Shown here: piece by piece, positions 1 through 64,000 of the stretch
Layout of the letters: each line of letters opens with the position of its first letter
How positions within the stretch are numbered: position 1 is the stretch's first letter
Assembly: GCA_030537465.1 (NCBI GenBank)
Contig: JAUNMP010000001.1
Coordinates: forward strand, 3,170-67,169
Direction: 5' to 3'
Source: a bacterium
GTDB taxonomy: Bacteria > Verrucomicrobiota > Kiritimatiellia > RFP12 > UBA1067
Length of the DNA stretch: 64,000 nt
Program-made: the position numbers and the translations under genes
The notes under the pieces: model-generated
Seen by the model: only the letters and a program-made list of their open reading frames with translations
Told to the model about the DNA's origin: nothing
The model's database searches: none

Positions 1-1
1 C

Positions 2-949
2 AACGGCGGCACGTTCCGCGGTACCAAGACCCACGCCACGGTCTTCGGCGACGGCGTGAACAAGGCGGACGCCGTGACGATCTTCGCCGGCGGCGCTACC
101 GTCGACGTCAACGGCAAGGTGCTCTCCAACGGCTCGGTTCCGTTCTCGAAGCCGGTGGGGAAGGGCGTTGCCTCGATCACGCTTCCGGTCGGCGCGAAGA
201 TCGATGGCTACATTGGGACGCCGAAAGTCTATATCACGGGCGGCGGCGGCGCGGGCGCGACGGCGCACTGTGCGTTCAATCCTCAGACCGGTCGGATTGG
301 ACCGATTACGGTCGTCTCGCCAGGCTGGGGCTACACGAGCACGCCGACGGTCACGGTCAAGAGCGGGGATCGAGCCAGCACGTTGACCTGCACGGCGACG
401 CTCACGGAGGGCGACGTTCCGTCGGGTGGACTGACGGTGACGGATTCGAGCGACGCGAAAAACGGTGTCTTCACGCTGACGGCCACCAATACCTACGCGG
501 GGCCGACGGTCGTCGCGGGCGGCACGCTCAAGATCGCCACGGTGGACGCCTTGCCGGCGAACGGCGAAGTCCGTTGCGCAGGGGGCACGCTTGACCTCAA
601 CAACCTCGGCACGCTGACTTTCGACGCGTTTGGCGGTTTCGGTTCCGTCATCAACGGCAATGTCGTTGCAAAATCGCTTGCGTTCACGGCCGAAGGCTGC
701 AGTCAGCCGCTGAACGTTTCCGGCACGCTGACGCTGTCCGACGCGGCGACGGTAAACGTCTCGGGCGTCACGCCGTCCTTTGAGACGAAGAAGTACGTGC
801 TGCTCACGGCGACCGGAGGCATCACCGGCTCCGTGGGCGAGGTGACGGGCTTCGAAGCCTTCGAGCATCCGAACCTCTGGCGTGTCTCGAAGAGCGGCAA
901 CTCCATCATTCTGACGTACTCGCGCGGTACCAACATCATTCTGCGTTAA
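2..949 (+). CDS. C-terminal fragment of a large surface protein with autotransporter-associated beta-strand (PATR) repeats; the 5' end lies upstream of the window
   Basis: The ORF is open from nt 2 in the same frame as the listed 56..949 ORF. Repeats of the form TLTATNTYAGPTVVAGGTLKIAT and GTLDLNNLGTLTF match the passenger-associated transport repeat. Composition is Gly/Thr-rich and codon usage matches the rest of the window. Confidence 0.5.
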   Translation, partial: NGGTFRGTKTHATVFGDGVNKADAVTIFAGGATVDVNGKVLSNGSVPFSKPVGKGVASITLPVGAKIDGYIGTPKVYITGGGGAGATAHCAFNPQTGRIGPITVVSPGWGYTSTPTVTVKSGDRASTLTCTATLTEGDVPSGGLTVTDSSDAKNGVFTLTATNTYAGPTVVAGGTLKIATVDALPANGEVRCAGGTLDLNNLGTLTFDAFGGFGSVINGNVVAKSLAFTAEGCSQPLNVSGTLTLSDAATVNVSGVTPSFETKKYVLLTATGGITGSVGEVTGFEAFEHPNLWRVSKSGNSIILTYSRGTNIILR

Positions 950-974
950 ATTTAAACAAGGAGAAATCCACATT

Positions 975-2717
975 ATGAAGACACGATTCCTCGGCGGCGT
1001 TCTACTCTCTCTTGCCGCGTCTGTCGGACTCCAGTCCGTCGCTGCACCCTACATCCCTGAACCTGTGCCCGTGCCGACAAAGGACGGCGTCGAGGTGACG
1101 GCCGTCTACTACCCCGGCACGGACTGGATGGCCGAGTGGGACATGGTCGACCAGGTCTATCCGCACATCAAGCCGACGCTCGGCTGGTATGACGAAGGCC
1201 ATCCAGAGAACATCGACTGGCAGATCAAGTGGGCCGTCGAGCACGGCGTGACGAGCTTCCTCGTGGACTGGTACTGGTGCAAGGGCGTGCAACGCCTCGA
1301 CCACTGGGTGAAGGCCTATCCGAAGGCGAAGTTCGCCAAGCATCTCAAATGGTACATGAACTGGTGCAACCACAACGAGCCGGGTGCACACAGCGTGGCG
1401 GACCAGATCGCGGTGACGAAGTGGTGGATCGACAACTACTTCAAGGAGGACTACTACTACAAGGACGCGAAGGGGCGTCCGCTCGTCGTGATCTGGGAAT
1501 GGACGAACCTCGAGCGCGACTTCCGCGCGATCGCCGAGAAGAACGGCGAGACGAATCTGCCGCCCGGCGAAGGACTCAAGCGCGCGCTCGACATCTCCCG
1601 CAAGCTGGCGAAGGAGGCGGGGCTGCCCGGCATCCAGTTCACGTGTTTCGGGAACGGAGGACGTCCGAAACCCGAGCAGATGAAGGCGCTGCACCATGCC
1701 GGCATCGAGGAGCTCTTCCAGTACAACGTCGCCTGGCCGCATCAGCTCCGGGAGTCCATGCCGCCCGAGACGCGGAAGCGTCTCGAGTCCACGCCGAACT
1801 GGTGGAAGTCGCCGTGGCGCTACGACTTCGCGCTGTCGCGCGAGGCGTCCTACAACTGGTGGAAGAAGAACTGGGACAAGGACGACATTCCGTTCTGGCC
1901 GACGCTCGCGACAGGCTGGAATTCCACGCCGCGCGATTTCGGCGCCGCAAACTACGTGACGAACCGCACGGTTGCAGAGTTCCGGAAGGTCTGCGAAGAG
2001 GCGAAGCGTTTCAGCGTCGACACGGGATGCAAGCGCATTGTGATCGGGCCGATGAACGAATGGCAGGAGGGCAGCTATGTCGAGCCGAACGCCGAATACG
2101 GGTTCGCGCTCTACGACCAGATCCGCGACGTCTTCTGCGCGAAGCCGGCGGCCGGCTGGCCGAAGAACCTGACACCGCAGGATATCAACCGCCCGAATCC
2201 GCAGTTCCCGCCGATGCCGTTCTATGACCGCACGAGCTGGGATTTTGCGGATGGCCATCAGGGCTGGTATCGGAATCCGTACGGTACACAGACAATCTGG
2301 CCGCATGACGGCGAGATCGAGTTCTTCCGTACGTGCGCGCAGCGTACGCCGGTCGCGATCCGGACGCGTCCGAAACCGTTTGCCGCTGCGCCGTTCACCT
2401 GCTTCAAGGTGATGATGCGTCTCAAGCCGAACCTCGGCCGCGGCGAGAAGTTCAAGCCGAAGGGCGACGAGGTCGTGCGCCTCATGTGGGGCCGCGTCGG
2501 ACATCCGATCCTCCGGAAGGACCCGGCGTCTCCGACGGTGAAGGCCGACATCTCCGCCCAGTCCTCCGCCAAGGCCGTGCTCGACGGCCAGTGGCACGAG
2601 TACACGCTGCCGCTCGCGGGCAATCCGAACTGGAACGGCACGGTCGACGATCTCTGGTTCGACCCGTCGGACCTGCTGTATGTGAACGCCGAGATCGACT
2701 GGATGCGCTTTGAGTAG
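975..2717 (+). CDS. Secreted WbsX-like / GH99-like domain protein with a C-terminal beta-sandwich extension (putative glycan-active enzyme)
   Basis: N-terminal signal peptide (MKTRFLGGVLLSLAASVGLQSVAA). VTAVYYPGTDWMAEWDMV resembles the WbsX/GH99-like start (FYLPQFHP..WW) and Trp-rich motifs (VDWYWCKG) are present. RBS AAGGAGAAA precedes the ATG at 975. The family assignment is by eye only. Confidence 0.45.
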   Translation: MKTRFLGGVLLSLAASVGLQSVAAPYIPEPVPVPTKDGVEVTAVYYPGTDWMAEWDMVDQVYPHIKPTLGWYDEGHPENIDWQIKWAVEHGVTSFLVDWYWCKGVQRLDHWVKAYPKAKFAKHLKWYMNWCNHNEPGAHSVADQIAVTKWWIDNYFKEDYYYKDAKGRPLVVIWEWTNLERDFRAIAEKNGETNLPPGEGLKRALDISRKLAKEAGLPGIQFTCFGNGGRPKPEQMKALHHAGIEELFQYNVAWPHQLRESMPPETRKRLESTPNWWKSPWRYDFALSREASYNWWKKNWDKDDIPFWPTLATGWNSTPRDFGAANYVTNRTVAEFRKVCEEAKRFSVDTGCKRIVIGPMNEWQEGSYVEPNAEYGFALYDQIRDVFCAKPAAGWPKNLTPQDINRPNPQFPPMPFYDRTSWDFADGHQGWYRNPYGTQTIWPHDGEIEFFRTCAQRTPVAIRTRPKPFAAAPFTCFKVMMRLKPNLGRGEKFKPKGDEVVRLMWGRVGHPILRKDPASPTVKADISAQSSAKAVLDGQWHEYTLPLAGNPNWNGTVDDLWFDPSDLLYVNAEIDWMRFE

Positions 2718-2840
2718 GTTGAGAGGGTTGATAAGGTTGAGTAGGTGAGAAAAATTGTAAAATAGTTGAGGAAGTACAGATTTTTGGAGTATCTTGTCGA
2801 TCACGTAGTGTTTTGATATACTTTTTTCCGATGGGAAAGA

Positions 2841-4082
2841 ATGAATGCGAACACTTTTTGTGGGATGAAAATGATAACTGAAGATATGCTTCCTCTTTTT
2901 AAGACGTCGGATCGTCTGGTCGAAGACGTTTCGATGGATTTCAAGCGCTACTTGATGCACGAGATCGACTGGAACAACCGGTTGATTTGCATCAAGGGCG
3001 CACGTGGTGTCGGCAAAACGACGATTCTGAAGCAGCATCTCAAAGAAGCGTTTGGTGTTGGGAGCGACAAGGCGCTGTATGTCAGCCTGGATGATCTTTG
3101 GTTTTCGCGCCATTCGATTCTGGATGTCGCGTCCTATCTGTATGATCACGGGTATACGCACCTCTATATCGACGAGATCCATCACTTCGGCAGGAACTGG
3201 CAGCTTCTCGTCAAGAACCTTTACGATCAGTTTCCCAAGCTCAATATCGTCTATTCGGGTTCGTCCCTGTTGAAGTTGGAGGAAGGCAAGGGTGACTTGT
3301 CGCGGCGGCTGATGACCTATGAGCTGAAAGGTCTGTCATTCCGCGAGTTCTTGGCTTTTGAAGGGGTGAAGGAGATTGAACCGATAGGCATGGACGAACT
3401 TCTGGTCGACCATCGCAAACTGGCTGCCCGGATTACGTCAGGAATCAAGATCATTCCGCTTTTTGAGCGATATCGGGAGTCTGGCTATTATCCGTTTTAT
3501 CGTGAACCGGGTTCGGGATACGGGTTGCGCGTGAAGGAGACGGTGAATAAGATCCTGGAGGTGGACTATCCTGCGGTTGAACAGGTCTCGCAGGAAACGA
3601 TCATGAAGGCCAAGAAGATGCTGATGGTCATTGCCGAGAGTGTGCCGCAGCAACCCAACATGAAGCGACTCTACACGGAGCTTGAAACGGACCGCAACCA
3701 GGGGCTGAGAATGCTTTCTGCGCTTGATCGGGCTGGACTGCTTGCGCTCGTTCCCCCCAAGGGAGAGACGCTGAAGAACCTGTCCAAGCCGGAGAAAATC
3801 TACTGTGGCAACGCCAATCTGATGTACGCGCTCGCGTCACGAGTTTCAATTGGGACTGTCCGTGAGACGCTTTTCTTCGATCAGGTGAGAAAAGACCATA
3901 AAGTTGCCTATTCGGGGGTCGGCGATTTTCTTGTGGACGGACAGTGGACCTTTGAAATCGGTGGTGCGGGCAAGGGATTTGAGCAGATTAAAGATGTCCC
4001 CAATAGTTTTGTCGCCTGCGATGATATGGAAATCGGGATCGGAAACAAGATTCCGCTTTGGCTCTTTGGATTTCTCTACTGA
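2841..4082 (+). CDS. AAA+ ATPase, DUF4143-type (AAA_14 + DUF4143), Bacteroidetes-like, located in a low-GC island
   Basis: Walker A motif GARGVGKTT and Walker B motif HLYIDEIH. The overall architecture is typical of the abundant ATP-binding DUF4143 proteins. Local GC is about 48% against about 64% in the flanks. The true start may be ATG 2868 (MKMITEDM). Confidence 0.75.
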   Translation: MNANTFCGMKMITEDMLPLFKTSDRLVEDVSMDFKRYLMHEIDWNNRLICIKGARGVGKTTILKQHLKEAFGVGSDKALYVSLDDLWFSRHSILDVASYLYDHGYTHLYIDEIHHFGRNWQLLVKNLYDQFPKLNIVYSGSSLLKLEEGKGDLSRRLMTYELKGLSFREFLAFEGVKEIEPIGMDELLVDHRKLAARITSGIKIIPLFERYRESGYYPFYREPGSGYGLRVKETVNKILEVDYPAVEQVSQETIMKAKKMLMVIAESVPQQPNMKRLYTELETDRNQGLRMLSALDRAGLLALVPPKGETLKNLSKPEKIYCGNANLMYALASRVSIGTVRETLFFDQVRKDHKVAYSGVGDFLVDGQWTFEIGGAGKGFEQIKDVPNSFVACDDMEIGIGNKIPLWLFGFLY

Positions 4083-4158
4083 AGGGGAATCCATGGCCTT
4101 CGATGGGTGATGGATGTCGAGTGCCGAATTTTGAATAGTGAAGAACGAAGGAGTTTCA

Positions 4159-6795
4159 ATGAAGCGTATTGTTGTGATGGCTGTCGGCCTGATCGGGATG
4201 GTTGCCTGTGGCGTGGAGATCAATTCGCTCACGCTCAAGGCCTCGTTCGACGATGCGGCGAAGGGGCGGTTGACGTCTCTGGAGGATGCGCATGGGCAGG
4301 AATACGTCTCGGCGCGGAACGTCGATTCTGCGCTCTGGAACGTCGAGGCCTGCCGGACGACGGACTTCACGCAGAAGCGTACCATCCGGGCCAACGAGGC
4401 GAAGAACTTCTTCGTCCAATGGACGGGCGAACGCGTGCTCCAGCTCGTCTGGGAGGATGTTGGGGACTGTGTGGCGCGCGCTGTCGCGACGTTTACCATC
4501 AAGCCGGACGATCCTGCCATCCGCTGCCGGATCGCGGTGACCCCCAAGGCGGGGTGGGCGCTCGTCGAGACGCAGTTTCCGCGCTTCGCGATGAATGAAT
4601 GCCTGGGGACGACGCCGACAGACGATGCGGTCGTAATGGGCACGGGGCATGGCGGACTCGTCCGCTATCCGATGAACCCGAACCGTGAGTACTGGCGCAG
4701 CCGCCATGTGGGGCATTCGCCAGGCAATCTCGTTGCACAGTTCGGCAGCTTCTTCGACGACCGCGGCGGTCTCTTTACGATGGCAGAGGACGCCGAGGGC
4801 AACGAGAAGGAGCTTCTGATGGACCGCTGGTGGCGGAAAGACCGTCCGGACGGCACATTCTACGGCGGCGACTTCCTCTTCCGCTGGAGCCGGTTCGAGT
4901 ATTCCGAAACCACGGACGAGCAGCCCTACGACATCCTCCTGCGCGGATTCTGGAATCCCGACGGCGAGGAGACGACCTGGTACGACGCGGCCGACCTCTA
5001 CAAGGCCTGGGCGAAGAAGCAGTTCTGGTGCGCGAAGACCTTCCTCGAAAAGTCCGAGTTGCCGGCCTGGACGCGCGAGGCGCCGGTGATGATGCGCTTC
5101 AACCGCGAGTGGTTCGACCGGCCAGCGTTCATGAAGGACTGGCTCGAGAACTACTGGACGAAGAACTTCCCGGGCGTTCCGCTTCTGGCAACGATGGAGG
5201 GCTGGGAGCATCATGGCGACTGGATCACCACGGAATACTTCCCAATGTATCCGAGCGAGGAGAAGTTCGCGGAAATCATGACATGGGTGAAGGCGGCGAA
5301 TGGACACTTCTGGCCCTGGCCGGGCGGACACCACTGGAATGTGCAGGTTGGGCTGAAGGACGACGGCACCTACCGGCTCGACTTCTCGAAGGGGTTCTGG
5401 CCGGAGGCCTCGAAGCACGCGGTGCTCAATCCCGACGGCAAGGTCCGCTTCGACAAGCTCGGCTGGCTGGGCGGCGGCAAGTCGGCATCAATGTGCCCGG
5501 GCGATCCCTGGAGCGTCGACTGGTGGAACCGCGACGTTGCGTGCGAGCTCGTGAAGCGCGGGGCCGATCTCGTGCAGGCCGACCAGGACGTCGGCGCGCG
5601 CGTGCCGACCTGCTGGTCACGCGAGCATGGCCACAAGCCGGGACCGGGCAAGTGGGCGATGGCGGCGCAGCGGCACCAGTTCGAGACAATGCTCGCGGAG
5701 ATGCGGAAGCTCAATCCCGGGGCGATGTTCTCCTTCGAGGAGATGCATGAGTTCTTCACCGACATCTACGCCTTCGCGGACTACCGCAACTGCCGGTGGC
5801 CGGGTCCGGAGTGGGCGAGCGTCTACAATTACCTCTACCATGAGTACACGGTCCAGTTCCAGAGCGGTGCAGAACAGTACACGCGTCCCTATTGGCTTGC
5901 GTTCTGCGCGGCTGATGGACAGATGCCGCGTCTGCCGGTGACGACCGGCTACTATGGGGAGAAGGGGGCGTCTCTGTTCCCCAATGGCGGCTTCGAGGCT
6001 TTGACCGAGGGCGGTCATGGGTTCGCCTTCTGGGAGAAGCCCGAAACGCATGACGTGGTGACGAACGACGTGAAGGAAGGACGGTATGCTCTCCGCGTGG
6101 CGACGACCGGCAAGCGGTCCCAGGTGGCGCGCAGCATCCCCGTCGACACGTTCTGGAAGCCGGGCACGGTGTATCGCGTGACGGCGTGGCTGAAGGGCGA
6201 GACCGACAATCCGGCGAACAACTTCGCCGCGAGCGCGATTGCGTCCGTCAACGGAAAGTACAAGGGATTCGGCGGCGTCGACTTCCGGGTACCGAAGGCT
6301 GCGGAGGGCTGGCGGAAGGTGTCCGCGACGTTTGAAATCAAGCAGGGGGCGCAGAATCTCCGCTTCATGCTGAACGCGAATGGCAAGACTTCGTTCCTCG
6401 TCGACGGCATCACGTTCGAGGAGAAGCAGTCCGACGGCACGTTCGCTCCCGTGGCCCGCAAGGCCGGCAATGCGGAGATTGTGCGCGACTTCTCCGAGCG
6501 GTGGATTCGTCTCTGGACGGGCGAGGGGCGCAAGTGGCTTGCCTATGGCCGCCAGCTGCACCCGCCGAAGATCGAGTGCGACTCGGTGGCCTACCATGAG
6601 AACTTCCGCGGTACGAACATCGACAATGTCAAGCCGGTCGTGTTTGGAACAGCTTGGGAGGCGGTCGACGGCACGCGGGCGCTCATGTTCGCCAACGCGA
6701 CGCCGTATGAACAGAAGATTGCCTACCGCTGGAACGGCAAATGGACGAGGACGACGTTCCTGCCATACGAACTCCGTCTCGTCCCGCAAAAGTGA
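4159..6795 (+). CDS. Secreted putative glycoside hydrolase (unknown family) with a C-terminal CBM4_9-like carbohydrate-binding module
   Basis: AAGGAG RBS at 4148-4153 with a 5-nt spacer to ATG 4159 (MKRIVVMAVGLIGMVACG signal or lipoprotein peptide). The C-terminal GGFEALTEGGHGFAFWEKP...YRVTAWLKGE...FLVDGITFEE matches a CBM_4_9 module. The catalytic region is Trp/aromatic-rich with no recognisable family. Confidence 0.55.
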   Translation: MKRIVVMAVGLIGMVACGVEINSLTLKASFDDAAKGRLTSLEDAHGQEYVSARNVDSALWNVEACRTTDFTQKRTIRANEAKNFFVQWTGERVLQLVWEDVGDCVARAVATFTIKPDDPAIRCRIAVTPKAGWALVETQFPRFAMNECLGTTPTDDAVVMGTGHGGLVRYPMNPNREYWRSRHVGHSPGNLVAQFGSFFDDRGGLFTMAEDAEGNEKELLMDRWWRKDRPDGTFYGGDFLFRWSRFEYSETTDEQPYDILLRGFWNPDGEETTWYDAADLYKAWAKKQFWCAKTFLEKSELPAWTREAPVMMRFNREWFDRPAFMKDWLENYWTKNFPGVPLLATMEGWEHHGDWITTEYFPMYPSEEKFAEIMTWVKAANGHFWPWPGGHHWNVQVGLKDDGTYRLDFSKGFWPEASKHAVLNPDGKVRFDKLGWLGGGKSASMCPGDPWSVDWWNRDVACELVKRGADLVQADQDVGARVPTCWSREHGHKPGPGKWAMAAQRHQFETMLAEMRKLNPGAMFSFEEMHEFFTDIYAFADYRNCRWPGPEWASVYNYLYHEYTVQFQSGAEQYTRPYWLAFCAADGQMPRLPVTTGYYGEKGASLFPNGGFEALTEGGHGFAFWEKPETHDVVTNDVKEGRYALRVATTGKRSQVARSIPVDTFWKPGTVYRVTAWLKGETDNPANNFAASAIASVNGKYKGFGGVDFRVPKAAEGWRKVSATFEIKQGAQNLRFMLNANGKTSFLVDGITFEEKQSDGTFAPVARKAGNAEIVRDFSERWIRLWTGEGRKWLAYGRQLHPPKIECDSVAYHENFRGTNIDNVKPVVFGTAWEAVDGTRALMFANATPYEQKIAYRWNGKWTRTTFLPYELRLVPQK

Positions 6796-6806
6796 GGAGT
6801 CTGAAC

Positions 6807-8084
6807 ATGGATCTTTCAAGACGTGGTTTCATTGGTGGTGCGGCGAGTCTGTTCGCCTTGTCGCAGTGCGTGGCCGAAGGGATGGTGGGACCGGATCCCA
6901 GGGTGTCCGAGGAATGTCGGGCGCGGGGCGGCGTGCCGAATGTGCTGGCGAAACTCAAGGCGGGGGAGACCGTCCGCATCGCCTATCTGGGCGGAAGCAT
7001 CACGGAGGCGAATCCCGGCTGGCGCGCAATGACGCTCGCGTGGTTTCGGGAGCGGTTCCCCCAGGCGAAAGTCGAGGAGATCAACGCGTCCATCTCGGGA
7101 ACGGGCAGCGACTACGGCGCCTGCCGTCTGCCGGGGGACGTTCTGGTGAAGAATCCAGACCTTCTCTTTGTCGAATTCCGCGTGAACGGATCCGCCGGCT
7201 ACGACTACCAGAGCGTGGAGGGCATCATCCGCCAGACTTGGGCGGCAAATCCCAGAATCGACATCTGCTTCATCTACACACTCTGCGAACCGATGCTGAA
7301 GGACCTCTCCGCCGGACGGCAGACCGGATTTGGCGTGGCGATGGAGAACCTCTGCAACCACTACGGGATCCCCTCGATCGACTACGGCCCCGAGATCACG
7401 AAGCGTCTCGCCGCGGGCGCGCTCCTCTTCAAGCCCACAAAGAATGCCCTCAAGCCCGAGGCGAACCAGCATGCGGACGCGAAACGGAACTACGAGGGGA
7501 ACGTACTTGTCTTCTCGCGCGATGGATGCCATCCTGTGAAGGAGGGGCATGAGATCTACCGTGACGTCGTCGCCCGTTCGATGGAGGGGAAGATATTCCC
7601 CGTGTCCGGACCGTCCGTCGCCCACATGATGCCGGCACCCCTCTCGAAGAGCCCGTGGCTGGCGGCCGAATTGGTCCCCAGCGCCGAGATGCTGAAGGGC
7701 GAGATCTGGAAGCCAGTTGATCTTGAGAAGGATCCTGTCTACCGCGCGACCTACGGGCGCACGCACCGGATGCTCCGCGGTGGCGTGTGGACCGATCGGG
7801 AGGGGACGTCGATCACGCTGAAGTGGACGGGCAACACGATCGGATTCAGCGACATCCCGCAGAGCCGCGAGGAGCCGATGGAGCTCGAGGTCTCCGTGGA
7901 TGGTGGCAAGCCGTTCACAATGACGCGTCGCCGCACGATGGAAGCGCACATCTATTCACGGTTCTGGTACCTCCCGGAGCAGGTCTGGGGCGAGCACATC
8001 GTGAAGGTGACGCTCAAGAAGCTTCCCGCGGGACAGCGCTGGATCGTGGGGCAGTTCCTGGTCGTCGGCAAGCTCACCCGCTGA
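6807..8084 (+). CDS. TAT-exported SGNH/GDSL-family hydrolase (probable carbohydrate esterase)
   Basis: TAT signal MDLSRRGFIGGAASLFALSQC. GDSL block IAYLGGSITE. GAGGAG RBS at 6794-6799 before ATG 6807. The listed 6741 start overlaps the upstream gene and is rejected. Confidence 0.7.
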   Translation: MDLSRRGFIGGAASLFALSQCVAEGMVGPDPRVSEECRARGGVPNVLAKLKAGETVRIAYLGGSITEANPGWRAMTLAWFRERFPQAKVEEINASISGTGSDYGACRLPGDVLVKNPDLLFVEFRVNGSAGYDYQSVEGIIRQTWAANPRIDICFIYTLCEPMLKDLSAGRQTGFGVAMENLCNHYGIPSIDYGPEITKRLAAGALLFKPTKNALKPEANQHADAKRNYEGNVLVFSRDGCHPVKEGHEIYRDVVARSMEGKIFPVSGPSVAHMMPAPLSKSPWLAAELVPSAEMLKGEIWKPVDLEKDPVYRATYGRTHRMLRGGVWTDREGTSITLKWTGNTIGFSDIPQSREEPMELEVSVDGGKPFTMTRRRTMEAHIYSRFWYLPEQVWGEHIVKVTLKKLPAGQRWIVGQFLVVGKLTR

Positions 8085-8092
8085 GAAGATAA

Positions 8093-8138
8093 AGCAGGCC
8101 TCGCACCGGGGTCGAGATGCGAGGCCTGCAGATTGTGT
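8093..8138. terminator. Bidirectional rho-independent-type hairpin between convergent genes
   Basis: Perfect 12-bp inverted repeat gcaggcctcgca ... tgcgaggcctgc with a 22-nt loop. It lies in the 72-bp gap between the stop of the + gene (8084) and the stop of the - gene (8157). Confidence 0.5.
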
Positions 8139-8156
8139 TGAATCGGTCTTTGGGGA

Positions 8157-8987
8157 TTAGAACGAGAACGTGCAGTTCACGCCGCCCCAGACCAGCTGGT
8201 CCTTGCCGCAGCCCATGTAGTCGAGATGACGCAGGGTGTGGGAGGGAATCCAGGTGTAGTTGATCTGCGCGCCGACGGAGATGTTGTCCGTGATGGCATA
8301 GGCCGCGGCGACACCGATCGTGGAGTCGGTCAGTTCCGTTCCGGCGTCCACGCCCGTGACGTATTCGCTCCAGGCGTTGTCGCCGAAGCCGAGCGAGGCG
8401 GACGGGGTGATCGTCAGCTTGTCGACCGGTTCGAACTCGTGGGAGATGCCGAACGTGAAGTAGACCACGGAGGGGTCGGCGTCATGCGCGGAGTTGTAGT
8501 TCCAGTACGCGGCGGCGCTCGGCGTGATGATGTCGTTGTTGTAGGCAACGGACGCGTAGAGGTCCTGGTCGGAGGAGCCGTTGTTCTTCGGGAACGTGTA
8601 GAAGATTTGCCCAAGCTCGAAGTCGAAGTCCTTCACGCTGATTGAATAGGTGAGCGTGTAGTCGATCTCCTGGAGTCCGCAGGCCTGACGGCTGTTCGTC
8701 GCCGTGCCACGCTTGTGTGTGAGGTCGTAGGACTGCCAGATGTTGGCGGCGAAGGCCCCGTAGTCGCCCGTGTCGTATCCGAGCGTGAGGGACGGCTGCC
8801 AGACGGGATTCCCGTTGCAGATCGTGCCACGCCACATGTAGTCGCTCAGCACGTCCATGGAGAACTCGACGGACAGTCCGGCGGAGTCCACCTCCTCGAG
8901 CTCGTTCGTGGTCGCCTCCGCGGCCTTGGCGCCGCACGCGCAGAGAAGTGCCGTTGCCGCCGCCAGTGTGAATCTTGTCGCATTCAT
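8157..8987 (-). CDS. TorF-family putative outer-membrane porin (Gcw_chp / TIGR02001-like beta-barrel)
   Basis: Signal peptide MNATRFTLAAATALLCACGA. The alternating beta-strand pattern with DYMWRGT and VWQPSLTLGYD matches the TorF/Gcw_chp family signature (DYvfRGiSqt). Ends in an aromatic residue (TFSF). Start chosen at ATG 8987 (8993 is also possible). It is divergent from the TRAP operon. Confidence 0.55.
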   Translation of the reverse strand: MNATRFTLAAATALLCACGAKAAEATTNELEEVDSAGLSVEFSMDVLSDYMWRGTICNGNPVWQPSLTLGYDTGDYGAFAANIWQSYDLTHKRGTATNSRQACGLQEIDYTLTYSISVKDFDFELGQIFYTFPKNNGSSDQDLYASVAYNNDIITPSAAAYWNYNSAHDADPSVVYFTFGISHEFEPVDKLTITPSASLGFGDNAWSEYVTGVDAGTELTDSTIGVAAAYAITDNISVGAQINYTWIPSHTLRHLDYMGCGKDQLVWGGVNCTFSF

Positions 8988-9308
8988 GGTCATTGTCCTT
9001 CTTTGTGTTTTGCAGTGTCGTTGGTTGGATTTTGAACGACGCCAGATATCTAGCACAAACCGTGCCAAATCCCCGAACAGGCTTTTTCGACTGTGGAAGA
9101 AGGGGGCCGGAAGGGGCTATATTACACATTTTGTTGGTTGCTTGAGCAACAGGTTTAAAAAGTGTTAAACCGCATGCTACAAGTTCTTGCAATGGGTTGC
9201 AGACTTTGTACATCCCGTGTAACGGGTCTTGAAAATCGCGTGCCGGAGCCGAAAATCGGCGGATTGGACGGGTGCAAGTGGAACTACGCACACGTGTACG
9301 CGAGACTT

Positions 9309-9324
9309 TGGCACGGTCCTTGCT
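9309..9324 (+). promoter_or_regulatory. sigma-54 (RpoN) -24/-12 promoter upstream of the TRAP-eut operon
   Basis: TGGCACggtccTTGCT is an exact match to the TGGCAC-N5-TTGCW consensus. It sits 67 nt upstream of the dctP-like ATG (9391). DctP-type transporters are classically sigma-54/NtrC-family regulated. Confidence 0.5.
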
Positions 9325-9390
9325 AAAAGTGGTGCGTCGTTCAAGGGCGTCCGATGTGCGGAGGCCGAACGACACAAGGAGAAAGACAAG

Positions 9391-10497
9391 ATGAAAGCGA
9401 AGACGAACAAAGTGGCACCGGCGGGCAACCGCCGTGAGTTTCTGAAACTTCTCGGCACGGGCGCGGCGGCCGCCGCGGTGGCTGGCTGCGGGAAGCCGAC
9501 GCCACAGGAGAAGAACGTCTCCGTCCCCCAGACGCACAAGATGATCAAGTGGCGTTTCCAGACCTACGCCGGAACAGCCCTTGCGCAGCACGTGTGCAAG
9601 CCCGCGATCGACGCGTTCAACAAGGTCGCCGGCAACCGCATGCACATCGACCTCTACTATGCGGACCAGCTCGTGCCGACGTCTGAACTCTTCAGCGCGC
9701 TGCAGGCGGGCACGATCGACGCCGTGCAGAGCGACGACGACTCGATGTCGTCCGCGGCGGACGTCCGCGTCTTCGGCGGCTACTTCCCGTTCGCGTCGCG
9801 CTATTCGCTGGACGTGCCGGTACTCTTCTCGAAGTATGGCCTCGACAAGATCTGGGCCGAGTCCTACAAGGAGGCCTCCAACGGCCAGGTCACTTGGCTC
9901 TCGGCAGGCTCCTGGGATCCCTGCCACTTCGCGACGAAGAAGCCGATCAACCACCTCTCCGACCTCAAGGGACTCAAGGTGTACACGTTTCCGACGGCGG
10001 GCAAGTTCCTCAGCCAGTTCGGCGTGGTGCCGGTGACGCTGCCGTACGAGGACGCCGAGATGGCGCTCCGCACGGGTACGCTGGACGGCGTCGCGTGGTC
10101 CGGCATCACCGAGGACTACACGGTTGGCTGGGCCGACGCCTGCAAGTACTTCCTCACGAACTCCCTTTCCGGTGCGTGGATCGGCTCCTACTTCGCCAAC
10201 ACGAAGAGCTGGGAGGCGGTTCCGGAGGACCTGAAGGAGCTCTTCAAGCTCTCGATGGACTCCTCGCACTACTATCGTCAGCACTGGTACTGGGGAGGCG
10301 AGGCCGACCTGCGCGTCAACGGCGGCAAGCTGCAGCTCTGCTCCATCCCCGAGGAGGAGTGGAAGACTGTCGAGGAGAAGGCCGTGCCGTTCTGGGAGGA
10401 GATCGCCAAGAGCTCCCCGCGTGCGAAACAGGTCGTCGAGGCCTTCCGCAAGTACAACGCCGTGATGGCGAAGGCCGGCAAGCCGTATCGGTACTAG
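9391..10497 (+). CDS. dctP: TRAP transporter substrate-binding protein (DctP family) with TAT/Sec signal
   Basis: RBS AAGGAGAAAG before the ATG. Signal MKAKTNKVAPAGNRREFLKLLGTGAAAAAVAGC. Family blocks SELFSALQAGTIDAV and LSDLKGLKVYT...LPYEDAEMALRTGTLDGV match the DctP/TIGR00787 pattern. Confidence 0.75.
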   Translation: MKAKTNKVAPAGNRREFLKLLGTGAAAAAVAGCGKPTPQEKNVSVPQTHKMIKWRFQTYAGTALAQHVCKPAIDAFNKVAGNRMHIDLYYADQLVPTSELFSALQAGTIDAVQSDDDSMSSAADVRVFGGYFPFASRYSLDVPVLFSKYGLDKIWAESYKEASNGQVTWLSAGSWDPCHFATKKPINHLSDLKGLKVYTFPTAGKFLSQFGVVPVTLPYEDAEMALRTGTLDGVAWSGITEDYTVGWADACKYFLTNSLSGAWIGSYFANTKSWEAVPEDLKELFKLSMDSSHYYRQHWYWGGEADLRVNGGKLQLCSIPEEEWKTVEEKAVPFWEEIAKSSPRAKQVVEAFRKYNAVMAKAGKPYRY

Positions 10498-10511
10498 GAA
10501 GTGAGGAAATG

Positions 10512-10546
10512 AGGAACTAGGAAATGAGGGAGAATTCCTAGTTCCT
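10512..10546 (+). promoter_or_regulatory. Intercistronic stem-loop between dctP and dctQ (11-bp perfect stem)
   Basis: aggaactagga (10512-10522) pairs with tcctagttcct (10536-10546) across a 13-nt loop, followed by a second agttcct copy. Typical position for SBP/permease differential-expression hairpins. Confidence 0.4.
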
Positions 10547-10579
10547 AGTTCCTGGTTCCTTTTAAAAGGGGTTTTTGAT

Positions 10580-11728
10580 ATGTTGAAATATGTCAGAATC
10601 GTGGAGGCGATGACCCGAGGGCTCGGTCTTGCCTCCATGTATTTGCTGTTGGTCGTGCTGGGAGTTCTGATGTTCCCCGTCTTTGCCCGGGGAGGGGACA
10701 TCTCCACGATCTGGGCACTGGAGGCGGCGCAGTTCGCCGTGGGCGCCTACTACATCCTCGGGGCGGGCTATTCGCTTCAGCAGGGCGCGCATGTGCGCAT
10801 GGACTTCCTCTATGCCAACTGGAAACCGCGGACGAAGGCGATCGTCGATTCGATCACCTCGTTCTTCGTGCTGTTCTACCTGGTGGTGATGATCCTGGGC
10901 GGCTGGGACAGCTGCGCATACGCGGTCGTCTCGAAGCAGATCAACCACACGGTGTGGGCGCCCTATATGGCCCCGATCAAGATCGCGATGCTCGTGGGCA
11001 TGTTCTTCATGTTCCTGCAGATGACGGCCGAGTTCGTCAAGTCGCTGATGATTGCGCTGAAGAAGCCGATCGAGCTTCCGGACGCGGAGGCAGAGGAGGA
11101 GAGGCTCTACGAAGGGCGCGCGACGCGCAAGGAGTACTGGAAGACCTTTGCGGGATGCGCCGCGCTGGCCCTCGCCGGTTCGGCCCTGCTCGTGGTGGGA
11201 TTGCCGCGCGTGACGCCGGGAGGCGGCTTCGGGCTACTGCTGACGATCATCGGCGGCGTTCTCTGCGTGGCGGCGCCGATCTGCTCGATTCCTGTCTCGA
11301 TTCGCCGTCTGCACGACCTCGACATGAGCGGCTGGTGGGCGGTCGCGCTCTGGTTTTTCGGACTGATTCCCGGCTTCGGCATTCTCGTGTTCATCGCCGC
11401 GGCGTTCCTCTTCAGCACCGATGGCGCGCCGGGCACGACCGGCTTCGGTCCGGATCCGAAGGGCCGTGACCTCATCAAGCTCTTCGATCCGCGTCTGCCC
11501 GCAAAGCAGAAGCCGATCCCCGAGGTTCCCGTGCCGTCGAATCCGGATGTCGAGCATGCCTACTGGACGCCGTATCTGGTCTTCGGCGTCGTCGGCCTGC
11601 TGGCGGCGCTGGGTGGCTACGGGCTCTCCGTGCTGACCTCCAATCCCACCTGGTTCGTCCAGGGCGTGGTCGTCTTCCTTCTCTCACTCATGGCCTTGGT
11701 GCGAGGTGTCGTATGTATGAATCGATGA
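10580..11728 (+). CDS. dctQ: TRAP transporter small permease (DctQ) fused to a C-terminal DUF805 (YhaH-like) membrane domain
   Basis: The N-terminal ~170 aa are a 4-TM DctQ-like protein. The C-terminal part carries RRLHDLDMSGWW...LIPGFGILVF...GFGPDP, the DUF805 signature. Overlaps the dctM start by 16 nt. Confidence 0.65.
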   Translation: MLKYVRIVEAMTRGLGLASMYLLLVVLGVLMFPVFARGGDISTIWALEAAQFAVGAYYILGAGYSLQQGAHVRMDFLYANWKPRTKAIVDSITSFFVLFYLVVMILGGWDSCAYAVVSKQINHTVWAPYMAPIKIAMLVGMFFMFLQMTAEFVKSLMIALKKPIELPDAEAEEERLYEGRATRKEYWKTFAGCAALALAGSALLVVGLPRVTPGGGFGLLLTIIGGVLCVAAPICSIPVSIRRLHDLDMSGWWAVALWFFGLIPGFGILVFIAAAFLFSTDGAPGTTGFGPDPKGRDLIKLFDPRLPAKQKPIPEVPVPSNPDVEHAYWTPYLVFGVVGLLAALGGYGLSVLTSNPTWFVQGVVVFLLSLMALVRGVVCMNR

Positions 11729-13155
11729 GTCTGATTGAGTTCCTGCAGGCGAGCCCGGGGATCATCATCTTCATGATGTTCTCCCTGCTGATGGCGCTGA
11801 TGCTCACAGGGCAGCGCGTGTTCGGCGTGATGGGCTTCGTGGGCGTGGTCTTCGCGCTGATCTTCGTGGACCGCGGTGCGCTGGGGTACGGCTTCAACGC
11901 GGCGATCAAGCTGTTCAACTGGTATCCGATGCTGACGCTGCCGATGTTCGTGTTCATGGGCTTCATGCTCAGCGAGTCCGGCATCGCCAACGACATGTAC
12001 CACATGTTCCACGTCTGGTTCGGCGGACTGCGGGGTGGACTCGCGGTCGGCACGCTCCTTGTGATGATCATGATCTCATGCATGAACGGCCTCTCGGTCG
12101 CCGGCATGGCGATTGGCTGCTCGGTGGCGCTCCCCGAACTGCTGAAGCGCAACTACGACAAACGAATGATCTCGGGCGTGATCCAGGCGGGATCGAGTCT
12201 GGGAATCCTGTTCCCGCCGTCGATCGTGCTCGTGCTCTACGGAATGATCGCGCGTGAGCAGGTGAAGGACCTCTGGCTCGCCGGCATTGGTCCGGCCATG
12301 CTGCTCTCGCTGCTCTTCTTCGGCTACGTGGTGATCCGCTGCCGGATCAATCCGAAGCTGGGTCCGGTGCTCCCGAAGGAGCAGCGCAACTTCAGCTGGG
12401 CCGAGAAGTTCAAGGTTCTGCGGGCGGGCATTCTGCCGATCATCCTGGTGCTCAGCGTCATCGGGTCGTTCTTCAGCGGACTCACCTCCCTGGAGGAGAG
12501 CTCGGCAGTGGGAGCGCTCGCAGCGTTCCTGATCGCGCTCTTCAAGAAGCGCCTCACGATGAAGGTCTTCACCAAGACCCTCAAGGAGACGCTACACAAC
12601 TCTGCGATGTTCCTGTGGATCATGATGGCGGCGCTGAGCTTCTCGGCTGTGTTCGACTCGCTCCACGCGGTCGATGTGCTGAAGCAGTTCTTCACCTCTG
12701 ACCTCGGACTTTCGCCCTGGTGCGTGCTCTTCATGATGCAGCTCGCGTTCATCGTCCTGGGCATCTTCCTGGACGACACGGCCATGCTGATCATCGTGGC
12801 GCCGCTGTTCATCCCGCTGGTGAAGGAGCTGGGCTTCTCCTCCATCTGGTTCGGCGTGCTCTACACGATCACCTGCCAGATCGCCTACATCACGCCGCCG
12901 TTCGGGTACAATCTGTTCATGATGCGCGCGATGAGTCCGGACTCGATCACGATCAAGGACATCTACTCCTCGATCATCCCGTTCCTGATTCTGATGGTAA
13001 TCGCCATCGTGCTGATCATGGTGTTCCCGAGCATCGCGCTCTGGTTCCCTGACTACGTTAACGGCAAGGTGGTCGGTCCCGTCGACTGGCTCATCGCGCA
13101 CTGCGGCTGGTTCAAGGACCTCTGCGCTTCGTCGTTCCACTATGTGCTGCCTTGA
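11713..13155 (+). CDS. dctM: TRAP transporter large permease (DctM family)
   Basis: 480-aa polytopic membrane protein with 12+ predicted TM helices and Gly-rich loops. Its position after dctP/dctQ supports the call. Its start overlaps the dctQ stop. Confidence 0.75.
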   Translation: MYESMSLIEFLQASPGIIIFMMFSLLMALMLTGQRVFGVMGFVGVVFALIFVDRGALGYGFNAAIKLFNWYPMLTLPMFVFMGFMLSESGIANDMYHMFHVWFGGLRGGLAVGTLLVMIMISCMNGLSVAGMAIGCSVALPELLKRNYDKRMISGVIQAGSSLGILFPPSIVLVLYGMIAREQVKDLWLAGIGPAMLLSLLFFGYVVIRCRINPKLGPVLPKEQRNFSWAEKFKVLRAGILPIILVLSVIGSFFSGLTSLEESSAVGALAAFLIALFKKRLTMKVFTKTLKETLHNSAMFLWIMMAALSFSAVFDSLHAVDVLKQFFTSDLGLSPWCVLFMMQLAFIVLGIFLDDTAMLIIVAPLFIPLVKELGFSSIWFGVLYTITCQIAYITPPFGYNLFMMRAMSPDSITIKDIYSSIIPFLILMVIAIVLIMVFPSIALWFPDYVNGKVVGPVDWLIAHCGWFKDLCASSFHYVLP

Positions 13156-13163
13156 GGTGACCG

Positions 13164-14558
13164 ATGAATCCTGTGACACTTGAGGTTGCCGGTCGGCATT
13201 GGACGTTCAACTCCCTGAAGGAGCTGATGGGCAAGGCGTCGCCGCTGCGAAGCGGCGACGTGGCGGCGGGCTGCGCCGCGAGTTGCGACGAGGAGCGTGT
13301 GGCGGCGCAGATGCTGCTCGCGGACGTGCCACTCGCGCAGTTCCTCGAGGAGCAGCTCATCCCCTACGAGAAGGACGAGGTGACGCGGCTGATCGTGGAC
13401 ACCCACGATGCCGCGGCCTTCGCCCCCGTCAAGAATCTCAGCGTAGGCGAGTTCCGCAACTGGCTGTTGCGCTACGAGACGGACGAGACCGTGCTCAAGG
13501 AGTTGGCGCCGGGATTGACACCGGAAATGGTCGCCGCCGTCTCCAAGGTCTGTTCCAATCAGGATCTGATCCTCATCGCTTCAAAGTGCCGTGTCGTCAC
13601 GGCCTTCCGCGACACAATCGGACTGAAGGGGTGCCTCTCGACGCGTCTCCAGCCCAACCATGCGACCGACGACCTCAAGGGCATCGCGGCGTCGATGCTG
13701 GAGGGGCTCCTCTACGGCTGCGGCGACGCGGTCATCGGCATCAATCCGGCGACGGATTCGGTGCCGATGATGCAGGAGCTCCTCAAGCTCATCGACGAAC
13801 TCATCCATCGCTACCACATCCCCACGCAGAGCTGCGTGCTCGCCCATGTGACGAACGCGATCGAGGTGATGCGGTCGGGGACGCCCGTGGACCTGGTCTT
13901 CCAGTCCATTTCCGGCACGGAAATCTCCAACAAGGTGTTCGGCATCAATCTCGGCATCCTGAAGGAGGCCTATGACGCCGCCTTGTCGCTCAAACGCGGC
14001 ACGGTGGGGCAGAACGTGATGTACTTCGAGACGGGGCAGGGGAGTGCGCTCTCCGGCCGCGGTGACTGGGGGGTGGACATGCAGACCTGCGAGGCGCGGG
14101 CCTACGCGGTGGCGCGTCCGTTCAAGCCACTGCTCGTGAACACGGTCGTCGGCTTCATCGGCCCCGAGTACCTCTACGACGGCAAGCAGATCATCCGCGC
14201 GGGACTAGAGGACCATTTCTGCGCCAAGCTGCTCGGGCTGCCGATGGGATGCGACATCTGCTACACGAACCACTGTGAAGCGGACCAGAACGACATGGAC
14301 ATCCTGATGACGCTTCTGGCGGCCGCAGGGCTCAACTACCAGATGGCCATCCCCGGAGGGGACGACGTCATGCTCGGCTACCAGACCACGAGCTACCACG
14401 ACATACACTACGTGAGACAGCTGCTGGGGAAGCGTCCAGCACCGGAGTTCGAGGCCTGGCTTGAGGAAATGGACCTGGTCGACGTGCGCCAGCGATTGAT
14501 CGCCCACAGAGGAGGAGAACATGCTCTTATCGACTACCAGCGCGGACTTGTCGCCTGA
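13164..14558 (+). CDS. eutB: Ethanolamine ammonia-lyase large subunit EutB
   Basis: Near-collinear match to EutB: ELRSGDVAAGCAAS..ERVAAQ, IPTQSCVLAHVT, NTVVGFIGPEYLYDGKQIIRAGLEDHF, CDICYTNH. It starts 8 nt after the dctM stop with RBS GAGGTGA. Confidence 0.95.
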   Translation: MNPVTLEVAGRHWTFNSLKELMGKASPLRSGDVAAGCAASCDEERVAAQMLLADVPLAQFLEEQLIPYEKDEVTRLIVDTHDAAAFAPVKNLSVGEFRNWLLRYETDETVLKELAPGLTPEMVAAVSKVCSNQDLILIASKCRVVTAFRDTIGLKGCLSTRLQPNHATDDLKGIAASMLEGLLYGCGDAVIGINPATDSVPMMQELLKLIDELIHRYHIPTQSCVLAHVTNAIEVMRSGTPVDLVFQSISGTEISNKVFGINLGILKEAYDAALSLKRGTVGQNVMYFETGQGSALSGRGDWGVDMQTCEARAYAVARPFKPLLVNTVVGFIGPEYLYDGKQIIRAGLEDHFCAKLLGLPMGCDICYTNHCEADQNDMDILMTLLAAAGLNYQMAIPGGDDVMLGYQTTSYHDIHYVRQLLGKRPAPEFEAWLEEMDLVDVRQRLIAHRGGEHALIDYQRGLVA

Positions 14559-15312
14559 TCCCTGGTCCGCCCTCAAGAACTTCACCACGGCCCGCATCGC
14601 CATGGGACGCGCGGGGGGGAGCCTGCGGACGGCGAATCTGCTCGACTTCCGTCTGGCCCACGCCCGTGCCCGAGATGCGGTGCATTCGGCGTTTCACGTC
14701 GAGACCATTCGCAGTCAGCTGTCGGAGGCGGGACTCGAGTACGTCGAGGTCCAGTCTCAGATCACGGACAAGCTCGACTACCTGCTGCATCCCGAGAAGG
14801 GACGTCTTCTGGCGGACGAATCGACGGAATTTCTGCGTGAAAAGGCGAAGAAATGGGGCATTCGCGACGTTTCTATCGTCATTTCGGACGGACTTTCCGC
14901 AATTGCCGCTGAATCGCACGCCGTCGCCGTCGCCAAGACGTTGCAGGCGGAACTACCCGAATGCACGTTCTACCCGGTCGTCGTCGTGCCGTTCGGCCGC
15001 GTGAAGATTGCCGACGCCATCTCGGACATTCTGCAGGCGAGGCTGGTGATTATCCTCCTGGGGGAACGTCCGGGACTCGGCTCCCCGGACTCCCTCAGTG
15101 CCTATTTCACCTACATGGCGCGGAACAGTTCGGTCGATTCGGACCGCAACTGCGTCTCGAACATCCGTCCCTTGGGAATGCCCATCCCGTGGGCCGTTCG
15201 CAAGCTTTCCGTGCTCATGCGTGAGTCCTTCCGCATCCGCCTGAGCGGAACGGGGCTCAAGGACCGCCTCACGCTTGACGATCTGCGCCGAATGTTGCCG
15301 CTTGCGGACTGA
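14521..15312 (+). CDS. eutC: Ethanolamine ammonia-lyase small subunit EutC (short N-terminus, no microcompartment-targeting peptide)
   Basis: NFTTARIAMGRAGGSLRTANLLDFRLAHARARDAV matches the EutC core. GGAGGAG RBS at 14511-14517. Overlaps the eutB 3' end by 38 nt. Confidence 0.9.
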   Translation: MLLSTTSADLSPDPWSALKNFTTARIAMGRAGGSLRTANLLDFRLAHARARDAVHSAFHVETIRSQLSEAGLEYVEVQSQITDKLDYLLHPEKGRLLADESTEFLREKAKKWGIRDVSIVISDGLSAIAAESHAVAVAKTLQAELPECTFYPVVVVPFGRVKIADAISDILQARLVIILLGERPGLGSPDSLSAYFTYMARNSSVDSDRNCVSNIRPLGMPIPWAVRKLSVLMRESFRIRLSGTGLKDRLTLDDLRRMLPLAD

Positions 15313-15331
15313 GTTGGGGATTGTGTATAAT
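15302..15331 (+). promoter_or_regulatory. Possible sigma-70-type internal promoter (TTGCGG-18-TATAAT) at the eutC 3' end
   Basis: A perfect TATAAT at 15326-15331 with a TTG-containing -35-like hexamer 18 nt upstream. It lies in the 69-bp gap region before the metallophosphoesterase gene. Confidence 0.25.
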
Positions 15332-15381
15332 GCGCCTGTCTTCCAATGTGGAGGGCATTTCCAAAAGATAGGCGCAGAGAC

Positions 15382-16869
15382 ATGAATCTTTCCAGACGTG
15401 GTTTCATTGGCGGTGCGGCGAGCTTTCTCGCGCTGTGCCAGGGGCGGGTTTTCGCTGCGAAACCGGGGGCCTTCACGGGTGGAACGCCGAGTTTGACATT
15501 TGGTGTTCTCTCGGACGTGCACATCTGCCTGGCGGCGGGTGGCAAGGCCCTCAAAAAGGGGTTCGAGACGGGTACCCTCGTGAAGGCCTTCGCCTGGTTC
15601 CGCGACAACGGCGCGGACGCTGTGGTGATTGCGGGCGACATGGCACATAGTGGCCTTGTCGGCGAACTGAAGGCTGTGGCAGATGCCTGGTTTCAGGTCT
15701 TCCCGGACGACAAGGCGCCGGACGGCCGCAAAGTCGAGCGGGTCTTCGTCTTCGGCAACCACGACTGGTCGAGTCCCGGACGTGCCAAGGAGGTCTTCCC
15801 CGACGAGGCCGAACGGAACGCGAATCTGCTCGTCAAGGATCCCCAGAAATGGTGGCAGGAGATCTTTCACGAACCGTGGACGCCGTTCTATCGGAAGACC
15901 GTGAAGGGGTATGACTTCATCGGCGCGCACTGGTGCAATGGCGGCTGCAACGGCAAGAAGGAAGTTTTCACCAAGGGAATGCGCGAATTCTACGCGGGGC
16001 AGAAATTCGATCCAGAGAAACCGTTCTTCCACATTCAGCATCCCCAGCCGAAGGGAACTGCCCATGGTGAAAACGTCTGGGGGCAAGACGACGGTGTGTC
16101 GACGGAGATTCTCTCCGCCCATCCGAACGCGGTGGCGTTTTCGGGGCACTCGCACACGTCGCTGACGGACGTCCGCAGCATCTGGCAGGGGGCGTTCACC
16201 AGCGTGGGCTGCGGGACGCTGCGTGATGTCAATCCGCTGCCGCCGTTGCCGCCTGGTACGACGACGTACGTGGGGGGCTGCGAGAACTACAAGTCGCCGA
16301 AGGGCGTGCCGGCCGAGAAGTTCGACGACCACAAGGCCCTGGCGATGATCGACAAGTACAATTGCCGTCAGGGACAGCTGGTCCGCGTCTATTCGGATCG
16401 CATGGTCTTCTCGCGGCGCGAGTTCGTGACGGGCGTTCAGCTGGGTCCGGACCTCGTGATGCCGCTGCCCGTCGGCGGCGAGAAGCCTTTCGCCTTCCCT
16501 GAGCGTCAGGCCAAGGCGAAACCGCCGGCCTTCCCGGCCGACGCGAAGCTCGCGGCGAAGAAGGTGATGGCCAAGCTGCGGCGCAAGAAGCCGAAGACGA
16601 AAGCCGAGTGCTGGGAGCTTGAATTCCCCGCGGCCAACGCCCAGAAGGGGGCGCGTCCGGCGCTCTACGAGATCAGCGCGCAGGGGGCGGACGGCAAGAC
16701 GTGCGCGTTCGGTCTGGCCTGCGAGGGATTTCGCTTCCCGCTCTCCGACAAGCGGGCGAAAAAGCCCCTCGTCTTCCGCGTCGACTGCAGCCGCGTGGCC
16801 GCGGAACCGATGTTCTCGGTTCGCGCCGTCTCCGCTTGGGGTAAATGGAGCGAACCGCTCAAGGCCTGA
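15382..16869 (+). CDS. TAT-exported metallophosphoesterase (calcineurin-like phosphoesterase)
   Basis: TAT signal MNLSRRGFIGGAASFLALCQG. Motifs GVLSDVHI, AGDMAHSG, GNHDW and GHSHT are present. It is paralogous (~45% identity) to the gene at 28289. Confidence 0.8.
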   Translation: MNLSRRGFIGGAASFLALCQGRVFAAKPGAFTGGTPSLTFGVLSDVHICLAAGGKALKKGFETGTLVKAFAWFRDNGADAVVIAGDMAHSGLVGELKAVADAWFQVFPDDKAPDGRKVERVFVFGNHDWSSPGRAKEVFPDEAERNANLLVKDPQKWWQEIFHEPWTPFYRKTVKGYDFIGAHWCNGGCNGKKEVFTKGMREFYAGQKFDPEKPFFHIQHPQPKGTAHGENVWGQDDGVSTEILSAHPNAVAFSGHSHTSLTDVRSIWQGAFTSVGCGTLRDVNPLPPLPPGTTTYVGGCENYKSPKGVPAEKFDDHKALAMIDKYNCRQGQLVRVYSDRMVFSRREFVTGVQLGPDLVMPLPVGGEKPFAFPERQAKAKPPAFPADAKLAAKKVMAKLRRKKPKTKAECWELEFPAANAQKGARPALYEISAQGADGKTCAFGLACEGFRFPLSDKRAKKPLVFRVDCSRVAAEPMFSVRAVSAWGKWSEPLKA

Positions 16870-16895
16870 TCTTCAAAGACAAAAGGAGTCAATCG

Positions 16896-17738
16896 ATGAA
16901 CAGACGTGAATTTCTCTTCAATTCCGCCACAGCCCTTGCGGCGATGGGGATGTCCGGATGTCTGTGCCCGCTCTGCGGCAAGACGAAGCATCCGATCGCA
17001 CTTCAGCTGTGGAGCATCAACAAAATCTTCTGGAAGACTCCCGAGAAGTGTCTGGCCGAGATCAAGGCGGCGGGATACGACGGGGTCGAGTTCGCCGGCT
17101 ATGACAAGCGCTCGGCCAGGGACCTGAGGAAGATGCTGGCGGATGCGGGACTTCGCGCCGCAGGCACGCACATTTCCGGCATGGCCAACTATCGGGGCGA
17201 CGGACTCAAGCGCAATCTCGACTTTTGCGCCGAAGCCGGCATCGAGGCGCTGGGCAACAGCTGGTTCGACGCGAACAAGAAGGAGGACTGGATCCGTTTC
17301 GGCGAGGAGATGAGCGAGGCGGCGGAAACCGCGGCCAAGTGGAACATCCCCGTGCAGATCCACAACCACGTGCAGGAGTTCAAGAAGACCTACGACGGCG
17401 TGCTGGCGTGGGATCTCATCTTCACGAAGGCTTCGCCGCGGCTCCTGCAGCAGATCGACACGAGCCAGGTGATCAACCCGGGCGGCGACATCGTCGCCAC
17501 GCTCAAAAAGTACCCGAACAGCCACTTCTCCATCCATATGAAGGAGAACGTGCCCTCGAAGGACGGCTATTTCGGCGTGGCACCGGATGACGGTGGCAAG
17601 ATCGTTCCATGGAAGGACACGGTCGACTACATCGAGACCGAGGCCGGCTTCAAGTGGTACATTGTCGAATGCGAACGCCGTCCCGACTCGCTCGAACCGG
17701 CCATCTACAATCTCAACTTCCTCAGGAAGCTCATCTAA
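16896..17738 (+). CDS. TAT-exported sugar phosphate isomerase/epimerase (xylose-isomerase-like TIM barrel)
   Basis: TAT signal MNRREFLFNSATALAAMGMSGC, then an AP-endonuclease-2/xylose-isomerase-like barrel (QLWSI, VEFAGYD, IHNHVQEF). Confidence 0.7.
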   Translation: MNRREFLFNSATALAAMGMSGCLCPLCGKTKHPIALQLWSINKIFWKTPEKCLAEIKAAGYDGVEFAGYDKRSARDLRKMLADAGLRAAGTHISGMANYRGDGLKRNLDFCAEAGIEALGNSWFDANKKEDWIRFGEEMSEAAETAAKWNIPVQIHNHVQEFKKTYDGVLAWDLIFTKASPRLLQQIDTSQVINPGGDIVATLKKYPNSHFSIHMKENVPSKDGYFGVAPDDGGKIVPWKDTVDYIETEAGFKWYIVECERRPDSLEPAIYNLNFLRKLI

Positions 17739-17756
17739 CAACAAAGGAAAAACAAA

Positions 17757-18719
17757 ATGAAGAAACTGATCTATCTCTCCGCCCTGGTCGCGCTGGTCGG
17801 TGGCGTCTCCGCCGCCGATGCGAAGAAGCCCGCCTGCACGTGCGAGAAGTGTCCATGCAAGCCCGCGTACGTCGTCTTTGAGGACACGACCGGACAGCGC
17901 GAATGGAAGATGCCGTTCCAGCTGGGTCTTGCTGGCTACACGATGAACAAGAAGAGCCTGGACGAGACCCTGGAGATCATGCAGTCGCTTGACCTGCACT
18001 TCCTCTGCGTCAAGGACTTCCATCTCAAGTACACGGCGACGGACGCCGAGATCGCCGCGTTCAAGGAGAAGTGCGCGAAGTACGGCGTGACGGGCTATGG
18101 TCTCGGACCGCTCTACACGAAGGACAACGCGGCCGTGCGCGCCTACTTTGAGTTCGCCAAGCGCTTCGGCACCAAAGTGATCGTCGGCGTGCCGTATGAC
18201 CCGACCGACGCGAAGGACAGCTGGGGCAAGCGCAAGGGCTCCCGCAAGCAGCTCGAGTACATCGACACGCTCGTGAAGGAATTCGACATCAAGTATGCGA
18301 TCCACAACCACGGCCCGAACTCGCCCGAGATGTTCCCGGACGTCGAGTACGGATACAACCTGATCAAGGATCTCGACAAACGCATCGGGTTCTGCATGGA
18401 CGTGGGTTGGGAGTTCGGTTGCGACCGCGATCCGGCCGAGACGATCCGCAAGTACGGCGACCGCATCTACGACATCCACCTCAAGAACTTCGCGGTCAAC
18501 GTCAAGGGCGCGCGCAAGATCGGCAAGAATAGCTTCACCACGGTCCCGATGCCGCGCGGCAAGCTCGACTATGCCTCGATCTTCAAGGCGCTCTCCGATG
18601 TCGGCTACAAGGGCGTCTGCTCGTTCGAGTACGAGCGCGACTTCACGAACAACCTGGGCGGCCTCGCCGAATCCGTCGGTTACGCGCGAGGAATCTGCGA
18701 CGCCGTGACGGCTAAGTAG
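17757..18719 (+). CDS. Secreted sugar phosphate isomerase/epimerase-like TIM barrel with a Cys-rich N-terminal motif
   Basis: Sec signal MKKLIYLSALVALVGGVSAA. CTCEKCPCK motif follows the signal. Barrel motifs AIHNHGPNS and MDVGWEF are present. Confidence 0.65.
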   Translation: MKKLIYLSALVALVGGVSAADAKKPACTCEKCPCKPAYVVFEDTTGQREWKMPFQLGLAGYTMNKKSLDETLEIMQSLDLHFLCVKDFHLKYTATDAEIAAFKEKCAKYGVTGYGLGPLYTKDNAAVRAYFEFAKRFGTKVIVGVPYDPTDAKDSWGKRKGSRKQLEYIDTLVKEFDIKYAIHNHGPNSPEMFPDVEYGYNLIKDLDKRIGFCMDVGWEFGCDRDPAETIRKYGDRIYDIHLKNFAVNVKGARKIGKNSFTTVPMPRGKLDYASIFKALSDVGYKGVCSFEYERDFTNNLGGLAESVGYARGICDAVTAK

Positions 18720-18726
18720 GCGACGC

Positions 18727-20136
18727 GTGGGTATGACGCTGAATCGCCGCGCATTCATGGGGACGCTCGCAGCCGCGGGCGCCGCCCCGTTCGCGTCCGC
18801 CGAGGGGAAACCTTCGGCGGCACCTCTTTCCGTGGGAACGGTGAACTTTGCCTCTGCGCTTCGCGTCGAGGCAGTCGTCGATGTGTTCGTCGCGGGCGGC
18901 GGTCCCGCGGGCATTTGCGCGGCCCTCGCCGCCGCGAGGTCTGGGAAGAAGGTCTATCTGGCCGAGGCGACGGGAGCCTTTGGCGGTGCGGCGACAGCGG
19001 CCTATGTACCGGCCTTCGCGCCGTTTGACGACGGCGTCCATCCCGTTGTGGGGGGGATTGGTCGCGAAATCCGCCAGCAGGTCTCGCAGGAGATTCCGAT
19101 CAATTCGTACTGGACGGCCATCGATCTCGAGGAACTCAAACGCGTCTACGACAGGATGATCACGGAGGCGGGCATCGGCTTCTCGTTCTTTACGTCGCTC
19201 GTGGCGGTGGAGGCGAAGGGGGGGCATGTCGACCATGTCGTGCTGGCAGGCAAGCGCGGCCTCTTCGCAGTGAAGGCGCGGATCTTCATCGACGCAACGG
19301 GTGACGCCGATCTGGTCGCCTTTGGCGGCGGAGCCTTCGAGATGGGCGACGAAGACGGCACGGTGATGCCGTGCACGCTTTGTACGCAATGGTGCGACAT
19401 CGACTTCTCGCAGAAGAATCCGCATCCCCAGTCGCTCCTGCCCAAGGCGATTGCGGACGGCGTCTTCTCCGTGCCCGATTTGCATCTGCCGGGGTTTTTC
19501 AAGGGCCCCTATAAGGATTCGTCGCTGGGGCGCGGCAACATCGGCCACGTCTTCAACGTCGATCCGACTGACGAGCGGTCGCTCACGCGTGCAATGGTCG
19601 ACGGTCGTCGGCGCATGCCGGAGTGGGGGCGATTCTACAAGGAATACCTCAAGGGCTACGAGAACATGCGCCTCGCTTCGACAGCGCCGCATCTCGGGGT
19701 GCGTGAAAGCCGGCGCGTGACCTGCGACTATACGCTGGGCGTGAAGGACTTTGTGGCGCGGGCGTCGTTTGCAGACGAAATCGGGCGCTACTGCTATCCA
19801 GTCGACGTCCACAACTCGAAGCCGGGCGACGCACAGGCGATGGCGGCATTTCTGAAGGAATACGAGAAAGACCTCAAATACAAGAAAGGCGAGAGCTACG
19901 GCATTCCCTATCGCTCGCTCATTCCGAAGAGCTTCTCGAACGTCCTCGTCGCCGGACGCTGCATGGGCGTCGACCGCAAGATGCAGGCCTCCATCCGCGT
20001 GATGCCGGGGGCCTTCATCACGGGGCAGGCCGTGGGGACGGCCGCCGCGCTGGCGGTCGGTTCGGACGATGTCCGCGCAGTCAAGAGCGACGACCTGCGT
20101 GCCGCGCTGCGCACGGCCGGGGCCTACATCGTCTAA
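18727..20136 (+). CDS. TAT-exported FAD-dependent oxidoreductase (FAD_oxidored family)
   Basis: TAT signal MTLNRRAFMGTLAAAGAAPFASA. Rossmann dinucleotide motif DVFVAGGGPAGICAALAAARSG. It belongs to the ~460-aa family commonly adjacent to glycan loci. Confidence 0.7.
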   Translation: MGMTLNRRAFMGTLAAAGAAPFASAEGKPSAAPLSVGTVNFASALRVEAVVDVFVAGGGPAGICAALAAARSGKKVYLAEATGAFGGAATAAYVPAFAPFDDGVHPVVGGIGREIRQQVSQEIPINSYWTAIDLEELKRVYDRMITEAGIGFSFFTSLVAVEAKGGHVDHVVLAGKRGLFAVKARIFIDATGDADLVAFGGGAFEMGDEDGTVMPCTLCTQWCDIDFSQKNPHPQSLLPKAIADGVFSVPDLHLPGFFKGPYKDSSLGRGNIGHVFNVDPTDERSLTRAMVDGRRRMPEWGRFYKEYLKGYENMRLASTAPHLGVRESRRVTCDYTLGVKDFVARASFADEIGRYCYPVDVHNSKPGDAQAMAAFLKEYEKDLKYKKGESYGIPYRSLIPKSFSNVLVAGRCMGVDRKMQASIRVMPGAFITGQAVGTAAALAVGSDDVRAVKSDDLRAALRTAGAYIV

Positions 20137-20156
20137 CAGTTGAAGGGGGGAGTTGT

Positions 20157-23100
20157 ATGAAACGAGTGGTATTGATTGCGGCGGCGTGTCTGTCGTTGGG
20201 CGTCTGGGCGGATGGTTGGCGTTTTGCAGATGGGACGTTGACCTATTCCAAGGATGGTTCGGATTCCTGGAAGATGGTACCATCCGTGAAGGGTACGACG
20301 GTGACCCTGACCTCGCTGGAATCGACGATTCCCGCGGACGGGGTGATCGATTTCGTCGGTGCGCTCGAGGCGTATGGCCTCACGGGGACGGGGTATTCGC
20401 TGGTCTTCGCCGAAGGGGAGGGACTTTCCGTTTTCGCTTCGGCTTTGGACGTGCGGCTGGCCGGCTGTCCGTGGCTGGGGCGGATGGACAAGGCTGCGGG
20501 CGCACCGTTCGCGGGCGTGACGAATCTGGTCGTCGGGACGCTGGGGACGGATCTGGATTTTGGTAGCGGCACGGGAAATACGCAGACCGTGCCGCTGGAA
20601 AACGCCGTGTTCAGTACGGCGGCGAATCTTGCGTCCGTGGAGATCTACGGTGGCAACCTCAAACTGGCGAATGCCTGTAGCGGATCCGGGAACTTGAGGA
20701 CCGTTCTCGTCCAGTCCTCCGGCACGTTGAACATGGGTTCCTGTTCGTTCAACTGCGGCACGAAGCGTCTGATGACGTCGGCGAAGGTCATCGCGGGTGG
20801 AGATCTGAATCTGGGGTCGCGGACGTTTCGGACGTCCCTTGCGACCGGGGCATCCGTGTATGTCGAAGCTCCGACCAAGGCATCCGTTGTGCTGGACGCG
20901 TTTCCGCTCTACGAAACGGAAACGAAATATTGGATCAACCTCTATTGGAACGCACCGGCGCCGAAGACCGTGAACACGAGCACGGATGCCTTTGTCGGCA
21001 ACACGATTGTCAATTGGTTCGTCTACAATACACCGGACGTGGTGGCGGCCTGGCCGAAGATGAACAAGACGTCCACGGTACAATCCGCGGCGAATTCCAG
21101 CATGTGGGTTCGACTTCCGGTCGATCCGACGGACTGCACGGGGGAGGGTTTTTGGCGGGTGCGTGGCACGGATGAGAATCCTTACCGTGGCAGTTCGTCC
21201 GGATGGGGCGGATATGGCGCATTGTACTGGTTCGACATGCGCACGGGAGATTGGTCCTATGCGGACGGCGTCCTGACCTCCGCGCATGGGTGGAAGCTCC
21301 GCCCGTCCTTCAGCGACACGACGGTGACATTGACGTCCGAGGCCTGCACACCGCCTGCGGATGGCGTCCTTGATCTCTCGGGTGCGCTTCAGTCGATGGG
21401 TTCGGCGGCGCCGGCACCCCTCGCTGACCTTTCCCTGGTTCTGACTGAAGGGGACGGACTGACGGTCTTCTCCCAGGTGAAGGTGTTCAAGGCCGCGCAC
21501 TGTCCATGGCTTGGAAAGATGGGGAAGGGAAGCGGCGCGCCGCTGACGAGCCTGGAGGCGTTTTCGGTGGGCATGCCGTTTCGGGATCTGGTCTTCGGCG
21601 ACAGCACGGCGAACACGGGGACGTTCGACACGCGTGCCAACAGTGTCTTCAGCGGAACCTCGACGCTTCGGGAGGGCACGATCCAGGGGCGCAACGTCTC
21701 GCTCAACAATGCCTGTTCGGGGCACAAGACGCTGAAGAGGATCTCCGTCCGCGCGACGGGTACGCTCGACACGGGCGTCTGCGCGTTCAACAGCGGGGGA
21801 TCGAACTTCAATCTCGAGAACGTCTCGTTCGTGGCGGGAGGCAACATCAAGATCGGCGGGCGGACGCTTCGCGCGTCGGTCGCCTCGAATGCGGTCGTCT
21901 ATGTCGAAGCGCCGGCTTCGGCGACGGTGACCCTGGATGAATGGGCGTTCTTCCAGTCCAATGAAAAGTCCCCATTCTCGCTTTATTGGAATGCAGCCGC
22001 GCCGCGTACGGTCGCGACGACGACGAAGCCGATGAACAACAAGACTGTGGCGACCTGGTACTTCTACAATACGCCGGAACTGGTGGCGACCTATCCGGCG
22101 ATGAGCGAGACGAGCAGCGTGCAGTCGGCGTCCAAGTCGTCCCTCTATCTGCGTCTGCCGGTCGATTCGTCTGATACGACGACGGAAGGTTTCTGGCGGA
22201 CGGGAAGCAACACGGATGCGAACCTGGTTCGGGGAGGCAACGAGACGGGATATGGCCCGGCCTATTGGCATGCGCCGTCTGCGATTTCTCCGGGAAATTG
22301 GACATATGCCCAGGGTGTGCTTAAGTTCGTTGACGGGGGCTCCGTGCAGTGGGAGATCGTCCCGTCGGTTTCGAAGAAGACGCTGACGCTGACGTCGAAG
22401 AACGGGACTGCGGCGGCGAACGGTGTTCTGGATCTTGCGGGGGCCGTCGAGGCGCTGAACCAGGGTGGCGTGGACGTGGTGCCGGGAACGGATTGGACGC
22501 TGGTCTTCAATGATGCGGGCGGGGCGTTCGCGAAGGTGAAGGATCTGTCGCTTTCGAACTGCCCGTGGCTCGGACGGATGGAAAAGCAGGCCGGCGCGGG
22601 CTTCTCCGCGCTGGAGCGGATTTCCGTGGGCATGCCGGATGTCGATCTGGTGTTCGGAAATGGCGCGTACAATGCCCAGAAGGTCGAGCCCTCGTACAGC
22701 GTATTCCCCGATTCGGCGAATCTGGGCGAGGTGACGATTCTGGGTGATCGGCTCGAGTTGGATGATGCCTTTGCGGGTCTGCCCAACATTTCAAACGTCT
22801 ACGTCAAGGCGACAAGATTGTTGAATCTGGGGAACTGTTCCTTCAACGACGGCGAAGCGCGCAAGTTGAAGCGGGTGTCGTTCATTTCGGGGGGTAACCT
22901 GAATATGGGCTGGCGGACGACGCGCAATGCGCTCGCGTCCGATGCCGTGATCTACGTCGAGGCGCCGGCGACGGCAACCGTGACGTTGCAGGAATACAGC
23001 TTCTACAATGGAACGGGGACGTCCTATCCTGTGTCAATGTACTGGAATGCGCCGAAACCCGTCATCGCGCAGAACTACGCCGCCGCCAGCATCATGCTGA

Positions 23101-26100
23101 CCTGGTATGTCTACAATACGCCGGAACTCGCCGCGACCTGGACGGGAATGGACGGCACGTTCCAGAACCTGGCGCGGGACTTCTACATGAAGCTACCGGC
23201 GGATTTCTCCGACACGACCACCGAGGGTGGCTGGGTTGTCGGCGATCCGGGAAATCCGGGGAATGCCTACAACAAGGGCTTCTACAAAGCCTTTTGGTAT
23301 GCGCCGACCGTCGGTGTGAACGGGTGGTCGGTCGATTTGGCGGGACAGACGCTCTCCCATACGAACGCTGCGGGACTGAGGGACTGGGAACTTGTCCCGA
23401 CAATCAGTGGAACGGCGTTGACGTTGTCGCCGAATGGCGTGGGTACGGAGGTCCTGGACCTCTGTGGCGCGATTGAGACGCTTGATTCGTCTTTGTCAGG
23501 GATGGTGTTGTCCTTTGATACGGGAACGGGCGCGTTTGCGAACGTGAAGGAGCTCTACATCACGAATGCTACGTGGTTGGCGAAGATGGTGCGTCAGTCC
23601 GGCGCGTCGTTCGGGGCTCTTGAAAAGTTCGTCGTGGATACGGATGGTAATGACCTTGTCTTCGGGGATGGCACGCAGAATGCGTTGAACGTGGCGCGGT
23701 CGTACAGCGTGTTCAGCGAAAGTACGGTGCTGGCGGATGCGACGATCTGCGGCGGCAACGTCAAACTGGGCAATGCGTGTTCGGGCCATACGACGTTGAC
23801 GCAGGTCTGCGTGCGGGCAACGGGAACGCTGGACATGGGGTACTGCTCGTTCAACTGCGGCGAGAAGGTGTACAACATCCAGAATGCGTCCGTGATTGCG
23901 GGCGGGGATCTCAAGATGGGCACGCGAACCTTCCGTACGTCTTTTGCCGCAAACGCCAGTCTGTACGTCGAGGCACCTCCGACGGCGACGGTGACCCTTC
24001 AGAATTGGACGTTCTATCAGTCGAATCTCTCCTGTCCCGTCAAGATGTACTGGAATGCTCCGGCACCGAAGACGGATCACGCCCAGGTGATGAATGGCAG
24101 TACGGATGTCCACTGGTATGTCTACAACACGCCCGAAATCGTCGACGCATGGCCGACGATGGACGGTACGACCTTCCAGCGGATGTCCGATGGGGCGACT
24201 CTGATGATCAGACTTCCGGCCGATTGCGAAAACCAGTCCGAAGAGGGGGTCTGGTGCAACGACGGCAATCAAAACAATGCCTCGCTTCGCCGTGACAGCA
24301 ACGACTGGGGGTGGGGACCTGCCTATTGGTACAATCCGCTGCCGACGACGGAAGACTGGACCTACGACGCGGAGAACGGTCTCGTCTTCGTCCGCAATGG
24401 CGTCGCCCGCTGGCGCTTCACGCCGGCTCTTGAGGGGGCGAAGCTGACGCTCACCTCGCAGGCGGGATCGAACGTGCCGATGGACGGTCGTCTCGACCTC
24501 GCGGGAGCGCTGGAGAAGTTCGGTGGTGCGCTCGCGGGTTGTTCGATTCGCTTTGTTGAGGGCGACGGTGCGGCTGTGCTTTCGCAGGTCCGTGAGCTCT
24601 ACCTGACGAACTGCACGTGGTTGACGCATCTCGACGCCAGTGACGGCGCGGTCTTTACGGCTCTCGAGAAGCTCGTCGTGGGAACAGAAGGGCAGGATCT
24701 GGTCTTTGGCAGCGGCGCGGCGAATTCGAAAGACGCGGATGCGACGACGAGCGTCTTTCCCGGTGCGGCGGCGACACTGCGCGATGTGGTGGTGTTCGGT
24801 GGAAACGTCCAGCTGAAGAACGCCTTTGTCGGCGCCGGTGCGTTGACGCAGGCCGTTGTGAAGGCGACGGGCACGTTGGACACGGGAACCTGCTCGTTCT
24901 CCTTGCCGAACATGACGTTGAAGCGTGCCGAGCTCCGCGCGGGCGGAAACCTGACGATGGGCGACCGGACGTTCCGGACGGCCTTCGCCAAGAACGGGAA
25001 GCTGTATGTCAGCGCGCCGACCAACGCCGTCGTGACGTTGAATGCCTATCCGCTTCATCAGCGTGCCCTCTCCAAGCCGATCAGCGTGTATTGGAGCGCA
25101 CCGCCGCCGACGGGAACGAGTCAGGCTTCGTGGTCCTATCTGGACATGACCTGGTACGTGGACGCTGCCTATGCGCCGTGCTTCCCGCCGATGGGCGGTG
25201 CCGCAGTGACGAACCAGCTGAACGGTGGTTCGATCCGTCTGTCGCTGCCGGCGAATCCGAAGAACACGACGACGGCGGGATTCTGGCGTTGCGACAATGG
25301 CACGGGGGCGCCGGCCAACGGCGACAACGACCACGGGTGCGGCGCGGCCTACTGGTGCAATCGCTGGGAGGTCGAGGGACGGCCGTGCCGCTTCCTCTCG
25401 ATCGGCAACAGCTTCTCGCAGCAGATGTTCTCCTCGAGTTATAAGTTTGCGGCTTCGGCGAAACTGCTGGGACATCCGCTTGACGCGGTGGGATTGGTGA
25501 AGGGCGGCTGCTCGCTCCTGACGCATTGGAACATGCGGGCTGACAAGGGAACCTACACGCTTTACAAGGACTTCACCTCGAAGGAGAATCCTCTTGCCGG
25601 TCTGTCAGGAACGGATGTCTGTCTCACGGACGTTCTGGCGGCCGTGGACTGGGATGTCATCGTGATCCAGCAGGTCTCGACCGATTCGCCGAATCCGGAA
25701 ACCTACGAACCCTACATGGGCAATCTGGTTGCCCTATTCAGAGAGTTGGCGCCAAACGCCGAGCTCCGTTTCCAGCAGACCTGGGCCTATGACCGCGACT
25801 GTGCCATCAACTCCTCCTTCAAGTTCGGCGGCGACGTGGCGAAGCGCGATGCGATGTATGACAACATCCGCGATACAGTGGCGGAGGTCTGTGAACGCTA
25901 TGGCATGGGAATCATTCCGACGGGCTACGCCATTCAGCTCTATCGCTACGGACTTCCTGTCCGGACTGCCGCGCAGGACTTCTGCAGCGCCGACCACCGC
26001 CATATGAGCAATGGACAGGGCGGCAACTACCTCCAGATGCTGACCTGGTGCATGGCCGCCTTCGGCGAGATGCCGACGAAGACGCAGATTGCGCCGCCGA

Positions 26101-26444
26101 CGACGCCGACGGGCTTCGATGCCGATCTCGCCTGGATCTGTGCATCCAACGCCGTGATGTCCGTCGACCATCGCGACTATGGCCAGGGGACGGTCGACTT
26201 CAGCTACGACGTGACCTTCAAGGGACTCAAGGGCGAAGATCTGATGGTGCAGTCCGTGACGAACGGCGCCTTCGCCCTGCCGCCGGAAGGGAAGGCCTAC
26301 GGCCTGCGCATCACGGGATGGACGACGGAGGATGGGAGCGTGACCAATACGCCCGCCCAGATCCAAACGACGCCGGTCTATGACTGGCGAACCTGGTATC
26401 CCGTCGGAGGGGTGATTCCCGGCACGATGATTCTCTTCCAATAG
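20157..26444 (+). CDS. Giant secreted protein (2095 aa): five tandem ~345-aa repeats of an uncharacterised Cys/Trp-rich module plus a C-terminal DUF4886/SGNH-like esterase domain
   Basis: RBS AAGGGGGG precedes the ATG; signal MKRVVLIAAACLSLGVWA. Five repeats share the ordered motifs TLTS ... CPWLGRM ... NACSG ... CSFNCG ... GGDLNLGSRTFRTS ... YVEAP ... LYWNAPAPKT ... WYVYNTPE ... TEGFWR. The C-terminal FLSIGNSFS motif is DUF4886/SGNH-like. Confidence 0.8.
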   Translation: MKRVVLIAAACLSLGVWADGWRFADGTLTYSKDGSDSWKMVPSVKGTTVTLTSLESTIPADGVIDFVGALEAYGLTGTGYSLVFAEGEGLSVFASALDVRLAGCPWLGRMDKAAGAPFAGVTNLVVGTLGTDLDFGSGTGNTQTVPLENAVFSTAANLASVEIYGGNLKLANACSGSGNLRTVLVQSSGTLNMGSCSFNCGTKRLMTSAKVIAGGDLNLGSRTFRTSLATGASVYVEAPTKASVVLDAFPLYETETKYWINLYWNAPAPKTVNTSTDAFVGNTIVNWFVYNTPDVVAAWPKMNKTSTVQSAANSSMWVRLPVDPTDCTGEGFWRVRGTDENPYRGSSSGWGGYGALYWFDMRTGDWSYADGVLTSAHGWKLRPSFSDTTVTLTSEACTPPADGVLDLSGALQSMGSAAPAPLADLSLVLTEGDGLTVFSQVKVFKAAHCPWLGKMGKGSGAPLTSLEAFSVGMPFRDLVFGDSTANTGTFDTRANSVFSGTSTLREGTIQGRNVSLNNACSGHKTLKRISVRATGTLDTGVCAFNSGGSNFNLENVSFVAGGNIKIGGRTLRASVASNAVVYVEAPASATVTLDEWAFFQSNEKSPFSLYWNAAAPRTVATTTKPMNNKTVATWYFYNTPELVATYPAMSETSSVQSASKSSLYLRLPVDSSDTTTEGFWRTGSNTDANLVRGGNETGYGPAYWHAPSAISPGNWTYAQGVLKFVDGGSVQWEIVPSVSKKTLTLTSKNGTAAANGVLDLAGAVEALNQGGVDVVPGTDWTLVFNDAGGAFAKVKDLSLSNCPWLGRMEKQAGAGFSALERISVGMPDVDLVFGNGAYNAQKVEPSYSVFPDSANLGEVTILGDRLELDDAFAGLPNISNVYVKATRLLNLGNCSFNDGEARKLKRVSFISGGNLNMGWRTTRNALASDAVIYVEAPATATVTLQEYSFYNGTGTSYPVSMYWNAPKPVIAQNYAAASIMLTWYVYNTPELAATWTGMDGTFQNLARDFYMKLPADFSDTTTEGGWVVGDPGNPGNAYNKGFYKAFWYAPTVGVNGWSVDLAGQTLSHTNAAGLRDWELVPTISGTALTLSPNGVGTEVLDLCGAIETLDSSLSGMVLSFDTGTGAFANVKELYITNATWLAKMVRQSGASFGALEKFVVDTDGNDLVFGDGTQNALNVARSYSVFSESTVLADATICGGNVKLGNACSGHTTLTQVCVRATGTLDMGYCSFNCGEKVYNIQNASVIAGGDLKMGTRTFRTSFAANASLYVEAPPTATVTLQNWTFYQSNLSCPVKMYWNAPAPKTDHAQVMNGSTDVHWYVYNTPEIVDAWPTMDGTTFQRMSDGATLMIRLPADCENQSEEGVWCNDGNQNNASLRRDSNDWGWGPAYWYNPLPTTEDWTYDAENGLVFVRNGVARWRFTPALEGAKLTLTSQAGSNVPMDGRLDLAGALEKFGGALAGCSIRFVEGDGAAVLSQVRELYLTNCTWLTHLDASDGAVFTALEKLVVGTEGQDLVFGSGAANSKDADATTSVFPGAAATLRDVVVFGGNVQLKNAFVGAGALTQAVVKATGTLDTGTCSFSLPNMTLKRAELRAGGNLTMGDRTFRTAFAKNGKLYVSAPTNAVVTLNAYPLHQRALSKPISVYWSAPPPTGTSQASWSYLDMTWYVDAAYAPCFPPMGGAAVTNQLNGGSIRLSLPANPKNTTTAGFWRCDNGTGAPANGDNDHGCGAAYWCNRWEVEGRPCRFLSIGNSFSQQMFSSSYKFAASAKLLGHPLDAVGLVKGGCSLLTHWNMRADKGTYTLYKDFTSKENPLAGLSGTDVCLTDVLAAVDWDVIVIQQVSTDSPNPETYEPYMGNLVALFRELAPNAELRFQQTWAYDRDCAINSSFKFGGDVAKRDAMYDNIRDTVAEVCERYGMGIIPTGYAIQLYRYGLPVRTAAQDFCSADHRHMSNGQGGNYLQMLTWCMAAFGEMPTKTQIAPPTTPTGFDADLAWICASNAVMSVDHRDYGQGTVDFSYDVTFKGLKGEDLMVQSVTNGAFALPPEGKAYGLRITGWTTEDGSVTNTPAQIQTTPVYDWRTWYPVGGVIPGTMILFQ
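20211..25370 (+). repeat. Five in-frame tandem coding repeats (period about 1030-1045 bp) inside the giant ORF
   Basis: Repeat starts at about 20211, 21247, 22293, 23320 and 24351 (the D/W-x-Y-A-x-G-x-L motif). The repeats are ~40% identical at protein level, indicating ancient duplication rather than recent slippage. Confidence 0.7.
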
Positions 26445-26455
26445 CGTAGCCTTTT

Positions 26456-28279
26456 ATGAAGATTCATCGTCAGATTGTTTGCTGGCTGGTGGTTTCCGCG
26501 GTCTCGGCGACAGCTGAGACAATTGACGTAAAGTTCAACTACGGGGGACCTCGGGGAAAGCCGAAGATTGAATCGCGCAAGGTTGAACTGAAGCCTCTGG
26601 AAACGGGCGGCTGGCGTTATACGCTGCCGTCCACGGAGATTCCGGAACGGGCCCTCTCCGTGGAGGCGACTGTCCCCGCGCTGCTTTCGGCGCAGAAGGG
26701 CGAGGATGGATTCTGGGTGCTGCCGGATGGACGATATGGCGCGTTCAATCAGGAGAACGGCGTGTGTCTGGAGCGTCCGCGGCGGTCCATTCTGCCATTT
26801 GCCGGCTTCAAGTCGCCTCGGGGCTGCTGGATGGTCATCGTTCGAGGGCTCCGTCTGGAGTGCGACTTCGGCGTGACGGCGACGAATGGACTCTACCGGA
26901 TGTCCGTCTTTCTGCGGACGGGGGAACTGGATCGTCCTGCCTACGAGGGCGGCGTCATCGACATTCTGCCGATGCCGACGGATGCGACCTATGTCGATTT
27001 GGCGAAACGCTACCGCGACGAACAGCTGGCGGCCGGCGTGGTGCGTCCGCTCGCCGATCGGGCGAAGGAGCGTCCCGAACTCGCCTACACGGCCGAGTCG
27101 ATTTTCGTGCGCGTCAAGCACGGATGGAAGGCGCTCAACACCGACCACGAGCAGAAAGCGAAATGGGAGCACCAGACGCCGTCGAACCAGCCGCCGATCC
27201 ACTGCGCGATTTCGTTCGACCGGTTCAAGGACATCATGCGCCGGATGAAGGAGCAGGGTATCGACAAGGCCGAGGTCTGCTCGGTTGGCGGGACGGCGGG
27301 CGGCTTCGACGGACAGTTCCCCGACGTGCTGCCGATTCCTGAAGAGTTTGGCGGCGAACGGAAATTACGCGAGGCCGTCGCCTACGGGAAGTCGCTCGGT
27401 TACCAGGTGGTCACGCATTTCGCGACCACGGCGATGTTCGAGTGCTCGAAGGAGTGGAATCCCGACTTCATCTGCCACACGAAGTCGGGTGAACTGCTGA
27501 AGAGCGGCATTGTCGCGGGCGGACGGACGCATCGGCTGTGTCCGCGCGTCTATCTCGATCACTTCATCAAGCGTGACTGGGCGACGTTCCGCGATCTCGG
27601 CTTCCGCGGTACGCACCACATCGACGTGATTTCCTGCATCCCGCCGTATGCGTGCTTCAATCCGAAGCATCCGCTCACCCGCCGCGAGAGCGCCGACTGC
27701 ATGCGGGAAATCGGTCGCTATTCTCAGCAGACGTTTGGCGGTTTTGGCTCCGAGGCGAGTTTCGACTGGATGGCGCCGTCTCTCGATTTCGCGCTCTACG
27801 TCAGCTGGTATCCCGGGTCCAAGAACGCCGAGGCGACGTCCCTCGTCGATCGCGTCGTGCCGCTTTGGCAGATCGTCTACCACGGCATCATCGTGTCGAA
27901 CCCGTTCTACGCGACGATCGACGCCTACATTGATCGCGCGGCGGGGAAGAAGGGCCTTTCGGATGATCCGTTCGGACGCTTCAGCTATCTCGGGAGCGCG
28001 GCGAACCGGATTCTCAAGGTCCACGAGTTCGGTGGCCGTCCGGTCTTCTACTACACGCTCTACGAGGACGTTGCGCCGCTCAAGCGTGCCTATGACGACT
28101 ATCGGCGCTTGTCGCATCTCCAGTATGCGTTCATGGAGGACCATCGTGAGCTTGCGAGAGATGTTTTCCTGACCCGCTACTCTACGGGAGAGGAGACGGT
28201 CGCGAACTATTCTGAAAGGCCATTCGCCTGGCGAGGACGGAGTGTGGCCTCGAAGCAGTTTGAACTTTTCACGAAATGA
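26456..28279 (+). CDS. Secreted hypothetical protein (607 aa), possibly a glycan-active enzyme
   Basis: Signal MKIHRQIVCWLVVSAVSATA. No recognisable catalytic family. Aromatic-rich, with codon usage consistent with coding and an 11-bp gap to the upstream gene. Confidence 0.5.
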   Translation: MKIHRQIVCWLVVSAVSATAETIDVKFNYGGPRGKPKIESRKVELKPLETGGWRYTLPSTEIPERALSVEATVPALLSAQKGEDGFWVLPDGRYGAFNQENGVCLERPRRSILPFAGFKSPRGCWMVIVRGLRLECDFGVTATNGLYRMSVFLRTGELDRPAYEGGVIDILPMPTDATYVDLAKRYRDEQLAAGVVRPLADRAKERPELAYTAESIFVRVKHGWKALNTDHEQKAKWEHQTPSNQPPIHCAISFDRFKDIMRRMKEQGIDKAEVCSVGGTAGGFDGQFPDVLPIPEEFGGERKLREAVAYGKSLGYQVVTHFATTAMFECSKEWNPDFICHTKSGELLKSGIVAGGRTHRLCPRVYLDHFIKRDWATFRDLGFRGTHHIDVISCIPPYACFNPKHPLTRRESADCMREIGRYSQQTFGGFGSEASFDWMAPSLDFALYVSWYPGSKNAEATSLVDRVVPLWQIVYHGIIVSNPFYATIDAYIDRAAGKKGLSDDPFGRFSYLGSAANRILKVHEFGGRPVFYYTLYEDVAPLKRAYDDYRRLSHLQYAFMEDHRELARDVFLTRYSTGEETVANYSERPFAWRGRSVASKQFELFTK

Positions 28280-28288
28280 GGATATACC

Positions 28289-29734
28289 ATGACGACGAGA
28301 CGACAGTTTCTTGACCGGGCGCTGGCCCTGGCGGCGTTGACGGGCGTTCCCGCGAAGATGTGGGGCGCCGCGGAGGCTCTAGGCGAGCCGGATCTGCGCA
28401 TTGGCGTGTTGAGCGACATCCACCTGAGCCATGAACACGATGTCCGTTCAAAGACAAGCCCGACAAAGGAGATGTTCATCCACGCGCTTGAGTATTTCCG
28501 CGATCGGAAGGTCCATGGCGTGCTCGTCTGCGGAGACCTTGCGAATGCCGGTCTGGTCGACGAGCTGGAGATGGTGTCGGACGCCTGGTTCAAGGTCTTC
28601 CCGGACGGGAAACTTCCCGATGGCACGCCCGTGGCCAACCTCATGCACTATGGCGACCACGATACGGAAAGGCGGTTCTACAGGAAGGATCGTTTCGAGC
28701 CGATGTACGCGAAGAAGGGGCTTCCGATCCCCGAAAGCCTGAGCGAGGGCGAGAACCGGAAGATCTATTGGGAGAAATACTTCAAGGAGCCCTGGTCGCC
28801 CATCCGCCACGTGAAGGTGCGGGGGTATGATTTCGTGCTGGGGAACTTCATGCGGGAGTGTCCGGGGACGACGCCGGGCCTCGCGGACTTCCTGGCGAAG
28901 CTGAACCCCGATCCGAAGAAGCCGTTTTTCTACAGCCAGCACCGCTGGATCTGCGGAACCTATCTCGCGGACGAGGAGATGTGGGGCGGGGACAGCGGCA
29001 AGAACGGTCCCGTGCTCATGAAGTTCCCGAACGCCGTGGCGTTCACGGGGCACACCCACTACATGCTGACGGACGATCGGATCGTCTGGCAGGACGGCTA
29101 CACGCAGATCAACGCTGGATCCCTGCTCAACGCCCCCTGCGGACGTCAGCGGGAGAACGGCATCGACATCTCGTGGTATAAGAACGACTATATGCGCGAC
29201 ACGCAGATGAAGTCTCTGAACGCGCACCAGGGGCACCATGGTATGGTGTTCAGCCTGAAGGGAGACTCCGCGGTCATCGAACGTCGTGATTTCGGCTGCG
29301 ATCTCCCGGTGGGGCCCGATCTCGTGTTTTCGCTTTCGTCCAAATCCCATACTCGTGCAAACTGCGAGCCGGCGAGCGTCGCGCCCGAATTTCCGCAGGG
29401 GGGGGCTGTGTCCGCCGTGGCCCGAGCGGGAAAGAACCGCAAGGGAGAGGCCGTCGACCAGATCGTCGTGACGTTCCCCGTGGCGGCACCGACGAAGGAC
29501 ACGCCGCGCGCGCTCGACTACGAAGTCCGAGCCGAGAAGGCGGATGGTACGTTGCTGAAGGCTAAACGCGTCTATTCACCGGGGATCAATCTGCCGCCGG
29601 AGAAGGACGCAGCCAAGGCGGTCTGTGTCTTCGCCAGATCCGAAGTCGGGGCCGGTCCCGTGCGCTTCGTGGTCCATCCCGCGAACTGCTGGCGCAAGGC
29701 CGGAAAGCCGATCTCGGTTGCTTTTGAAGGTTGA
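28289..29734 (+). CDS. TAT-exported metallophosphoesterase (paralog of 15382..16869)
   Basis: TAT signal MTTRRQFLDRALALAALTG. Motifs GVLSDIHL, CGDLANAG, GDHD and GHTHY. Confidence 0.75.
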   Translation: MTTRRQFLDRALALAALTGVPAKMWGAAEALGEPDLRIGVLSDIHLSHEHDVRSKTSPTKEMFIHALEYFRDRKVHGVLVCGDLANAGLVDELEMVSDAWFKVFPDGKLPDGTPVANLMHYGDHDTERRFYRKDRFEPMYAKKGLPIPESLSEGENRKIYWEKYFKEPWSPIRHVKVRGYDFVLGNFMRECPGTTPGLADFLAKLNPDPKKPFFYSQHRWICGTYLADEEMWGGDSGKNGPVLMKFPNAVAFTGHTHYMLTDDRIVWQDGYTQINAGSLLNAPCGRQRENGIDISWYKNDYMRDTQMKSLNAHQGHHGMVFSLKGDSAVIERRDFGCDLPVGPDLVFSLSSKSHTRANCEPASVAPEFPQGGAVSAVARAGKNRKGEAVDQIVVTFPVAAPTKDTPRALDYEVRAEKADGTLLKAKRVYSPGINLPPEKDAAKAVCVFARSEVGAGPVRFVVHPANCWRKAGKPISVAFEG

Positions 29735-29741
29735 GGAAAGG

Positions 29742-31943
29742 ATGACGACGATGAAGAGCGTGGCTGCATTGGGGCTTTGTGGATGTCTGGCTCTTGCCTG
29801 CCTGGCGGACGAGCGTCCGATTGGCGTGTTCGATTCGGGACTGGGTGGTCTGACCGTGCTCGAGCGCTTGCTGGATTGTGACCGCGTCAACAATGAAACG
29901 GGAGCTCCGGGAGCGGATGGCATTCCGGATTTCGCGCACGAGCGATTCGTCTATCTCGGCGACCAGGCGAACATGCCCTATGGCGATTACGCGGCCGAGA
30001 AGAAGAGCGACCTCCTGAAGGAGCTGATCGTCGACGACGCAAAATTTCTGTTGGGGACGTCGTTCCACCGCTCGGCCCAGGAGAAGGTGCCGACGGGGAA
30101 GAAGGACCGCGCGAAGATTCTCGTCATCGCCTGCAACACGGCGACGGCGTGGGGGCTTGAGGAGGTTCGGAACCGTCTCAAGGCCGCGGGCGACGACACC
30201 CAGGTCGTGGGGGTGATCGAGGCTGGCGTGCGGGCGACGCTGGACTTGCTGAAGGCGGACAAGGCCAGCCCGTCCTTCGCAGTTGGCGTGCTTGCGACGC
30301 CGGGCACGATCGCTTCGGGAGCCTATACGAAGACGCTGAGGATCGAACTGGCCGCCCGTGGCATCGACTGCGAGGTGCCCGTCTACGGGCAGGGCTGTGC
30401 GGGTTTGGCCGACGCGGTCGAGGCCTGTTCTCCGACGGCTGACCAGATCGCCGTCGACAACCTCCGGAAGATGCTGGAGCAGCACCGCGCATCAGGAGCG
30501 AAGGCACCGCTGCGCGCGGTCATTCTCGGCTGTACGCATTTCCCGTTCGTTCAGTCCGCCCTCGAGAAGGCATTGGCCGAAGAGCGTGCGAAGGGCGCGA
30601 ACATCGCTGCCGATTGCTGCTTCGTCGATCCGGCCATCTACACGGCCGCGGAGTGCTATCGTCTGCTGAAGAAGAACGGACTGCTGGCGAAGACCCTGCA
30701 GCCGGCTCCGTCCGCGGCCTTCCTTTCCGTGGCCAATCCCGATCTGGCGAAGGAGCATCTCATGGACGACGGACAGCTGACGCGCGCCTTCAAGTACGGC
30801 CGCTCGATCGACGGGCGCGTCGGCACGACCAAGCCGATTCCGTTTACGCACGCCAATTTCAAGCCCGAGGTCTTCGCGCAGGTCGGCCGTCTGCTACCGC
30901 GCACGGCGGCGTTGCTTGAGGCCGTTCCGTCGTTCACCATGCGGATTGACGACAATCACTCTCCGGCCGAGTGGAAGCGCGTCGCGGAGATCTTTGAAAG
31001 CCGCGGCATGCGCGTCTCCTTTGCCATCGTACCCAGTTCGCTTTCGGATGCGCAGGGGGCCTGCTTGAAGGAACTTTCCGACCGCGGACATGTCATTATG
31101 GACCATACGCCGAACCATACGTTCTATCGGGCGACGTATCATGACATTGAGGCTTTCAACTCCGCCAAGACAAAACCGTTTGTCCTGGAAGTGGACGAAA
31201 AGGGCAAAATTCTCTTCTTCAGACCCACGGTTGACGACGCCCACCCGCAAAACTGCCGCGTCAAGGCGAAGATCGAGAAGAACGTCCTCACGTTCACCGA
31301 TGCGAAAGCCCCCAAGCGCACCTACTACACGTTCATCAAAATTCCGGGGCGTTCGGAGGTTTTCGGATTGGCCAGTCGGAACGGCGTGTATGATCTGCGT
31401 GACTTCTGGCGTCGACCGTTGAAGGAGCAGATTGATTTGGCCAAGACGGAGGTTCTGCTCTACGACCAGGCGGCAATTCAGCCCTGTGACGACATCCTCC
31501 GCGAACTCGCGCGTGTCTCGCGCGAACGCTTCGCCCACTTCAATTTGCCGTTGCCCACCATCTGGGTGCGTCCCGGCGGCTGGGATCCAGGTGTGCAATG
31601 GGAACGGCTGGAACGGATCTATGGACGCGAGTTCGGCTACATCGGCGCGGATTCCAGCGTCGGTGGCGTCTGGGGCGGCAGCCGCTGGACGACGGGCTAC
31701 GACGCGATGTACTTCTTCGACCAGGGGGCGGACATCACTCCCGAACAGCTAGTCGACCAGATCGAGAAGCGCCTCGCGGCCGGCAAGTACCATGTGACGC
31801 TTTCGCACATGTGGAACAACAAGCTTCCGGGACGGATGGATGAATACTATCAGAAGACCGAGCGCTTTGCCCAATTGCTGGTTGATCGAAAAATCCCGTT
31901 CCTGACGATGAAGGGAACGCTGGATGCACGATTTGGGAAGTAA
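29742..31943 (+). CDS. Exported fusion protein: MurI-like glutamate racemase (Asp/Glu racemase) domain + NodB-like polysaccharide deacetylase (CE4) domain
   Basis: Signal MTTMKSVAALGLCGCLALACLA. All three MurI blocks are present: IGVFDSGLGGLTV, LVIACNTATA, ILGCTHFPF. The C-terminal half has RIDDNH and DHTPNHT, which match the NodB motifs (TFDD / HxxxH). Confidence 0.65.
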   Translation: MTTMKSVAALGLCGCLALACLADERPIGVFDSGLGGLTVLERLLDCDRVNNETGAPGADGIPDFAHERFVYLGDQANMPYGDYAAEKKSDLLKELIVDDAKFLLGTSFHRSAQEKVPTGKKDRAKILVIACNTATAWGLEEVRNRLKAAGDDTQVVGVIEAGVRATLDLLKADKASPSFAVGVLATPGTIASGAYTKTLRIELAARGIDCEVPVYGQGCAGLADAVEACSPTADQIAVDNLRKMLEQHRASGAKAPLRAVILGCTHFPFVQSALEKALAEERAKGANIAADCCFVDPAIYTAAECYRLLKKNGLLAKTLQPAPSAAFLSVANPDLAKEHLMDDGQLTRAFKYGRSIDGRVGTTKPIPFTHANFKPEVFAQVGRLLPRTAALLEAVPSFTMRIDDNHSPAEWKRVAEIFESRGMRVSFAIVPSSLSDAQGACLKELSDRGHVIMDHTPNHTFYRATYHDIEAFNSAKTKPFVLEVDEKGKILFFRPTVDDAHPQNCRVKAKIEKNVLTFTDAKAPKRTYYTFIKIPGRSEVFGLASRNGVYDLRDFWRRPLKEQIDLAKTEVLLYDQAAIQPCDDILRELARVSRERFAHFNLPLPTIWVRPGGWDPGVQWERLERIYGREFGYIGADSSVGGVWGGSRWTTGYDAMYFFDQGADITPEQLVDQIEKRLAAGKYHVTLSHMWNNKLPGRMDEYYQKTERFAQLLVDRKIPFLTMKGTLDARFGK

Positions 31944-31997
31944 GGGGATTGGGAACCCAAAAACAGGAACTAGGAATTGGGAGAAAGGACGATTTTC

Positions 31998-33938
31998 GTG
32001 AAGGCGGTATTGTTTGCTGGGGTGGGGGTTGTTGCGGGATGCGTCTGGGGGGCGATGCCAAAGGGCGGCATCTGCGCGCACCGTGGAGACCGGGCGTCCT
32101 TCCCTGAAAACACGGTGGCGGCATTCAAGTCCGCCGTGGAGAAGGGGGCGGCGATGGTGGAGTTCGATGTCCATCGCTGCAAGACGGGCGAGCTGATCGT
32201 CATGCACGACAACACCATCGACCGCACGACGACGGGGCATGGCCGCTGGGCGGACTGCACGTTCGAGTACCTTCGTAGCGTGGATGCGGGCGTCAAGCGT
32301 GGACCGCAGTTCGCCGGCACGAAGATCCCGACGTTCGACGAGGCGATCGACTGCTTCCCGAAAGACGGCGTGTGGCTGAACGTCCACTGCGATGATTCGG
32401 TCACGGACGAAGTCGCCCGCAAGATCAAGGAGAAGGGGCGTCTCCATCAGGCCTTCATCGCGGCGACGGCGCCGGGGGTGGCACGGGCGCGCGCCGTCGT
32501 GCCGGAGATCAAGGTCTGCCTCTTCTCCCTTCCCAAGGACTGCTGGGGGCATTCCTGGACGGCCGAGGAGCGTGCGGCGTCGATTGCCGAGGTAATGGCG
32601 GCGAAGGCCGAGTTCACGCAGCCGAACAATGCTGACTTCACGCAGGACGAGCTCTACAAGTACCACGCGGCAGGAGGCAAGGTCAACTATTTCTGGTGCA
32701 ACAAGCCATCCCGCCTGCCGGCGCTTCTCGCCCGCGGCATCGACTTCCCGTTGACGGACAATCTGGTGCCGATGGTCGAAGCGTATCGCGCCTGTGTCGA
32801 GAGGCCCTGGTCGCCGGCGGACCCCGAACGCGGACGTGGCTACCTGCCGGACGCAGAGCCCGTGGTCGGACGGCTCTCGCCGCTGCGCAGAGGATACCTG
32901 CGGGCGGATCGCAGATTCGCAGGCATCCCGTCGCTTGCCATCTCCCCGAAGAATGGCCGCCAGTGGCGGACATTCTATGCGGGCCCTACGGATGGTGAGG
33001 ATTCCAACAACTTCATCGTGCTGGCGACGCGCGCAGACGCCACCGCGTCCTGGCAGGAGGTCCTCTACTACGATCCCGACGGGGATGGCCCGCGTCGTGC
33101 CTTCGATCCGGAACTGTGGGTGAGCCCGGACGGAAAGCTCCAGTGGACATGGACCGAACGGTCCGTGCCGTTGCGGGATGGCGATCTCAACCGCTTCACG
33201 CATCGTGACGAGGCGCAGAAGGAACAGCTGATGGCGGTTACGCTGAATGCCGAGGACGTACCGACGCCCCCCTATCCGGCGCTCCGCGTACTGCTGGGCG
33301 GTGGCGTGATGATGTGCAAGCCGATCGCCGCAAAGGATGGTCGCTGGCTGTATCCGGTGTCGTTCTGGGATGATGATTTCAGTGCCCGCATCTACGCATC
33401 GACGGACAGGGGACAGACACTCTCCCTCGTCGGAAGCGCGTCGCTGCCGGAGAAGTTCCGCGAATTCGATGAGCACAATGTGGTCGAACTCAAGGACGGC
33501 ACGCTCCGCGTCTACATGCGGACGAAGAACAATCCGGGATGGAACGCCTGGCAGGCGGATTCTCGCGACGGCGGCCGGACCTGGGAGCCTTCGAAGCCGT
33601 GTCCGTTCCCGCACACCAATTCGCGGCTCTTCGTCCGCCGTCTGCAGAGTGGCGCCCTGCTGCTGGTGAAGAATGGTCCGCTTGACAGGCCTCTTGCCAC
33701 CCAGAACTACCGTGGGCGTGCGGACATGACGGCCTACGTCTCCGACGACGAGGGGGCGACCTGGACGGGAGGCTTGCTCTTGCAGGCGGGGGCCTGCGCC
33801 TACCCGGATGGCGATCAGGCGCCGGATGGCACGATCCATGTCACCTGCGACGGCGACCGCTTCACGAAGCAGGAGATCTTCGACGCCGCCTTCACCGAAG
33901 CCGATGTCCGCCGTGCGCAGAGTCCGTCCCGTAAATGA
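31998..33938 (+). CDS. Lipoprotein fusion: glycerophosphodiester phosphodiesterase (GDPD) domain + BNR-repeat sialidase-like beta-propeller
   Basis: GTG 31998 sits 8 nt after AAAGGA; lipobox VVAGC. GDPD block ICAHRGDRASFPENTVAAFKSAVEKGAAMVEFDVHRCKTGELIVMHDNTIDRTT. Three BNR motifs in the C-terminal propeller: STDRGQTL, SRDGGRTW, SDDEGATW. The listed ORF starts at TTG 31977. Confidence 0.7.
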   Translation: MKAVLFAGVGVVAGCVWGAMPKGGICAHRGDRASFPENTVAAFKSAVEKGAAMVEFDVHRCKTGELIVMHDNTIDRTTTGHGRWADCTFEYLRSVDAGVKRGPQFAGTKIPTFDEAIDCFPKDGVWLNVHCDDSVTDEVARKIKEKGRLHQAFIAATAPGVARARAVVPEIKVCLFSLPKDCWGHSWTAEERAASIAEVMAAKAEFTQPNNADFTQDELYKYHAAGGKVNYFWCNKPSRLPALLARGIDFPLTDNLVPMVEAYRACVERPWSPADPERGRGYLPDAEPVVGRLSPLRRGYLRADRRFAGIPSLAISPKNGRQWRTFYAGPTDGEDSNNFIVLATRADATASWQEVLYYDPDGDGPRRAFDPELWVSPDGKLQWTWTERSVPLRDGDLNRFTHRDEAQKEQLMAVTLNAEDVPTPPYPALRVLLGGGVMMCKPIAAKDGRWLYPVSFWDDDFSARIYASTDRGQTLSLVGSASLPEKFREFDEHNVVELKDGTLRVYMRTKNNPGWNAWQADSRDGGRTWEPSKPCPFPHTNSRLFVRRLQSGALLLVKNGPLDRPLATQNYRGRADMTAYVSDDEGATWTGGLLLQAGACAYPDGDQAPDGTIHVTCDGDRFTKQEIFDAAFTEADVRRAQSPSRK

Positions 33939-33949
33939 GGAGACCGAGG

Positions 33950-34201
33950 ATGAATCCAGAAATGAAGTTTCCCGTTGTCGCCCACCACCGCGTGATCATC
34001 ACCGCCGCATCGCGGGATGACGCCACGGTGCAGGCCCTCTTCAAGTCGTTTGATCTGGTCGAGCCGATCGCAGTCGGCAACACCTCTTCGTGCGGAAAGT
34101 ACCTTTCGTACGGCATTTCCGTGCGGTTTGGAACCCCTGACGAGATGGCCCGCTTCGACGAGGTCCTCAAGCTGGTGCCTGGACTGAAGATGGTTCTTTG
34201 A
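33950..34201 (+). CDS. ybeD: YbeD-like DUF493 (UPF0250) small protein
   Basis: MKFPVVAHHRVI ... NTSSCGKYLSYGISV ... LKMVL parallels E. coli YbeD (EFPTPFTYKVMG ... KPSSKGNYHSVSITI ... VRMVL). Confidence 0.6.
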   Translation: MNPEMKFPVVAHHRVIITAASRDDATVQALFKSFDLVEPIAVGNTSSCGKYLSYGISVRFGTPDEMARFDEVLKLVPGLKMVL

Positions 34202-34259
34202 TTGGGGTTGTGGAAATGTCCGGGCCGGATGCAGACCCGTGTGTATGGAGGATTTTTCG

Positions 34260-36338
34260 ATGAAGTTCGTGCCAGTCGTTCTCGCGGGGCTTGTCAGCCT
34301 TGCTGCCGCCGCCCGGCCTGCCCGCATCGAGTGGGGAAAGGCGTTCGAGAGGGATACGCTTGAGCAGGGCGCGAAGATCTTCTCGGATCGCAACTACACC
34401 TTCAATCTGCCGCCGGAATCGTTGAAGGGGGCACATTTTCTGCGCGGGTCGATCATGGGGACACGTTTCCGCGTGGTGGCGGACGGTGAACTCGTCGTGC
34501 TCACGCCGATGTTCGTCCCCGCCCGGAACGGGCATCCACCGGCGGCCTCACAGGGCGAGGCCCTGGCGAAGGTCGGTTTCAAGAAGGACGACGGACCACT
34601 TTTCCAATTGTGGGGGAAAGGCGAGATCGAGCAGGGCGAAATCTGGCGGAAGAGCGTGAAGGCCGGCGAAAGCTACGCATTCGGCAAGTTCGCGATTCCC
34701 GTGGGATTCGATGCTTCAAGTGGACTCCGCGCAACATCAAGTGTGGCGATGGAGACGCTTTACAACGGCATTCGGTTGGAGTCGGATCCGCGCGACCGCA
34801 GCGATATGACCGCGTATCGGAACTATCCGCTGCCGGTGCCGTATCTGGACAATCCCCCGGCGGTGATTCCTGTGGATGTGGGGCGGCAGCTGTTCATAGA
34901 CGACTTCCTGATCGCCGAGACGACGATGGCGCGGACCTGGCACAAGGCGCAGAAGGATTCGCGCAATCCCGTGATGGTGCCGACGACGCCGCTCGAGAAG
35001 GGCGAGCTCTCGGGGTTCGCCAAGCCAACCGAGCCGATGGCGGCGCCGTTCTCCGGCGGCGTGTGGTTCGACGGCACGGACAACCTGTTCAAGTGCTGGT
35101 ATTGTGCAGGGTGGTTCGACGGGACGGGGTACGCCTATTCGAAGGACGGCTACGACTGGATTCGTCCGAACCTCAGGGCGGTGCCGGGCACGAACCGCGT
35201 CGTGCCGCCGGCGGTCGTCGACGGCAAGCGGTCGCGCCGCGATTCGGCCGCCGTCATCCTCGATCCGGACTGCACGGGCGGGTCGCGATTCAAGATGCTG
35301 ATCTGGTCGCGTCCGCAGGGCGGTGAGTTGTTCGTTTCGGACAATGGGCTCGACTGGGGGAAGTCGACGGTCTGGGCTCCCACGGGGGATCGGTCGACGA
35401 TCTTCTACAATCCGTTCCGCAAGGTCTGGGTCTACTCGATCCGCAGTGGTTGGCATGACCGCTCGCGCGAGTATGCGGAGTCGCGCGACTTCCTGGGCGG
35501 CGCAGGACTCGAGAACCGCGTGAGGTGGCTGCGGGCGGATAGTCGCGACCAGCCGGAGACGAGCTGGATCTACAGCGAACCAGGCAACTTCGACACCGAT
35601 GCCCGCGCGGCGTCGCTCTACAACTTCGACGCCGTTGCCTATGAGTCGCTGATGCTCGGCGCGTTCACGCTGATGACGGGCGCGGACAATGGTGATTGCA
35701 GCAAGCGTGACCACCCGAAGATGACCGACATCCACCTTGGCTTCAGCCGCGACGGATTCCATTTCTCCCGCGCCGAGGACCGTTCGCCGTTCATTGTCGC
35801 CTCGCGGAAGGCGGGCACGTGGGACCGCGGCTATCTGCATTCGAACGCGGCGCTGTGCCTGGTGGACGGCGATGAACTGAAATTCTACTATACGGGCTTC
35901 GCGGGCAAGACGGGCGAGTACAAGGACCGAGCTCACAACGGCATCTATTCGAACGCCTCGATGGGTATCGCCCGCCTGCGCCGGGACGGTTTCGCGTCAA
36001 TGGATGCAGGTTCGTGCGGCGGAACGCTTGTGACGCGTCCGATCAAGTTCACGCAGGGCGACCGTCTGTTCGTCAACGCGAACGCGGCGGGTGGTTCGCT
36101 CAAGGCCGAGATTCTGGACGAGAAGGGGGCCGTGCTCTCCGTGTCGAAGGACTGGTCCGGCAACGCGACAAAGGCCGAAATCCTCGGCGGACTCGCCACG
36201 TTGGCGGGGCGGACGATTCGTCTGCGGTTCACGGCGAAGGAGGCGCAGCTCTACGCGTTCTGGTTTTCGGACGCCTCGGGCCGTAGCCGTGGCTATTTGG
36301 CTGGCGGTTCGCCGCAGCACGCCACGCTTCGTGACTAA
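34260..36338 (+). CDS. Secreted beta-propeller glycoside hydrolase-like protein (GH32/43/130-superfamily-like; family uncertain)
   Basis: GGAGGA RBS with a 7-nt spacer to ATG 34260; signal MKFVPVVLAGLVSLAAAA. WYCAGWFDGTGYAYSKDGYDW-type propeller blades are present. Confidence 0.45.
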   Translation: MKFVPVVLAGLVSLAAAARPARIEWGKAFERDTLEQGAKIFSDRNYTFNLPPESLKGAHFLRGSIMGTRFRVVADGELVVLTPMFVPARNGHPPAASQGEALAKVGFKKDDGPLFQLWGKGEIEQGEIWRKSVKAGESYAFGKFAIPVGFDASSGLRATSSVAMETLYNGIRLESDPRDRSDMTAYRNYPLPVPYLDNPPAVIPVDVGRQLFIDDFLIAETTMARTWHKAQKDSRNPVMVPTTPLEKGELSGFAKPTEPMAAPFSGGVWFDGTDNLFKCWYCAGWFDGTGYAYSKDGYDWIRPNLRAVPGTNRVVPPAVVDGKRSRRDSAAVILDPDCTGGSRFKMLIWSRPQGGELFVSDNGLDWGKSTVWAPTGDRSTIFYNPFRKVWVYSIRSGWHDRSREYAESRDFLGGAGLENRVRWLRADSRDQPETSWIYSEPGNFDTDARAASLYNFDAVAYESLMLGAFTLMTGADNGDCSKRDHPKMTDIHLGFSRDGFHFSRAEDRSPFIVASRKAGTWDRGYLHSNAALCLVDGDELKFYYTGFAGKTGEYKDRAHNGIYSNASMGIARLRRDGFASMDAGSCGGTLVTRPIKFTQGDRLFVNANAAGGSLKAEILDEKGAVLSVSKDWSGNATKAEILGGLATLAGRTIRLRFTAKEAQLYAFWFSDASGRSRGYLAGGSPQHATLRD

Positions 36339-38978
<2,640 letters not shown>

Positions 38979-38986
38979 CAAAATTG

Positions 38987-38995
38987 TGATATAAT
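38987..38995 (+). promoter_or_regulatory. Extended -10 promoter element (TGaTATAAT) for purC, flanked by an 8-bp inverted repeat
   Basis: tgatataat lies 36 nt upstream of the purC ATG. It is flanked by aaaattgt (38982-38989) and acaatttt (39010-39017). Confidence 0.4.
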
Positions 38996-39030
38996 ATCTG
39001 GACAATTTTCCAAACAAAGGATGTATCCAA

Positions 39031-39933
39031 ATGAAGTATGACAAGAACCACGCGCTGCTGGAGACCTCGATCCCCGGCTTGCCTGCCCCCAAGTGCGGCA
39101 AGGTGCGCGATGTCTTCGATCTCGGCGACAAGCTTTTGATGGTCGTGACGGACCGCATCAGCGCGTTCGACGTGATTCTTCCCTGTGGTGTGCCGGACAA
39201 GGGCAAGGTGCTCAACCAGCTCTCTCTCTTCTGGATGGAGTTCCTGGGCATGAAGAACCACCTGATCACTGCCGACGTTGATCAGTATCCGGCGGAGCTC
39301 CAGTGCGTGAAGGAGGACCTGCGCGGTCGCTCCATGCTGGTGAAGAAGGTGAATATGGTCGAGGTCGAGTGCATCGCCCGCGGCTACCTTACCGGCAGCG
39401 GCTGGAAGGAATACCAGAAGAGCGGCACTGTCAACGGCCAGAAGCTGCGCGAGGGCTACCAGAACGCGTCGAAGATCGACGAGGTGCTGTTCACGCCCAC
39501 GACGAAGGCGGCGATCGGCGATCACGACGAGGCGATCAACTACGAGCAGACCGAAGCGCTCGTCGGGGCCGACATGGCGAAGGCCCTCAAGGATGCGACG
39601 ATTGGACTCTACACGAAGGCGGCCGACTATGCCCGCCAGCACGGCATCATCATCGCCGACACGAAGTTCGAGTTCGGCAAGGACGTCGATGGCTCCCTCA
39701 TCCTCGCGGACGAGGTGCTTACGCCCGACAGCTCGCGCTTCTGGCCGGAGAGTTCCTACGCGGTCGGCGCGAATCCTCCTTCGCTCGACAAGCAGTATGT
39801 GCGCGACTGGCTTGACTCGATCAACTTCAACCATCAGCCGCCGGGTCCGGTGCTGCCGGACGACGTGATCCTCCGCACGCGGGAGATCTACGTGAAGGCG
39901 TACGAGGAGCTGAGTGGAAAGAAGCTGGTCTGA
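39031..39933 (+). CDS. purC: Phosphoribosylaminoimidazole-succinocarboxamide synthase (SAICAR synthetase, long form)
   Basis: GKVRDVFDLGDKLLMVVTDRISAFD and the downstream ATP-grasp-like blocks. ~300 aa is typical of the long form. Confidence 0.9.
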   Translation: MKYDKNHALLETSIPGLPAPKCGKVRDVFDLGDKLLMVVTDRISAFDVILPCGVPDKGKVLNQLSLFWMEFLGMKNHLITADVDQYPAELQCVKEDLRGRSMLVKKVNMVEVECIARGYLTGSGWKEYQKSGTVNGQKLREGYQNASKIDEVLFTPTTKAAIGDHDEAINYEQTEALVGADMAKALKDATIGLYTKAADYARQHGIIIADTKFEFGKDVDGSLILADEVLTPDSSRFWPESSYAVGANPPSLDKQYVRDWLDSINFNHQPPGPVLPDDVILRTREIYVKAYEELSGKKLV

Positions 39934-40303
39934 GGCCGCGCTCGCGGCGCTTGATGCCTATCCCTGGAGTGATCCGGTGGCGAAGGCGAAGGCACGCGAG
40001 GAGGCCGAGCTCGTCTCCTTCGGCGAACGTGTCGAAGTCGGCGACCTGCCACTGGCCGTGCGGAGATGGCTGCGGGAGCGGTCAAAAGGACCGCTCTCCG
40101 GCTGGATCTGGCGCGGGGAGAGCTGGAAGGAGCTGACCGAGGGCTTTGAGAAGGTGATTCTCGAACAGGCTCTTTCCGCCCACGGTGGGTTTGCGACCAA
40201 GGCCGCACGGGCCCTCAAGACCACGCCGAGGGTCGTCTCCTACAAGGCCCGCAAATACGGCCTCGCCGTCCGAACCCGGGAACCTCGGCCGGACGCCCCT
40301 TAA
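39914..40303 (+). CDS. Small Fis-family DNA-binding protein (C-terminal HTH_8)
   Basis: C-terminal EKVILEQALSAHGGFATKAARALKTTPRVVSYKARKYGL parallels Fis (ELVLAEVEQPLL...GNQTRAA.MGINRGTLRKKLKKYG). Overlaps the purC 3' end by 20 nt; the start is uncertain. Confidence 0.5.
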   Translation: MERSWSEAALAALDAYPWSDPVAKAKAREEAELVSFGERVEVGDLPLAVRRWLRERSKGPLSGWIWRGESWKELTEGFEKVILEQALSAHGGFATKAARALKTTPRVVSYKARKYGLAVRTREPRPDAP

Positions 40304-40358
40304 TCACTCAACCATTTAACCATCAACCACTTATTTCTCTTAACGAAAGGACAATGTC

Positions 40359-40676
40359 ATGGGTATTTTCGATCAGGTCAAGCAGGCTATGCAGATGCGC
40401 AACGAGGCCAAGCGGATTCAGGCGGAGATCGAGAAGATCAGCGTCGAGTACGCCAACGGCGGCATCTCCGTCACGGCGCGTGGCGACTTCTCAATTTCGT
40501 CGATCAAGATTACGCCCGAGGCCTGGGATGAAGCGGCCAAGGGTGGTCATGAGCGCTTCGAGACGATGCTCTTCAACGTGGTCAACGGCGCGCTCAAGAA
40601 CGTCAAGAAGACGACGCAGGAGCAGATGATGGCCGCCATGAAGGCTGGTAACATGCCGAACCTCTTCGGCAAGTGA
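40359..40676 (+). CDS. ybaB: Nucleoid-associated protein YbaB/EbfC
   Basis: ~105 aa with MQ-rich termini (QMQ...MMAAMKAGNMPNLFGK). Its conserved position directly upstream of recR supports the call. Confidence 0.8.
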   Translation: MGIFDQVKQAMQMRNEAKRIQAEIEKISVEYANGGISVTARGDFSISSIKITPEAWDEAAKGGHERFETMLFNVVNGALKNVKKTTQEQMMAAMKAGNMPNLFGK

Positions 40677-40680
40677 GTCG

Positions 40681-41292
40681 ATGCTCGCGCCGATTGACAC
40701 GCTCGAGCGCGCGCTCGCCCGCCTGCCAGGCCTTGGTCGCCGCAGTGCGGGACGCGCCGCGCTCGCGCTTCTGCGTGATCCCGAGCGACTGCTCGAACCA
40801 CTCGTTCTCGCGCTGCGCGACGCACGCGAGAACGTTTGTTGTTGTCCGCGCTGCGGTGCGTTCACCGTGCGGGGCGTTGAACCGTGCGCCCTCTGTTCCG
40901 ATGCGACGCGCGACGGGGCAAGTGTCTGCGTCGTCGAGGAGCCGGCGGACGTCGTCACGATCGAGGCCGCCGGGGCTTTCCATGGACGCTTCCACGTGCT
41001 GGGCGGAAAGTTGTCGCCGGCCCGGCGGGTCGGTCCCGACAAGCTACGCCTCGGTGAACTCAAGGACCGCATTGCCCGCGAAGGTTTTTCCGAGGTTCTG
41101 CTCGCGCTTTCGACTGACATGGAAGGTGATGCGACGGCGGGATTCGTCGCCGAATCCCTGCGCGACTGGCCGTCCGCTGCCGCGCCCGTGAAGGTGACCC
41201 GACTCGCCTTTGGACTCCCCGCCGATTCGGGGGTTGCCTATTCCGATCCGTTGACGCTGCGTCGCGCGATCATCCATCGTTGTTCTGTCTAA
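40681..41292 (+). CDS. recR: Recombination protein RecR
   Basis: HhH motif LPGLGRRSAGR. C4 zinc finger CCCPRCG...CALC. Toprim domain. ~200 aa. Lies 4 nt after ybaB. Confidence 0.9.
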   Translation: MLAPIDTLERALARLPGLGRRSAGRAALALLRDPERLLEPLVLALRDARENVCCCPRCGAFTVRGVEPCALCSDATRDGASVCVVEEPADVVTIEAAGAFHGRFHVLGGKLSPARRVGPDKLRLGELKDRIAREGFSEVLLALSTDMEGDATAGFVAESLRDWPSAAAPVKVTRLAFGLPADSGVAYSDPLTLRRAIIHRCSV

Positions 41293-41308
41293 TGGGATTG
41301 AAACGTCT

Positions 41309-44029
41309 ATGAAGAGACTTCTCTGTGGTGCTGCTTTGGTGTCCTGTTCGCTGGTATGGGCGGTGGATGCAACGCTCTCCGGGGATGGCAAGATTTCGCT
41401 TCCCGAATTGGGTGTCGAGATGGGGGTCAAGATCCACTCCGAGGGGTGGCGCGGTAGCCTCCGCGGCTTTTGCCTCCCGAAGCAGCGCTTCCCCGACGCC
41501 GAGACGGGGGTTGCGAAGTGGCGTGCCATGGCTTCGGCGAAGGACGCCACGACAAGGGCGCATGGCACGGTGGAGTTTCGTCCTGGTGCGGATGGGTCGG
41601 CGACAGTGAAGGCCGTTGCAGTTTCCGACGTGGACCAGAAGCCCGAAGCGGTGGTCTGGAGTCTGGATCTCCCGACGAGCCGCTTCGCCGGCGGATCCTG
41701 GTCGACGGAGTCCAAGAAGGGGACCTTGCCGGAAACCTTCAACGTGAAGCGGTCGGCCCTTTTCAGCGGGAAGTGTTCGCGCCTGACCTTGACGGACAAG
41801 AACGGGCGGAGCCTGACCGTTCAGTTCTCGGGGGCCACGTCGGTGCTCGTCCAGGATGGACGTCGTTGGAGCGAGACGATCACCGTGCGTCTGTTCAACA
41901 ACAAGCCCGTCTTCACGAAGGGGGCGAAGTGCGCGTTCGATTTCACTCTCGCCGCGTCCGACGGGGTGACGGTGAAGTACACGCACCCAACCATTGTCTC
42001 CGCCGGAACCGACTGGATTCCCGTCGACTATAAGAAGAACATTGTGGCGGGCAGTGCGCTCGACTTCTCGAACCAGGGACTGCAGGACGCCCCAGCCGGC
42101 AAATACGGTTGGCTGAAGAACGTCGGTGGACACTTCGAGTTCGAGGGACGCCCTGGCGTGCCGCAGCGCTTCTACGGTGTGAACCTCTGCTTCGGGGCCA
42201 ACGTGCCCGAGCACGCGGTAGCCGATGAGCTGGTGACGCGTCTCGTCCGCCTGGGCTACAACACGGTTCGCGTGCACCACTACGAACGCGACCTGCTGAC
42301 GAAGGGATACAAGGGAGGGCTTGATTTCAACGCCGAGGCCTTCGACCGATTTGACTATCTGATGGCGAAGTGCGTGGAGGCGGGTCTTTATGTGACGACG
42401 GACATCTTCGTGTCGCGTCCGGTTCGCTGGGCCGACATCGGCCGTCCCGAGCTCAAGGGCGTCGTGGAGGAGAAGGCCCTCTACAAGTGTCTGGTCGCGG
42501 TGGACGATGCCGCGTTCGCGGATTGGTGCAAGTTCGCGAAGCTCTTCCTCGAGCATATCAATCCCTATACGAAGCGGCGCTATCTGGACGAGCCTGCTCT
42601 GCCGCTCATCTCCCTGGTCAACGAGGGACAGCTCACCATGGGCTGGAGCCGTGGCGGGAAGGAGGACCCCGCGGTGCAGAAGGCCTATGCGGCGTGGCTC
42701 GCGGAGAAGCGTGCCGCCGATCCGCACTTCTGCCCCACGGCGCCGGCGACGTCCGACAAGCTTTCCGTCTACGGCAAGGACGGCAACGTGATGGCGCTCT
42801 TCATGACTGACATCGAGCGTCGGAGCGCGTCGCGGATGATCGCCTACCTGAAGGGCCTGGGCTCGAAGGCGCAGTTCACGAATGCGAACAACGGTCCGCA
42901 CCCCGTCGGCATGCAGAACGTGCGCGCAGACGTCTACGACTATGTCGACGACCACTTCTACGTCGACCATCCGCACTTCCTCGAGAAGAGGTGGCAGCTG
43001 CCGTCGAAGATCGGCAACCTCAATCCCGTGCTCGACAAGAACCTCGCGTTGATCAACCCCGCGTACGTGCGCCTGGCGGACAAGCCGTTCTGCATCACGG
43101 AGTGGAACTTCTCGGGTCCGGGCATGTACCGGGGCGTGGGCGGCATCATGACGGGGGCGCTCTCGGCACTGCAGGACTGGGACGGTCTCTGGAGGTTCGC
43201 TTATTCGCACAATGCGAAGGATCTCGTGGACGGTCCCTGCATGCCGGGCTACTTCAACGTGGGCACGGACCCGCTCGGACAGGCCTCGGATCGTGCGAGC
43301 ATCTGTCTCTTCCTGCGTCGCGATCTCGAGTCGCTGGAAGGGGGCGTTGCGCTGCGTGTGACTGACGAGGCGATTGCGGGGTCGACGAACCTCAACCGCG
43401 CGGTGATGGTGCGTCCGAAGTGGAGCGATGTGGCCTGGCGCTGTCGCGTCGCGACGGCGGGGCGTACGACGCGCATTCCAGCTGGAATGAAGGAGTTGTC
43501 GCTGACCGAGGCGCTTGCGCAGACGGAAGCGGCACCTGTTCCGACTCCCGAGTCACAGGCTTTTTCGCTGAATCGCGAGACGGGGTCGTTCATGATTTGC
43601 ACACCGCGCACGGCGGGCGGTTTTGTCCTGAACGGAACGCTTACCTGCGGCCCCGTCACCTTCACCGTCATTGACACGCCGGCGACGGTCTGGGCGAGCA
43701 GCGTGGACGCGGAGAAGTCCGATCTGCGTCATGCAAAGCGGATCCTCGTGACGCATCTCACCGACGTTCAGGCCGATGGGAACGTCTATGCGGACGAAAC
43801 CAAGACCGTGCTTCTGAAGTGGGGCCGTTCCCAACCGATCGCGCGCCGTGGCAAGGCGGAGGTCCGTCTCGCCCACGCGACGCCCGAGAAACTCGAGGTC
43901 TGGGTGCTCGACACGGCGGGCAACCGTCTGGATCTGGTTCCCTCGCGCGTGCAGGATGGGATGGTCGCCTTCACCGCCGAAATCGCCGCGCCCTTGGCAC
44001 GCATGAACTACGAGGTCGTCCTTCACTGA
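41309..44029 (+). CDS. Secreted glycoside hydrolase family 5-like enzyme (906 aa, with extra N- and C-terminal domains)
   Basis: Signal peptide. FYGVNLCFGANVPEHAVADELVTRLVRLGYNTVRVHHYE matches a GH5 TIM-barrel start. Conserved NEG (NEGQ) is present. Confidence 0.6.
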   Translation: MKRLLCGAALVSCSLVWAVDATLSGDGKISLPELGVEMGVKIHSEGWRGSLRGFCLPKQRFPDAETGVAKWRAMASAKDATTRAHGTVEFRPGADGSATVKAVAVSDVDQKPEAVVWSLDLPTSRFAGGSWSTESKKGTLPETFNVKRSALFSGKCSRLTLTDKNGRSLTVQFSGATSVLVQDGRRWSETITVRLFNNKPVFTKGAKCAFDFTLAASDGVTVKYTHPTIVSAGTDWIPVDYKKNIVAGSALDFSNQGLQDAPAGKYGWLKNVGGHFEFEGRPGVPQRFYGVNLCFGANVPEHAVADELVTRLVRLGYNTVRVHHYERDLLTKGYKGGLDFNAEAFDRFDYLMAKCVEAGLYVTTDIFVSRPVRWADIGRPELKGVVEEKALYKCLVAVDDAAFADWCKFAKLFLEHINPYTKRRYLDEPALPLISLVNEGQLTMGWSRGGKEDPAVQKAYAAWLAEKRAADPHFCPTAPATSDKLSVYGKDGNVMALFMTDIERRSASRMIAYLKGLGSKAQFTNANNGPHPVGMQNVRADVYDYVDDHFYVDHPHFLEKRWQLPSKIGNLNPVLDKNLALINPAYVRLADKPFCITEWNFSGPGMYRGVGGIMTGALSALQDWDGLWRFAYSHNAKDLVDGPCMPGYFNVGTDPLGQASDRASICLFLRRDLESLEGGVALRVTDEAIAGSTNLNRAVMVRPKWSDVAWRCRVATAGRTTRIPAGMKELSLTEALAQTEAAPVPTPESQAFSLNRETGSFMICTPRTAGGFVLNGTLTCGPVTFTVIDTPATVWASSVDAEKSDLRHAKRILVTHLTDVQADGNVYADETKTVLLKWGRSQPIARRGKAEVRLAHATPEKLEVWVLDTAGNRLDLVPSRVQDGMVAFTAEIAAPLARMNYEVVLH

Positions 44030-44086
44030 TTTTTGCGCTTGTCACCTGCCTCAAACAGGAGTATTATATTCACTTTCAAGGAGAAG

Positions 44087-45835
44087 ATAGTTAAAATGGA
44101 CATCACTGAAGAAATGCGTCGTCATTCGGCCGCCCATCTCGTGGCGCGGGCCGTGTGCAATCTGTTCCCCGGCACCCAGACGGACATCGGGCCCGCCACG
44201 GACGACGGCTTCTACTATGATTTTGATCTTGAGCACCGCCTTGCCCCCGAAGATTTTCCGGCCATCGAGAAGGAGGTCGCGCGCCTGATTGCGCTCGACG
44301 AGCCGTTCGTGCAGGCCAACATGACACAGGACGAGGTTGCGGCGAAGCTTGCCGGACAGAAGTACAAGCTCGAGCGTCTGGCGGACGTCGCCGCCTCCGG
44401 CGAGGCGATCAGCACCTATACGGTGGGCGACTACTTTGAGATGTGCATCGGTCCCCACGTGGAGCACAGCGCGCAGATTGGCGCGGTCAAGCTCATGAAG
44501 GTGGCCGGCAGCTACTATCGCGGCGACGAAAAGAACAAGATGCTCCAGCGCGTCTACGGCATCGTCGGCAAGGACCAGGCGGACCTCGACGCGAAGCTCG
44601 CCCAGATCGAGGAGGCCAAGAAGCGCGACCACCGTGTGCTCGGCAAGGACCTCGCGCTCTTCACGATCAATGACACCGTCGGCCCGGGCCTTGCCCACTG
44701 GCTGCCCCGCGGCGCCCGTGTGCGCGTCGCCATCGAGAACTACTGGCGCCAGAAGCACTACGAGGCCGGCTACGAGATCGTCTACACGCCCCACGTCGGC
44801 AAGTCCAATCTCTGGGAGACCTCCGGCCACCTCGGCTTCTACAAGGAGGGCATGTTCCCGGTGATGAAGGTGCAGGAGGGCGAGGGCAAGGACGCGTATG
44901 TTCAGGACTACTACGTGAAGCCCATGAACTGCCCGTTCCACATCCAGTGCTACCAGTTCAACAAGCATTCCTACCGCGACCTGCCTGTCCGCTACGCCGA
45001 GCTCGGCACGGTGTACCGCTACGAGAAGGACGGCGTGCGCCACGGCATGTTCCGCGTGCGCGGCTTCACGCAGGACGATGCGCACATCTTCTGCACGCCC
45101 GAGCAGATCGTCCAGGAAATCAAGGACACGGTCGAGTTCGCGAAGAAGATGCTCGGCAAGTTCGGCTTCCACGAAATCCAGGCCTACCTCTCCACCAAGC
45201 CGGAGAAGGCCGTGGGCGACCCCGCCCGCTGGGAGCAGGCGACGCAGTCCCTGCGCGACGCCCTTGAGCAGGAGGGGATGAGCTATGAGGTCGACGAGGG
45301 CGGCGGCGCGTTCTACGGCCCGAAGATCGACATGAAGATCAAGGACGCCCTGGGCCGTCCGTGGCAGCTCGGTACCGTGCAGTTCGACTTCAATCTGCCG
45401 GAGCGCTTCAATCTGACCTACGTCGGACCCGACGGCAAGGAGCACCAGCCCTACATGGTGCACCGCGCGCTGCTCGGCTCCATCGAGCGTTTCTTCGGCA
45501 TCCTCATCGAGCACTACGCCGGCGCGTTCCCGCTGTGGCTCGCCCCCGAGCAGGTGCGCGTGCTGCCGATCACCGACAAGCAGCTTGACTACGCGAAGAA
45601 GATCCAGGCCGCGCTCCGCGCCAAGGGTTTCCGCGTCGAAGTGGACACCGGCGCCGAGAAGCTCGGCGCGAAGATCCGCAACGCGCAGCTCTGGAAGGTT
45701 CCGTACATGGTGGTGGTGGGCGGACGCGACGAGGCCGCGGAGCAGATCTCCGTGCGTTCCCGCGTGGACGGCGACCTGGGGGCCATGAAGCTCGACGATT
45801 TCGCGGCCAAGCTCTCCGCAGAGCTGGACGCGTAA
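44087..45835 (+). CDS. thrS: Threonyl-tRNA synthetase lacking the N-terminal TGS domain
   Basis: Begins at the editing-domain HSAAHL motif. Class II motifs, a zinc site and the anticodon-binding domain are present (FRVRGFTQDDAHIFC, RALLGSIERF). AAGGAG precedes the ATG. Confidence 0.9.
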   Translation: MVKMDITEEMRRHSAAHLVARAVCNLFPGTQTDIGPATDDGFYYDFDLEHRLAPEDFPAIEKEVARLIALDEPFVQANMTQDEVAAKLAGQKYKLERLADVAASGEAISTYTVGDYFEMCIGPHVEHSAQIGAVKLMKVAGSYYRGDEKNKMLQRVYGIVGKDQADLDAKLAQIEEAKKRDHRVLGKDLALFTINDTVGPGLAHWLPRGARVRVAIENYWRQKHYEAGYEIVYTPHVGKSNLWETSGHLGFYKEGMFPVMKVQEGEGKDAYVQDYYVKPMNCPFHIQCYQFNKHSYRDLPVRYAELGTVYRYEKDGVRHGMFRVRGFTQDDAHIFCTPEQIVQEIKDTVEFAKKMLGKFGFHEIQAYLSTKPEKAVGDPARWEQATQSLRDALEQEGMSYEVDEGGGAFYGPKIDMKIKDALGRPWQLGTVQFDFNLPERFNLTYVGPDGKEHQPYMVHRALLGSIERFFGILIEHYAGAFPLWLAPEQVRVLPITDKQLDYAKKIQAALRAKGFRVEVDTGAEKLGAKIRNAQLWKVPYMVVVGGRDEAAEQISVRSRVDGDLGAMKLDDFAAKLSAELDA

Positions 45836-45871
45836 GCAGACAAAACAACAATCCAAACCGAGAGGTGACTT

Positions 45872-46483
45872 ATCGCTAACTTCACTCGTGTCAACTTCAA
45901 GATCCGCGTACCTTCGGTTCGCGTTCTTGACCAGAACGGCGCCATGCTGGGCGTCATGCCCACCAGCCAGGCCCAGCGCCTTGCCGACAGCCAGGGGCTT
46001 GATCTCGTCGAGATCACGCCGAACGCAGTGCCGCCCGTGTGCAAGATCATGGACTACGGCAAGTTCCGCTACGAGGAGTCCATCCGCGCGAAGAAGGCCC
46101 GCAAGGCCCAGAAGTCGACGCAGGTGAAGGAGATCAAGTTCCATCCCGGCACGGACATCGGGGATCTTCAGCACAAGCTGAAGCAGATCCGCGAGTTCCT
46201 CGGCGAAGGCAACAAGGTTCGTCTCTCGCTCCAGTTCCGCGGTCGCGAGAACGCGCACCGCGACATCGGCGAGGACAAGATCGCCGAAGTTCTGGAGATG
46301 CTGAAGGACGAGTGCTTCGTCGAGCAGGCGCCGAAGACCGATGGCCGAGTGCACTTCTGCCTGATCGGGCCGCCGCGCGCCAAGAAGGGCGGCGCCCCCG
46401 CCAAGCCCCAGATCGCAGTTGGATCTGCCGCCCCTGCGGGTGGAATCCAGATTTCGGTCGGTGCGCGTCCGCCGCAGGCGTAA
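45872..46483 (+). CDS. infC: Translation initiation factor IF-3 with a non-AUG (AUC) start codon
   Basis: The IF-3 N-terminal homology (NFTRVNFKIRVPSVRVLDQNGAMLGV) extends upstream of the first ATG (45944) to an in-frame ATC at 45872. An in-frame TGA lies at 45866-45868, and RBS AGAGGTGA precedes the ATC. infC classically uses AUU/AUC/AUA. Confidence 0.8.
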   Translation: MANFTRVNFKIRVPSVRVLDQNGAMLGVMPTSQAQRLADSQGLDLVEITPNAVPPVCKIMDYGKFRYEESIRAKKARKAQKSTQVKEIKFHPGTDIGDLQHKLKQIREFLGEGNKVRLSLQFRGRENAHRDIGEDKIAEVLEMLKDECFVEQAPKTDGRVHFCLIGPPRAKKGGAPAKPQIAVGSAAPAGGIQISVGARPPQA

Positions 46484-46578
46484 TTGTCAGGATCGCCGCA
46501 TCTGGCGACATGTGGAGAGGCCATGTGGCCTCTCCTTCTCTTTTGACTGAAACGGCCAGTTTTAGTACACTATCCGCC

Positions 46579-47937
46579 ATGGAAATGAACGTCTACAATT
46601 CGCTTTCCCGCCGCGTCGAGCCGCTCGCCCCGCTGGCGGACAACACGATCCGCCTCTACACGTGCGGACCGACCGTCTACAATTTCGCCCACATCGGCAA
46701 TTTCCGCGCCTACACCTTCGAGGACATCCTCCGCCGCGTGATCCAGTTCAACGGCATGAAGGTCAAGCAGGTGATGAACCTCACGGACGTCGACGACAAG
46801 ACGATCCGCGGCGCGAACGGCGCCGGCGTGAAGCTCACCGACTACACGAAGACCTACAAGGACGCGTTCTTCGCCGACCTGAAGCAGCTCAACGTGCAGC
46901 CGGCCGAGGTCTATCCCGCCGCGACGGACCACATCCCCGAGATGATCGCCCTCGTCCAGAAACTCGTCGAGAAGGGGATCGCCTACCAGAGCGAGGACGG
47001 CAGCGTCTACTTCTCCGTCACGAAGTTCCCCGGCTACGGCAAGCTTGCGCACATCGACTTCGACAACCAGCGCACGGGCGCGCGCTGCGCGGCCGACGAG
47101 TACGACAAGGAGAACGTCGGCGACTTCGCGCTCTGGAAAGCGTGGGAGGAGAGCGACGGTCCGGTGGGCTGGGACTCCCCGTGGGGCCGTGGACGTCCGG
47201 GCTGGCACATCGAGTGCTCCGCGATGTCGATGAAGTACCTCGGCGAGACGTTCGATCTTCACACCGGCGGCATCGACAACCTCTTTCCGCACCACGAGAA
47301 CGAGATCGCCCAGGCCGAGGCCGCGACGGGCAAGCCCTTCGTCAACACGTGGATGCACTGCGCCCACCTGCGCGTGAACGGCGAGAAGATGTCCAAGAGC
47401 CTTGGCAATTTCTTCACGCTCCGCGATCTGATCGAGAAGGGCTGGACGGGCCGCGAGATCCGCTACGTGCTCATCAACGCGCATTACCGCAGCGGACTCA
47501 ACTTCGCCTTCACCGCGCTTGAGGACGCCCGCAAGTCCCTCGCCCGCATCGACGCCTGCGTCGAGACGGCGACGGAAGGCCCCGTGCCCGAATGGGCCCA
47601 GAAGCATCTGGACGACTTCACGGCGGCCGTCAACGACGACCTGAACATCCCGAAGGCCTTCGCGGCGCTTTTCGAGCTCGTGCGCGACACGAACGGCAAG
47701 GGTGGCGCGGGGACGCTCGGTGTCTTCAAGCGCATGGACGAGGTGTTGGGCGTGATCTTCTTCGGCAAGGCGGAGAAGGCCGAGGTCCCCGCGGAGATCC
47801 AGGCGATGCTCGACGAGCGCGCCGCGGCCCGCGCCGCGAAGAACTGGGCCGAGTCCGACCGTCTCCGCGATGCGATCGCGGCGGCCGGCTGGCTGGTGAA
47901 GGATTCAAAGGCCGGACAGACGGTCACGAAGAAATGA
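46579..47937 (+). CDS. cysS: Cysteinyl-tRNA synthetase
   Basis: HIGN (HIGH) and KMSKS motifs. TCGPTVYNFAHIGN. The ~450-aa length is typical. Confidence 0.95.
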   Translation: MEMNVYNSLSRRVEPLAPLADNTIRLYTCGPTVYNFAHIGNFRAYTFEDILRRVIQFNGMKVKQVMNLTDVDDKTIRGANGAGVKLTDYTKTYKDAFFADLKQLNVQPAEVYPAATDHIPEMIALVQKLVEKGIAYQSEDGSVYFSVTKFPGYGKLAHIDFDNQRTGARCAADEYDKENVGDFALWKAWEESDGPVGWDSPWGRGRPGWHIECSAMSMKYLGETFDLHTGGIDNLFPHHENEIAQAEAATGKPFVNTWMHCAHLRVNGEKMSKSLGNFFTLRDLIEKGWTGREIRYVLINAHYRSGLNFAFTALEDARKSLARIDACVETATEGPVPEWAQKHLDDFTAAVNDDLNIPKAFAALFELVRDTNGKGGAGTLGVFKRMDEVLGVIFFGKAEKAEVPAEIQAMLDERAAARAAKNWAESDRLRDAIAAAGWLVKDSKAGQTVTKK

Positions 47938-48569
47938 GGGGAAAGTTCATCACCTTCGAAGGGCCGGAGGGCGGCGGCAAGTCCACGCACGTGCGTGAGC
48001 TTGCCGAGCAGCTCCGAGCCGAAGGCAAGACGGTTCTTGTGACGCGCGAACCCGGCGGGACGCGCCTTGCGGAGCTGATCCGCGGACTCGTGCGCGAGGA
48101 GGTGGAGGATCCGCCCGTCACACGCTGCGAGGTGCTGCTCTTCATCGCCGCGCGCGCGCAGGTTGTCTCCGAGGTGATTCGTCCCGCGCTCGCTCGTGGC
48201 GAATGGGTCATCTGCGATCGCTTCGCGGACTCCACGTTCGCCTACCAGGGCTATGGCCGCGGCATCGACGTGGGGTTGCTGAAAAACTTCAACGACTTCG
48301 CGACTGAAGGGCTTGTTCCCGACCTCACGATCCTTCTCGATGTTCCGCCGGAAACTTCCAAGGCGCGTTTGGCCGAACGCCAGGCGGCGACGGCGACTTC
48401 GGCAGATCGGATCGAGCAGGCCGGTGACATGTTCCACCGCCGTCTGCGCGACGGGTTCCTCGAACTCGCCAAAGCGGAGCCCGACCGGTTCGTGGTGATC
48501 GATTCCTCGGGTCCCCGCGAAGAGGTCTCCGACAGGGTCTGGACGGCGGTGCGGAATCTTCAGGCATGA
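47934..48569 (+). CDS. tmk: Thymidylate kinase
   Basis: P-loop FITFEGPEGGGKST; DRF motif ICDRFADS. ATGA overlap with the cysS stop. Confidence 0.9.
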   Translation: MRGKFITFEGPEGGGKSTHVRELAEQLRAEGKTVLVTREPGGTRLAELIRGLVREEVEDPPVTRCEVLLFIAARAQVVSEVIRPALARGEWVICDRFADSTFAYQGYGRGIDVGLLKNFNDFATEGLVPDLTILLDVPPETSKARLAERQAATATSADRIEQAGDMFHRRLRDGFLELAKAEPDRFVVIDSSGPREEVSDRVWTAVRNLQA

Positions 48570-49549
48570 CGGTCGACGAGGCATACGCGCAGATCGAGAA
48601 GGCGGTCCAGCTTGGCCGTCCCGCAAACGGCTATCTTGTCGTCGGCGGAGTACGTGGTATGGCGGCCGAACTCGCCGATCGTGTGCTCAAGTTGCTCTTC
48701 GGCGAAGGCGATCTTCGCTCGCATCCCGACATCCATCGTCTGGCTCCGGAGAAAAAGAGCCGCATCATTTCGGTGGAGGCGATGCGGACGCGTCTGATCG
48801 ATCCAATGGGAGAGACCGCGTTTCAGGGTGGCTGGAAGGCCGGCGTCGTCTATGGTGCGGATCGCCTGAAAACTGAGAGCGCGAACGCGTTCCTCAAGAC
48901 TCTTGAAGAGCCACCGCCGCATACGCTCTTCCTGTTGCTGACGGACCAGCCCGAGCAATTGCTTCCGACAATCATTTCGCGCTGCCAGCGGATCGACTTG
49001 CCCGACGCGCGTGCCCGGACACTGGCCGAGCCTTTTCGGAATGGCGTGTTGAGTGTTCTGGCAAGCGAGCGTCTGAAAGGCGTGACGGCCCGTGCGGCGG
49101 CAGCGGGAAAACTCTGCGCGATTCTCGAGGGGTTGAAGGACCACGCCAAGGAGGAGGTCGACGCGGAGACCGACGCGGCAGACGACGGTCCCGGCGAGGA
49201 GACGGGCAAGGATGCCTATGAGGCGCTGGTCGCCTCGCGCTACAAGGATTTCCGCCGCGATTTCACGGCGACGCTGATGAGCTGGTTTCGCGATCTGATG
49301 GCCGTGGTGGCGGCTCCGCCGTCGCACTCGAGCTACGATGAAGGTGGCGACGCGGTGCCGCTCGTCAACGAGTCGAAGCGCGGCGTGCTGGAGACGCGTG
49401 CTGCGAAGCTCTCCCTGGCGTCGGCGATGTACAACATCGAGGCGATCGAGGAATTCGCCACATCCGTCGACGAGCGCAACATGAACGAGGAGTCGGCCCT
49501 CCTGTTCCTGATGGACAGGCTCCGGTTCGGCGTGGAGGTGGCCAAGTGA
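48566..49549 (+). CDS. holB: DNA polymerase III subunit delta-prime
   Basis: AAA+ clamp-loader-like blocks: AFLKTLEEPP, sensor II region and ISRCQ. ATGA overlap with tmk. Confidence 0.8.
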   Translation: MTVDEAYAQIEKAVQLGRPANGYLVVGGVRGMAAELADRVLKLLFGEGDLRSHPDIHRLAPEKKSRIISVEAMRTRLIDPMGETAFQGGWKAGVVYGADRLKTESANAFLKTLEEPPPHTLFLLLTDQPEQLLPTIISRCQRIDLPDARARTLAEPFRNGVLSVLASERLKGVTARAAAAGKLCAILEGLKDHAKEEVDAETDAADDGPGEETGKDAYEALVASRYKDFRRDFTATLMSWFRDLMAVVAAPPSHSSYDEGGDAVPLVNESKRGVLETRAAKLSLASAMYNIEAIEEFATSVDERNMNEESALLFLMDRLRFGVEVAK

Positions 49550-50223
49550 CGGAGATGCCCGTCGTCGCGCAGGTGGTGATGCCTGAGAAGGGGCTCTTCC
49601 TGGTGCGCTGCAATTGCGAGCCTCCGCGCTATGGCGCACAGGTTCTGGTTTCCCTCGACTATGGGCAGGACCTTGGCATGGTGACCGAGAGTGGCGAGTA
49701 CGATCCCGACCGTCATGGCTCCCGCCTGCCGGGATTCCAGCTCCTGCGTCTGAAGGCTCCCGAGGACGAGGCTGTGCTGGCCGAGAACGAAAAAATCTCG
49801 CTTGCCATGCGCACGACCTTCATGAAGGCCGCGCAGCCGATGGTTCCCGATCTGCGCGTGCCCTATGCGCGTCTGTCTTTTGCGCGCACTCGGCTTTTCA
49901 TTCGCTTTGTCTGCGGCGCGCAGCGTCCGGATCTCTCAAAGCCCATTGCCGAGATCCGTCGGCTTTTCGGGGTCTCGGTGAATGCCTGGCAGATGGGGCC
50001 TCGTGATGAGGTGAGCGTCATGGGCGGACTGGGCCCCTGTGGTCGCGCCTGCTGCTGTGCAACCTGGCAGAAGCGCTACCCGGCACGTCTTGCCGCTGAA
50101 CGCTTCAAGGGAGGCAACCCGGCAATGCTGAACGGCACATGTGGACGCTTCAAGTGCTGTCTTGCGTTCGAGAATGACGAAGTTGATGAACTTTCAATCA
50201 AAAAAGACTCAGAGAGGGAATGA
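49546..50223 (+). CDS. ricT: PSP1 C-terminal domain protein (RicT/YaaT-like)
   Basis: PSP1 Cys cluster GPCGRACCC...CGRFKCC. Conserved synteny after holB, as in Bacillus tmk-holB-yaaT. GTG start overlapping the holB stop. Confidence 0.7.
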   Translation: MTEMPVVAQVVMPEKGLFLVRCNCEPPRYGAQVLVSLDYGQDLGMVTESGEYDPDRHGSRLPGFQLLRLKAPEDEAVLAENEKISLAMRTTFMKAAQPMVPDLRVPYARLSFARTRLFIRFVCGAQRPDLSKPIAEIRRLFGVSVNAWQMGPRDEVSVMGGLGPCGRACCCATWQKRYPARLAAERFKGGNPAMLNGTCGRFKCCLAFENDEVDELSIKKDSERE

Positions 50224-50227
50224 GACG

Positions 50228-51640
50228 ATGAAAGTTTCGAGAAGAGGATTTCTTGGCGGCCTGGCGGCGGCGCCGTTCTTCGTTGGCGGATGCTTTGGTG
50301 GCGGGTATGCCGCTCCGCGCAGAGTGAATGCGAGCGATCGCATCAACGTCGCCATCATTGGATGCGGTACGCAGGCCTATGGAAATGTGAACCAGCTCCT
50401 GCAGGATCCGCGGGCGCGCATCACCGTCGTCTGCGACCCCGTCCACGAGGCGAAGACGGGGTACAGCTATGATGCGAAGAAGCCTGGCGGTTGCGTGCCG
50501 TTCAAGCAGAAGGTCGATGCGTGGTACAAGGACGTGTCCTGTCGGATGGTCGCGGACTGGCGCGATGTCATCGCCGACCCGACGATCGATGCTGTCGTCA
50601 TCTGCACGCCGGATCATTGGCACGCCATCATTTCGATCGCCGCGATGCGCGCGGGCAAGCATGTCTACTGCCAGAAGCCGCTCATGCTCTCCATCGAGGA
50701 GGGCATTGTGATGACGCGCATCGCGAAGGAGTGCGGCGTCACGTTCCAGGTCGGCAACCAGGGACGGAGCAATCCGGCGCGTCGGACGGCGAGCGAAATC
50801 ATCCGCAACAACGTGCTCGGCAAGGCGAAGAGCTGCATTGTCGGACTCCCTGGCGGCAGCGGCGGCAAGTGGGGACATCCCCTCGACACGACGCCGGTGC
50901 CGATTCCGGCCTACTTCACGAAGGAAATGTGGGATCTCTGGCAGGGGCCTGCGGCGCATTGGAAGGACAACGCCTTCATCCCCGGCATCCACGAGCCCAT
51001 GGCCTGGCGTTGGAACAAGCGCTATGGAAACGGCATGATCGCCGACTTCTCCCCGCACGAAGTCGATACGATGCACTGGGCGATGGGCCTCGAGCGTACC
51101 GGCCCCGTCGCCATCTCCAACATGGTCGCCGGCGAGTTCCAGGAGAATCGCGACATCTTCACCTGGGCGGGTTCGTTTGAGTACGACATGGAATACGCGA
51201 CCGGTTTCACCGCGCACGTGGTGAGCATGCGTCCCGGGGTGCCGCGCGGGCTGCTCTACCAGTGCGAGGAGGGAACGCTGGGACTCTACAGCAGCAAGAT
51301 CGAGATCCGCGACAAGAACGGCAAGGACATCGCCAAGGATGTGCTGCGCGACTGGAAGGCCGCCTACCGCAAGGAAGACTCGAAGATCACGCGCCTCTAT
51401 GCGCCAAAGGATGGACACTCCCATGAGAGTGACTTCCTGGACGGCATCTACGAGGGACGCCAGGTCTGCAGCGAGTGCGAGTTTGGCCACCGCACGACCA
51501 CGACGGCGCTACTGGCGAACATCTGCATCGTCGAGGGCAGAAAGGGCCTCAAGTGGGATCCGGTGGCGGAAAAGTTCGCCGACCCGACTCTGAACCGTCA
51601 TCTGTCCTGCGAATACCACAATGGCTGGAAGCTCGTCTGA
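50228..51640 (+). CDS. TAT-exported Gfo/Idh/MocA-family oxidoreductase
   Basis: TAT signal MKVSRRGFLGGLAAAPFFVGGC. Rossmann INVAIIGCGTQAYGN. The EKP-like motif CQKP follows. Confidence 0.8.
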   Translation: MKVSRRGFLGGLAAAPFFVGGCFGGGYAAPRRVNASDRINVAIIGCGTQAYGNVNQLLQDPRARITVVCDPVHEAKTGYSYDAKKPGGCVPFKQKVDAWYKDVSCRMVADWRDVIADPTIDAVVICTPDHWHAIISIAAMRAGKHVYCQKPLMLSIEEGIVMTRIAKECGVTFQVGNQGRSNPARRTASEIIRNNVLGKAKSCIVGLPGGSGGKWGHPLDTTPVPIPAYFTKEMWDLWQGPAAHWKDNAFIPGIHEPMAWRWNKRYGNGMIADFSPHEVDTMHWAMGLERTGPVAISNMVAGEFQENRDIFTWAGSFEYDMEYATGFTAHVVSMRPGVPRGLLYQCEEGTLGLYSSKIEIRDKNGKDIAKDVLRDWKAAYRKEDSKITRLYAPKDGHSHESDFLDGIYEGRQVCSECEFGHRTTTTALLANICIVEGRKGLKWDPVAEKFADPTLNRHLSCEYHNGWKLV

Positions 51641-51665
51641 CGCGCCGACGTGGAGGTCTGCAAAT

Positions 51666-52499
51666 ATGAACAATCCGATTTCCGTCTGTTCCTGGTCGTT
51701 TCAGAAGCCCATTCGGGCTGTGGCCGATGAAATGGAAAAGCTGGGCGTCCAGCATGTCCACCTCGCGCTGCAGCCGTTCCTCGAGGGTGATGCCCGTCAT
51801 GGTGCCGCCGAGGGTGCGCTCGCGAAGGGCTATGTCGAGGGGTTGATCGACGGTGGGAAGTGGAAGGTCTCGGCGTCCATGCTGTCCTTCTCCTACGAGG
51901 ACTACACGACGCCGGTCACCATCCGCAAGACCGGTGGCATCGTCCCCGACGAGCATTGGGAGGCGAACAGGAAGCTGATCCGCGAGGCGGCGAAGCTTGC
52001 CGTGCAGTTCAAGACGCCCTATCTCACGCTCCATGCCGGCTATCTTGACGAGAAGAGTCCCTCCGCCGTCGCGAAGTTCACGGACCGCGTGAAGTTCATG
52101 GCCGACGTCTGTGGCGAGAATGGACTCAAGCTGCTTCTTGAAACTGGGCAGGAGACCGCGGACGATCTGGTTCGTTTTCTCGGTACGGTGAAGAACGTCT
52201 GGGTCAATTTCGATCCGGCGAACATGCTCCTCTATGGGATGGGGGACCCTGTCGCGGCCGTTGCGAAGTTGGCGCCCTGGATCCTTCACGTCCATGCCAA
52301 AGACGCTCTGCCTTCACCTAAGCCTGGCATGGAGTGGGGAACGGAGGTCCCGTGGGGAGAGGGCAAGGTCAACGCGAAGGCTTTTCTTGCCGCACTTGAA
52401 GAAATGGGCTACAAGGGGGCGATCGCCGTTGAACGTGAGGGCGGGTCACAGCGGGCGGCCGACATCGCGCTTGCCGTGTCCCGCCTCAAAAACTCGTAA
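51666..52499 (+). CDS. Sugar phosphate isomerase/epimerase (xylose-isomerase-like TIM barrel), cytoplasmic
   Basis: No signal peptide. AP_endonuc_2-like barrel blocks (LTLHAG, LLLETGQE). Co-operonic with the Gfo/Idh/MocA gene. Confidence 0.65.
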   Translation: MNNPISVCSWSFQKPIRAVADEMEKLGVQHVHLALQPFLEGDARHGAAEGALAKGYVEGLIDGGKWKVSASMLSFSYEDYTTPVTIRKTGGIVPDEHWEANRKLIREAAKLAVQFKTPYLTLHAGYLDEKSPSAVAKFTDRVKFMADVCGENGLKLLLETGQETADDLVRFLGTVKNVWVNFDPANMLLYGMGDPVAAVAKLAPWILHVHAKDALPSPKPGMEWGTEVPWGEGKVNAKAFLAALEEMGYKGAIAVEREGGSQRAADIALAVSRLKNS

Positions 52500-52597
52500 G
52501 GGCGTCGGTTGGTTGTTCGAAAGTCCGTTATTTGATAAAATACGGTTCGGTTTTCCAGCTGATTGTTTTTGTTTCGGGAAGAAAAGATTTGACCGCT

Positions 52598-54436
52598 GTG
52601 GCCACAGACTGGCAGAATGCGCGGGAGGTCCTTGAAGGGGGCCTCCTAAGCGTCATTATGCCCGTCTACCATCTGGCGGACACGATTGAGTCCAACCTGG
52701 AATCCGTTGTCGCGTGTCTGGATGCGGGTGGCATTCCATATGAACTCGTTCCCGTTGATGACGGGAGTGGCGACGGCACTGCTGATGCCATCCGCCGTGC
52801 GGCCGCGAAGCGTCCCGAGATCATTCGCCCGATTCTGCTGGAAAAGAACGCGGGCAAGGGCAATGCGCTCAAGGTCGGTTTCCGTGCCTCGCGGGGAAGC
52901 TATGTACTGCTGCTCGACGGCGATCTCGATATCGCTCCGCGGATGCTGCCGAAGTTCTTCGACTCGATGGTCGCGAACAAGAGCGACATCGTCGTGGGAT
53001 CGAAGCGGCATCCTGAATCTTCCGTACAGTACCCGTGGCACCGCCGTCTGGCAAGTGGGATCTACTTTGGACTGGTTCATCTGTTCATTGGCCTGCCCGT
53101 CACCGACACGCAGACGGGCATGAAACTCTTCAGGCGCGGTCCTCTCGGCGAGGCCCTCGACCGCATGCTTGTGAAGACCTATGCCTTCGACCTCGAATTG
53201 TTGTCGATCGCGTTCGAACGCGGGGCGAAGATCAGCGAGGCGCCGGTTGAGATCCGCTTCGGCTCGAAGTTCGGCGCGCTCAAGGTTCGAACAGTGCGCG
53301 AGATGTCGCATGACACGCTTGCAGTCTTCTATCGGCTTCGCCTGCTCCATTACTACGCAAAGGTCGAGGTGCCGCCGGCGTTGGAACGCCCTCCGTTGGT
53401 GAGCGTCGTCATTGCGTGTCCCAGCGGAAGTTGGATGCTTGACGAGTGCCTAAGGGCTCTTTCCGAACAGACCTACCGAGATCTCGAGGTCATCGTTCTG
53501 CCAGACTCCGAAATCGAGGGATTGGACTCTTCTTTCCCCTCGGTTCGCCAGATTCCCACGGGGAAGGTGCGTCCCGCCGAGAAGCGCAACGTCGGCATCG
53601 AAGCCGCGAAGGGCGAAGTCGTCGCCTTCATCGACGACGACGCCTACCCCGAGTCCCATTGGATCGAGAACGCCGTCAAGTATTTCGGCAATCCCGAGAT
53701 TGGCGCAGTGGGAGGACCTGGCGTGACGCCTCCAGGAGACTCTTTCCTCGCGAAGATCGGCGGACGAGTTTACGAGAATTTCTTCGTAAGCGGCACCTAT
53801 CGGTATCGCTATGTCGGCGGACGCGTCCTGCGTGACGTCGACGATTATCCGAGCTGCAATCTCTTCGTGCGCACGGACCTGCTGCGGTCCTTTGGTGGCT
53901 ACCGCACGGATTTCTGGCCGGGGGAGGATACGCTGCTCTGCCGGTCTATCGTCTGCGAAGGGAAGAAGCGCATTGTCTACGATCCCTGGACGATCGTGTA
54001 CCACCATCGTCGTCCGCTCTTCGCGCCGCATCTGCGCCAGCTGGGGCGCTACGGTTTCCATCGCGGCTATTTCGTGAAGCGCTTCCCTGAGAATTCGTTC
54101 CATCTGGCCTATTTCGCGCCGTCTGCTTTTTCCATCTACACGGTGCTTCTTGCGGTCCTGTGGGGAGCGGCTCTGCTCTATCCCGTGACTTCGGAACGTG
54201 AAGTCGCGCTTATTGTCCCGTGCCTCTTCCTCCTCACTTTGCCGATGGCGCTTTATCTGCTGTTGACGGGGCTGAGTTCCTTCGCCTGGAATCCCGTCCG
54301 ATGGCTGTTGACCTGGCTGGGGGTCTTTCTCTCCCATGTCTGGTATGGAATTCGTTTCATGCAGGGGCTTTGTGCGCGCAAGGCGCCTTGTGAGTATATT
54401 GGCAAGGACCATGGTTCGTCAAAGGGGGCGAAGTGA
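52598..54436 (+). CDS. Membrane glycosyltransferase with two tandem GT2 domains and C-terminal TM helices
   Basis: Domain 1 has LSVIMPVYH...DDGSGDGT...DGDLD (DxD). Domain 2 has VSVVIACPS...VIVLPDSE...FIDDDA. 4-5 C-terminal TM helices. The start is uncertain (GTG 52598 or ATG 52658; the ORF is open from 52532). Confidence 0.7.
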   Translation: MATDWQNAREVLEGGLLSVIMPVYHLADTIESNLESVVACLDAGGIPYELVPVDDGSGDGTADAIRRAAAKRPEIIRPILLEKNAGKGNALKVGFRASRGSYVLLLDGDLDIAPRMLPKFFDSMVANKSDIVVGSKRHPESSVQYPWHRRLASGIYFGLVHLFIGLPVTDTQTGMKLFRRGPLGEALDRMLVKTYAFDLELLSIAFERGAKISEAPVEIRFGSKFGALKVRTVREMSHDTLAVFYRLRLLHYYAKVEVPPALERPPLVSVVIACPSGSWMLDECLRALSEQTYRDLEVIVLPDSEIEGLDSSFPSVRQIPTGKVRPAEKRNVGIEAAKGEVVAFIDDDAYPESHWIENAVKYFGNPEIGAVGGPGVTPPGDSFLAKIGGRVYENFFVSGTYRYRYVGGRVLRDVDDYPSCNLFVRTDLLRSFGGYRTDFWPGEDTLLCRSIVCEGKKRIVYDPWTIVYHHRRPLFAPHLRQLGRYGFHRGYFVKRFPENSFHLAYFAPSAFSIYTVLLAVLWGAALLYPVTSEREVALIVPCLFLLTLPMALYLLLTGLSSFAWNPVRWLLTWLGVFLSHVWYGIRFMQGLCARKAPCEYIGKDHGSSKGAK

Positions 54437-54486
54437 GCGTCCCAAGGCGACCAATGGAATACTAAGGACAATCTAGGAGACTAATC

Positions 54487-55089
54487 ATGGACGACAAGAT
54501 CATCATCGCAATCTGGATTCTGGCTGCCTATCTGATCGGCGGCATCCCCTTTGGCTTCATCATCGGCAAGATGCGTGGCGTCGATGTGCGGACCGTTGGA
54601 TCTAAGAACATCGGCGCCACCAATGTCTATCGCACCGTGGGGCACAAGTGGGGCTTTCTGGCTTTCTTCTGTGACTTCCTCAAGGGACTTCTTCCGACGC
54701 TGGCCGCGATTCACTGGATGCCAACGGGTTTCGACCCAGTCTACGTCGGCCTTGCCTGTGTCATTGGCCACACGCTTACCCCCTACATGAAGTTCAAGGG
54801 GGGGAAGGGCGTGGCGACGGCCTTCGGCATGCTGATGGCGCTGATTCCCTGGTTGGTGCTGATCGCCTTCGCGTTGTTCGTCGTGACGGTCTGGGTGAGT
54901 CACTACATCTCGCTCGGCAGTTGTCTGGCCGCGCTCTTCCTCGCGGTGGCGATCTGGATTCCGATGCCCATCGTCCATCCCTCGCTGCCTCTGCAGATTG
55001 TGATGACTCTGCTCGGCCTGTTCGTCGTGATCAAGCACAAGAGCAACATCGTGCGCCTCGTGAAGGGCTGCGAGAACAAGATCTACTGA
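54487..55089 (+). CDS. plsY: Glycerol-3-phosphate acyltransferase PlsY
   Basis: GSKNIGATN motif. ~200 aa with 5-6 TM helices. Confidence 0.9.
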   Translation: MDDKIIIAIWILAAYLIGGIPFGFIIGKMRGVDVRTVGSKNIGATNVYRTVGHKWGFLAFFCDFLKGLLPTLAAIHWMPTGFDPVYVGLACVIGHTLTPYMKFKGGKGVATAFGMLMALIPWLVLIAFALFVVTVWVSHYISLGSCLAALFLAVAIWIPMPIVHPSLPLQIVMTLLGLFVVIKHKSNIVRLVKGCENKIY

Positions 55090-55098
55090 GGTCGTGGC

Positions 55099-58000
55099 AT
55101 GAAGAACCCGTCCGTCGCCAAGATTCACATTCTGTTCTCCGGAATCCTGCTCCTCTCGGTGGCGTGCCTGGGTGGGAAGGATTTTGGAGATTTCTACACC
55201 CGGGCCTGGTACCTGGTGGTGGACAACCCCGGTCCGGCCAAGTCCCTTTCCTGGAAGGTCTTCAACGTCGCGCCGCCTGGAACCTACGGGAATAATGTCG
55301 AGGACAAAAAATACGGGTACGAAGTCCGTCGCGAGACGGCTCCTCGGCGGATCGATACGCCCTGGATGGAGGTCTGCTTCAAGACGAATCTCCCCATTTC
55401 GTCGATTCGGATTCGTCCCTCCGTTGTCCCCGGAGAGGAGTTCGACCTCTACGGCGCGCGCCTCTATCTGCTCGACAAGGATCGTCGGATCGTCTGGCAT
55501 CACCGCGTATGGAATGCCGATGGACAGGTTGACTACGATGCCGGCATCGAGTTCTCCGACCGTGACCAGCTGGGGCAGATTCTCCCACGGCGCGAATTCC
55601 GTTCCGGTCTCGTGTCGGCGCCTGAACCTCCGAAACCTGCGAACATGCGCATGCACTTGGCGAAGGCGCTGTTCAACCCCGAGGCCCTTGAACGCGCCAT
55701 CAAGGCTTATGCCGCGCAGCATCCCGATCTGTACACAGATCAGGAGGAGCTGCTGCGGGAGCTGTCCGCCGTCCAGGCCAATCGTGATGAGAAGGCCATT
55801 GATGATCTCTCGCGCAAGGTCTTCCTGCGGCTTCCCGCGTTTCGCCGCTTCTCGGACTTTCTGGCGATTCGTCGTGGTGATGCCAATGCCATGGGAATGC
55901 CGGCGAACTGGCAGGGCAATTCGTCTGTCCCGGTCTGCGGCTATTCGAATGCCCTTGTCCGCGTGAAGCTTCTCGGCGATCAGACGAAACTGCTCGAGAG
56001 CGACTCGTTCATCGGCGATCTCGCATTGGACTACGATCTGACGAAGGTGGCGTTCTCCACCCGCAAGCCGGAGGAGGCGAAGAAGGGACCCGCCGTCAAG
56101 AATGGTTCGCATGGCGGCATCGGCGAGAGCGGCTGGTGCGTGGCCGAGATGGATCTTGACCGTCCCGGCATCATCCGCGAGCTGACGCCGACCAACACGC
56201 CGGACATCGACTACTATGACCCGATGTACCTTCCCGATGGCAAGATGTTCCTCGTCGGCACGGTGGGTTTTCAGGGAGTCCCCTGCGTGGGCGGCGCGGA
56301 CCAGGTCGGAAATCTGATGCTCCGCTACACGGATGGCCGTCTACGTCGGTTGAGCTTCGATCAGGACAACAACTGGAATCCGGTCATGCTCCCGAACGGG
56401 CGCTGCCTCTATCTGCGCTGGGAATATACGGACAGCGCGCACTACTTCGCGCGCATTCTCATGACGATGAATCCTGACGGCAGCGATCAGCAGGAGTTCT
56501 ACGGTTCCAACTCCTATTGGCCCAATTCCCTGTTCTTCACGAAGCCGGTGCCGGGATCGTCGACCAAGTTCTTCGGAATCGTCACCGGACACCATGGCGT
56601 TCGCAGGAAGGGCGAACTCGTCCTCTTCGATGTCGCCAAGGGACGCCGCGAGGAGAAGGGCGCCGTCCAGCGTCTGCCGGGCTGGGGTAAGCCGGTCACG
56701 CCAGTGACGGCAGACCGGCTTGTCAACGACGCGCGTCAGTTCTTCCTCCACCCCTATCCGCTCTCGGAGGAGGGCGTGCTGGTGGCGATGCAGGACTACG
56801 CGCACGCGAAGCACTTCTTCATCGCCTACGTGGACATCTACGACAACCAGTGGCCGATTCTTGTCTCGGAAGACGACTCGTTCAACTATCTGCAGCCGCT
56901 GCCGATCGAGAAGCGCGAGAAACCGTTCGAGGTTGCGCAGCGTGTGGATGAAACGAAGAAGACGGCATTGGTCAACCTCGTCAACATCTACGACGGTCCG
57001 GGATTGGCCGGTGTGCCGAAGGGGACCGTCAAGAAACTCCGGGTGTTCAACTACGAGTACTGCCCCCGCAAGAGCGGCAAGAAGAACTGCGGTGGTCATT
57101 ATCTGATTGGCATGGAGGGCCCCTGGGACTGCCGTGTGATGATCGGCGAAGTCGACGTCGAGGCCGACGGCAGCGCGCTCTTCGAAGCCCCCGCCAATGT
57201 GCCGCTTGTCCTGCAGCCTCTCGACGCCGAGGGAAAGCACCTTCAGGAGATGCGCAGCTGGTTTGCCGCGATGCCGGGCGAAACGGTGTCTTGCCTCGGC
57301 TGCCATCAGGACCAGAATGCCGCGCCGCCGGCGGGACGGCGGACGATTGCCTCCCAGAAGGCTCCGCAGCAGATCAATTCCTGGTATGGCCCTCGCCGCA
57401 ACTTCGATTTCGCCCGCGAAGTCGCGAATGTCGTCGAGCGTCGCTGCAGTGGATGCCACGATGGTACGCCGGAGAAGAAGAACGTCCTCGGTCAGCTTCT
57501 CCCCAAATTGAATGGCACGCCTCGTGAGATCTACGACAACCTCCATCCCTATGTCCGCCGCAACGGACCCGAGGGCGACTACCATCTGCTGACGCCGGCC
57601 GAGTTCCATGCGGACACCAGTGAACTCTGGCAGCGCCTTGCAGTAGGTCACCACGGGGTTCGGTTGACGCAGGAAGAAAAAGACCGTCTTCTGGCGTGGA
57701 TGAACCTCAATGTGCCATTCTACGGAACCTGGAGCGAAACGGGATGCCCCGATCCGCAGATGATCAGGCGTCGCCGCGAGCTTGAACGCCAGGTCGCGAA
57801 CATCACCTTTGATCCAGAGACCGTCTATAAGCCCTACGTGAAGGCTGCGTTTGAACTGCCGACCTCCGTGGACGTGCCTGCGGACCGTGTCATGTCTTCG
57901 TCTCCCGCCGACTCGGCGTTGAAGACGCCCCGCACGCTCTCCTTGCAGCTCACGGCAACGTCGGCGATTCGACTCCGCGCTGTCCCCGGTGGTATTTACA

Positions 58001-58668
58001 TGGGTGAGACGGAGGTGACGCTCGGCCAGATGCGGGCCTTTGATCCAACGTTCGACAACGGCGTCTATGACATGCACTACAAGGACCAGGTCAAGCGGGG
58101 CTACTATATGAACGACGACCCCGTCTTCGGAAAGCCCGAAAACGTCAATCTTCCGGCGGTGCGCGTCTCGTACGAACAGGCCACGGCCTTCTGCCGCTGG
58201 CTCTCCGAAAAGACCGGTCGCAAGGTGCGCCTGCCGACGGAGACCGAGTGGGAACGTGCGAGCGGTGTGCAGAAGGATAAACCGTTCCATTGGGGCGGTT
58301 TCGACGTCGATTTCTCGCCCTACGCAAATCTCGCGGACGTCACGCGCCGCGAGCTGGCCGTGACGGGAATCAATCCCAAGCCGATTCCCAATCCAGGGAA
58401 GGACATCGATTTCGAATTGAAGGATGACCGTTTCGACGACGGGGTGCTTCATCTCGCTCTGGTTGGGTCGTATAAACCCAACACCTATGGTCTGTATGAC
58501 ATGGTCGGCAATGCCTCAGAATGGACCTCGACAGATTTTGGGGAAGGGCGCAAGGTCACCAAGGGTGGGAGCTTCAACGATCGTCCGCACAAGGCGCTTC
58601 TTCGTTGGGGGTATCCAACGTGGATGCGGCCTTTTGATGTCGGGTTCCGTGTTGTCGTCGAGGAGTAG
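55099..58668 (+). CDS. Large exported multidomain protein: N-terminal discoidin-like region, PD40/TolB-like beta-propeller, two CxxCH heme-c-type motifs, C-terminal formylglycine-generating-enzyme (FGE/SUMF1) domain
   Basis: Signal MKNPSVAKIHILFSGILLLSVAC. Propeller blades LPDGKMFLVG, MLPNGRCLYLRW, MNPDGSDQQEFYG. CxxCH motifs SCLGCHQ and RCSGCHDG. FGE blocks VRLPTETEWERASG, YGLYDMVGNASEWT and KGGSFND. Confidence 0.75.
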   Translation: MKNPSVAKIHILFSGILLLSVACLGGKDFGDFYTRAWYLVVDNPGPAKSLSWKVFNVAPPGTYGNNVEDKKYGYEVRRETAPRRIDTPWMEVCFKTNLPISSIRIRPSVVPGEEFDLYGARLYLLDKDRRIVWHHRVWNADGQVDYDAGIEFSDRDQLGQILPRREFRSGLVSAPEPPKPANMRMHLAKALFNPEALERAIKAYAAQHPDLYTDQEELLRELSAVQANRDEKAIDDLSRKVFLRLPAFRRFSDFLAIRRGDANAMGMPANWQGNSSVPVCGYSNALVRVKLLGDQTKLLESDSFIGDLALDYDLTKVAFSTRKPEEAKKGPAVKNGSHGGIGESGWCVAEMDLDRPGIIRELTPTNTPDIDYYDPMYLPDGKMFLVGTVGFQGVPCVGGADQVGNLMLRYTDGRLRRLSFDQDNNWNPVMLPNGRCLYLRWEYTDSAHYFARILMTMNPDGSDQQEFYGSNSYWPNSLFFTKPVPGSSTKFFGIVTGHHGVRRKGELVLFDVAKGRREEKGAVQRLPGWGKPVTPVTADRLVNDARQFFLHPYPLSEEGVLVAMQDYAHAKHFFIAYVDIYDNQWPILVSEDDSFNYLQPLPIEKREKPFEVAQRVDETKKTALVNLVNIYDGPGLAGVPKGTVKKLRVFNYEYCPRKSGKKNCGGHYLIGMEGPWDCRVMIGEVDVEADGSALFEAPANVPLVLQPLDAEGKHLQEMRSWFAAMPGETVSCLGCHQDQNAAPPAGRRTIASQKAPQQINSWYGPRRNFDFAREVANVVERRCSGCHDGTPEKKNVLGQLLPKLNGTPREIYDNLHPYVRRNGPEGDYHLLTPAEFHADTSELWQRLAVGHHGVRLTQEEKDRLLAWMNLNVPFYGTWSETGCPDPQMIRRRRELERQVANITFDPETVYKPYVKAAFELPTSVDVPADRVMSSSPADSALKTPRTLSLQLTATSAIRLRAVPGGIYMGETEVTLGQMRAFDPTFDNGVYDMHYKDQVKRGYYMNDDPVFGKPENVNLPAVRVSYEQATAFCRWLSEKTGRKVRLPTETEWERASGVQKDKPFHWGGFDVDFSPYANLADVTRRELAVTGINPKPIPNPGKDIDFELKDDRFDDGVLHLALVGSYKPNTYGLYDMVGNASEWTSTDFGEGRKVTKGGSFNDRPHKALLRWGYPTWMRPFDVGFRVVVEE

Positions 58669-58676
58669 GCTGCCGC

Positions 58677-58967
58677 GTGGAAATTGTCGAAGTCCAGGGT
58701 GTTCAGGCCGAGGTCGCTCGCACGCTCTTTGCGCGGATGCGAGGGCTCATTGGCCGCAGCGGACTTCCGCCTGGTGTGGGAATGTTGATTCTCAAGTGCA
58801 ACGCCATCCATACGTTCTTCATGCGCTTCCCCATTGATGCCGTCTTTCTGGACCGCAATGATCAGGTTGTGAAGGTGGTCCGTGACATCCGCCCCTGGCG
58901 TCCTTTTGTCTGGGGCGGATGGCGGGCGAAGAAGGTCCTTGAATTGGATAGTCGAAACAGAGCATGA
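58677..58967 (+). CDS. DUF192 domain protein (COG1430)
   Basis: ARMRGLIGRSGLPPGVGMLILKCNAIHTFFMRFPIDAVFLDRNDQVVKV matches the DUF192 core (GLMgr..l..gmlF...iwMkntliplD.iFld). GTG start. Confidence 0.55.
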   Translation: MEIVEVQGVQAEVARTLFARMRGLIGRSGLPPGVGMLILKCNAIHTFFMRFPIDAVFLDRNDQVVKVVRDIRPWRPFVWGGWRAKKVLELDSRNRA

Positions 58968-58978
58968 TGGGAGGAATT

Positions 58979-60010
58979 ATGCAGGAGCGAAATGTGAAGA
59001 GACTTGCCGTTCTCATTGATGCGGACAACGTGAGTCCGGCGCAGGCGAGTGAGATTTTCAAGACCGTTTCCACGCTAGGCGAGCCGATTGTCCGTCGCGC
59101 CTATGGAATGGTCAACTGCTTCTCGGTCAGCGGCGGCTGGAATGTCGCTCAACGGGAATATGGCATTGTGTCCAAACCGCAGGTGAGCAACGTCTCGGGC
59201 AAGAACGTCGCCGACATCGCCCTGGTGATTGATGCGATGGAAATGCTTTACAAGAGTTCTGTAGACGGCATTTGCATTGTGTCCAGCGACAGCGATTTCA
59301 CGGCGCTGGCGGCAAAGATCCGCGAGGGAGGGAAACATGTCTTCGGTGTCGGCAGCAAGAAGACCCCCGCGAGCTTCCGGACAGCCTGCACGCGTTTCTT
59401 CGAATTGGTGCAAGTCAAGAAGCCGTCCAAGGAAAAGACTCCTAGCGGTTCAAGTGTCTGCCCCCGGTGTGGCGGAAAACTTGAGATGTCCCATACTAAG
59501 TCCCGTCAGGTGTGCCGTTCCTGTCCTTCGTGTGGGGGGATGACGGCGAAGATCTCGACCTTGAGGAAGTCCTTCGCGCCCGAAAGCCTGCAGCTTGTCG
59601 TGGAGAGCGCGAAGCGTCACGAGGTCTCAGGGTGCATTTGTCCAGACTGTGGATCGTCGATGAGCATCGTCAAGGTCGCTGCGGGAAAGCGCCAGGTTGA
59701 GATCGACGTCTGCGGGAAGTGTCAGACAGTCTGGTATGACAAAGACGAATTCGAGGCCCTGGTGCCGACGGATGGTGTGCTGCAGGCGACGGTTTCCGCG
59801 GGCAAGGCCTATCGAAGGGATCTCGTGGTGGCGGTGGCGGCAGATCTGCGGACAGGGCGCTGCAAAGTCTCCGACATTGGAGCTTTGAAGACGGTTCTCA
59901 AAAAGGTCTACTTCGCTCCGAATCCGGACGTTCAACCCATCATTGACGCGTTACGGTGTCAAAAGGTCATCTCTCTCGATAAAACGGGAAAGATCACTGT
60001 GCTTCAGTGA
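58979..60010 (+). CDS. NYN-domain (PIN-like RNase) protein with two zf-TFIIB-type zinc ribbons and a C-terminal possible OST-HTH/LOTUS-like tail
   Basis: NYN blocks RLAVLIDADNVSP, KNVADIALVIDAMEMLY and ICIVSSDSDFTALAAKIREGGKHVFGVG. Zinc ribbons CPRCGGKLE...CRSCPSCGG and CPDCGSSMS...IDVCGKCQTVWYDKDEFEAL (zf-TFIIB, PF13453-like). Confidence 0.65.
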   Translation: MQERNVKRLAVLIDADNVSPAQASEIFKTVSTLGEPIVRRAYGMVNCFSVSGGWNVAQREYGIVSKPQVSNVSGKNVADIALVIDAMEMLYKSSVDGICIVSSDSDFTALAAKIREGGKHVFGVGSKKTPASFRTACTRFFELVQVKKPSKEKTPSGSSVCPRCGGKLEMSHTKSRQVCRSCPSCGGMTAKISTLRKSFAPESLQLVVESAKRHEVSGCICPDCGSSMSIVKVAAGKRQVEIDVCGKCQTVWYDKDEFEALVPTDGVLQATVSAGKAYRRDLVVAVAADLRTGRCKVSDIGALKTVLKKVYFAPNPDVQPIIDALRCQKVISLDKTGKITVLQ

Positions 60011-60025
60011 TTTGGGATTAATCTA

Positions 60026-60691
60026 ATGAAGCGACTGGTGTCTTTTTTCCTGCTGTCGTTGGCGTTGGGCATAGCCCCGGGGCCGGATATCCTCTTTGTC
60101 CTCGCACAGTCGCTCGCGCATGGCTGGGGGGCAGGATCCCTGGTGACGCTTGGACTCTGTACGGGACTGGTCTTTCATGTCTCGATGGCCGCCTTTGGCA
60201 TTGCCGCCGTTCTGCGGAAATACCCCTGGGTGTTTCAGCTTGTCACCTGGGGTGGTGCCGCCTATCTGCTCTATTTGGGAATCGGTGCCTGGCAGTCCGC
60301 CTCGGTGGTCACGGTCTCCTCTTCGGGCGATGCGGTGACGGAGGCGCTTCCCCGCCTGCAGCTCTACACGCGGGGCATCGTGATGAATATGCTCAACCCC
60401 AAGGTCATGCTGTTCTTCCTTGCGCTGATGCCGCGTTTCGTCGAGCCGGAGAAGGGGCGGGTGGCAGGACAGTTCCTGGTCCTCGGTTTTGTCTTCGCGT
60501 TGGCGACGATTCTCGTGTTTCATGCCGTGGCGTTCTGTGGCGGCCTTGTTTCCGGATTGCTTGATTCTTCGTCGCGGGCTTCAGTCTATCTCAAGTACTT
60601 CTCCGCGATCGTCATGTTCGGCATCGCGTCTTGGATCGGCTGGCAGAACTTTCATGAGATGATCGCACCTGGAAAGCGGAATACGAACTGA
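60026..60691 (+). CDS. LysE/RhtB-family amino-acid translocator
   Basis: ~220 aa with 6 TM helices. LysE signature GIAPGPDILFVLAQSL. Confidence 0.8.
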   Translation: MKRLVSFFLLSLALGIAPGPDILFVLAQSLAHGWGAGSLVTLGLCTGLVFHVSMAAFGIAAVLRKYPWVFQLVTWGGAAYLLYLGIGAWQSASVVTVSSSGDAVTEALPRLQLYTRGIVMNMLNPKVMLFFLALMPRFVEPEKGRVAGQFLVLGFVFALATILVFHAVAFCGGLVSGLLDSSSRASVYLKYFSAIVMFGIASWIGWQNFHEMIAPGKRNTN

Positions 60692-60693
60692 CT

Positions 60694-62790
60694 ATGCAGA
60701 ATAAAGTGCTTTGCTCGTTGCTCCTGGTCTGGGTCACAGGTTTGACCACCACTTCGGCGTTCGGACTCGACTGGAACTATCCCGCGGAAGGTGTTTCGAT
60801 TGAAACTACACCAGTCTTCACGCTGGAACGCGTTGCCGGGAAGCGGGAATCGTTGAGTCTCGTTCCCTGTCCCGAGGGGTTTCCCGTGAATAGGTCAGCG
60901 TTCATGAGTGCGCGGGGCGAGGTGTGCGGCTATTTGACGGAACAGAGGGACGGGTCTCGTCGAAACATATACATCCATCAGGTCGGAAGTGGTGGGGCGA
61001 AGCCTTCTCTCTGTGGACATTTCCTCCTGGAGGCAATGGTGTCCTGTCCTCCCGACGCCATCCCCTGCCGAGTGAAGGCACCGAAGGGAACGCGCGTCTT
61101 CACCTGCGCGACACCGGGAGCGGACACTCTGCTCAACAACGCGATCTTTCTGCGCGAGTCGGATACGCTGGTTGAATTCTCCGCGGAGGGGCGCGTCACG
61201 ATTGAGACGATTGCGGCTGGACGTTTTCGGGTGAAGCTCGAAGGTGAGAACGATGGCGACTATTCCGTTCGGGTGACGAAGGACTACTTCCGCAATCGGA
61301 ACATTCCCCACTACGCTCCCATCAACCGCAGTCGTGCGCCCCATGCGCCGACGGGGTGGATGGCCTGGAACATCTATTTCGACCAGGCGACGGCTGAGGA
61401 CAATCTCCGCGAGGCGCGGGTGGCGTCGAAGCTGCTCAGACCGTATGGACTTGAATACTGGTCCGTCGAGTCCTGGCAGGGCAATTCGGACGTGCTTCCC
61501 GTGGCCGCATTCCACAATCTCGATCTCTCCTGCAATAAAGGCCAGTTCCCCCGGGGTATGAAGGCTGTTGCGGACGAGATTCGTTCCTTGGGTTTCAAGC
61601 CGGGACTCTGGATCGTCCCGTGGGGAACGGGTGACAGGTCCTTCTACGAAGCTCATCGAGATTGGTTCGTCCACGAGCCGAATGGACAGCCCATGAGTGC
61701 CTGGCCGGGACGCTACATCCTTGACGTCACCAATGATGAGGCCTACGAGCATGTGCGGAAGATGATTCGTACCTATGTGGAGGACTGGGGGTACGAATTC
61801 TTCAAGATCGACGGCATGGGTGCAGGATTCGGCTGGCCCTCTCTGAAGATGATGCGTCCGGAGATCCGCAAATCCCTTGCGCAGCCGGGAATGAAGGACC
61901 CGATCTATCGTTGGACGCATATGTTCCGAGAGGCAATGGGCGAAAAGAGCTATTTCCTCGCCTGTGGAGCGGCGGCGACCGCGCCTGGAATCGAGGACTG
62001 CGATGCCACACGCATCGGGGGAGATATTGTTCACCCGAACAAGCCCGTCCTGTGGGAGAACGTGCTCAATCAGGCGGGAATGTCCCTAAGGCGCTACTAC
62101 CACCACAACATCGTCGCCTGGAACGATCCCGATACGCTGATGGTCGATCCGAAGGCCCTTTCGCTGGAGGAGGCGCGCGTCACGACGACTGTCGTGGGAT
62201 TGCCCGGGCAGGTCATGTTCGCGGGCGATAAGATCGCCGAACTGCCACCGGAACGAGTGGCGCTCGTTCGGACAGACCTCCCCGTCGCGCAGACGTGTCC
62301 AACGGAATTGAGTCCCGTCAATGACCTGCGTCCTATTTGGAACCTCCTGGTCAAGACGCCGTATCAGTCCTGGAACGTGGTGGCGCTTTTCAACTGGGGA
62401 GAAGAGGACGTGGAGGTCGGGTTTGACTTCGCGGAGCTTGGGCTTGACGCCTCGCGGGAGTATGCCATCTATGAGACCTGGACGGAGAGCTGGCAGGGCT
62501 TCGCGCGGAATTCATTCTCGATGAAGGTGCCGCGCCATGCGGTTCGCCTGCTGACTGTTCATCCTCGGAGCGACAAGCCGATCCTGCTTGCCTCGGACCG
62601 TCATATCACCCGTGGATTCGAGGATGTCGTGGACTTCAAATATGTCGAAGGAACGGTCAAAATGCAGGTGAAGTGCGTAGCGGGACACAGGACAACCGTT
62701 CGTGTTCTCCACCCAGATGGTCGCATTGAATCATTTGTTGTTGAATCCCCGCGTTCGGAGATCGTGGAAGTGACAGGAGAATGCAAATGA
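60694..62790 (+). CDS. Secreted melibiase-family (GH27/GH36-like) alpha-galactosidase-like glycoside hydrolase
   Basis: Signal peptide. PTGWMAWNIY (GH27 GWNSWN-like), FFKIDGMG and AWNDPD. The C-terminal beta-sandwich is consistent with the family. The family call is approximate. Confidence 0.45.
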   Translation: MQNKVLCSLLLVWVTGLTTTSAFGLDWNYPAEGVSIETTPVFTLERVAGKRESLSLVPCPEGFPVNRSAFMSARGEVCGYLTEQRDGSRRNIYIHQVGSGGAKPSLCGHFLLEAMVSCPPDAIPCRVKAPKGTRVFTCATPGADTLLNNAIFLRESDTLVEFSAEGRVTIETIAAGRFRVKLEGENDGDYSVRVTKDYFRNRNIPHYAPINRSRAPHAPTGWMAWNIYFDQATAEDNLREARVASKLLRPYGLEYWSVESWQGNSDVLPVAAFHNLDLSCNKGQFPRGMKAVADEIRSLGFKPGLWIVPWGTGDRSFYEAHRDWFVHEPNGQPMSAWPGRYILDVTNDEAYEHVRKMIRTYVEDWGYEFFKIDGMGAGFGWPSLKMMRPEIRKSLAQPGMKDPIYRWTHMFREAMGEKSYFLACGAAATAPGIEDCDATRIGGDIVHPNKPVLWENVLNQAGMSLRRYYHHNIVAWNDPDTLMVDPKALSLEEARVTTTVVGLPGQVMFAGDKIAELPPERVALVRTDLPVAQTCPTELSPVNDLRPIWNLLVKTPYQSWNVVALFNWGEEDVEVGFDFAELGLDASREYAIYETWTESWQGFARNSFSMKVPRHAVRLLTVHPRSDKPILLASDRHITRGFEDVVDFKYVEGTVKMQVKCVAGHRTTVRVLHPDGRIESFVVESPRSEIVEVTGECK

Positions 62791-64000
62791 GGCGGCTATT
62801 GATTGGTTTGGCACTGATTGCTTCCTTGGTTGCACAGGGGGCGAATGCCTGGATGCAGAATGCCCGGAGGAGTCCGGCGTGGTTCACGCAGGGGGTCATG
62901 TACCAGATCCAGCCACGGGCGTTCACGCCCGAGGGGACGCTGAAGGCGGCGAAGGCGAAGCTTCCCTACCTGAAGGACCTCGGGGTGACGATCGCCTATC
63001 TCGTCCCTGTGATGAAGATGGACGCGGACGCCAACCATGACTTCTGGAGTCCGCGTCAGATCCGCAGTGGGTTCAACAATCCGAAGAACCAGTATCGCAT
63101 TGCCGACTATTTCCACGTGGACGAGGAGTATGGCACGGACCAGGACCTGAAGGACTTCTGCGGCGAGGCCCACCGTCTCGGACTCAAAGTCGTCTTCGAT
63201 CTCGTGTATCTGCACTGTGGTCCGACGGCGCCGTTCTTGAGGGATCACCCGGAGTTCACCTGGTGGAACGCCGACGGTTCGGTGAAGAAGGGACCGTGGC
63301 GCTTCCCCAAGCTCAACTTCGCCGTGCCGGAACTTCGGACCTATCTGATCGGGAACATCAAGTATCTCGTTTCCGAATATGGCGCGGACGGCTTTCGCTG
63401 TGATGTGGGGGACGGCATCCCGCTTGATTTCTGGTGCGATGCGCATGACGCGATGGACGCGCAGTCGAAGGGCGAGACGATTCTCCTCTGCGAGGGGTTC
63501 ACGGTCTGCAATCAGTACAAGGGGTTCGACGCGGACTACGGATGGTTCCCTGGTCTGAACGCAAAGTCCGTGCGGTCGGCCTGGATTGGCCGCGAGCGGG
63601 AGTGCCCCCGGGGCTCGAAGTTCGTCAACCACTACGAGAACCACGACATCGCCACAGACGCCCGTCCCCGTCGCGAGAAGGCCTGGGGACATATGGCCGT
63701 CGATCAGGTCCTCACCTGGATGTTCACCATAGATGGTGTGCCAATGCTCTTCACCGGCAACGAGCTTGCCGATGCCGATGAGCGGCATTCCATGTTTGGT
63801 AAGACACCGATGGACTGGTCCCAGCTTACGCGCGAGCCTGGCGCGTCCCGCCATGTGCTTGTCAGGAGCCTGGCAGAGCTCCGCCGTTCACATCCCGCCT
63901 TCACCGCCGTCAATGGGCGTGATGGACTGATCTGGCTCGATACGACTGCCCCAGACTCGGTGAGTGCCTTCGCACGTCGTGGTGGAGGTGAGACGGTGAT
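62787..64000 (+). CDS. Secreted GH13 alpha-amylase-family enzyme (5' part; continues past the window end)
   Basis: ATGA overlap with the upstream stop; signal MRRLLIGLALIASLVAQGANA. GH13 regions: GVMYQIQPRAF...LPYLKDLGVTIAYLVPV, GLKVVFDLVYLH, DGFRCDVGD, EGFT, FVNHYENHDI. No stop before nt 64000. Confidence 0.65.
   Translation, partial: MRRLLIGLALIASLVAQGANAWMQNARRSPAWFTQGVMYQIQPRAFTPEGTLKAAKAKLPYLKDLGVTIAYLVPVMKMDADANHDFWSPRQIRSGFNNPKNQYRIADYFHVDEEYGTDQDLKDFCGEAHRLGLKVVFDLVYLHCGPTAPFLRDHPEFTWWNADGSVKKGPWRFPKLNFAVPELRTYLIGNIKYLVSEYGADGFRCDVGDGIPLDFWCDAHDAMDAQSKGETILLCEGFTVCNQYKGFDADYGWFPGLNAKSVRSAWIGRERECPRGSKFVNHYENHDIATDARPRREKAWGHMAVDQVLTWMFTIDGVPMLFTGNELADADERHSMFGKTPMDWSQLTREPGASRHVLVRSLAELRRSHPAFTAVNGRDGLIWLDTTAPDSVSAFARRGGGETV

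Follow-up and report, generated by a model that had tools for sequence, protein, structure and literature searches.

A predicted short eut operon in Kiritimatiellia links an Eto-type TRAP transporter to ethanolamine ammonia-lyase EutBC

The standard account of ethanolamine utilisation includes only two carriers, Eat and EutH (PMC5821096). However, an ethanolamine TRAP importer has been known since 2015, and two solute-binding proteins, Csal_0678 and its homologue EtoX, bind ethanolamine. Binding by Csal_0678 (PDB 4UAB) is credited to Vetting et al. 2015 (PMC4646407, PMC5812351), and the protein has no equivalent of Arg147 (PMC4646407). Glu220 is the platform residue of this protein (PMC12410723). 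EtoX from Phaeobacter has a Kd of 7.9 µM for ethanolamine, whose relatives phosphoethanolamine and phosphocholine are not bound, nor are G1P and G3P (PMC10132767). The first-pass annotation of the DNA described here gave EutH and Eat as the known ethanolamine carriers. With Csal_0678 and EtoXVW published (PMC10132767), that list is out of date. The transporter class is not new, as an ethanolamine-specific TRAP type has already been characterised. Another related system is the short eut operon of P. aeruginosa, which depends on sigma-54 and EatR (PMC5821096).

The stretch of Kiritimatiellia DNA analysed here (64,000 nt; the window) has five genes in the order P-Q-M-eutB-eutC, identified with Pfam and NCBIfam, all on the plus strand. 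They encode a TRAP solute-binding protein of the Csal_0678/EtoX type with ethanolamine as its putative ligand (9391..10497), the small membrane subunit DctQ fused to DUF805 (10580..11728), the large membrane subunit DctM with the transport domain (11713..13155; Pfam DctM 2.1e-64), EutB, the large subunit of ethanolamine ammonia-lyase (13164..14558), and a short form of its small subunit, EutC (14521..15312). AAGGAG lies 9 nt upstream of the ATG of the binding-protein gene. dctQ and dctM overlap by 16 nt, and if dctM instead began at the alternative ATG 11725, the two genes would share a classic ATGA. The gap between dctM and eutB is 8 nt, with GAGGTG spanning the dctM stop codon. eutB and eutC overlap by 38 nt, and GGAGGAG precedes the eutC ATG. 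This 38-nt overlap is kept in the related loci L081, L083, and L085. The tight linkage and overlaps claimed beforehand for the five genes are all found between 9391 and 15312. As judged from the sequence, this stretch is a compact predicted operon in which a TRAP transporter would feed ethanolamine ammonia-lyase.

The binding protein belongs to the DctP family (PF03480; Pfam 8.9e-19, with 68 bits where 23.4 is the cut-off). It matches PDB 4UAB/4XF5 (Chromohalobacter Csal_0678) with E = 2e-148 and ~70% identity over residues 49-368, and its alignment to 4UAB has a single indel of 3 residues. In phmmer, the next PDB chain after 4UAB (2.2e-148) is found at 4.6e-15. Membership in the Csal_0678/EtoX type is assigned here by a single-sequence phmmer search, not by the profile of Westermann et al., who accepted profile matches with E-values no higher than 1e-60 (PMC10132767). 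The protein has NRREFLK as its Tat motif and VAGC as its lipobox, and the prediction is that it is exported by Tat and anchored by a lipid. The AF2 model is poor (pLDDT 49.5).

TRAP binding proteins for carboxylates hold their ligand with a conserved Arg, and the binding protein in the window had been noted by eye to lack it. Alignment to SiaP agrees: Cys178 (WDPCHF) stands at Arg127 and Tyr198 (KVYT) at Arg147 (the numbering of the SiaP sequence used is self-consistent). Glu241 (ITEDY) is aligned to the glutamate in the 4UAB motif GITEDY, and would be the platform Glu220 of Csal_0678, judging from the tag offset and the published numbering (PMC12410723). In all 89 of the 89 family members compared, Glu241 and Cys178 are invariant and position 198 is Tyr or Phe. 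The Trp, Tyr, and Phe residues of the conserved motifs are likewise invariant, and 106 of 323 alignment positions do not vary at all. It has to be considered whether the TRAP genes encode an ordinary importer of organic acids, lying beside eutBC by accident and functionally unlinked to it, as the Pfam and public labels (generic DctP/DctQ/DctM, or "mannitol/chloroaromatic compound" transporters) might suggest. This is effectively refuted by the missing Arg147 equivalent for a carboxylate, by the match to a solved ethanolamine-binding protein, and by a gene order kept across phyla with reading frames that overlap or almost abut.

A rough NJ tree places the binding proteins of eutBC-linked loci in a group of their own. 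Csal_0678 and EtoX, the characterised proteins, belong to a sister group tied to gamma-glutamylation genes. At position 198, Tyr predominates among the eutBC-linked proteins, and the characterised group has Phe. These differences would fit a eutBC-linked subgroup whose true substrate is another small amino alcohol or amine deaminated by EutBC (for example 2-amino-1-propanol or 1-amino-2-propanol), with ethanolamine as a side ligand. The identical Csal_0678 sequence was also crystallised twice, as 4UAB and 4XF5. The ligand of 4XF5 is presumably an aminopropanol, which would mean that the Csal_0678 pocket tolerates close analogues. However, just four positions distinguish eutBC-linked from gamma-glutamyl-linked binding proteins, and the platform Glu and conserved aromatics are identical. 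In addition, EutB and EutC match ethanolamine ammonia-lyase families with very high scores, and ethanolamine is by far the commonest such compound in membrane-rich habitats (PMC5821096). Another amine as the true substrate is improbable, and ethanolamine remains the more probable one.

Sixteen related loci, spread over Kiritimatiellia, Verrucomicrobiota, Acidobacteriota, and Betaproteobacteria, also link the TRAP genes with eutBC. They have the order P-Q-M-eutB-eutC in Kiritimatiellia (L001, L002, and L081-L085), in MAGs labelled Opitutaceae and Akkermansia (L005, L006, and L013), in Geminisphaera colitermitum (L086), Luteolibacter (L087), and Acidobacteriota (L088), and in Zoogloeaceae (L003 and L004). 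In Hydrogenophaga (L011), eutBC is upstream of P-Q-M. The genetic tie between transporter and eutBC proposed in the first-pass annotation is thus not a chance arrangement, since it is found again in several phyla, and the homologous binding proteins do co-occur with eutBC elsewhere. A gamma-glutamylation gene set lies beside the TRAP genes in ~55 of the best 80 genome loci. GS-like gamma-glutamylase, aldehyde dehydrogenase, and Fe-alcohol dehydrogenase genes are found neither here nor in any of the 16 eutBC-linked loci. No description of a TRAP-EutBC linkage was found in the open, searchable literature, where the pairing of an Eto-type TRAP transporter with EutBC, rather than with gamma-glutamylation, appears to be undescribed.

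A promoter had been placed at 9309, and the site there (TGGCACGGTCCTTGCT, 9309..9324, plus strand) is an exact sigma-54 -24/-12 match (TGGCAC-N5-TTGCW, here TTGCT). No other exact match occurs in the window, where chance alone would give 0.04, and the site lies 67 nt upstream of the binding-protein ATG at 9391. A sigma-70 promoter scan gave no signal above chance. The site is kept in L085 as TGGCATGGTCCTTGCT, and the operons of L005 (Opitutaceae) and L011 (Hydrogenophaga) are preceded by comparable sites; besides the window, three other lineages have sigma-54 sites. Neither a GAFTGA motif nor a Sigma54_activat domain of an enhancer-binding protein was found within the window.

Upstream of the operon, a divergent gene (8157..8993, minus strand) encodes a 278-aa outer-membrane beta-barrel, a putative TorF/gcw_chp-like porin. 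It matches NCBIfam TIGR02001 (TorF family) with E = 3e-7, which is under the family cut-off, and has weak Pfam matches to MipA and OMP_b-brl. About 60 nt upstream of its ATG is a sigma-54-like -24/-12 element with one mismatch (TGGCACGGTTTGTGCT, 9052..9067, minus strand). The region of this element and 9307-9344 form a 38-nt imperfect inverted repeat. The element is kept in L085, which carries a 98%-identical copy of the outer-membrane protein. It also differs very little from TGGCACGGTTTTTGCT, the L001 site that precedes the homologous gene (60% identity); in L001 this gene follows the sigma-54 site and immediately precedes the binding-protein gene, with which it shares its strand. The outer-membrane protein is absent at the L081 and L083 loci. 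It likely shares a sigma-54 regulon with the TRAP-eutBC operon.

In the DctQ-DUF805 protein, DctQ covers residues 1-165 (Pfam 1.8e-15) and DUF805 residues ~178-291 (1.6e-17), followed by two more predicted TM helices; a low-confidence model gives a 4+3+2 helix pattern. Homologous fusions form 42 clusters with 65-98% identity, all of 382-389 aa. Every named cluster is from Kiritimatiellia, and the context is P/Q-DUF805/M/EutB/EutC in every case examined. DctM is 90% identical to its counterparts in the close Kiritimatiellia-like loci L001 and L002, and 57-69% identical to DctM proteins of other phyla that are encoded beside Eto-type binding proteins. Between the binding-protein gene and dctQ, a stem-loop at 10503..10561 (plus strand), followed by a U-rich stretch, consists of short repeats of the GGAACTAGGAA type. 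It folds at -30.3 kcal/mol (z = -3.75), and none of 200 shuffles is equally stable. The close relative L085 has an expanded stem-loop, and L001, with a gap of 2 nt between the two genes, has none. The DctQ-DUF805 fusion, the probably co-regulated TorF-like outer-membrane protein, and this variable hairpin 3' of the binding-protein gene are extras specific to Kiritimatiellia. A more speculative and rather doubtful view is that the eutBC-linked branch is a functionally distinct third entry of ethanolamine to the classical eut pathway, with DUF805-DctQ (including its two extra helices) and the TorF-like channel as acquired machine parts in Kiritimatiellia. On that view, the DUF805 module might tune ion coupling or the docking of the lipid-anchored binding protein to a cationic substrate. 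If true, the reading of these as accessory parts would give DUF805 its first functional context.

EutB is identified by Pfam (8.6e-213), NCBIfam (704.6 bits, where the cut-off is 554), and PDB matches to 2QEZ (8e-143) and 3ABO (1e-140). EutC has a Pfam match of 9.6e-79 and an NCBIfam equivalog score of 269.4 bits against a cut-off of 230. The Pfam and NCBIfam searches also gave 707 bits for EutB and 264 bits for EutC. Against E. coli EutC (4e-34), residue 14 aligns with E. coli residue 66, so that the protein starts at E. coli residue ~53 and ~52 N-terminal residues are missing. No upstream extension of the ORF is possible. The lack of an N-terminal targeting extension, suggested earlier, is thereby borne out. 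The same holds for the shell genes of a microcompartment, which had been reported absent: across the window, no Pfam BMC or EutN domain was found on the called genes, and tblastn with EutM, PduA, and EutN gave only E > 0.3. EutA reactivase and a corrinoid adenosyltransferase were not found within the window. These neighbours are not strictly defining for ethanolamine ammonia-lyase, and a CobA/BtuR-type corrinoid adenosyltransferase gene directly follows eutC in the relatives L081-L083.

Near-orthology to a ligand-bound structure and conserved synteny strongly support ethanolamine import for a shell-less EutBC. The five genes would constitute a sigma-54-dependent short eut operon that imports and deaminates ethanolamine, with a TRAP transporter in place of Eat or EutH; we put the probability of this reading at roughly 85%. 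Of the earlier proposal of a new ethanolamine TRAP importer, the function stands, and the novelty does not, Csal_0678 and EtoXVW having been published. Ethanolamine would probably cross the outer membrane through the TorF-like beta-barrel and be captured in the periplasm by the lipid-anchored binding protein. By analogy with 4UAB, Glu241 and the surrounding aromatics would hold the amino alcohol, with Tyr in place of the carboxylate-binding Arg. As in other TRAP systems, the loaded protein would dock on DctQ/DctM, and an elevator driven by an ion gradient would move the ligand inward. The translationally coupled EutB and EutC, with no microcompartment, would convert it to acetaldehyde and ammonia in an adenosylcobalamin-dependent reaction.

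Ethanolamine may serve mainly as a nitrogen source, as suggested by the sigma-54 promoter and by an operon that has no aldehyde dehydrogenase; acetaldehyde would be left to housekeeping enzymes. A different physiological role, with the same mechanism, would be in carbon and energy supply: ethanolamine fermented via acetaldehyde, and the promoter under an acetaldehyde-sensing EatR-like activator instead of a nitrogen regulator. In P. aeruginosa, EatR senses acetaldehyde and drives the sigma-54 short eut operon, and ethanolamine is a carbon or nitrogen source (PMC5821096). However, aldehyde dehydrogenase (including that for acetaldehyde), alcohol dehydrogenase, and phosphotransacetylase are missing from operon and window alike, no shell holds acetaldehyde, and the operon has no activator gene next to it. 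Vetting et al. also reportedly linked the characterised TRAP systems in 2015 to ethanolamine as a nitrogen source. The carbon and energy role is possible but on balance unlikely, and nitrogen supply is preferred.

The operon does not change what is known of TRAP transporters or of EutBC themselves. What it shows is a firm genetic tie between EutBC and a high-affinity, binding-protein-dependent TRAP transporter of the published Eto type, which extends to many Verrucomicrobiota and Kiritimatiellia and to a few Proteobacteria, with cultured strains among them. Annotation would gain from this, because public records label these genes as generic or "mannitol/chloroaromatic" TRAP. Scavenging of ethanolamine at low concentration becomes predictable for these glycan-degrading bacteria, and the handling of a cation by a TRAP system is testable in cultured Geminisphaera colitermitum TAV2, Luteolibacter sp. 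AS25, and Hydrogenophaga palleronii.

Among known systems, the operon shares its binding-protein family, Arg-less pocket, platform Glu, and Tat signal with Csal_0678 and EtoXVW of Phaeobacter sp. MED193, and systems of this type in other phyla have DctQ at 35-55% and DctM at 57-69% identity. However, those systems have the order Q-M-P instead of P-Q-M and adjoin GS-like gamma-glutamylase, aldehyde dehydrogenase, and Fe-alcohol dehydrogenase genes, whereas here the partner is EutBC, the binding proteins are on a separate branch, and DctQ is fused to DUF805. Like the carboxylate transporters SiaPQM and DctPQM, the system has three parts (Pfam DctP, DctQ, and DctM), but with the selectivity-filter Arg147 replaced by Tyr and Arg127 by Cys its ligand would be a cation. 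The long eut operon of Salmonella and E. coli (EutH, EutBC, and EutSMNLK) has related EutB (1e-140) and EutC (4e-34) subunits. In contrast, shell genes, EutH, EutA, EutT, EutE, and EutR are all missing here, and EutC lacks the ~50-residue N-terminal region bearing the encapsulation signal. The short eut operon of P. aeruginosa (PA4022-eat-eutB-eutC) likewise has shell-less EutBC, a dedicated importer, and a sigma-54 -24/-12 promoter. Unlike that operon, the one described here has neither an aldehyde dehydrogenase nor an adjacent divergent enhancer-binding protein, and its importer is a three-component TRAP transporter instead of the single-polypeptide Eat permease.

The five genes of the operon all lie on the plus strand and have a high third-position GC content, and Pfam and NCBIfam agree on every assignment: a DctP-family binding protein (9391..10497), a DctQ-DUF805 fusion (10580..11728), DctM (11713..13155), EutB (13164..14558), and EutC (14521..15312). 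The scores of EutB and EutC are far above the curated cut-offs. The binding-protein gene is separated from dctQ by 82 nt; dctQ and dctM overlap by 16 nt, eutB starts 8 nt after dctM, and eutB and eutC overlap by 38 nt, exactly the junctions reported in the first-pass annotation. From an alternative start codon, the ATG at 11725, dctM would have a classic ATGA overlap. Ribosome-binding sites precede eutB (GAGGTG) and eutC (GGAGGAG). A scan for intrinsic terminators gives matches at the level of chance only, and an Rfam scan of the whole window gives no RNA family, including the B12 riboswitch that was sought.

The binding protein is closest to an ethanolamine-binding protein of known structure. 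Its top match in PDB is the chain of 4UAB/4XF5 (E = 2.2e-148; next chain 4.6e-15), which is Csal_0678 of Chromohalobacter salexigens, and the two align from end to end with a single 3-residue indel. Csal_0678 lacks the equivalent of Arg147 and has ethanolamine as ligand (PMC4646407), held in place by aromatic side chains together with Glu220 as the platform (PMC12410723). Its Phaeobacter homologue EtoX binds ethanolamine with a Kd of 7.9 µM but not phosphoethanolamine, phosphocholine, G1P, or G3P (PMC10132767). Glu220 aligns with E241 of the window protein, and in an alignment to the SiaP sequence, R147 and R127 of this carboxylate-binding protein are replaced by Y198 and C178. Among 89 family members, 106 of 323 positions are invariant, E241 and C178 being two of them, and position 198 always holds Y or F. 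These alignments and this conservation thus bear out the observation, made by eye, that the carboxylate-binding Arg is missing. The cationic ligand proposed from it is judged to be correctly predicted as ethanolamine, given the near-match to 4UAB, E241, and the Arg-less pocket. The AF2 model of the protein (pLDDT 49.5) is of too low quality for a fold search. The N-terminus combines the Tat motif NRREFLK with the lipobox VAGC, so the binding protein is probably exported by Tat as a lipoprotein.

Between the binding-protein gene and dctQ (10498-10579) there is a stable hairpin (-30.3 kcal/mol, z = -3.75) composed of short tandem GGAACTAGG-type repeats (GGAACTAGGAAATGAG and its complement). The gap at this junction is 82 nt in the window, 178 nt in the close relative L085 (9823-10000), where the hairpin is expanded, and 2 nt in L001, another locus of the Kiritimatiellia type, where it is absent. 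It behaves like a repeat hairpin that expands and contracts. The hairpin may serve to yield more binding protein relative to the membrane subunits.

The C-terminal part of the fusion (residues 166-382) consists of DUF805, a Pro-rich segment with the conserved pattern DGAPGTTGFGPDPKGRDLIxxFDPRxP, and two more helices predicted to span the membrane, which have an SNPTWF loop. A low-confidence AF2 model (pLDDT 59.5) suggests a 4+3+2 helix pattern. The fusion is found in 42 protein clusters of constant length and 65-98% identity, and all of the named ones are from Kiritimatiellia. Every context examined is a eutBC-linked TRAP operon. Our literature search found no described function for DUF805.

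The promoter placed at 9309 by the first-pass annotation is TGGCACGGTCCTTGCT, which fits the sigma-54 consensus TGGCAC-N5-TTGCW without a mismatch and lies 67 nt upstream of the start codon. It is the sole exact match in the 64 kb (0.04 expected), and a sigma-70 promoter scan gives nothing over chance. A second sigma-54-like site with one mismatch, TGGCACGGTTTGTGCT, is found on the minus strand (9067-9052), oriented toward a divergent gene (8157..8993) for an outer-membrane beta-barrel of 278 aa with a weak match, below the cut-off, to the TorF family of putative porins. Both sites are kept in L085. The two promoter regions (9032-9069 and 9307-9344) form a 38-nt imperfect inverted repeat with 76% complementarity, suggesting that a promoter-plus-leader cassette was duplicated and that the barrel gene and the operon are co-regulated. 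The 240 nt between the promoters contain small palindromes, among them GTTGCTTGAGCAAC (9137-9150), as possible activator sites. In L001, a barrel homologue (60% identity), preceded by TGGCACGGTTTTTGCT, lies directly 5' of the binding-protein gene and is co-oriented with it. Sigma-54-like sites are also found upstream of the operon in Hydrogenophaga palleronii and in an Opitutaceae MAG (L005), the latter with an enhancer-binding protein gene about 7 kb upstream of the operon. The window encodes no enhancer-binding protein. A third site with one mismatch, TGGCACATCGAGTGCT (47203-47218), lies within the cysteinyl-tRNA synthetase gene (46039..47937) and is probably a chance match.

EutBC is encoded here as a short, shell-free locus. 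The absence of the N-terminal extension of EutC, noted at first reading, holds: the alignment begins at E. coli residue 66 and the ORF cannot be extended upstream. Neither shell proteins, as noted before, nor EutA, EutT, EutE, EutH, or Eat are encoded in the window. In some Kiritimatiellia relatives, a CobA/BtuR-type adenosyltransferase gene is found directly 3' of eutC, in keeping with a dependence of the enzyme on adenosylcobalamin.

Synteny with L085 (86-92% identical) ends directly after eutC. The next gene on the plus strand (15382..16869, 69 nt after eutC), which encodes a Tat-signal calcineurin-like metallophosphoesterase, is therefore outside the module. Neither PDB nor NCBIfam gives a match to this protein, and none of the relatives has it next to the operon. 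That it might act as a periplasmic GpdQ-like enzyme freeing ethanolamine from phospho-headgroups is pure speculation. At a distance of 17 kb from the operon, a protein with a glycerophosphodiester phosphodiesterase (GDPD) domain and BNR/sialidase-like repeats (31977-33938) could act on glycerophosphoethanolamine and so set free precursors of ethanolamine. Elsewhere there are several xylose-isomerase-like TIM-barrel proteins with a Tat signal or a periplasmic location, one oxidoreductase each of the FAD and GFO/IDH/MocA types (16845-20136 and 50141-52499), a DUF4886 protein of 2095 aa (20157..26444), and an HZS-alpha/FGE-sulfatase-domain protein of 1189 aa (55099..58668). Such a gene complement is consistent with a bacterium of the Kiritimatiellia/Verrucomicrobia (PVC) group that degrades glycans.

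The family of the binding protein comprises more than 4000 clusters; an exact search for the window protein in the assembly index gave no record. One genome per species was scanned for its relatives, and the best 80 loci were kept. Eight of these have eutB, usually with eutC, and the TRAP genes are then in the order P-Q-M followed by eutBC. About 55 have genes for a GS-like enzyme, an aldehyde dehydrogenase, and an Fe-alcohol dehydrogenase, with the order Q-M-P; this set is the gamma-glutamyl ethanolamine pathway of Chromohalobacter and Phaeobacter (PMC10132767). About 17 loci, several on truncated contigs, have neither partner (mostly Q-M-P, a few P-Q-M), and none of the best 80 has both. Targeted look-ups gave 8 more eutBC-linked loci. 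Homologues beside eutBC, for which the first-pass annotation had proposed a search, thus exist in several phyla. The five-gene module is found in Kiritimatiellia, in Opitutaceae and Akkermansia-labelled MAGs, in an Acidobacteriota MAG, and in Zoogloeaceae. Two strains in culture, Geminisphaera colitermitum TAV2 and Luteolibacter sp. AS25, also have it; in H. palleronii it is present with eutBC placed first. The L001 contig (CAVCJC010000043.1), labelled as a Lachnospira hominis MAG, has 54% GC and a Kiritimatiellia-type operon with a binding protein at 85% identity, the Q-DUF805 fusion, and a TorF-like outer-membrane protein. Its place in a Firmicutes MAG is probably a binning error. A rough NJ tree sets the eutBC-linked binding proteins, as a group, apart from the gamma-glutamyl-linked clade, into which both experimentally characterised proteins fall; only 4 alignment positions separate the two groups.

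The most likely explanation, with a probability of about 0.85, is a sigma-54-controlled operon for ethanolamine uptake and cleavage. Ethanolamine would reach the periplasm, possibly via the TorF-like barrel, and would be taken up there by the lipid-anchored Eto-type binding protein. DctQ(-DUF805) and DctM would transport it inward, driven by the gradient of a coupling ion, and shell-free EutBC would convert it to acetaldehyde and ammonia, most likely for nitrogen. The protein identities, the hallmarks of the pocket, the gene couplings, the promoter motif, and the conservation of synteny are seen in the sequence itself; that this protein binds the ligand, which ion is coupled, what the outer-membrane protein does, and what the operon is for physiologically are inferred.

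The first-pass finding is real and its functional call right, but the transporter is not of a new class: ethanolamine TRAP transporters of the Csal_0678 type have been published since 2015. A standard review of eut systems lists Eat and EutH as the sole carriers (PMC5821096). We found no description of a TRAP-EutBC operon in the open literature (Vetting et al. 2015 being outside this scope), the matches being ectoine "eut" genes or unrelated. In P. aeruginosa, the short eut operon depends on both sigma-54 and EatR (PMC5821096); the window operon likewise has a sigma-54 site. While the Chromohalobacter and Phaeobacter systems combine the order Q-M-P with gamma-glutamyl genes, the window operon combines P-Q-M with eutBC.

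Follow-up and report, generated by a model that had tools for sequence, protein, structure and literature searches.

Analysis of a 64-kb stretch of DNA from an uncultured gut member of the Kiritimatiellia (RFP12; UBA1067; assembly GCA_030537465.1, contig JAUNMP010000001.1; hereafter the window) revealed a TRAP transporter small subunit in which the DctQ domain is continued, in the same reading frame, by a DUF805 membrane domain and a two-helix tail. The fused small subunit is genuine and conserved, and this version of a known type of transporter is, as far as could be checked, undescribed; it occurs only in a single narrow clade of gut Kiritimatiellia. The gene, its parts and the neighbouring features are listed in Table 1.

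Table 1. Position of the fused small subunit gene, its parts and the surrounding features in the window.
Feature	Position	Strand	Remark
Porin-like outer-membrane protein gene	8157..9068	-	weak MipA and OMP beta-barrel matches
Putative sigma-54-type -24/-12 promoter motif, TGGCACGGTCCTTGC	9309..9323	+	68 nt upstream of the dctP start codon
dctP, predicted etoX-type ethanolamine-binding protein	9391..10497	+	Pfam DctP, 67.8 bits
Repeat-unit hairpin in the dctP-Q spacer, followed by a U-run	10503..10561	+	RNA fold
Whole gene, three-part TRAP small subunit (DctQ, DUF805, two-helix tail)	10580..11728	+	382 aa
DctQ part, aa 1-155, four hydrophobic helices; stator/scaffold subunit	10580..11044	+	PF04290
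Charged linker, aa 156-177, KKPIELPDAEAEEERLYEG	11045..11110	+	predicted cytoplasmic
DUF805 domain, aa 178-297	11111..11470	+	PF05656
Pro-rich basic/acidic loop, aa 298-329	11471..11566	+	predicted disordered, cytoplasmic
Family-specific helical hairpin (tail), aa 330-382	11567..11725	+	no Pfam match
dctM, large permease, 480 aa	11713..13155	+	PF06808, 218 bits
DctM C-terminal extension specific to the fused-Q family, GPVDWLIAHCGWFKDLCASSFHY in the window	13054..13152	+	comparison of M termini
eutB, ethanolamine ammonia-lyase subunit	13164..14558	+	PF06751, 707 bits
eutC, ethanolamine ammonia-lyase subunit	14521..15312	+	PF05985, 264 bits

The gene is one unbroken reading frame. Pfam hmmscan placed DctQ at aa 27-155 (E=1.8e-15; 57.4 bits against a cut-off of 28.3; profile positions 2-129 of 132) and DUF805 at aa 178-291 (E=1.6e-17; 64.4 bits against a cut-off of 25.7), the latter match being nearly complete (profile positions 5-111 of 111). 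An earlier sequence-only reading had recognised both domains in a single ORF of about twice the usual length and had left the DUF805 assignment to an HMM search; all of this held, both profiles scoring well above their curated cut-offs and the Q proteins of unfused relatives measuring ~165-219 aa. Profile matches indicated that the extra 227 aa of the fused Q are not DctM. The three DUF805 motifs quoted in that reading were all located in the C-terminal half, RRLHDLDMSGWW at aa 242-253, LIPGFGILVF at aa 262-271 and GFGPDP at aa 288-293. Within the domain the GRATRKEYW motif is followed by two transmembrane helices, the RRLHDLDMSGWW interfacial helix, a short re-entrant hairpin (helix-PG-helix) and finally the DGAPGTTGFGPDPKGR motif. 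All signatures of the family were found: GRxxRxEYW, RRLHDxxxSGWW, a third hydrophobic segment with a P-G turn, and DGxxGxNxFGPDP, in which the fusion protein has Thr in place of Asn.

The description of the protein as a two-part fusion was correct as to the joining of DctQ and DUF805 but overlooked a third part, aa 298-382, consisting of the Pro-rich loop and the two-helix tail, for which no Pfam family was matched. Among 1.84 billion representatives the tail matched only fragments of the same fusion family. Alignment of the family revealed that P304, P307, P312, P317 and P322 of the loop are invariant, as are G339, G346, N355, P356, F359, G362, G376 and C379 of the tail; pLDDT of the loop was low in the full-length and module models alike. 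The linker is variable within the family (mean identity 0.55) yet present and in frame throughout.

The in-frame architecture is shared by 42 protein clusters at 65-98% identity, and an architecture of 382-389 aa is common to 16 species-representative gut Kiritimatiellia genomes, which are independent assemblies. In 15 of the 16 species the frame is open over about 205 added codons, with synonymous divergence reaching saturation. The independent assemblies carrying it derive from human, Hadza, horse and rumen samples, the exact fusion protein of the window occurs on many contigs, and proteins of the family are already deposited at NCBI under automatic names. The suspicion that two genes had been joined by a sequencing error was dispelled by this recurrence, and a frameshift or misassembly was rejected: re-reading of positions 11100-11200 revealed neither a stop nor a change of frame, and 15 of the 16 species loci are in frame. 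Three shorter versions (P0043, P0044 and L022) were considered as ancestral or split genes and proved to be the fusion broken by frameshifts. P0043 and P0044 run into out-of-frame sequence, a 129-aa ORF following the latter, and in L022 a single extra G in a G-run breaks the frame while everything downstream is intact.

Comparison of the related loci gave dN/dS values of 0.06-0.44 for aa 178-382 and of 0.03-0.27, mostly <=0.07, for the DctQ part; the ratios indicate purifying selection on the added part. Its sequence changes several times faster than P, M and EutB, with 55-69% identity between loci versus 85-93% for these three. Within the family the DctQ part showed a mean pairwise identity of 0.86, the two DUF805 motifs reached 0.89 and 0.93 and the added helices 0.54-0.60, those of DUF805 itself lying at 0.54-0.57. 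The DUF805 residues R, R, H, D, G, P, G, G, G, D and P were invariant in an alignment that included stand-alone members. The fast evolution of the added region, with dN/dS of 0.4 in some pairs, is also compatible with a weakly constrained passenger.

A profile search for proteins combining DctQ and DUF805 was carried out on 1.84 billion representatives and the best 150 of 6909 hits were inspected, a range outside which fall fusions too distant to reach about 82 bits. Among these 150 hits there was one full-length match, the 50%-identity cluster of the family itself, and no DctQ-DUF805 fusion elsewhere. The other long or two-stretch candidates among them were discarded as DctQ-DctM fusions, tandem DUF805 proteins, DUF805-SHOCT proteins or chimeric calls; the matches combining DctQ with an enzyme (P0046-P0049 and P0073) resemble chimeric gene calls, each being a singleton. 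The earlier statements that the architecture is undescribed and that DUF805 is an uncharacterised family agree with the literature searched, which contained nothing on the function of DUF805, on DUF805 together with TRAP transporters or on the use of ethanolamine by Kiritimatiellia.

No recent donor of the DUF805 part was found, the best stand-alone match being 39% identical, in a weak search that returned only 267 candidates and from whose results the fusion family itself was oddly missing. Unfused relatives, at 45-55% identity, show the same P-Q-M-eutBC context with a plain Q. None of these loci carries a DUF805 gene within the 4-6 kb of flank examined; an origin by read-through into an adjacent DUF805 gene is therefore not supported, and for the same reason there is no sign of an earlier partnership between separate genes.

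The transporter had been called atypical, which did not stand. The system is, judged from its 4UAB-like binding protein and its linkage to eutBC, of the known ethanolamine type, and ethanolamine TRAP systems are established in the literature. The binding protein matched PDB entries 4uab/4xf5 over the whole mature domain (E=4e-148, 497 bits), the next-best PDB match reaching E=7e-15 only, and the segment WSGITEDYTVGW is identical between it and the 4UAB chain, which is Csal_0678 with bound ethanolamine. Its start was set at the ATG at 9391, preceded by AAGGAG, and the TTG at 9229 was discarded. It carries a Tat-type signal (NRREFLK) and a lipobox (AVAGC). Lipid anchoring was considered as a correlate of the fusion and rejected, because three of the five unfused relatives also carry a lipobox.

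The start of dctM overlaps the stop of Q by 16 nt (ATGTATGAATCGATGA), and this overlap recurs in each of the 15 related loci whose Q frame is intact. Comparison of 13 fused with 5 unfused loci revealed that DctM of the fused-Q family has about 12 extra residues at the N-terminus (11713-11748) in addition to the C-terminal extension, both being absent from the unfused relatives. In 15 of the 16 species loci eutBC follow dctM, directly or past an insert of ~1.4 kb, and no microcompartment genes were found at the eut locus. The overall gene order is porin-like gene, binding protein, Q::DUF805::tail, M and eutBC.

The DctQ part contains four hydrophobic segments with K/R-rich odd loops, and its sole meaningful fold match in the PDB was SiaQ (7qha_A), a weak one (target-normalised TM-score 0.52, probability 0.57). 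Since Q is N-in/C-in in solved TRAP structures, the linker is predicted to be cytoplasmic; M is N-out/C-out in these structures, both of its termini being periplasmic. For the added part, a re-entrant third segment gave K+R counts of 23.8 inside versus 2.5 outside, against 15.9 versus 10.4 if this segment spans the membrane. The loop between segments 7 and 8 (aa 278-330) has a mean K+R of 5.9. Tandem DUF805 proteins have K/R-rich linkers and no extra span between the copies. The module model (mean pLDDT 80, pTM 0.66) showed helices of 11 and 12 residues flanking the PG turn and pLDDT of 86-91 over most of the two tail helices; the full-length model was poor (pLDDT 65.6, pTM 0.39) and showed no confident packing between Q and the module. 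YhaH carrying a C-terminal GFP tag has been reported to give a membrane signal. The charge counts, the tandem proteins and the pLDDT-80 model together place the conserved DUF805 motifs, as a prediction, on the cytoplasmic face. The extensions of M would be periplasmic, and therefore no contact between them and the DUF805 module would be made through those motifs.

We consider the gene to encode the Q, or stator, subunit of an ethanolamine-specific TRAP transporter with a built-in accessory membrane module, a reading to which we give about an even chance. The binding protein would deliver ethanolamine to the ion-coupled elevator in M, with Q bracing the scaffold, as in other TRAP systems. The module would begin in the cytoplasm, cross the membrane as two helices, form the re-entrant helix-PG-helix hairpin from the cytoplasmic side, continue into a second helical hairpin and end in the cytoplasm. 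Joined to Q through a linker of about 25 residues, it would fold compactly as one unit and lie beside the Q/M scaffold in 1:1 stoichiometry, so that the stator is enlarged and anchored; RRLHDxDxSGWW, DGAPGTTGFGPDPKGR and the Pro-rich loop would be exposed on the cytoplasmic side of the membrane. The module is probably not required for basic transport, since DUF805 is missing from related ethanolamine TRAP systems. Rather than being inert ballast, it would keep an intrinsic DUF805 activity, used in cis to modulate or stabilise the transporter; we take this activity to be retained because the motifs equal the Q core in conservation, whereas the added helices diverge. As evidence for integration we count the kept Q/M overlap and the M extensions found only in the fused family. 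The phrase 'modulates the transporter' stands as a placeholder for a mechanism, because the literature searched gives no biochemical activity for DUF805. The regulatory or substrate-gating role suggested in the earlier reading was neither favoured nor contradicted by the computations.

In a broader reading, which we regard as rather unlikely, DUF805 would be a general cytoplasm-facing accessory module of secondary transporters, for which the fusion serves as a Rosetta stone. The module would then be a fourth TRAP component whose motifs and Pro-rich loop sense a cytoplasmic signal or dock a partner, e.g. EutBC. If so, the entry of ethanolamine could be coupled or throttled to its deamination at a eut locus without microcompartment genes, and stand-alone YhaH/YhaI-type proteins would be detachable versions of such a transporter partner.

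Alternatively, the DUF805 domain and tail could have a membrane activity of their own and be fused to Q for co-expression or co-localisation without acting on the transporter; such an activity may be, e.g., a small-solute or ion pathway or a role in envelope stress that is useful during ethanolamine catabolism. This has a modest chance of being correct. In its signature motifs the module is no less conserved than stand-alone DUF805 proteins, which are widespread and are also combined with unrelated small domains (zinc ribbons, SHOCT); the module is predicted to be a self-contained fold on a variable charged linker, and the full-length model likewise leaves its packing against Q without confidence. 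A separate gene in the operon would, however, suffice for co-expression, the fusion, the two-helix tail and the changes in M were fixed together in 16 species, and no unfused relative has a neighbouring DUF805 gene. It is improbable that the role of the five added hydrophobic segments is confined to enlarging or anchoring the scaffold or to driving oligomerisation, the DUF805 identity being incidental. The accepted role of Q is indeed scaffold extension, and the 'fusion helix' of the fused QM transporter HiSiaQM enlarges the scaffold and forms a lipid pocket; furthermore, G339 and G346 of the tail helix, both invariant and seven residues apart (i/i+7), suggest tight helix packing, and the added helices tolerate much substitution. 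Against this, the best-kept parts of the appendage are the polar interfacial motifs and not the helices, the opposite of what a membrane anchor predicts, and an ordinary Q suffices in related ethanolamine TRAP systems.

An accidental gene fusion, fixed by drift in one lineage and now slowly decaying, would account for the narrow range of the architecture (the single 50%-identity cluster among the best 150 of 6909 hits), for the faster evolution of the appended region relative to the core and for the frameshifted copies present in some assemblies. We hold it to be very improbable: the added frame is still open in 15 of the 16 species, the motifs are invariant and dN/dS stays well under 1, and the one broken species copy differs by a single homopolymer G with the rest intact downstream. 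The chance that sequencing or assembly artificially joined dctQ to a neighbouring DUF805 gene is negligible; nothing but the prior plausibility of such an error in an unusually long ORF speaks for it, and the assemblies from the four sources and the many contigs bearing the exact protein agree on the frame.

The systems of Chromohalobacter salexigens (Csal_0678) and Phaeobacter sp. MED193 (EtoVWX) likewise consist of three genes, P, Q and M, and are linked to ethanolamine catabolism; the Q core and M of the window have their homologues in the small and large permeases of this type. In contrast to both, Q in the window carries DUF805 and the two-helix tail, M has extra termini, and the operon is headed by a porin-like gene and a sigma-54-type promoter motif; the B12-dependent lyase EutBC is present here, whereas a gamma-glutamyl pathway has been described for Phaeobacter. 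The fused QM permeases (HiSiaQM; TIGR02123 type) resemble the window protein in having extra transmembrane material at the C-terminus of Q. In the window, however, Q and M are separate overlapping ORFs, M scoring 28.7 bits against the TIGR02123 cut-off of 320.65, and instead of the one linking helix of HiSiaQM there are five hydrophobic segments of an unrelated family that are predicted to fold independently. With the C-terminus of the fused Q predicted to be cytoplasmic, the module would therefore be unable to act as a connector from Q to M.

Stand-alone DUF805 proteins such as E. coli YhaH and YhaI have the full profile and all signature motifs in common with the fusion module, to which the nearest of them is 39% identical. 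They are about 120-160 aa long unless extended by zinc ribbons, SHOCT or another DUF805 copy; the two-helix tail is absent from all of them, and among those examined no fusion to a transporter subunit occurs. The sole DUF805 phenotype found in the literature searched concerns YhaH, which two coliphages require for infection. The notion that a non-essential fourth component may tune a TRAP transporter from its cytoplasmic face has a parallel in TeaD, a universal-stress-type regulator of the ectoine TRAP system of Halomonas. TeaD is a soluble protein of an unrelated family with a gene of its own, whereas the module described here is embedded in the membrane and covalently joined to Q.

TRAP transporters have been described as strictly three-part, with Q as a minimal four-helix brace; the fused Q, together with the changes in M, suggests that the stator can be elaborated, and it offers a natural construct for probing the part played by the scaffold in an elevator mechanism. 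DUF805 is widespread, and its covalent link to a transporter whose substrate can be predicted would be its first concrete functional association. The topology proposed for it (two spans, a re-entrant hairpin from the cytoplasmic side and all motifs cytoplasmic) is testable. The predicted cassette for ethanolamine uptake and catabolism as a whole, comprising a porin-like gene, a lipoprotein binding protein, a TRAP permease, eutBC and a putative sigma-54-type promoter, is thereby documented in uncultured gut Kiritimatiellia, where it is relevant to the competition for host-derived ethanolamine.

At the head of the operon, the sigma-54-type consensus TGGCAC-N5-TTGC has its only exact match within the 64-kb window upstream of dctP. 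The exact motif also heads the operon at L007, L008, L009, L012, L013, L019 and the unfused locus L025. In L008, L009, L010, L012, L013, L016 and L020 the porin-like gene lies directly upstream of dctP on the same strand, an order indicating that it belongs to the operon in these relatives. Comparison by blastn revealed that this gene is inverted in the window relative to them; the inverted region is accompanied by a 38-nt inverted repeat, and an imperfect mirrored copy of the sigma-54-type motif was located at 9053-9067 on the minus strand.

No riboswitch or other RNA family was detected in the window by Rfam at gathering thresholds. The hairpin predicted in the dctP-Q spacer has a folding energy of -31 kcal/mol (z = -3.3 versus shuffled sequences), and it is missing at L001, where the dctP-Q gap is just 3 nt. 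Owing to a difference in repeat copy number, the spacer measures 82 nt in the window and about 133 nt in L007, which is 98% identical.

Scanning of the TRAP small subunit (Q) against Pfam with hmmscan revealed a DctQ domain (PF04290) at aa 27-155, scoring 57.4 bits against a curated cut-off of 28.3, and a DUF805 domain (PF05656) at aa 178-291, scoring 64.4 bits against 25.7 and covering profile positions 5-111 of 111. Both domains are thus far above their cut-offs within one ORF, and the DUF805 motifs from which the sequence-only reading had proposed the fusion are present. That reading was correct in its observation and in its main interpretation but overlooked a third part of the protein. 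The hydropathy scan showed nine hydrophobic segments, four belonging to DctQ, three to DUF805 and two located at aa 330-377, and since the last two lie past DUF805 the protein has three parts (Table). No model for the whole protein was present in NCBIfam.

Table. Features of the ethanolamine TRAP locus in the window
Feature	Position	Strand	Remarks
Porin-like outer-membrane protein gene	8157-9068	-	weak MipA and OMP beta-barrel hits
Imperfect mirrored copy of sigma-54-type motif	9053-9067	-	faces the divergent porin-like gene
Candidate sigma-54-type -24/-12 motif	9309-9323	+	TGGCACGGTCCTTGC; 68 nt upstream of dctP
DctP-type binding protein (P)	9391..10497		
dctP-Q spacer hairpin	10498-10579		short repeat units (GGAAnTGAGGAACTA and complement), then a U-run
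Fused Q gene	10580..11728	+	one unbroken ORF, 382 aa
Third part of fused Q	aa 298-382		Pro-rich loop (aa 298-329), then two helices (aa 330-382); no Pfam match
dctM (M)	11713..13155		16-nt overlap of its start with the Q stop
eutB	13164..14558		
eutC	14521..15312		

Searching 5.8 billion proteins by word index retrieved 42 clusters with 65-98% identity, all of 382-389 aa and all annotated with both Pfam domains; the members with a named source derived from Kiritimatiellia MAGs. When one genome per GTDB species was scanned, 16 species-level genomes proved to contain the full-length gene (67-98% identity); they are labelled Kiritimatiellae/Kiritimatiellia or carry older or mis-binned names, and their sources are human gut, Hadza, horse faeces and rumen samples. 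The human-gut MAG HGM23428 was 98% identical to the window. All three parts were in a single frame from start to stop in 15 of the 16 species loci. In the exception, L022 (UMGS1035), a G6 run at the LYGGR codon (~6470-6480) of the DctQ/DUF805 junction is one G longer, and this splits Q from the DUF805-tail in that assembly, while the ~205 downstream codons are all open in the shifted frame. The same G-run is unbroken in the sister genomes L017 and L019, and the break could be a homopolymer or sequencing error, a very recent event or a slippage-prone site. With the window ORF unbroken and the frame shared across these loci and clusters, a joining of two genes by frameshift or sequencing error, the concern raised by the earlier reading, does not apply. 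The shorter database proteins P0043 and P0044 were rejected as genuine short forms, being frameshifted copies of the fusion.

A profile built on the family alignment (the window protein and 41 cluster representatives, 42 members) was run through hmmsearch on 1.84 billion cluster representatives (50% identity) and gave 6909 hits, of which the sole full-length match was the family's own representative (P0030, 736 bits); the runner-up, with 220 bits, matched the DctQ region only. No DctQ and DUF805 combination was found among the long or two-stretch hits in the best 150 of the 6909, and the two-helix tail was matched by fragments of the fused family only. The nearest stand-alone DUF805 proteins were at most 39% identical and carried zinc ribbons at the N-terminus and SHOCT domains at the C-terminus, never the tail. 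The searched literature on DUF805 contained neither a link to TRAP transporters nor a function, the only phenotype found being that E. coli YhaH is required for infection by two coliphages. The architecture is therefore, as had been suspected, undescribed in the searched literature; it is real and conserved, is restricted to one clade within the gut Kiritimatiellia, and is catalogued under automatic names only, the exact window protein (NCBI MDO5316991.1) as 'DUF805 domain-containing protein' and a sister protein as 'TRAP transporter small permease subunit'.

The binding protein matched PDB 4uab/4xf5 with E=4e-148 across the entire mature domain, the next PDB match having E=7e-15. The 4UAB structure shows Csal_0678 from Chromohalobacter salexigens in a crystal with ethanolamine. 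TRAP systems for ethanolamine became known in 2015; they were seen as surprising since the substrate is a cation. The system had been called atypical; it is of the already known ethanolamine type. Unlike the characterised Phaeobacter EtoVWX, whose binding protein has a Kd of ~8 uM, it is linked here to the B12-dependent lyase instead of the gamma-glutamyl pathway. Of 16 species loci, 15 kept the order P-Q-M-eutB-eutC, though between flanking genes that differed; in L011 a GFO/IDH/MocA oxidoreductase (8557-10140) follows dctM instead of eutBC, so that the link to the lyase is not absolute. Loci L017 (7586-8710, -) and L022 (~8571-9932) carry a 1.4-kb insert between M and eutB, in which there is a 373-aa ORF on the opposite strand with no Pfam match. 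A CobA/BtuR-type adenosyltransferase follows eutC in L001 and L003, a place taken in the window by a calcineurin-like phosphoesterase. This gene adjoins eutC, and a glycerophosphodiester phosphodiesterase fused to BNR repeats and a GDSL-type hydrolase are nearby (15346-16869, 31977-33938, 6741-8084); phospholipid-headgroup scavenging is a possible context of the neighbourhood.

The closest relatives of the Q core (45-55% identical) were five unfused proteins from Geminisphaera colitermitum and from Lentisphaeraceae, Verrucomicrobiales, Acidobacteriota and Desulfosarcina MAGs. The P-Q-M-eutBC context was present in four of the five loci, while the Desulfosarcina locus had only a distant, partial EutB-like match ~2 kb beyond M. 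As Q is ordinary in all five, the module is dispensable for ethanolamine TRAP transport in general. No DUF805 was found near the unfused Q by tblastn within the 4-6 kb flanks of the five loci, which speaks against an origin by read-through into a neighbouring gene still visible in relatives. In every fused-Q locus DctM has ~12 extra N-terminal residues (window 11713-11748) and a conserved ~30-residue C-terminal extension (GPVDWLIAHCGWFKDLCASAFHY, also quoted as GPVDWLIAHCGWFKDLC...; window 13054-13152), both missing from all five unfused relatives. In solved TRAP structures M is N-out/C-out and Q is N-in/C-in, so the DctM extensions are predicted to be periplasmic. The Q stop/M start overlap was kept in all intact loci, consistent with coupled translation.

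Since the Q C-terminus is cytoplasmic in solved structures, the module is predicted to start in the cytoplasm. With the third DUF805 segment spanning the membrane, K+R averaged over the family were 15.9 inside and 10.4 outside, against 23.8 and 2.5 with this segment as a cytoplasm-side re-entrant hairpin. In natural tandem DUF805 proteins a soluble linker rich in K/R joins the copies, and no additional span lies between them; the same orientation of both copies requires the two domain ends to be on one side, which favours the re-entrant version. For YhaH carrying a C-terminal GFP, a screen in which the tag remains in the cytoplasm showed a membrane signal, which is suggestive only. The AF2 model of aa 156-382 alone (mean pLDDT 80.1, pTM 0.66) showed the third segment as helices of 11 and 12 residues around an invariant P-G turn and tail helices with pLDDT ~90. 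The module thus looks like a compact unit whose two ends lie in the cytoplasm, as do the two conserved motifs and the Pro-rich loop; nothing but a pair of short loops (aa 208-215 and 352-356) would face the periplasm. Modelling of the full-length protein gave a poor result (pLDDT 65.6, pTM 0.39), with no placement of the module against Q. Foldseek against PDB matched only SiaQ, for the N-terminal half, and returned no significant match for the module. For the DUF805 family in general, the distribution of charges, the tandem-repeat proteins and the AF2 model (database proteins P0090, P0102, P0053, P0202-P0210) suggest not three spans but two, together with a re-entrant helix-PG-helix hairpin on the cytoplasmic side and both termini in the cytoplasm.

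Conservation along the fused Q was a mosaic. Mean pairwise identity within the family was 0.86 for the DctQ core, 0.55 for the linker, 0.54-0.57 for the DUF805 helices, 0.89 and 0.93 for the RRLHDxDxSGWW and DGAPGTTGFGPDPKGR motifs, 0.66 for the Pro-rich loop and 0.60 for the tail, and the DUF805 motif residues remained invariant when stand-alone DUF805 proteins were added to the alignment. Nei-Gojobori dN/dS was 0.06-0.44 for aa 178-382 (informative pairs) and 0.03-0.27, mostly <=0.07, for the Q core, while identity to the window across the family was 85-93% for P, M and EutB and 55-69% for DUF805 and tail. The appendage is thus constrained, yet looser than the core, and its constraint is concentrated in the polar DUF805 motifs rather than in the membrane helices.

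In the best-supported interpretation, the fused Q serves an ethanolamine TRAP transporter as its stator subunit and has an accessory module built into it. Both an artefact and a neutral relic are essentially excluded. The accepted role of Q is that of a scaffold extension letting the elevator work as a monomer, and the fusion helix of HiSiaQM, which makes the scaffold larger and creates a lipid pocket, is a precedent for additional helices on Q. A module that is structural only, pure ballast, is a rival to which the constraint on the appendage is opposed: because this constraint is strongest on the DUF805 motifs and not on the helices, we think that the module is not inert. Rather, it would retain the DUF805 family's own activity and use it in cis, on the cytoplasmic side of the transporter. 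The other rival to the built-in accessory module is an independent passenger. The fusion is of value mainly because it offers a natural experiment on the TRAP scaffold and a first functional association for DUF805.

The exact sigma-54-type motif occurs once in the window, and together with its mirrored copy forms the arms of a 38-nt inverted repeat. It was also identified at the operon head in L007 (289-303), L008 (1816-1830), L009 (3044-3058), L012 (3932-3946), L013 (3923-3937) and L019 (190-204), and heads the unfused operon of L025 (4629-4643). The porin-like gene is the first operon gene, on the same strand, in L008, L009, L010, L012, L013, L016 and L020, and is inverted in the window, where it diverges from dctP; ethanolamine may cross the outer membrane through its product. 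The N-terminus of the binding protein (window 9391-9500) carries a Tat-type signal and then a lipobox L-[AT]-G-C, and because of the lipobox behind this signal the protein is probably lipid-anchored. The lipobox was also found in three unfused relatives, and in most relatives (dctP N-termini, L001-L027) the twin arginine is cut to a single Arg (TTREFLK). The dctP-Q spacer is 82 nt in the window and ~133 nt in the 98%-identical strain L007 (1478-1610), and its hairpin, absent from L001, could be an attenuator or an mRNA stabiliser setting the ratio of binding protein to permease. Elsewhere, the window contains a 2095-aa ORF (20157-26444, +) and a 1189-aa protein (55099-58668, +) with a hydrazine-synthase-alpha middle domain and an FGE-sulfatase domain.

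Follow-up and report, generated by a model that had tools for sequence, protein, structure and literature searches.

The gene at positions 20157-26444 of the window (the whole 64,000-nucleotide stretch that was analysed, from a gut bacterium of the Kiritimatiellia) encodes what is, on balance, best read as a secreted, probably surface-associated multi-modular SGNH-type esterase, in which an array of non-catalytic modules serves in binding and/or spacing. The product consists of a signal peptide, five modules of ~345 aa, a DUF4886 domain, a small beta domain and a short hydrophobic tail, distributed as follows (window positions).

20142..20152, + strand: Shine-Dalgarno-like GAAGGGGGGAG, read from the sequence, with the ATG 4 nt downstream
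20157..26444, + strand: whole gene, an ORF of 2095 codons plus stop
20157..20210, + strand: Sec-type signal peptide, aa 1-18, MKRVVLIAAACLSLGVWA (sequence features and homolog alignment)
20211..21245, + strand: module copy R1, aa 19-363 (repeat alignment; AF2 pLDDT 83.5, pTM 0.87)
21246..22292, + strand: module copy R2, aa 364-712 (repeat alignment; two-module AF2 pLDDT 87.2, pTM 0.71)
22293..23318, + strand: module copy R3, aa 713-1054, with just two Cys (repeat alignment)
23319..24350, + strand: module copy R4, aa 1055-1398 (repeat alignment)
24351..25376, + strand: module copy R5, aa 1399-1740, the esterase-proximal subtype (repeat alignment, clade, conservation)
25392..26105, + strand: DUF4886 domain (SGNH hydrolase clan), aa 1746-1983 (Pfam PF16227, E=1.5e-31)
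25401-25418, + strand: block I IGNSFS, aa 1749-1754, the SGNH Ser motif
25503-25517, + strand: block II GGCSL, aa 1783-1787, the SGNH Gly motif
25992-26003, + strand: block V DHRH, aa 1946-1949, the SGNH Asp-x-x-His motif
26193..26405, + strand: small C-terminal beta domain, aa 2013-2083, VDFSYDVTF...GW...WYPV, resembling the Listeria-Bacteroides repeat (Flg_new) (homolog alignment)
26418..26441, + strand: C-terminal tail PGTMILFQ-COOH (read from the sequence and compared with homologs)

The ORF is genuine. It belongs to a long run of genes on one strand and starts 20 nt after the stop codon of the upstream gene (20134-20136), with 11 nt of intergenic sequence on its 3' side; promoter and terminator scans around 20157-26444 gave background levels. 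The N-terminus (MKRVVLIAAACLSLGVWA followed by DGW), read by eye, resembles a Sec signal peptide and, as the modules of homologs begin right after an A-x-A-like site, cleavage is predicted just before the conserved DGW that opens module 1. A lipoprotein signal is a possible alternative, as a Cys is present at position 11 (IAAAC), but the lipobox of this protein is poor, the homolog P0003 has no Cys at the corresponding position and the module begins directly after the A-x-A-like site. The ORF, this signal peptide and the repeat alignment agree with the description in the earlier note of a 2095-aa secreted protein with five tandem modules. Glycan-related genes are plentiful at the locus, and the exported or glycan-related neighbours include Tat-signal-bearing FAD oxidoreductase and metallophosphoesterases, DUF5696, a GDPD-BNR fusion, GH2 and a CBM-bearing protein; an ethanolamine ammonia-lyase and a glycerophosphodiesterase are also encoded nearby.

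The five modules share 36.6-45.4% pairwise identity, and R1 and R5, the least similar pair, align by BLASTP with E=3e-68 over 337 aa, far beyond chance. R5 is the best-conserved copy (81% identity with its ortholog) and bears the subtype marks YVSAP, WYVDAAYA and AGFWRC. The earlier note had listed a set of ordered motifs for the repeats; their order holds as a consensus, but most of them are exact in just one to four of the five copies. Its label "Cys/Trp-rich" was not borne out by the composition, since Cys amounts to 1.57% in the repeats vs 1.63% in the window's other proteins and Trp to 2.85% vs 2.35%, the residues truly enriched being Thr, Asn, Ser and Gly. Likewise, four or more conserved Cys in each copy is an overstatement: R1 to R5 contain 5, 4, 2, 9 and 7 Cys, respectively, and an invariant Cys is found in just a single alignment column of the five copies and in none across the wider family.

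The probability that misassembly or a very recent duplication produced the array is negligible. Likeness between the copies at the DNA level is confined to short stretches at 60-84% identity, the identical protein was found on contigs from two SRA runs (Logan assemblies) as well as in the NCBI MAG entry MDO5316999.1, and all five repeats, in unchanged order, are retained by an ortholog of 73% identity that comes from a different sample; these three observations exclude the artefact and answer the concern about an assembly collapse. In addition, when clustered with homologs the repeats group by position and not by protein, the esterase-proximal ones forming a single clade in which a 4-repeat protein is included, and dN/dS is 0.16-0.23 for each repeat, well below 1, vs 0.12 for the esterase. 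Purifying selection acts on every module copy, at nearly the strength seen for the esterase, and the proposal of a stable architecture is upheld by the positional orthologs, the R5 clade and these ratios.

The module had been said to match no known family, and at the sequence level no confident assignment to an existing one was obtained: no Pfam match fell on the module, whether the query was the complete protein, any single repeat, either of two divergent homologs or the consensus of the family, NCBIfam and PDB sequences were also blank for the module, consensus included, and when a repeat or the profile of the family was compared with PDB sequences, chance-level matches alone came back (CFTR, MRP2 and a reovirus protein). 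The module is very rare: among 1.84 billion representative proteins searched with a profile, just 10 relatives (about 10 protein clusters) were recovered. Two relatives carry names, both NCBI MAG entries, one of Kiritimatiellia from horse faeces and the other the window's own protein. In a related-loci search, alignment A1 led to a single genome locus plus a small one from a metagenome, and module alignment A2 contains no conserved 7-10-mer. Most likely, the module is a new sequence family within a known fold class; its novelty is lowered by the fact that the LRR/beta-solenoid class is already known.

This class is indicated by AF2 models whose input alignments were shallow (5 and 8 sequences, with non-overlapping repeat pairs for the two-module model), with pLDDT 83.5 and pTM 0.87 for one module and pLDDT 87.2 and pTM 0.71 for two, the strand order being alike in both copies. 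The models display about 12 strands placed 16-37 residues apart and, according to DSSP, about two strands per coil, not three. The module is predicted to begin with a beta-meander of about 47 residues and to continue as a right-handed LRR-like beta-solenoid with ~12 coils of uneven length (16-37 residues), where both the number of coils and the choice between an LRR and a three-sided helix are taken from DSSP strings only; a right-handed solenoid had been guessed from the sequence and is the fold predicted for one repeat. The pTM of the two-module model suggests that the geometry between modules is fixed. Foldseek against PDB and BFVD produced weak matches, mostly to LRR or FNIP-repeat proteins (E=0.034, not significant). 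LRR-clan HMMs gave no match at E<=10 with any of the Pfam queries named above (complete protein, single repeats, two divergent homologs, consensus). LRR_5 proteins are made of tandem ~23-residue units with the consensus L..I.IP..V..IG..AF..C; a 23-aa unit HMM made from 25 units of 4fs7, 4gt6, 4h09 and 6mlx did no better on the modules than on shuffled copies, 20 of the 21 modules receiving no positive score. Alignment of the module with LRR PDB sequences by hhalign gave P=0.003-0.11, always at module positions 134-173, and its alignment with itself revealed a weak two-coil repeat that is not significant (P about 0.05).

The C-terminal esterase domain recognized in the earlier note is clearly DUF4886 (E=1.5e-31; 109.7 bits vs a gathering score of 26.7 bits), it matches PDB 4i8i with E=2.8e-11, and its Ser, Gly and Asp-x-x-His motifs are intact and conserved among the window protein, P0001, P0002, P0011 and 4i8i; an equivalent of the block III Asn was not identified in the SGNH domain of the window protein. 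A literature search on DUF4886 and on Kiritimatiellia sorting signals found an SGNH review alone, and no DUF4886 member has a known activity or substrate (PMC9487903). As the family has no characterised member, "glycan O-deacylase" is a putative designation, drawn from the SGNH clan and the gene neighbourhood, and the nearby ethanolamine ammonia-lyase and glycerophosphodiesterase make a lipid or phospho-head-group substrate possible.

Regarding the C-terminus, the homolog region aligned with the beta domain scored against Flg_new (PF09479) with 21.8 bits (E=2e-4) in P0011 and 17.7 bits (E=3.9e-3) in P0002, both under the gathering score of 27 bits, and the Pfam scan did not detect Flg_new in the window protein itself. 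The tail that follows consists of Gly, Thr/Ser/Gly, 4-5 mostly hydrophobic residues and a last Gln/Arg/His, and similar tails occur in P0001, P0002, P0003, P0011, the L006 protein and an unrelated PATR protein (window 56-949). PGTMILFQ may be a sorting or docking signal, which is a guess at its role. No known C-terminal sorting signal (PEP-CTERM, LPXTG, T9SS CTD and others) was matched in NCBIfam with the whole protein or its last 355 aa, there is no PEP or LPXTG motif in the tail, and its mostly hydrophobic stretch comprises just 4-5 residues.

The domains that accompany the module bear on its role. It is joined to DUF4886 in four proteins, to GH43, GH97_N and a GH141-like beta-helix in P0004, and to Y_phosphatase3 in P0005 and P0006, while P0003 has nothing but two modules between its signal peptide and the C-terminal tail, and so no recognised enzyme domain; copy number among homologs ranges from 1 to 5. 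Across 16 diverse module copies every invariant position is occupied by Gly, Trp, Leu, Val, Pro or Ala, and no Asp, Glu, His or Lys is invariant. Based on these varied partners and on the lack of conserved catalytic residues, the module is most likely non-catalytic, either an accessory binding unit or a stalk.

It is possible, though clearly less probable than the preferred reading, and close to what the earlier note suggested, that each module is a new CBM, a glycan-binding solenoid whose five copies deliver a polysaccharide substrate to the catalytic domain. The enzymes joined to the module in P0004, the richness of the locus in glycan-related genes, the conserved Trp (W3, W315 and W340 invariant, W246 and W269 nearly invariant in the 16 copies) and the tandem copies typical of CBM avidity argue for it; conversely, no CBM-containing Pfam family was matched, the Trp may merely be core residues, the fusion to tyrosine-phosphatase-family proteins and the enzyme-less P0003 do not point to one glycan substrate, and the proteins closest to it in structure, namely BspA/TpLRR and receptor LRRs, mostly bind protein. 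A broader proposal, which we regard as doubtful, is that a new family of ligand-binding LRR-like solenoids (possibly a new CBM family), found in few metagenomic proteins of which the named ones come from Kiritimatiellia or unclassified-bacterium MAGs, together with a novel C-terminal display signal, G-[TSG]-x-hydrophobic(3-4)-[QRH]-COOH, common to unrelated PATR surface proteins, constitutes a lineage-specific system of enzyme/adhesin presentation. That the modules are inert spacers, setting the distance from envelope to catalytic domain with no specific ligand, is unlikely. Such a role would agree with conservation that falls nearly all on fold-determining Gly, Trp, Leu and Pro, with paralogous copies just 37-45% identical, with the variable copy number and with a fairly high two-module pTM, which fits a rod; however, P0003 is hard to account for in this way, purifying selection on every copy nearly matches that on the esterase, and a 345-aa solenoid is costly beside the usual Ig, FN3 or PT-linker. 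That the modules are catalytic beta-helices, like those of polysaccharide lyases, glycosidases or epimerases, and the protein a multi-enzyme, is very improbable, as the family has no invariant acidic, basic or His residues and no Pfam match to Beta_helix (PF13229), Pectate_lyase or GH families, consensus included.

In the preferred reading of a secreted esterase with a binding and/or spacing array, the non-catalytic modules would make up an elongated, semi-rigid array, about 25-30 nm long if they stack end to end, which would bind a polymeric ligand or a surface by avidity and/or hold the esterase at a distance from the cell, a role like that of BspA-type LRR surface proteins and tandem CBMs. 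If the tail is the cell-proximal end, the esterase would lie near the envelope and the modules would reach outward as a capture arm. The esterase could then strip acyl groups from a complex glycan, the remainder of which would be degraded by the neighbouring exported enzymes.

Kiritimatiellia are abundant, almost uncultured glycan degraders of herbivore guts. The protein described here, from this group, carries a lineage-restricted 345-aa module, predicted to be a solenoid, that is reused as an accessory on an esterase, a GH43 and a phosphatase-family protein. If the module binds glycan, it would represent a new CBM-like family and, if the tail is a sorting signal, it could be used as a marker for the surface proteome of the group. 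Through this protein, DUF4886, an SGNH family without known activity, also becomes open to experiment. Unnamed domain families with solenoid folds are common in metagenomes and current understanding is not contradicted.

Among known systems, the BspA/TpLRR-type LRR proteins are secreted by gut and oral anaerobes and belong to the bacterial surface (LRR_5, PF13306; PDB 4h09, 4fdw, 4fs7, 6mlx and PcpA 4cp6). Their coil length of ~23-25 residues is similar to that of the module, the local pattern VF..a..L..V.I.G..v.L.NAF.G...L..V.V recalls the LRR_5 unit, and a right-handed solenoid of short coils with a parallel beta-sheet is also predicted for the module. In contrast to them, the module has irregular coils and a fixed size of 345 aa, opens with a beta-meander of its own, carries Trp in its C-terminal part, and duplicates as a whole unit and not as single LRRs. 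TPS-domain and other right-handed beta-helices (HMW1 2odl, EtpA 8cpk, FHA 1rwr, HxuA 4i84), where the TPS domains are the N-terminal secretion domains of two-partner-secretion exoproteins, have no sequence similarity to the module; neither a TpsB partner nor a TPS motif was seen here, and the module differs by its predicted two or so, rather than three, strands per coil. With solved DUF4886 (4i8i) the window protein has in common the GNSFS, GGCSL and D-x-x-H motifs, but 4i8i is a 271-residue chain, whereas here 1722 residues of repeats precede the domain and a beta domain and tail follow it. Compared with multi-modular carbohydrate-active enzymes (CBMs, Ig-like, FN3 and Listeria-Bacteroides repeats), the module matches no Pfam family, those of CBMs included, and, at ~345 aa, is far larger than the usual accessory module; nevertheless, the design is the same, with one catalytic domain and tandem accessory copies, and variable copy number and a module shared between different activities are found in both.

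The longest open reading frame of the region (20157..26444, + strand) is translated without interruption into 2095 residues and is deposited at NCBI as MDO5316999.1, "MAG: DUF4886 domain-containing protein [bacterium]". A strong Shine-Dalgarno-like sequence, GAAGGGGGGAG, is located 4 nt 5' of its ATG, and the stop codon of the upstream gene lies 20 nt ahead of this ATG. The N-terminus, MKRVVLIAAACLSLGVWA followed by DGW, resembles a Sec signal peptide in its charged, hydrophobic and A-x-A layout, as read by eye. A Pfam search with the whole protein detected DUF4886 at aa 1746-1983 (E=1.5e-31), in agreement with the earlier note, and no other significant match. Upstream of this domain, motif positions recur every 336-353 residues; cutting at the conserved G/D-W start gives five modules:

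R1, aa 19-363
R2, aa 364-712
R3, aa 713-1054
R4, aa 1055-1398
R5, aa 1399-1740, proximal to the esterase

The five modules can be aligned over their full length with 36.6-45.4% identity, evidencing the tandem array that had been proposed by inspection; the least alike pair, R1 and R5, gave a BLASTP E=3e-68 over 337 residues, therefore the repeat is far above chance. Conversely, their description as Cys-rich has to be abandoned, as Cys represents 1.57% of the repeat region vs 1.63% of the other proteins in the window, the modules contain 5, 4, 2, 9, and 7 Cys from R1 to R5, and a single Cys column is invariant in the five copies, none being so across the wider module family. Trp amounts to 2.85% vs 2.35%, and the residues truly enriched are Thr, Asn, Ser, and Gly.

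The module copies resemble each other in DNA just over short stretches (60-84% identity), meaning that a short-read assembly could neither collapse nor inflate them, and contigs of two SRA runs encode an identical protein. A 2092-aa ortholog from a different sample (P0001) is 73% identical, colinear and contains all five repeats. When 21 module copies were placed in a tree, each window repeat grouped with the P0001 repeat at the equal position (63-81% identity), and the esterase-proximal copies of the five-repeat proteins and of a four-repeat relative (P0002) formed a single clade. Comparison of both genes by the Nei-Gojobori method gave dN/dS values of 0.16-0.23 per repeat and 0.12 for the esterase, which are approximate, with dS near saturation. 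Altogether, DNA divergence, independent assemblies, the colinear ortholog, the positional tree and dN/dS argue that the five-fold array is old and kept up by selection, as the earlier note had anticipated in describing a stable architecture instead of a recent duplication. An artefactual array is ruled out by the DNA divergence, the independent contigs and the ortholog, and retains practically no probability.

The view that the module falls outside known domain families was supported by searches of Pfam and NCBIfam with the whole protein, single repeats, the two most divergent homologs and the family consensus, none of which gave a match at E<=10, and by a PDB sequence search that returned chance matches only. 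At E<=0.001, only 10 of 1.84 billion representative proteins were recovered by an exhaustive HMMER profile search. Scanning 185,579 species-representative genomes yielded a single locus, on a horse-faeces MAG of Kiritimatiellia (P0002, MCQ2389971.1), and a JGI metagenome scan gave one short contig; thus, the family is extremely rare. Most members are metagenomic contigs, Kiritimatiellia being the sole taxonomic label (on P0002) and horse faeces the only host environment on record for a relative. A word-indexed homology search gave zero matches even with the query and its relatives in the collection, and its nulls for Thr/Gly/Ala-rich repeat proteins are no sign of absence.

The AlphaFold2 model of R1, built from the five-repeat alignment, is confident (pLDDT 83.5, pTM 0.87), and that of two modules, based on eight in-register pairs (pLDDT 87.2, pTM 0.71), presents the secondary-structure elements in equal order in both halves. 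In the DSSP strings, an N-terminal meander of four strands, spanning about aa 1-47, and a single short helix precede ~12 strands spaced by 16-37 residues (mean about 25), a solenoid signature. In structure comparisons the LRRs of the TSH and FSH receptors scored 12.1 and 11.9, and beta-helices of the two-partner secretion (TPS) type scored nearly the same (HMW1 12.2, EtpA 11.8). Foldseek searches of PDB and BFVD gave nothing significant (best PDB match TpLRR, E=0.034), the weak matches being for the most part LRR or FNIP-repeat proteins. The module represents a sequence family that is new, with a fold predicted by these models to be of the LRR-like right-handed solenoid class, and on present evidence it would resemble an LRR solenoid in its working.

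Membership in LRR_5, the BspA-type leucine-rich repeat family, was rejected by sequence. A 23-residue consensus probe recovered LRR_5 structures with E down to 2.6e-88 and is thus valid. Alignment of the module family profile to LRR_5 structure sequences with hhalign gave P-values no better than 0.003-0.11, in every case at module positions 134-173, and with a unit HMM from 25 genuine LRR_5 units the modules scored no higher than shuffled sequences.

The modules occur with varied partners:

Window protein and P0001: five modules with DUF4886
P0002: four modules with DUF4886
P0011: two modules, DUF4886, one module
P0003: two modules, no recognised enzyme domain
P0004: one module within a GH43, GH97_N and beta-helix protein
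P0005 and P0006: one module in Y_phosphatase3 proteins

This promiscuity, together with purifying selection on every copy and the lack of a conserved acid/base/His constellation among 16 diverse copies, whose invariant positions are Gly, Trp, Leu, Val, Pro, and Ala only, argues for modules acting as non-catalytic accessory units, the behaviour known from CBMs, Ig-like domains, LRRs and similar modules that bind or scaffold. A surface-displayed esterase in which five solenoid modules would form an extended array, for ligand binding or as a stalk, is the reading we consider rather probable. Specific glycan binding, as suggested in the earlier note, is possible with a considerably lower probability, and a role as pure spacer is unlikely. 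A catalytic beta-helix is highly improbable, since the constellation it calls for is absent from the 16 copies.

Regarding the esterase, its catalytic end looks competent from its motifs: GNSFS, GGCSL, and D-x-x-H are kept by all four homologs that bear an esterase, and PDB 4i8i (E=2.8e-11) has them as well. DUF4886 belongs to the SGNH clan, in which activity is known for no DUF4886 member (PMC9487903).

The gene lies within a tight same-strand run that comprises a TRAP transporter with ethanolamine ammonia-lyase EutBC, two metallophosphoesterases and a FAD oxidoreductase with Tat-like signals, two xylose-isomerase-like TIM-barrel proteins, DUF5696, a GDPD-BNR fusion and GH2. The following were observed in the window:

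9229-15312: TRAP transporter (DctP; DctQ fused to DUF805; DctM), then EutB/EutC
15346-20136, directly upstream of the target: Tat-signal metallophosphoesterase, two xylose-isomerase-like TIM-barrels, Tat-signal FAD_oxidored (PF12831)
26456-28279: signal-peptide protein, DUF5696 (607 aa)
29625-31943: 772-aa ORF, glutamate-racemase-like at aa ~60-370 only
31977-33938, same run: glycerophosphodiester phosphodiesterase fused to a BNR/sialidase-like beta-propeller
34239-36338 and 41309-44029: signal-peptide proteins of 699 and 906 aa without Pfam match
50141-52499: GFO/IDH/MocA oxidoreductase adjoining a further AP_endonuc_2 protein
55099-58668: exported 1189-aa protein, HZS_alpha (hydrazine synthase alpha middle domain) match and C-terminal FGE-sulfatase

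The combination of metallophosphoesterase, TIM-barrel, FAD and GFO/IDH/MocA proteins is reminiscent of oxidative glycan cleavage by the 3-keto-glycoside route. The ethanolamine ammonia-lyase and phosphodiesterase neighbours hint that ethanolamine- or glycerophospho-substituted substrates may be handled at the locus, and that the SGNH esterase could alternatively act on a lipid or head-group. The DUF5696, 699-aa and 906-aa proteins, with scant or no annotation, are candidate uncharacterised glycan-active enzymes. The GTG start of the 772-aa ORF overlaps the previous gene by 110 nt, so that its real start is probably further downstream; its C-terminal ~400 aa gave no family match. In the 1189-aa protein, the pairing of HZS_alpha with a formylglycine-generating-enzyme-like domain is unusual.

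Proteins of the module family and an unrelated surface protein end in the pattern G-[TSG]-x-hydrophobic(3-4)-[QRH]-COOH:

PGTMILFQ: window protein, window 26418-26441
PGTMILIQ: P0001
GGGTLLMLH: P0002
SGGLILIFR: P0003
RGSLFLVR: P0011
PGTVVSFR: protein of L006, a relative's locus
RGTNIILR: PATR protein, window 923-946

Sites in the loci of relatives are L003 15179-15202, L006 537-560 and L007 6688-6711. The PATR protein (PF12951, autotransporter-associated beta-strand repeat; ORF 56-949) runs into the window start. Among 284 ORF ends 0.04 matches are expected, for a pattern written after the tails were seen and with the PATR protein as its only independent observation. NCBIfam sorting-signal models gave zero matches to the tail, which may be an unnamed sorting, docking or surface-anchoring signal of Kiritimatiellia; were it the cell-proximal end, the modules would point outward. 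Giant secreted proteins near module-bearing relatives (L005 5650-20726, L004 174-6941) carry another recurring motif near the C-terminus (GFFRVGVNVTK, AFYRLHVKAS..., GFFILKSKPAK, EFFRVFVTDDL, NFYMIIVQ); these organisms may have in it a second type of conserved element at the terminus, either a beta-strand or a signal.

Among known systems, BspA/TpLRR-type LRR surface proteins come closest to the module in fold and lifestyle, and TPS beta-helices in fold only. The catalytic domain is a true member of the DUF4886/4i8i family, and the design logic of the protein is that of multi-modular CAZymes carrying accessory modules in tandem. The predicted fold class of the module and the design principle of the architecture are already familiar, but the module is new as a sequence family, within an architecture annotated at NCBI only by its DUF4886 domain.
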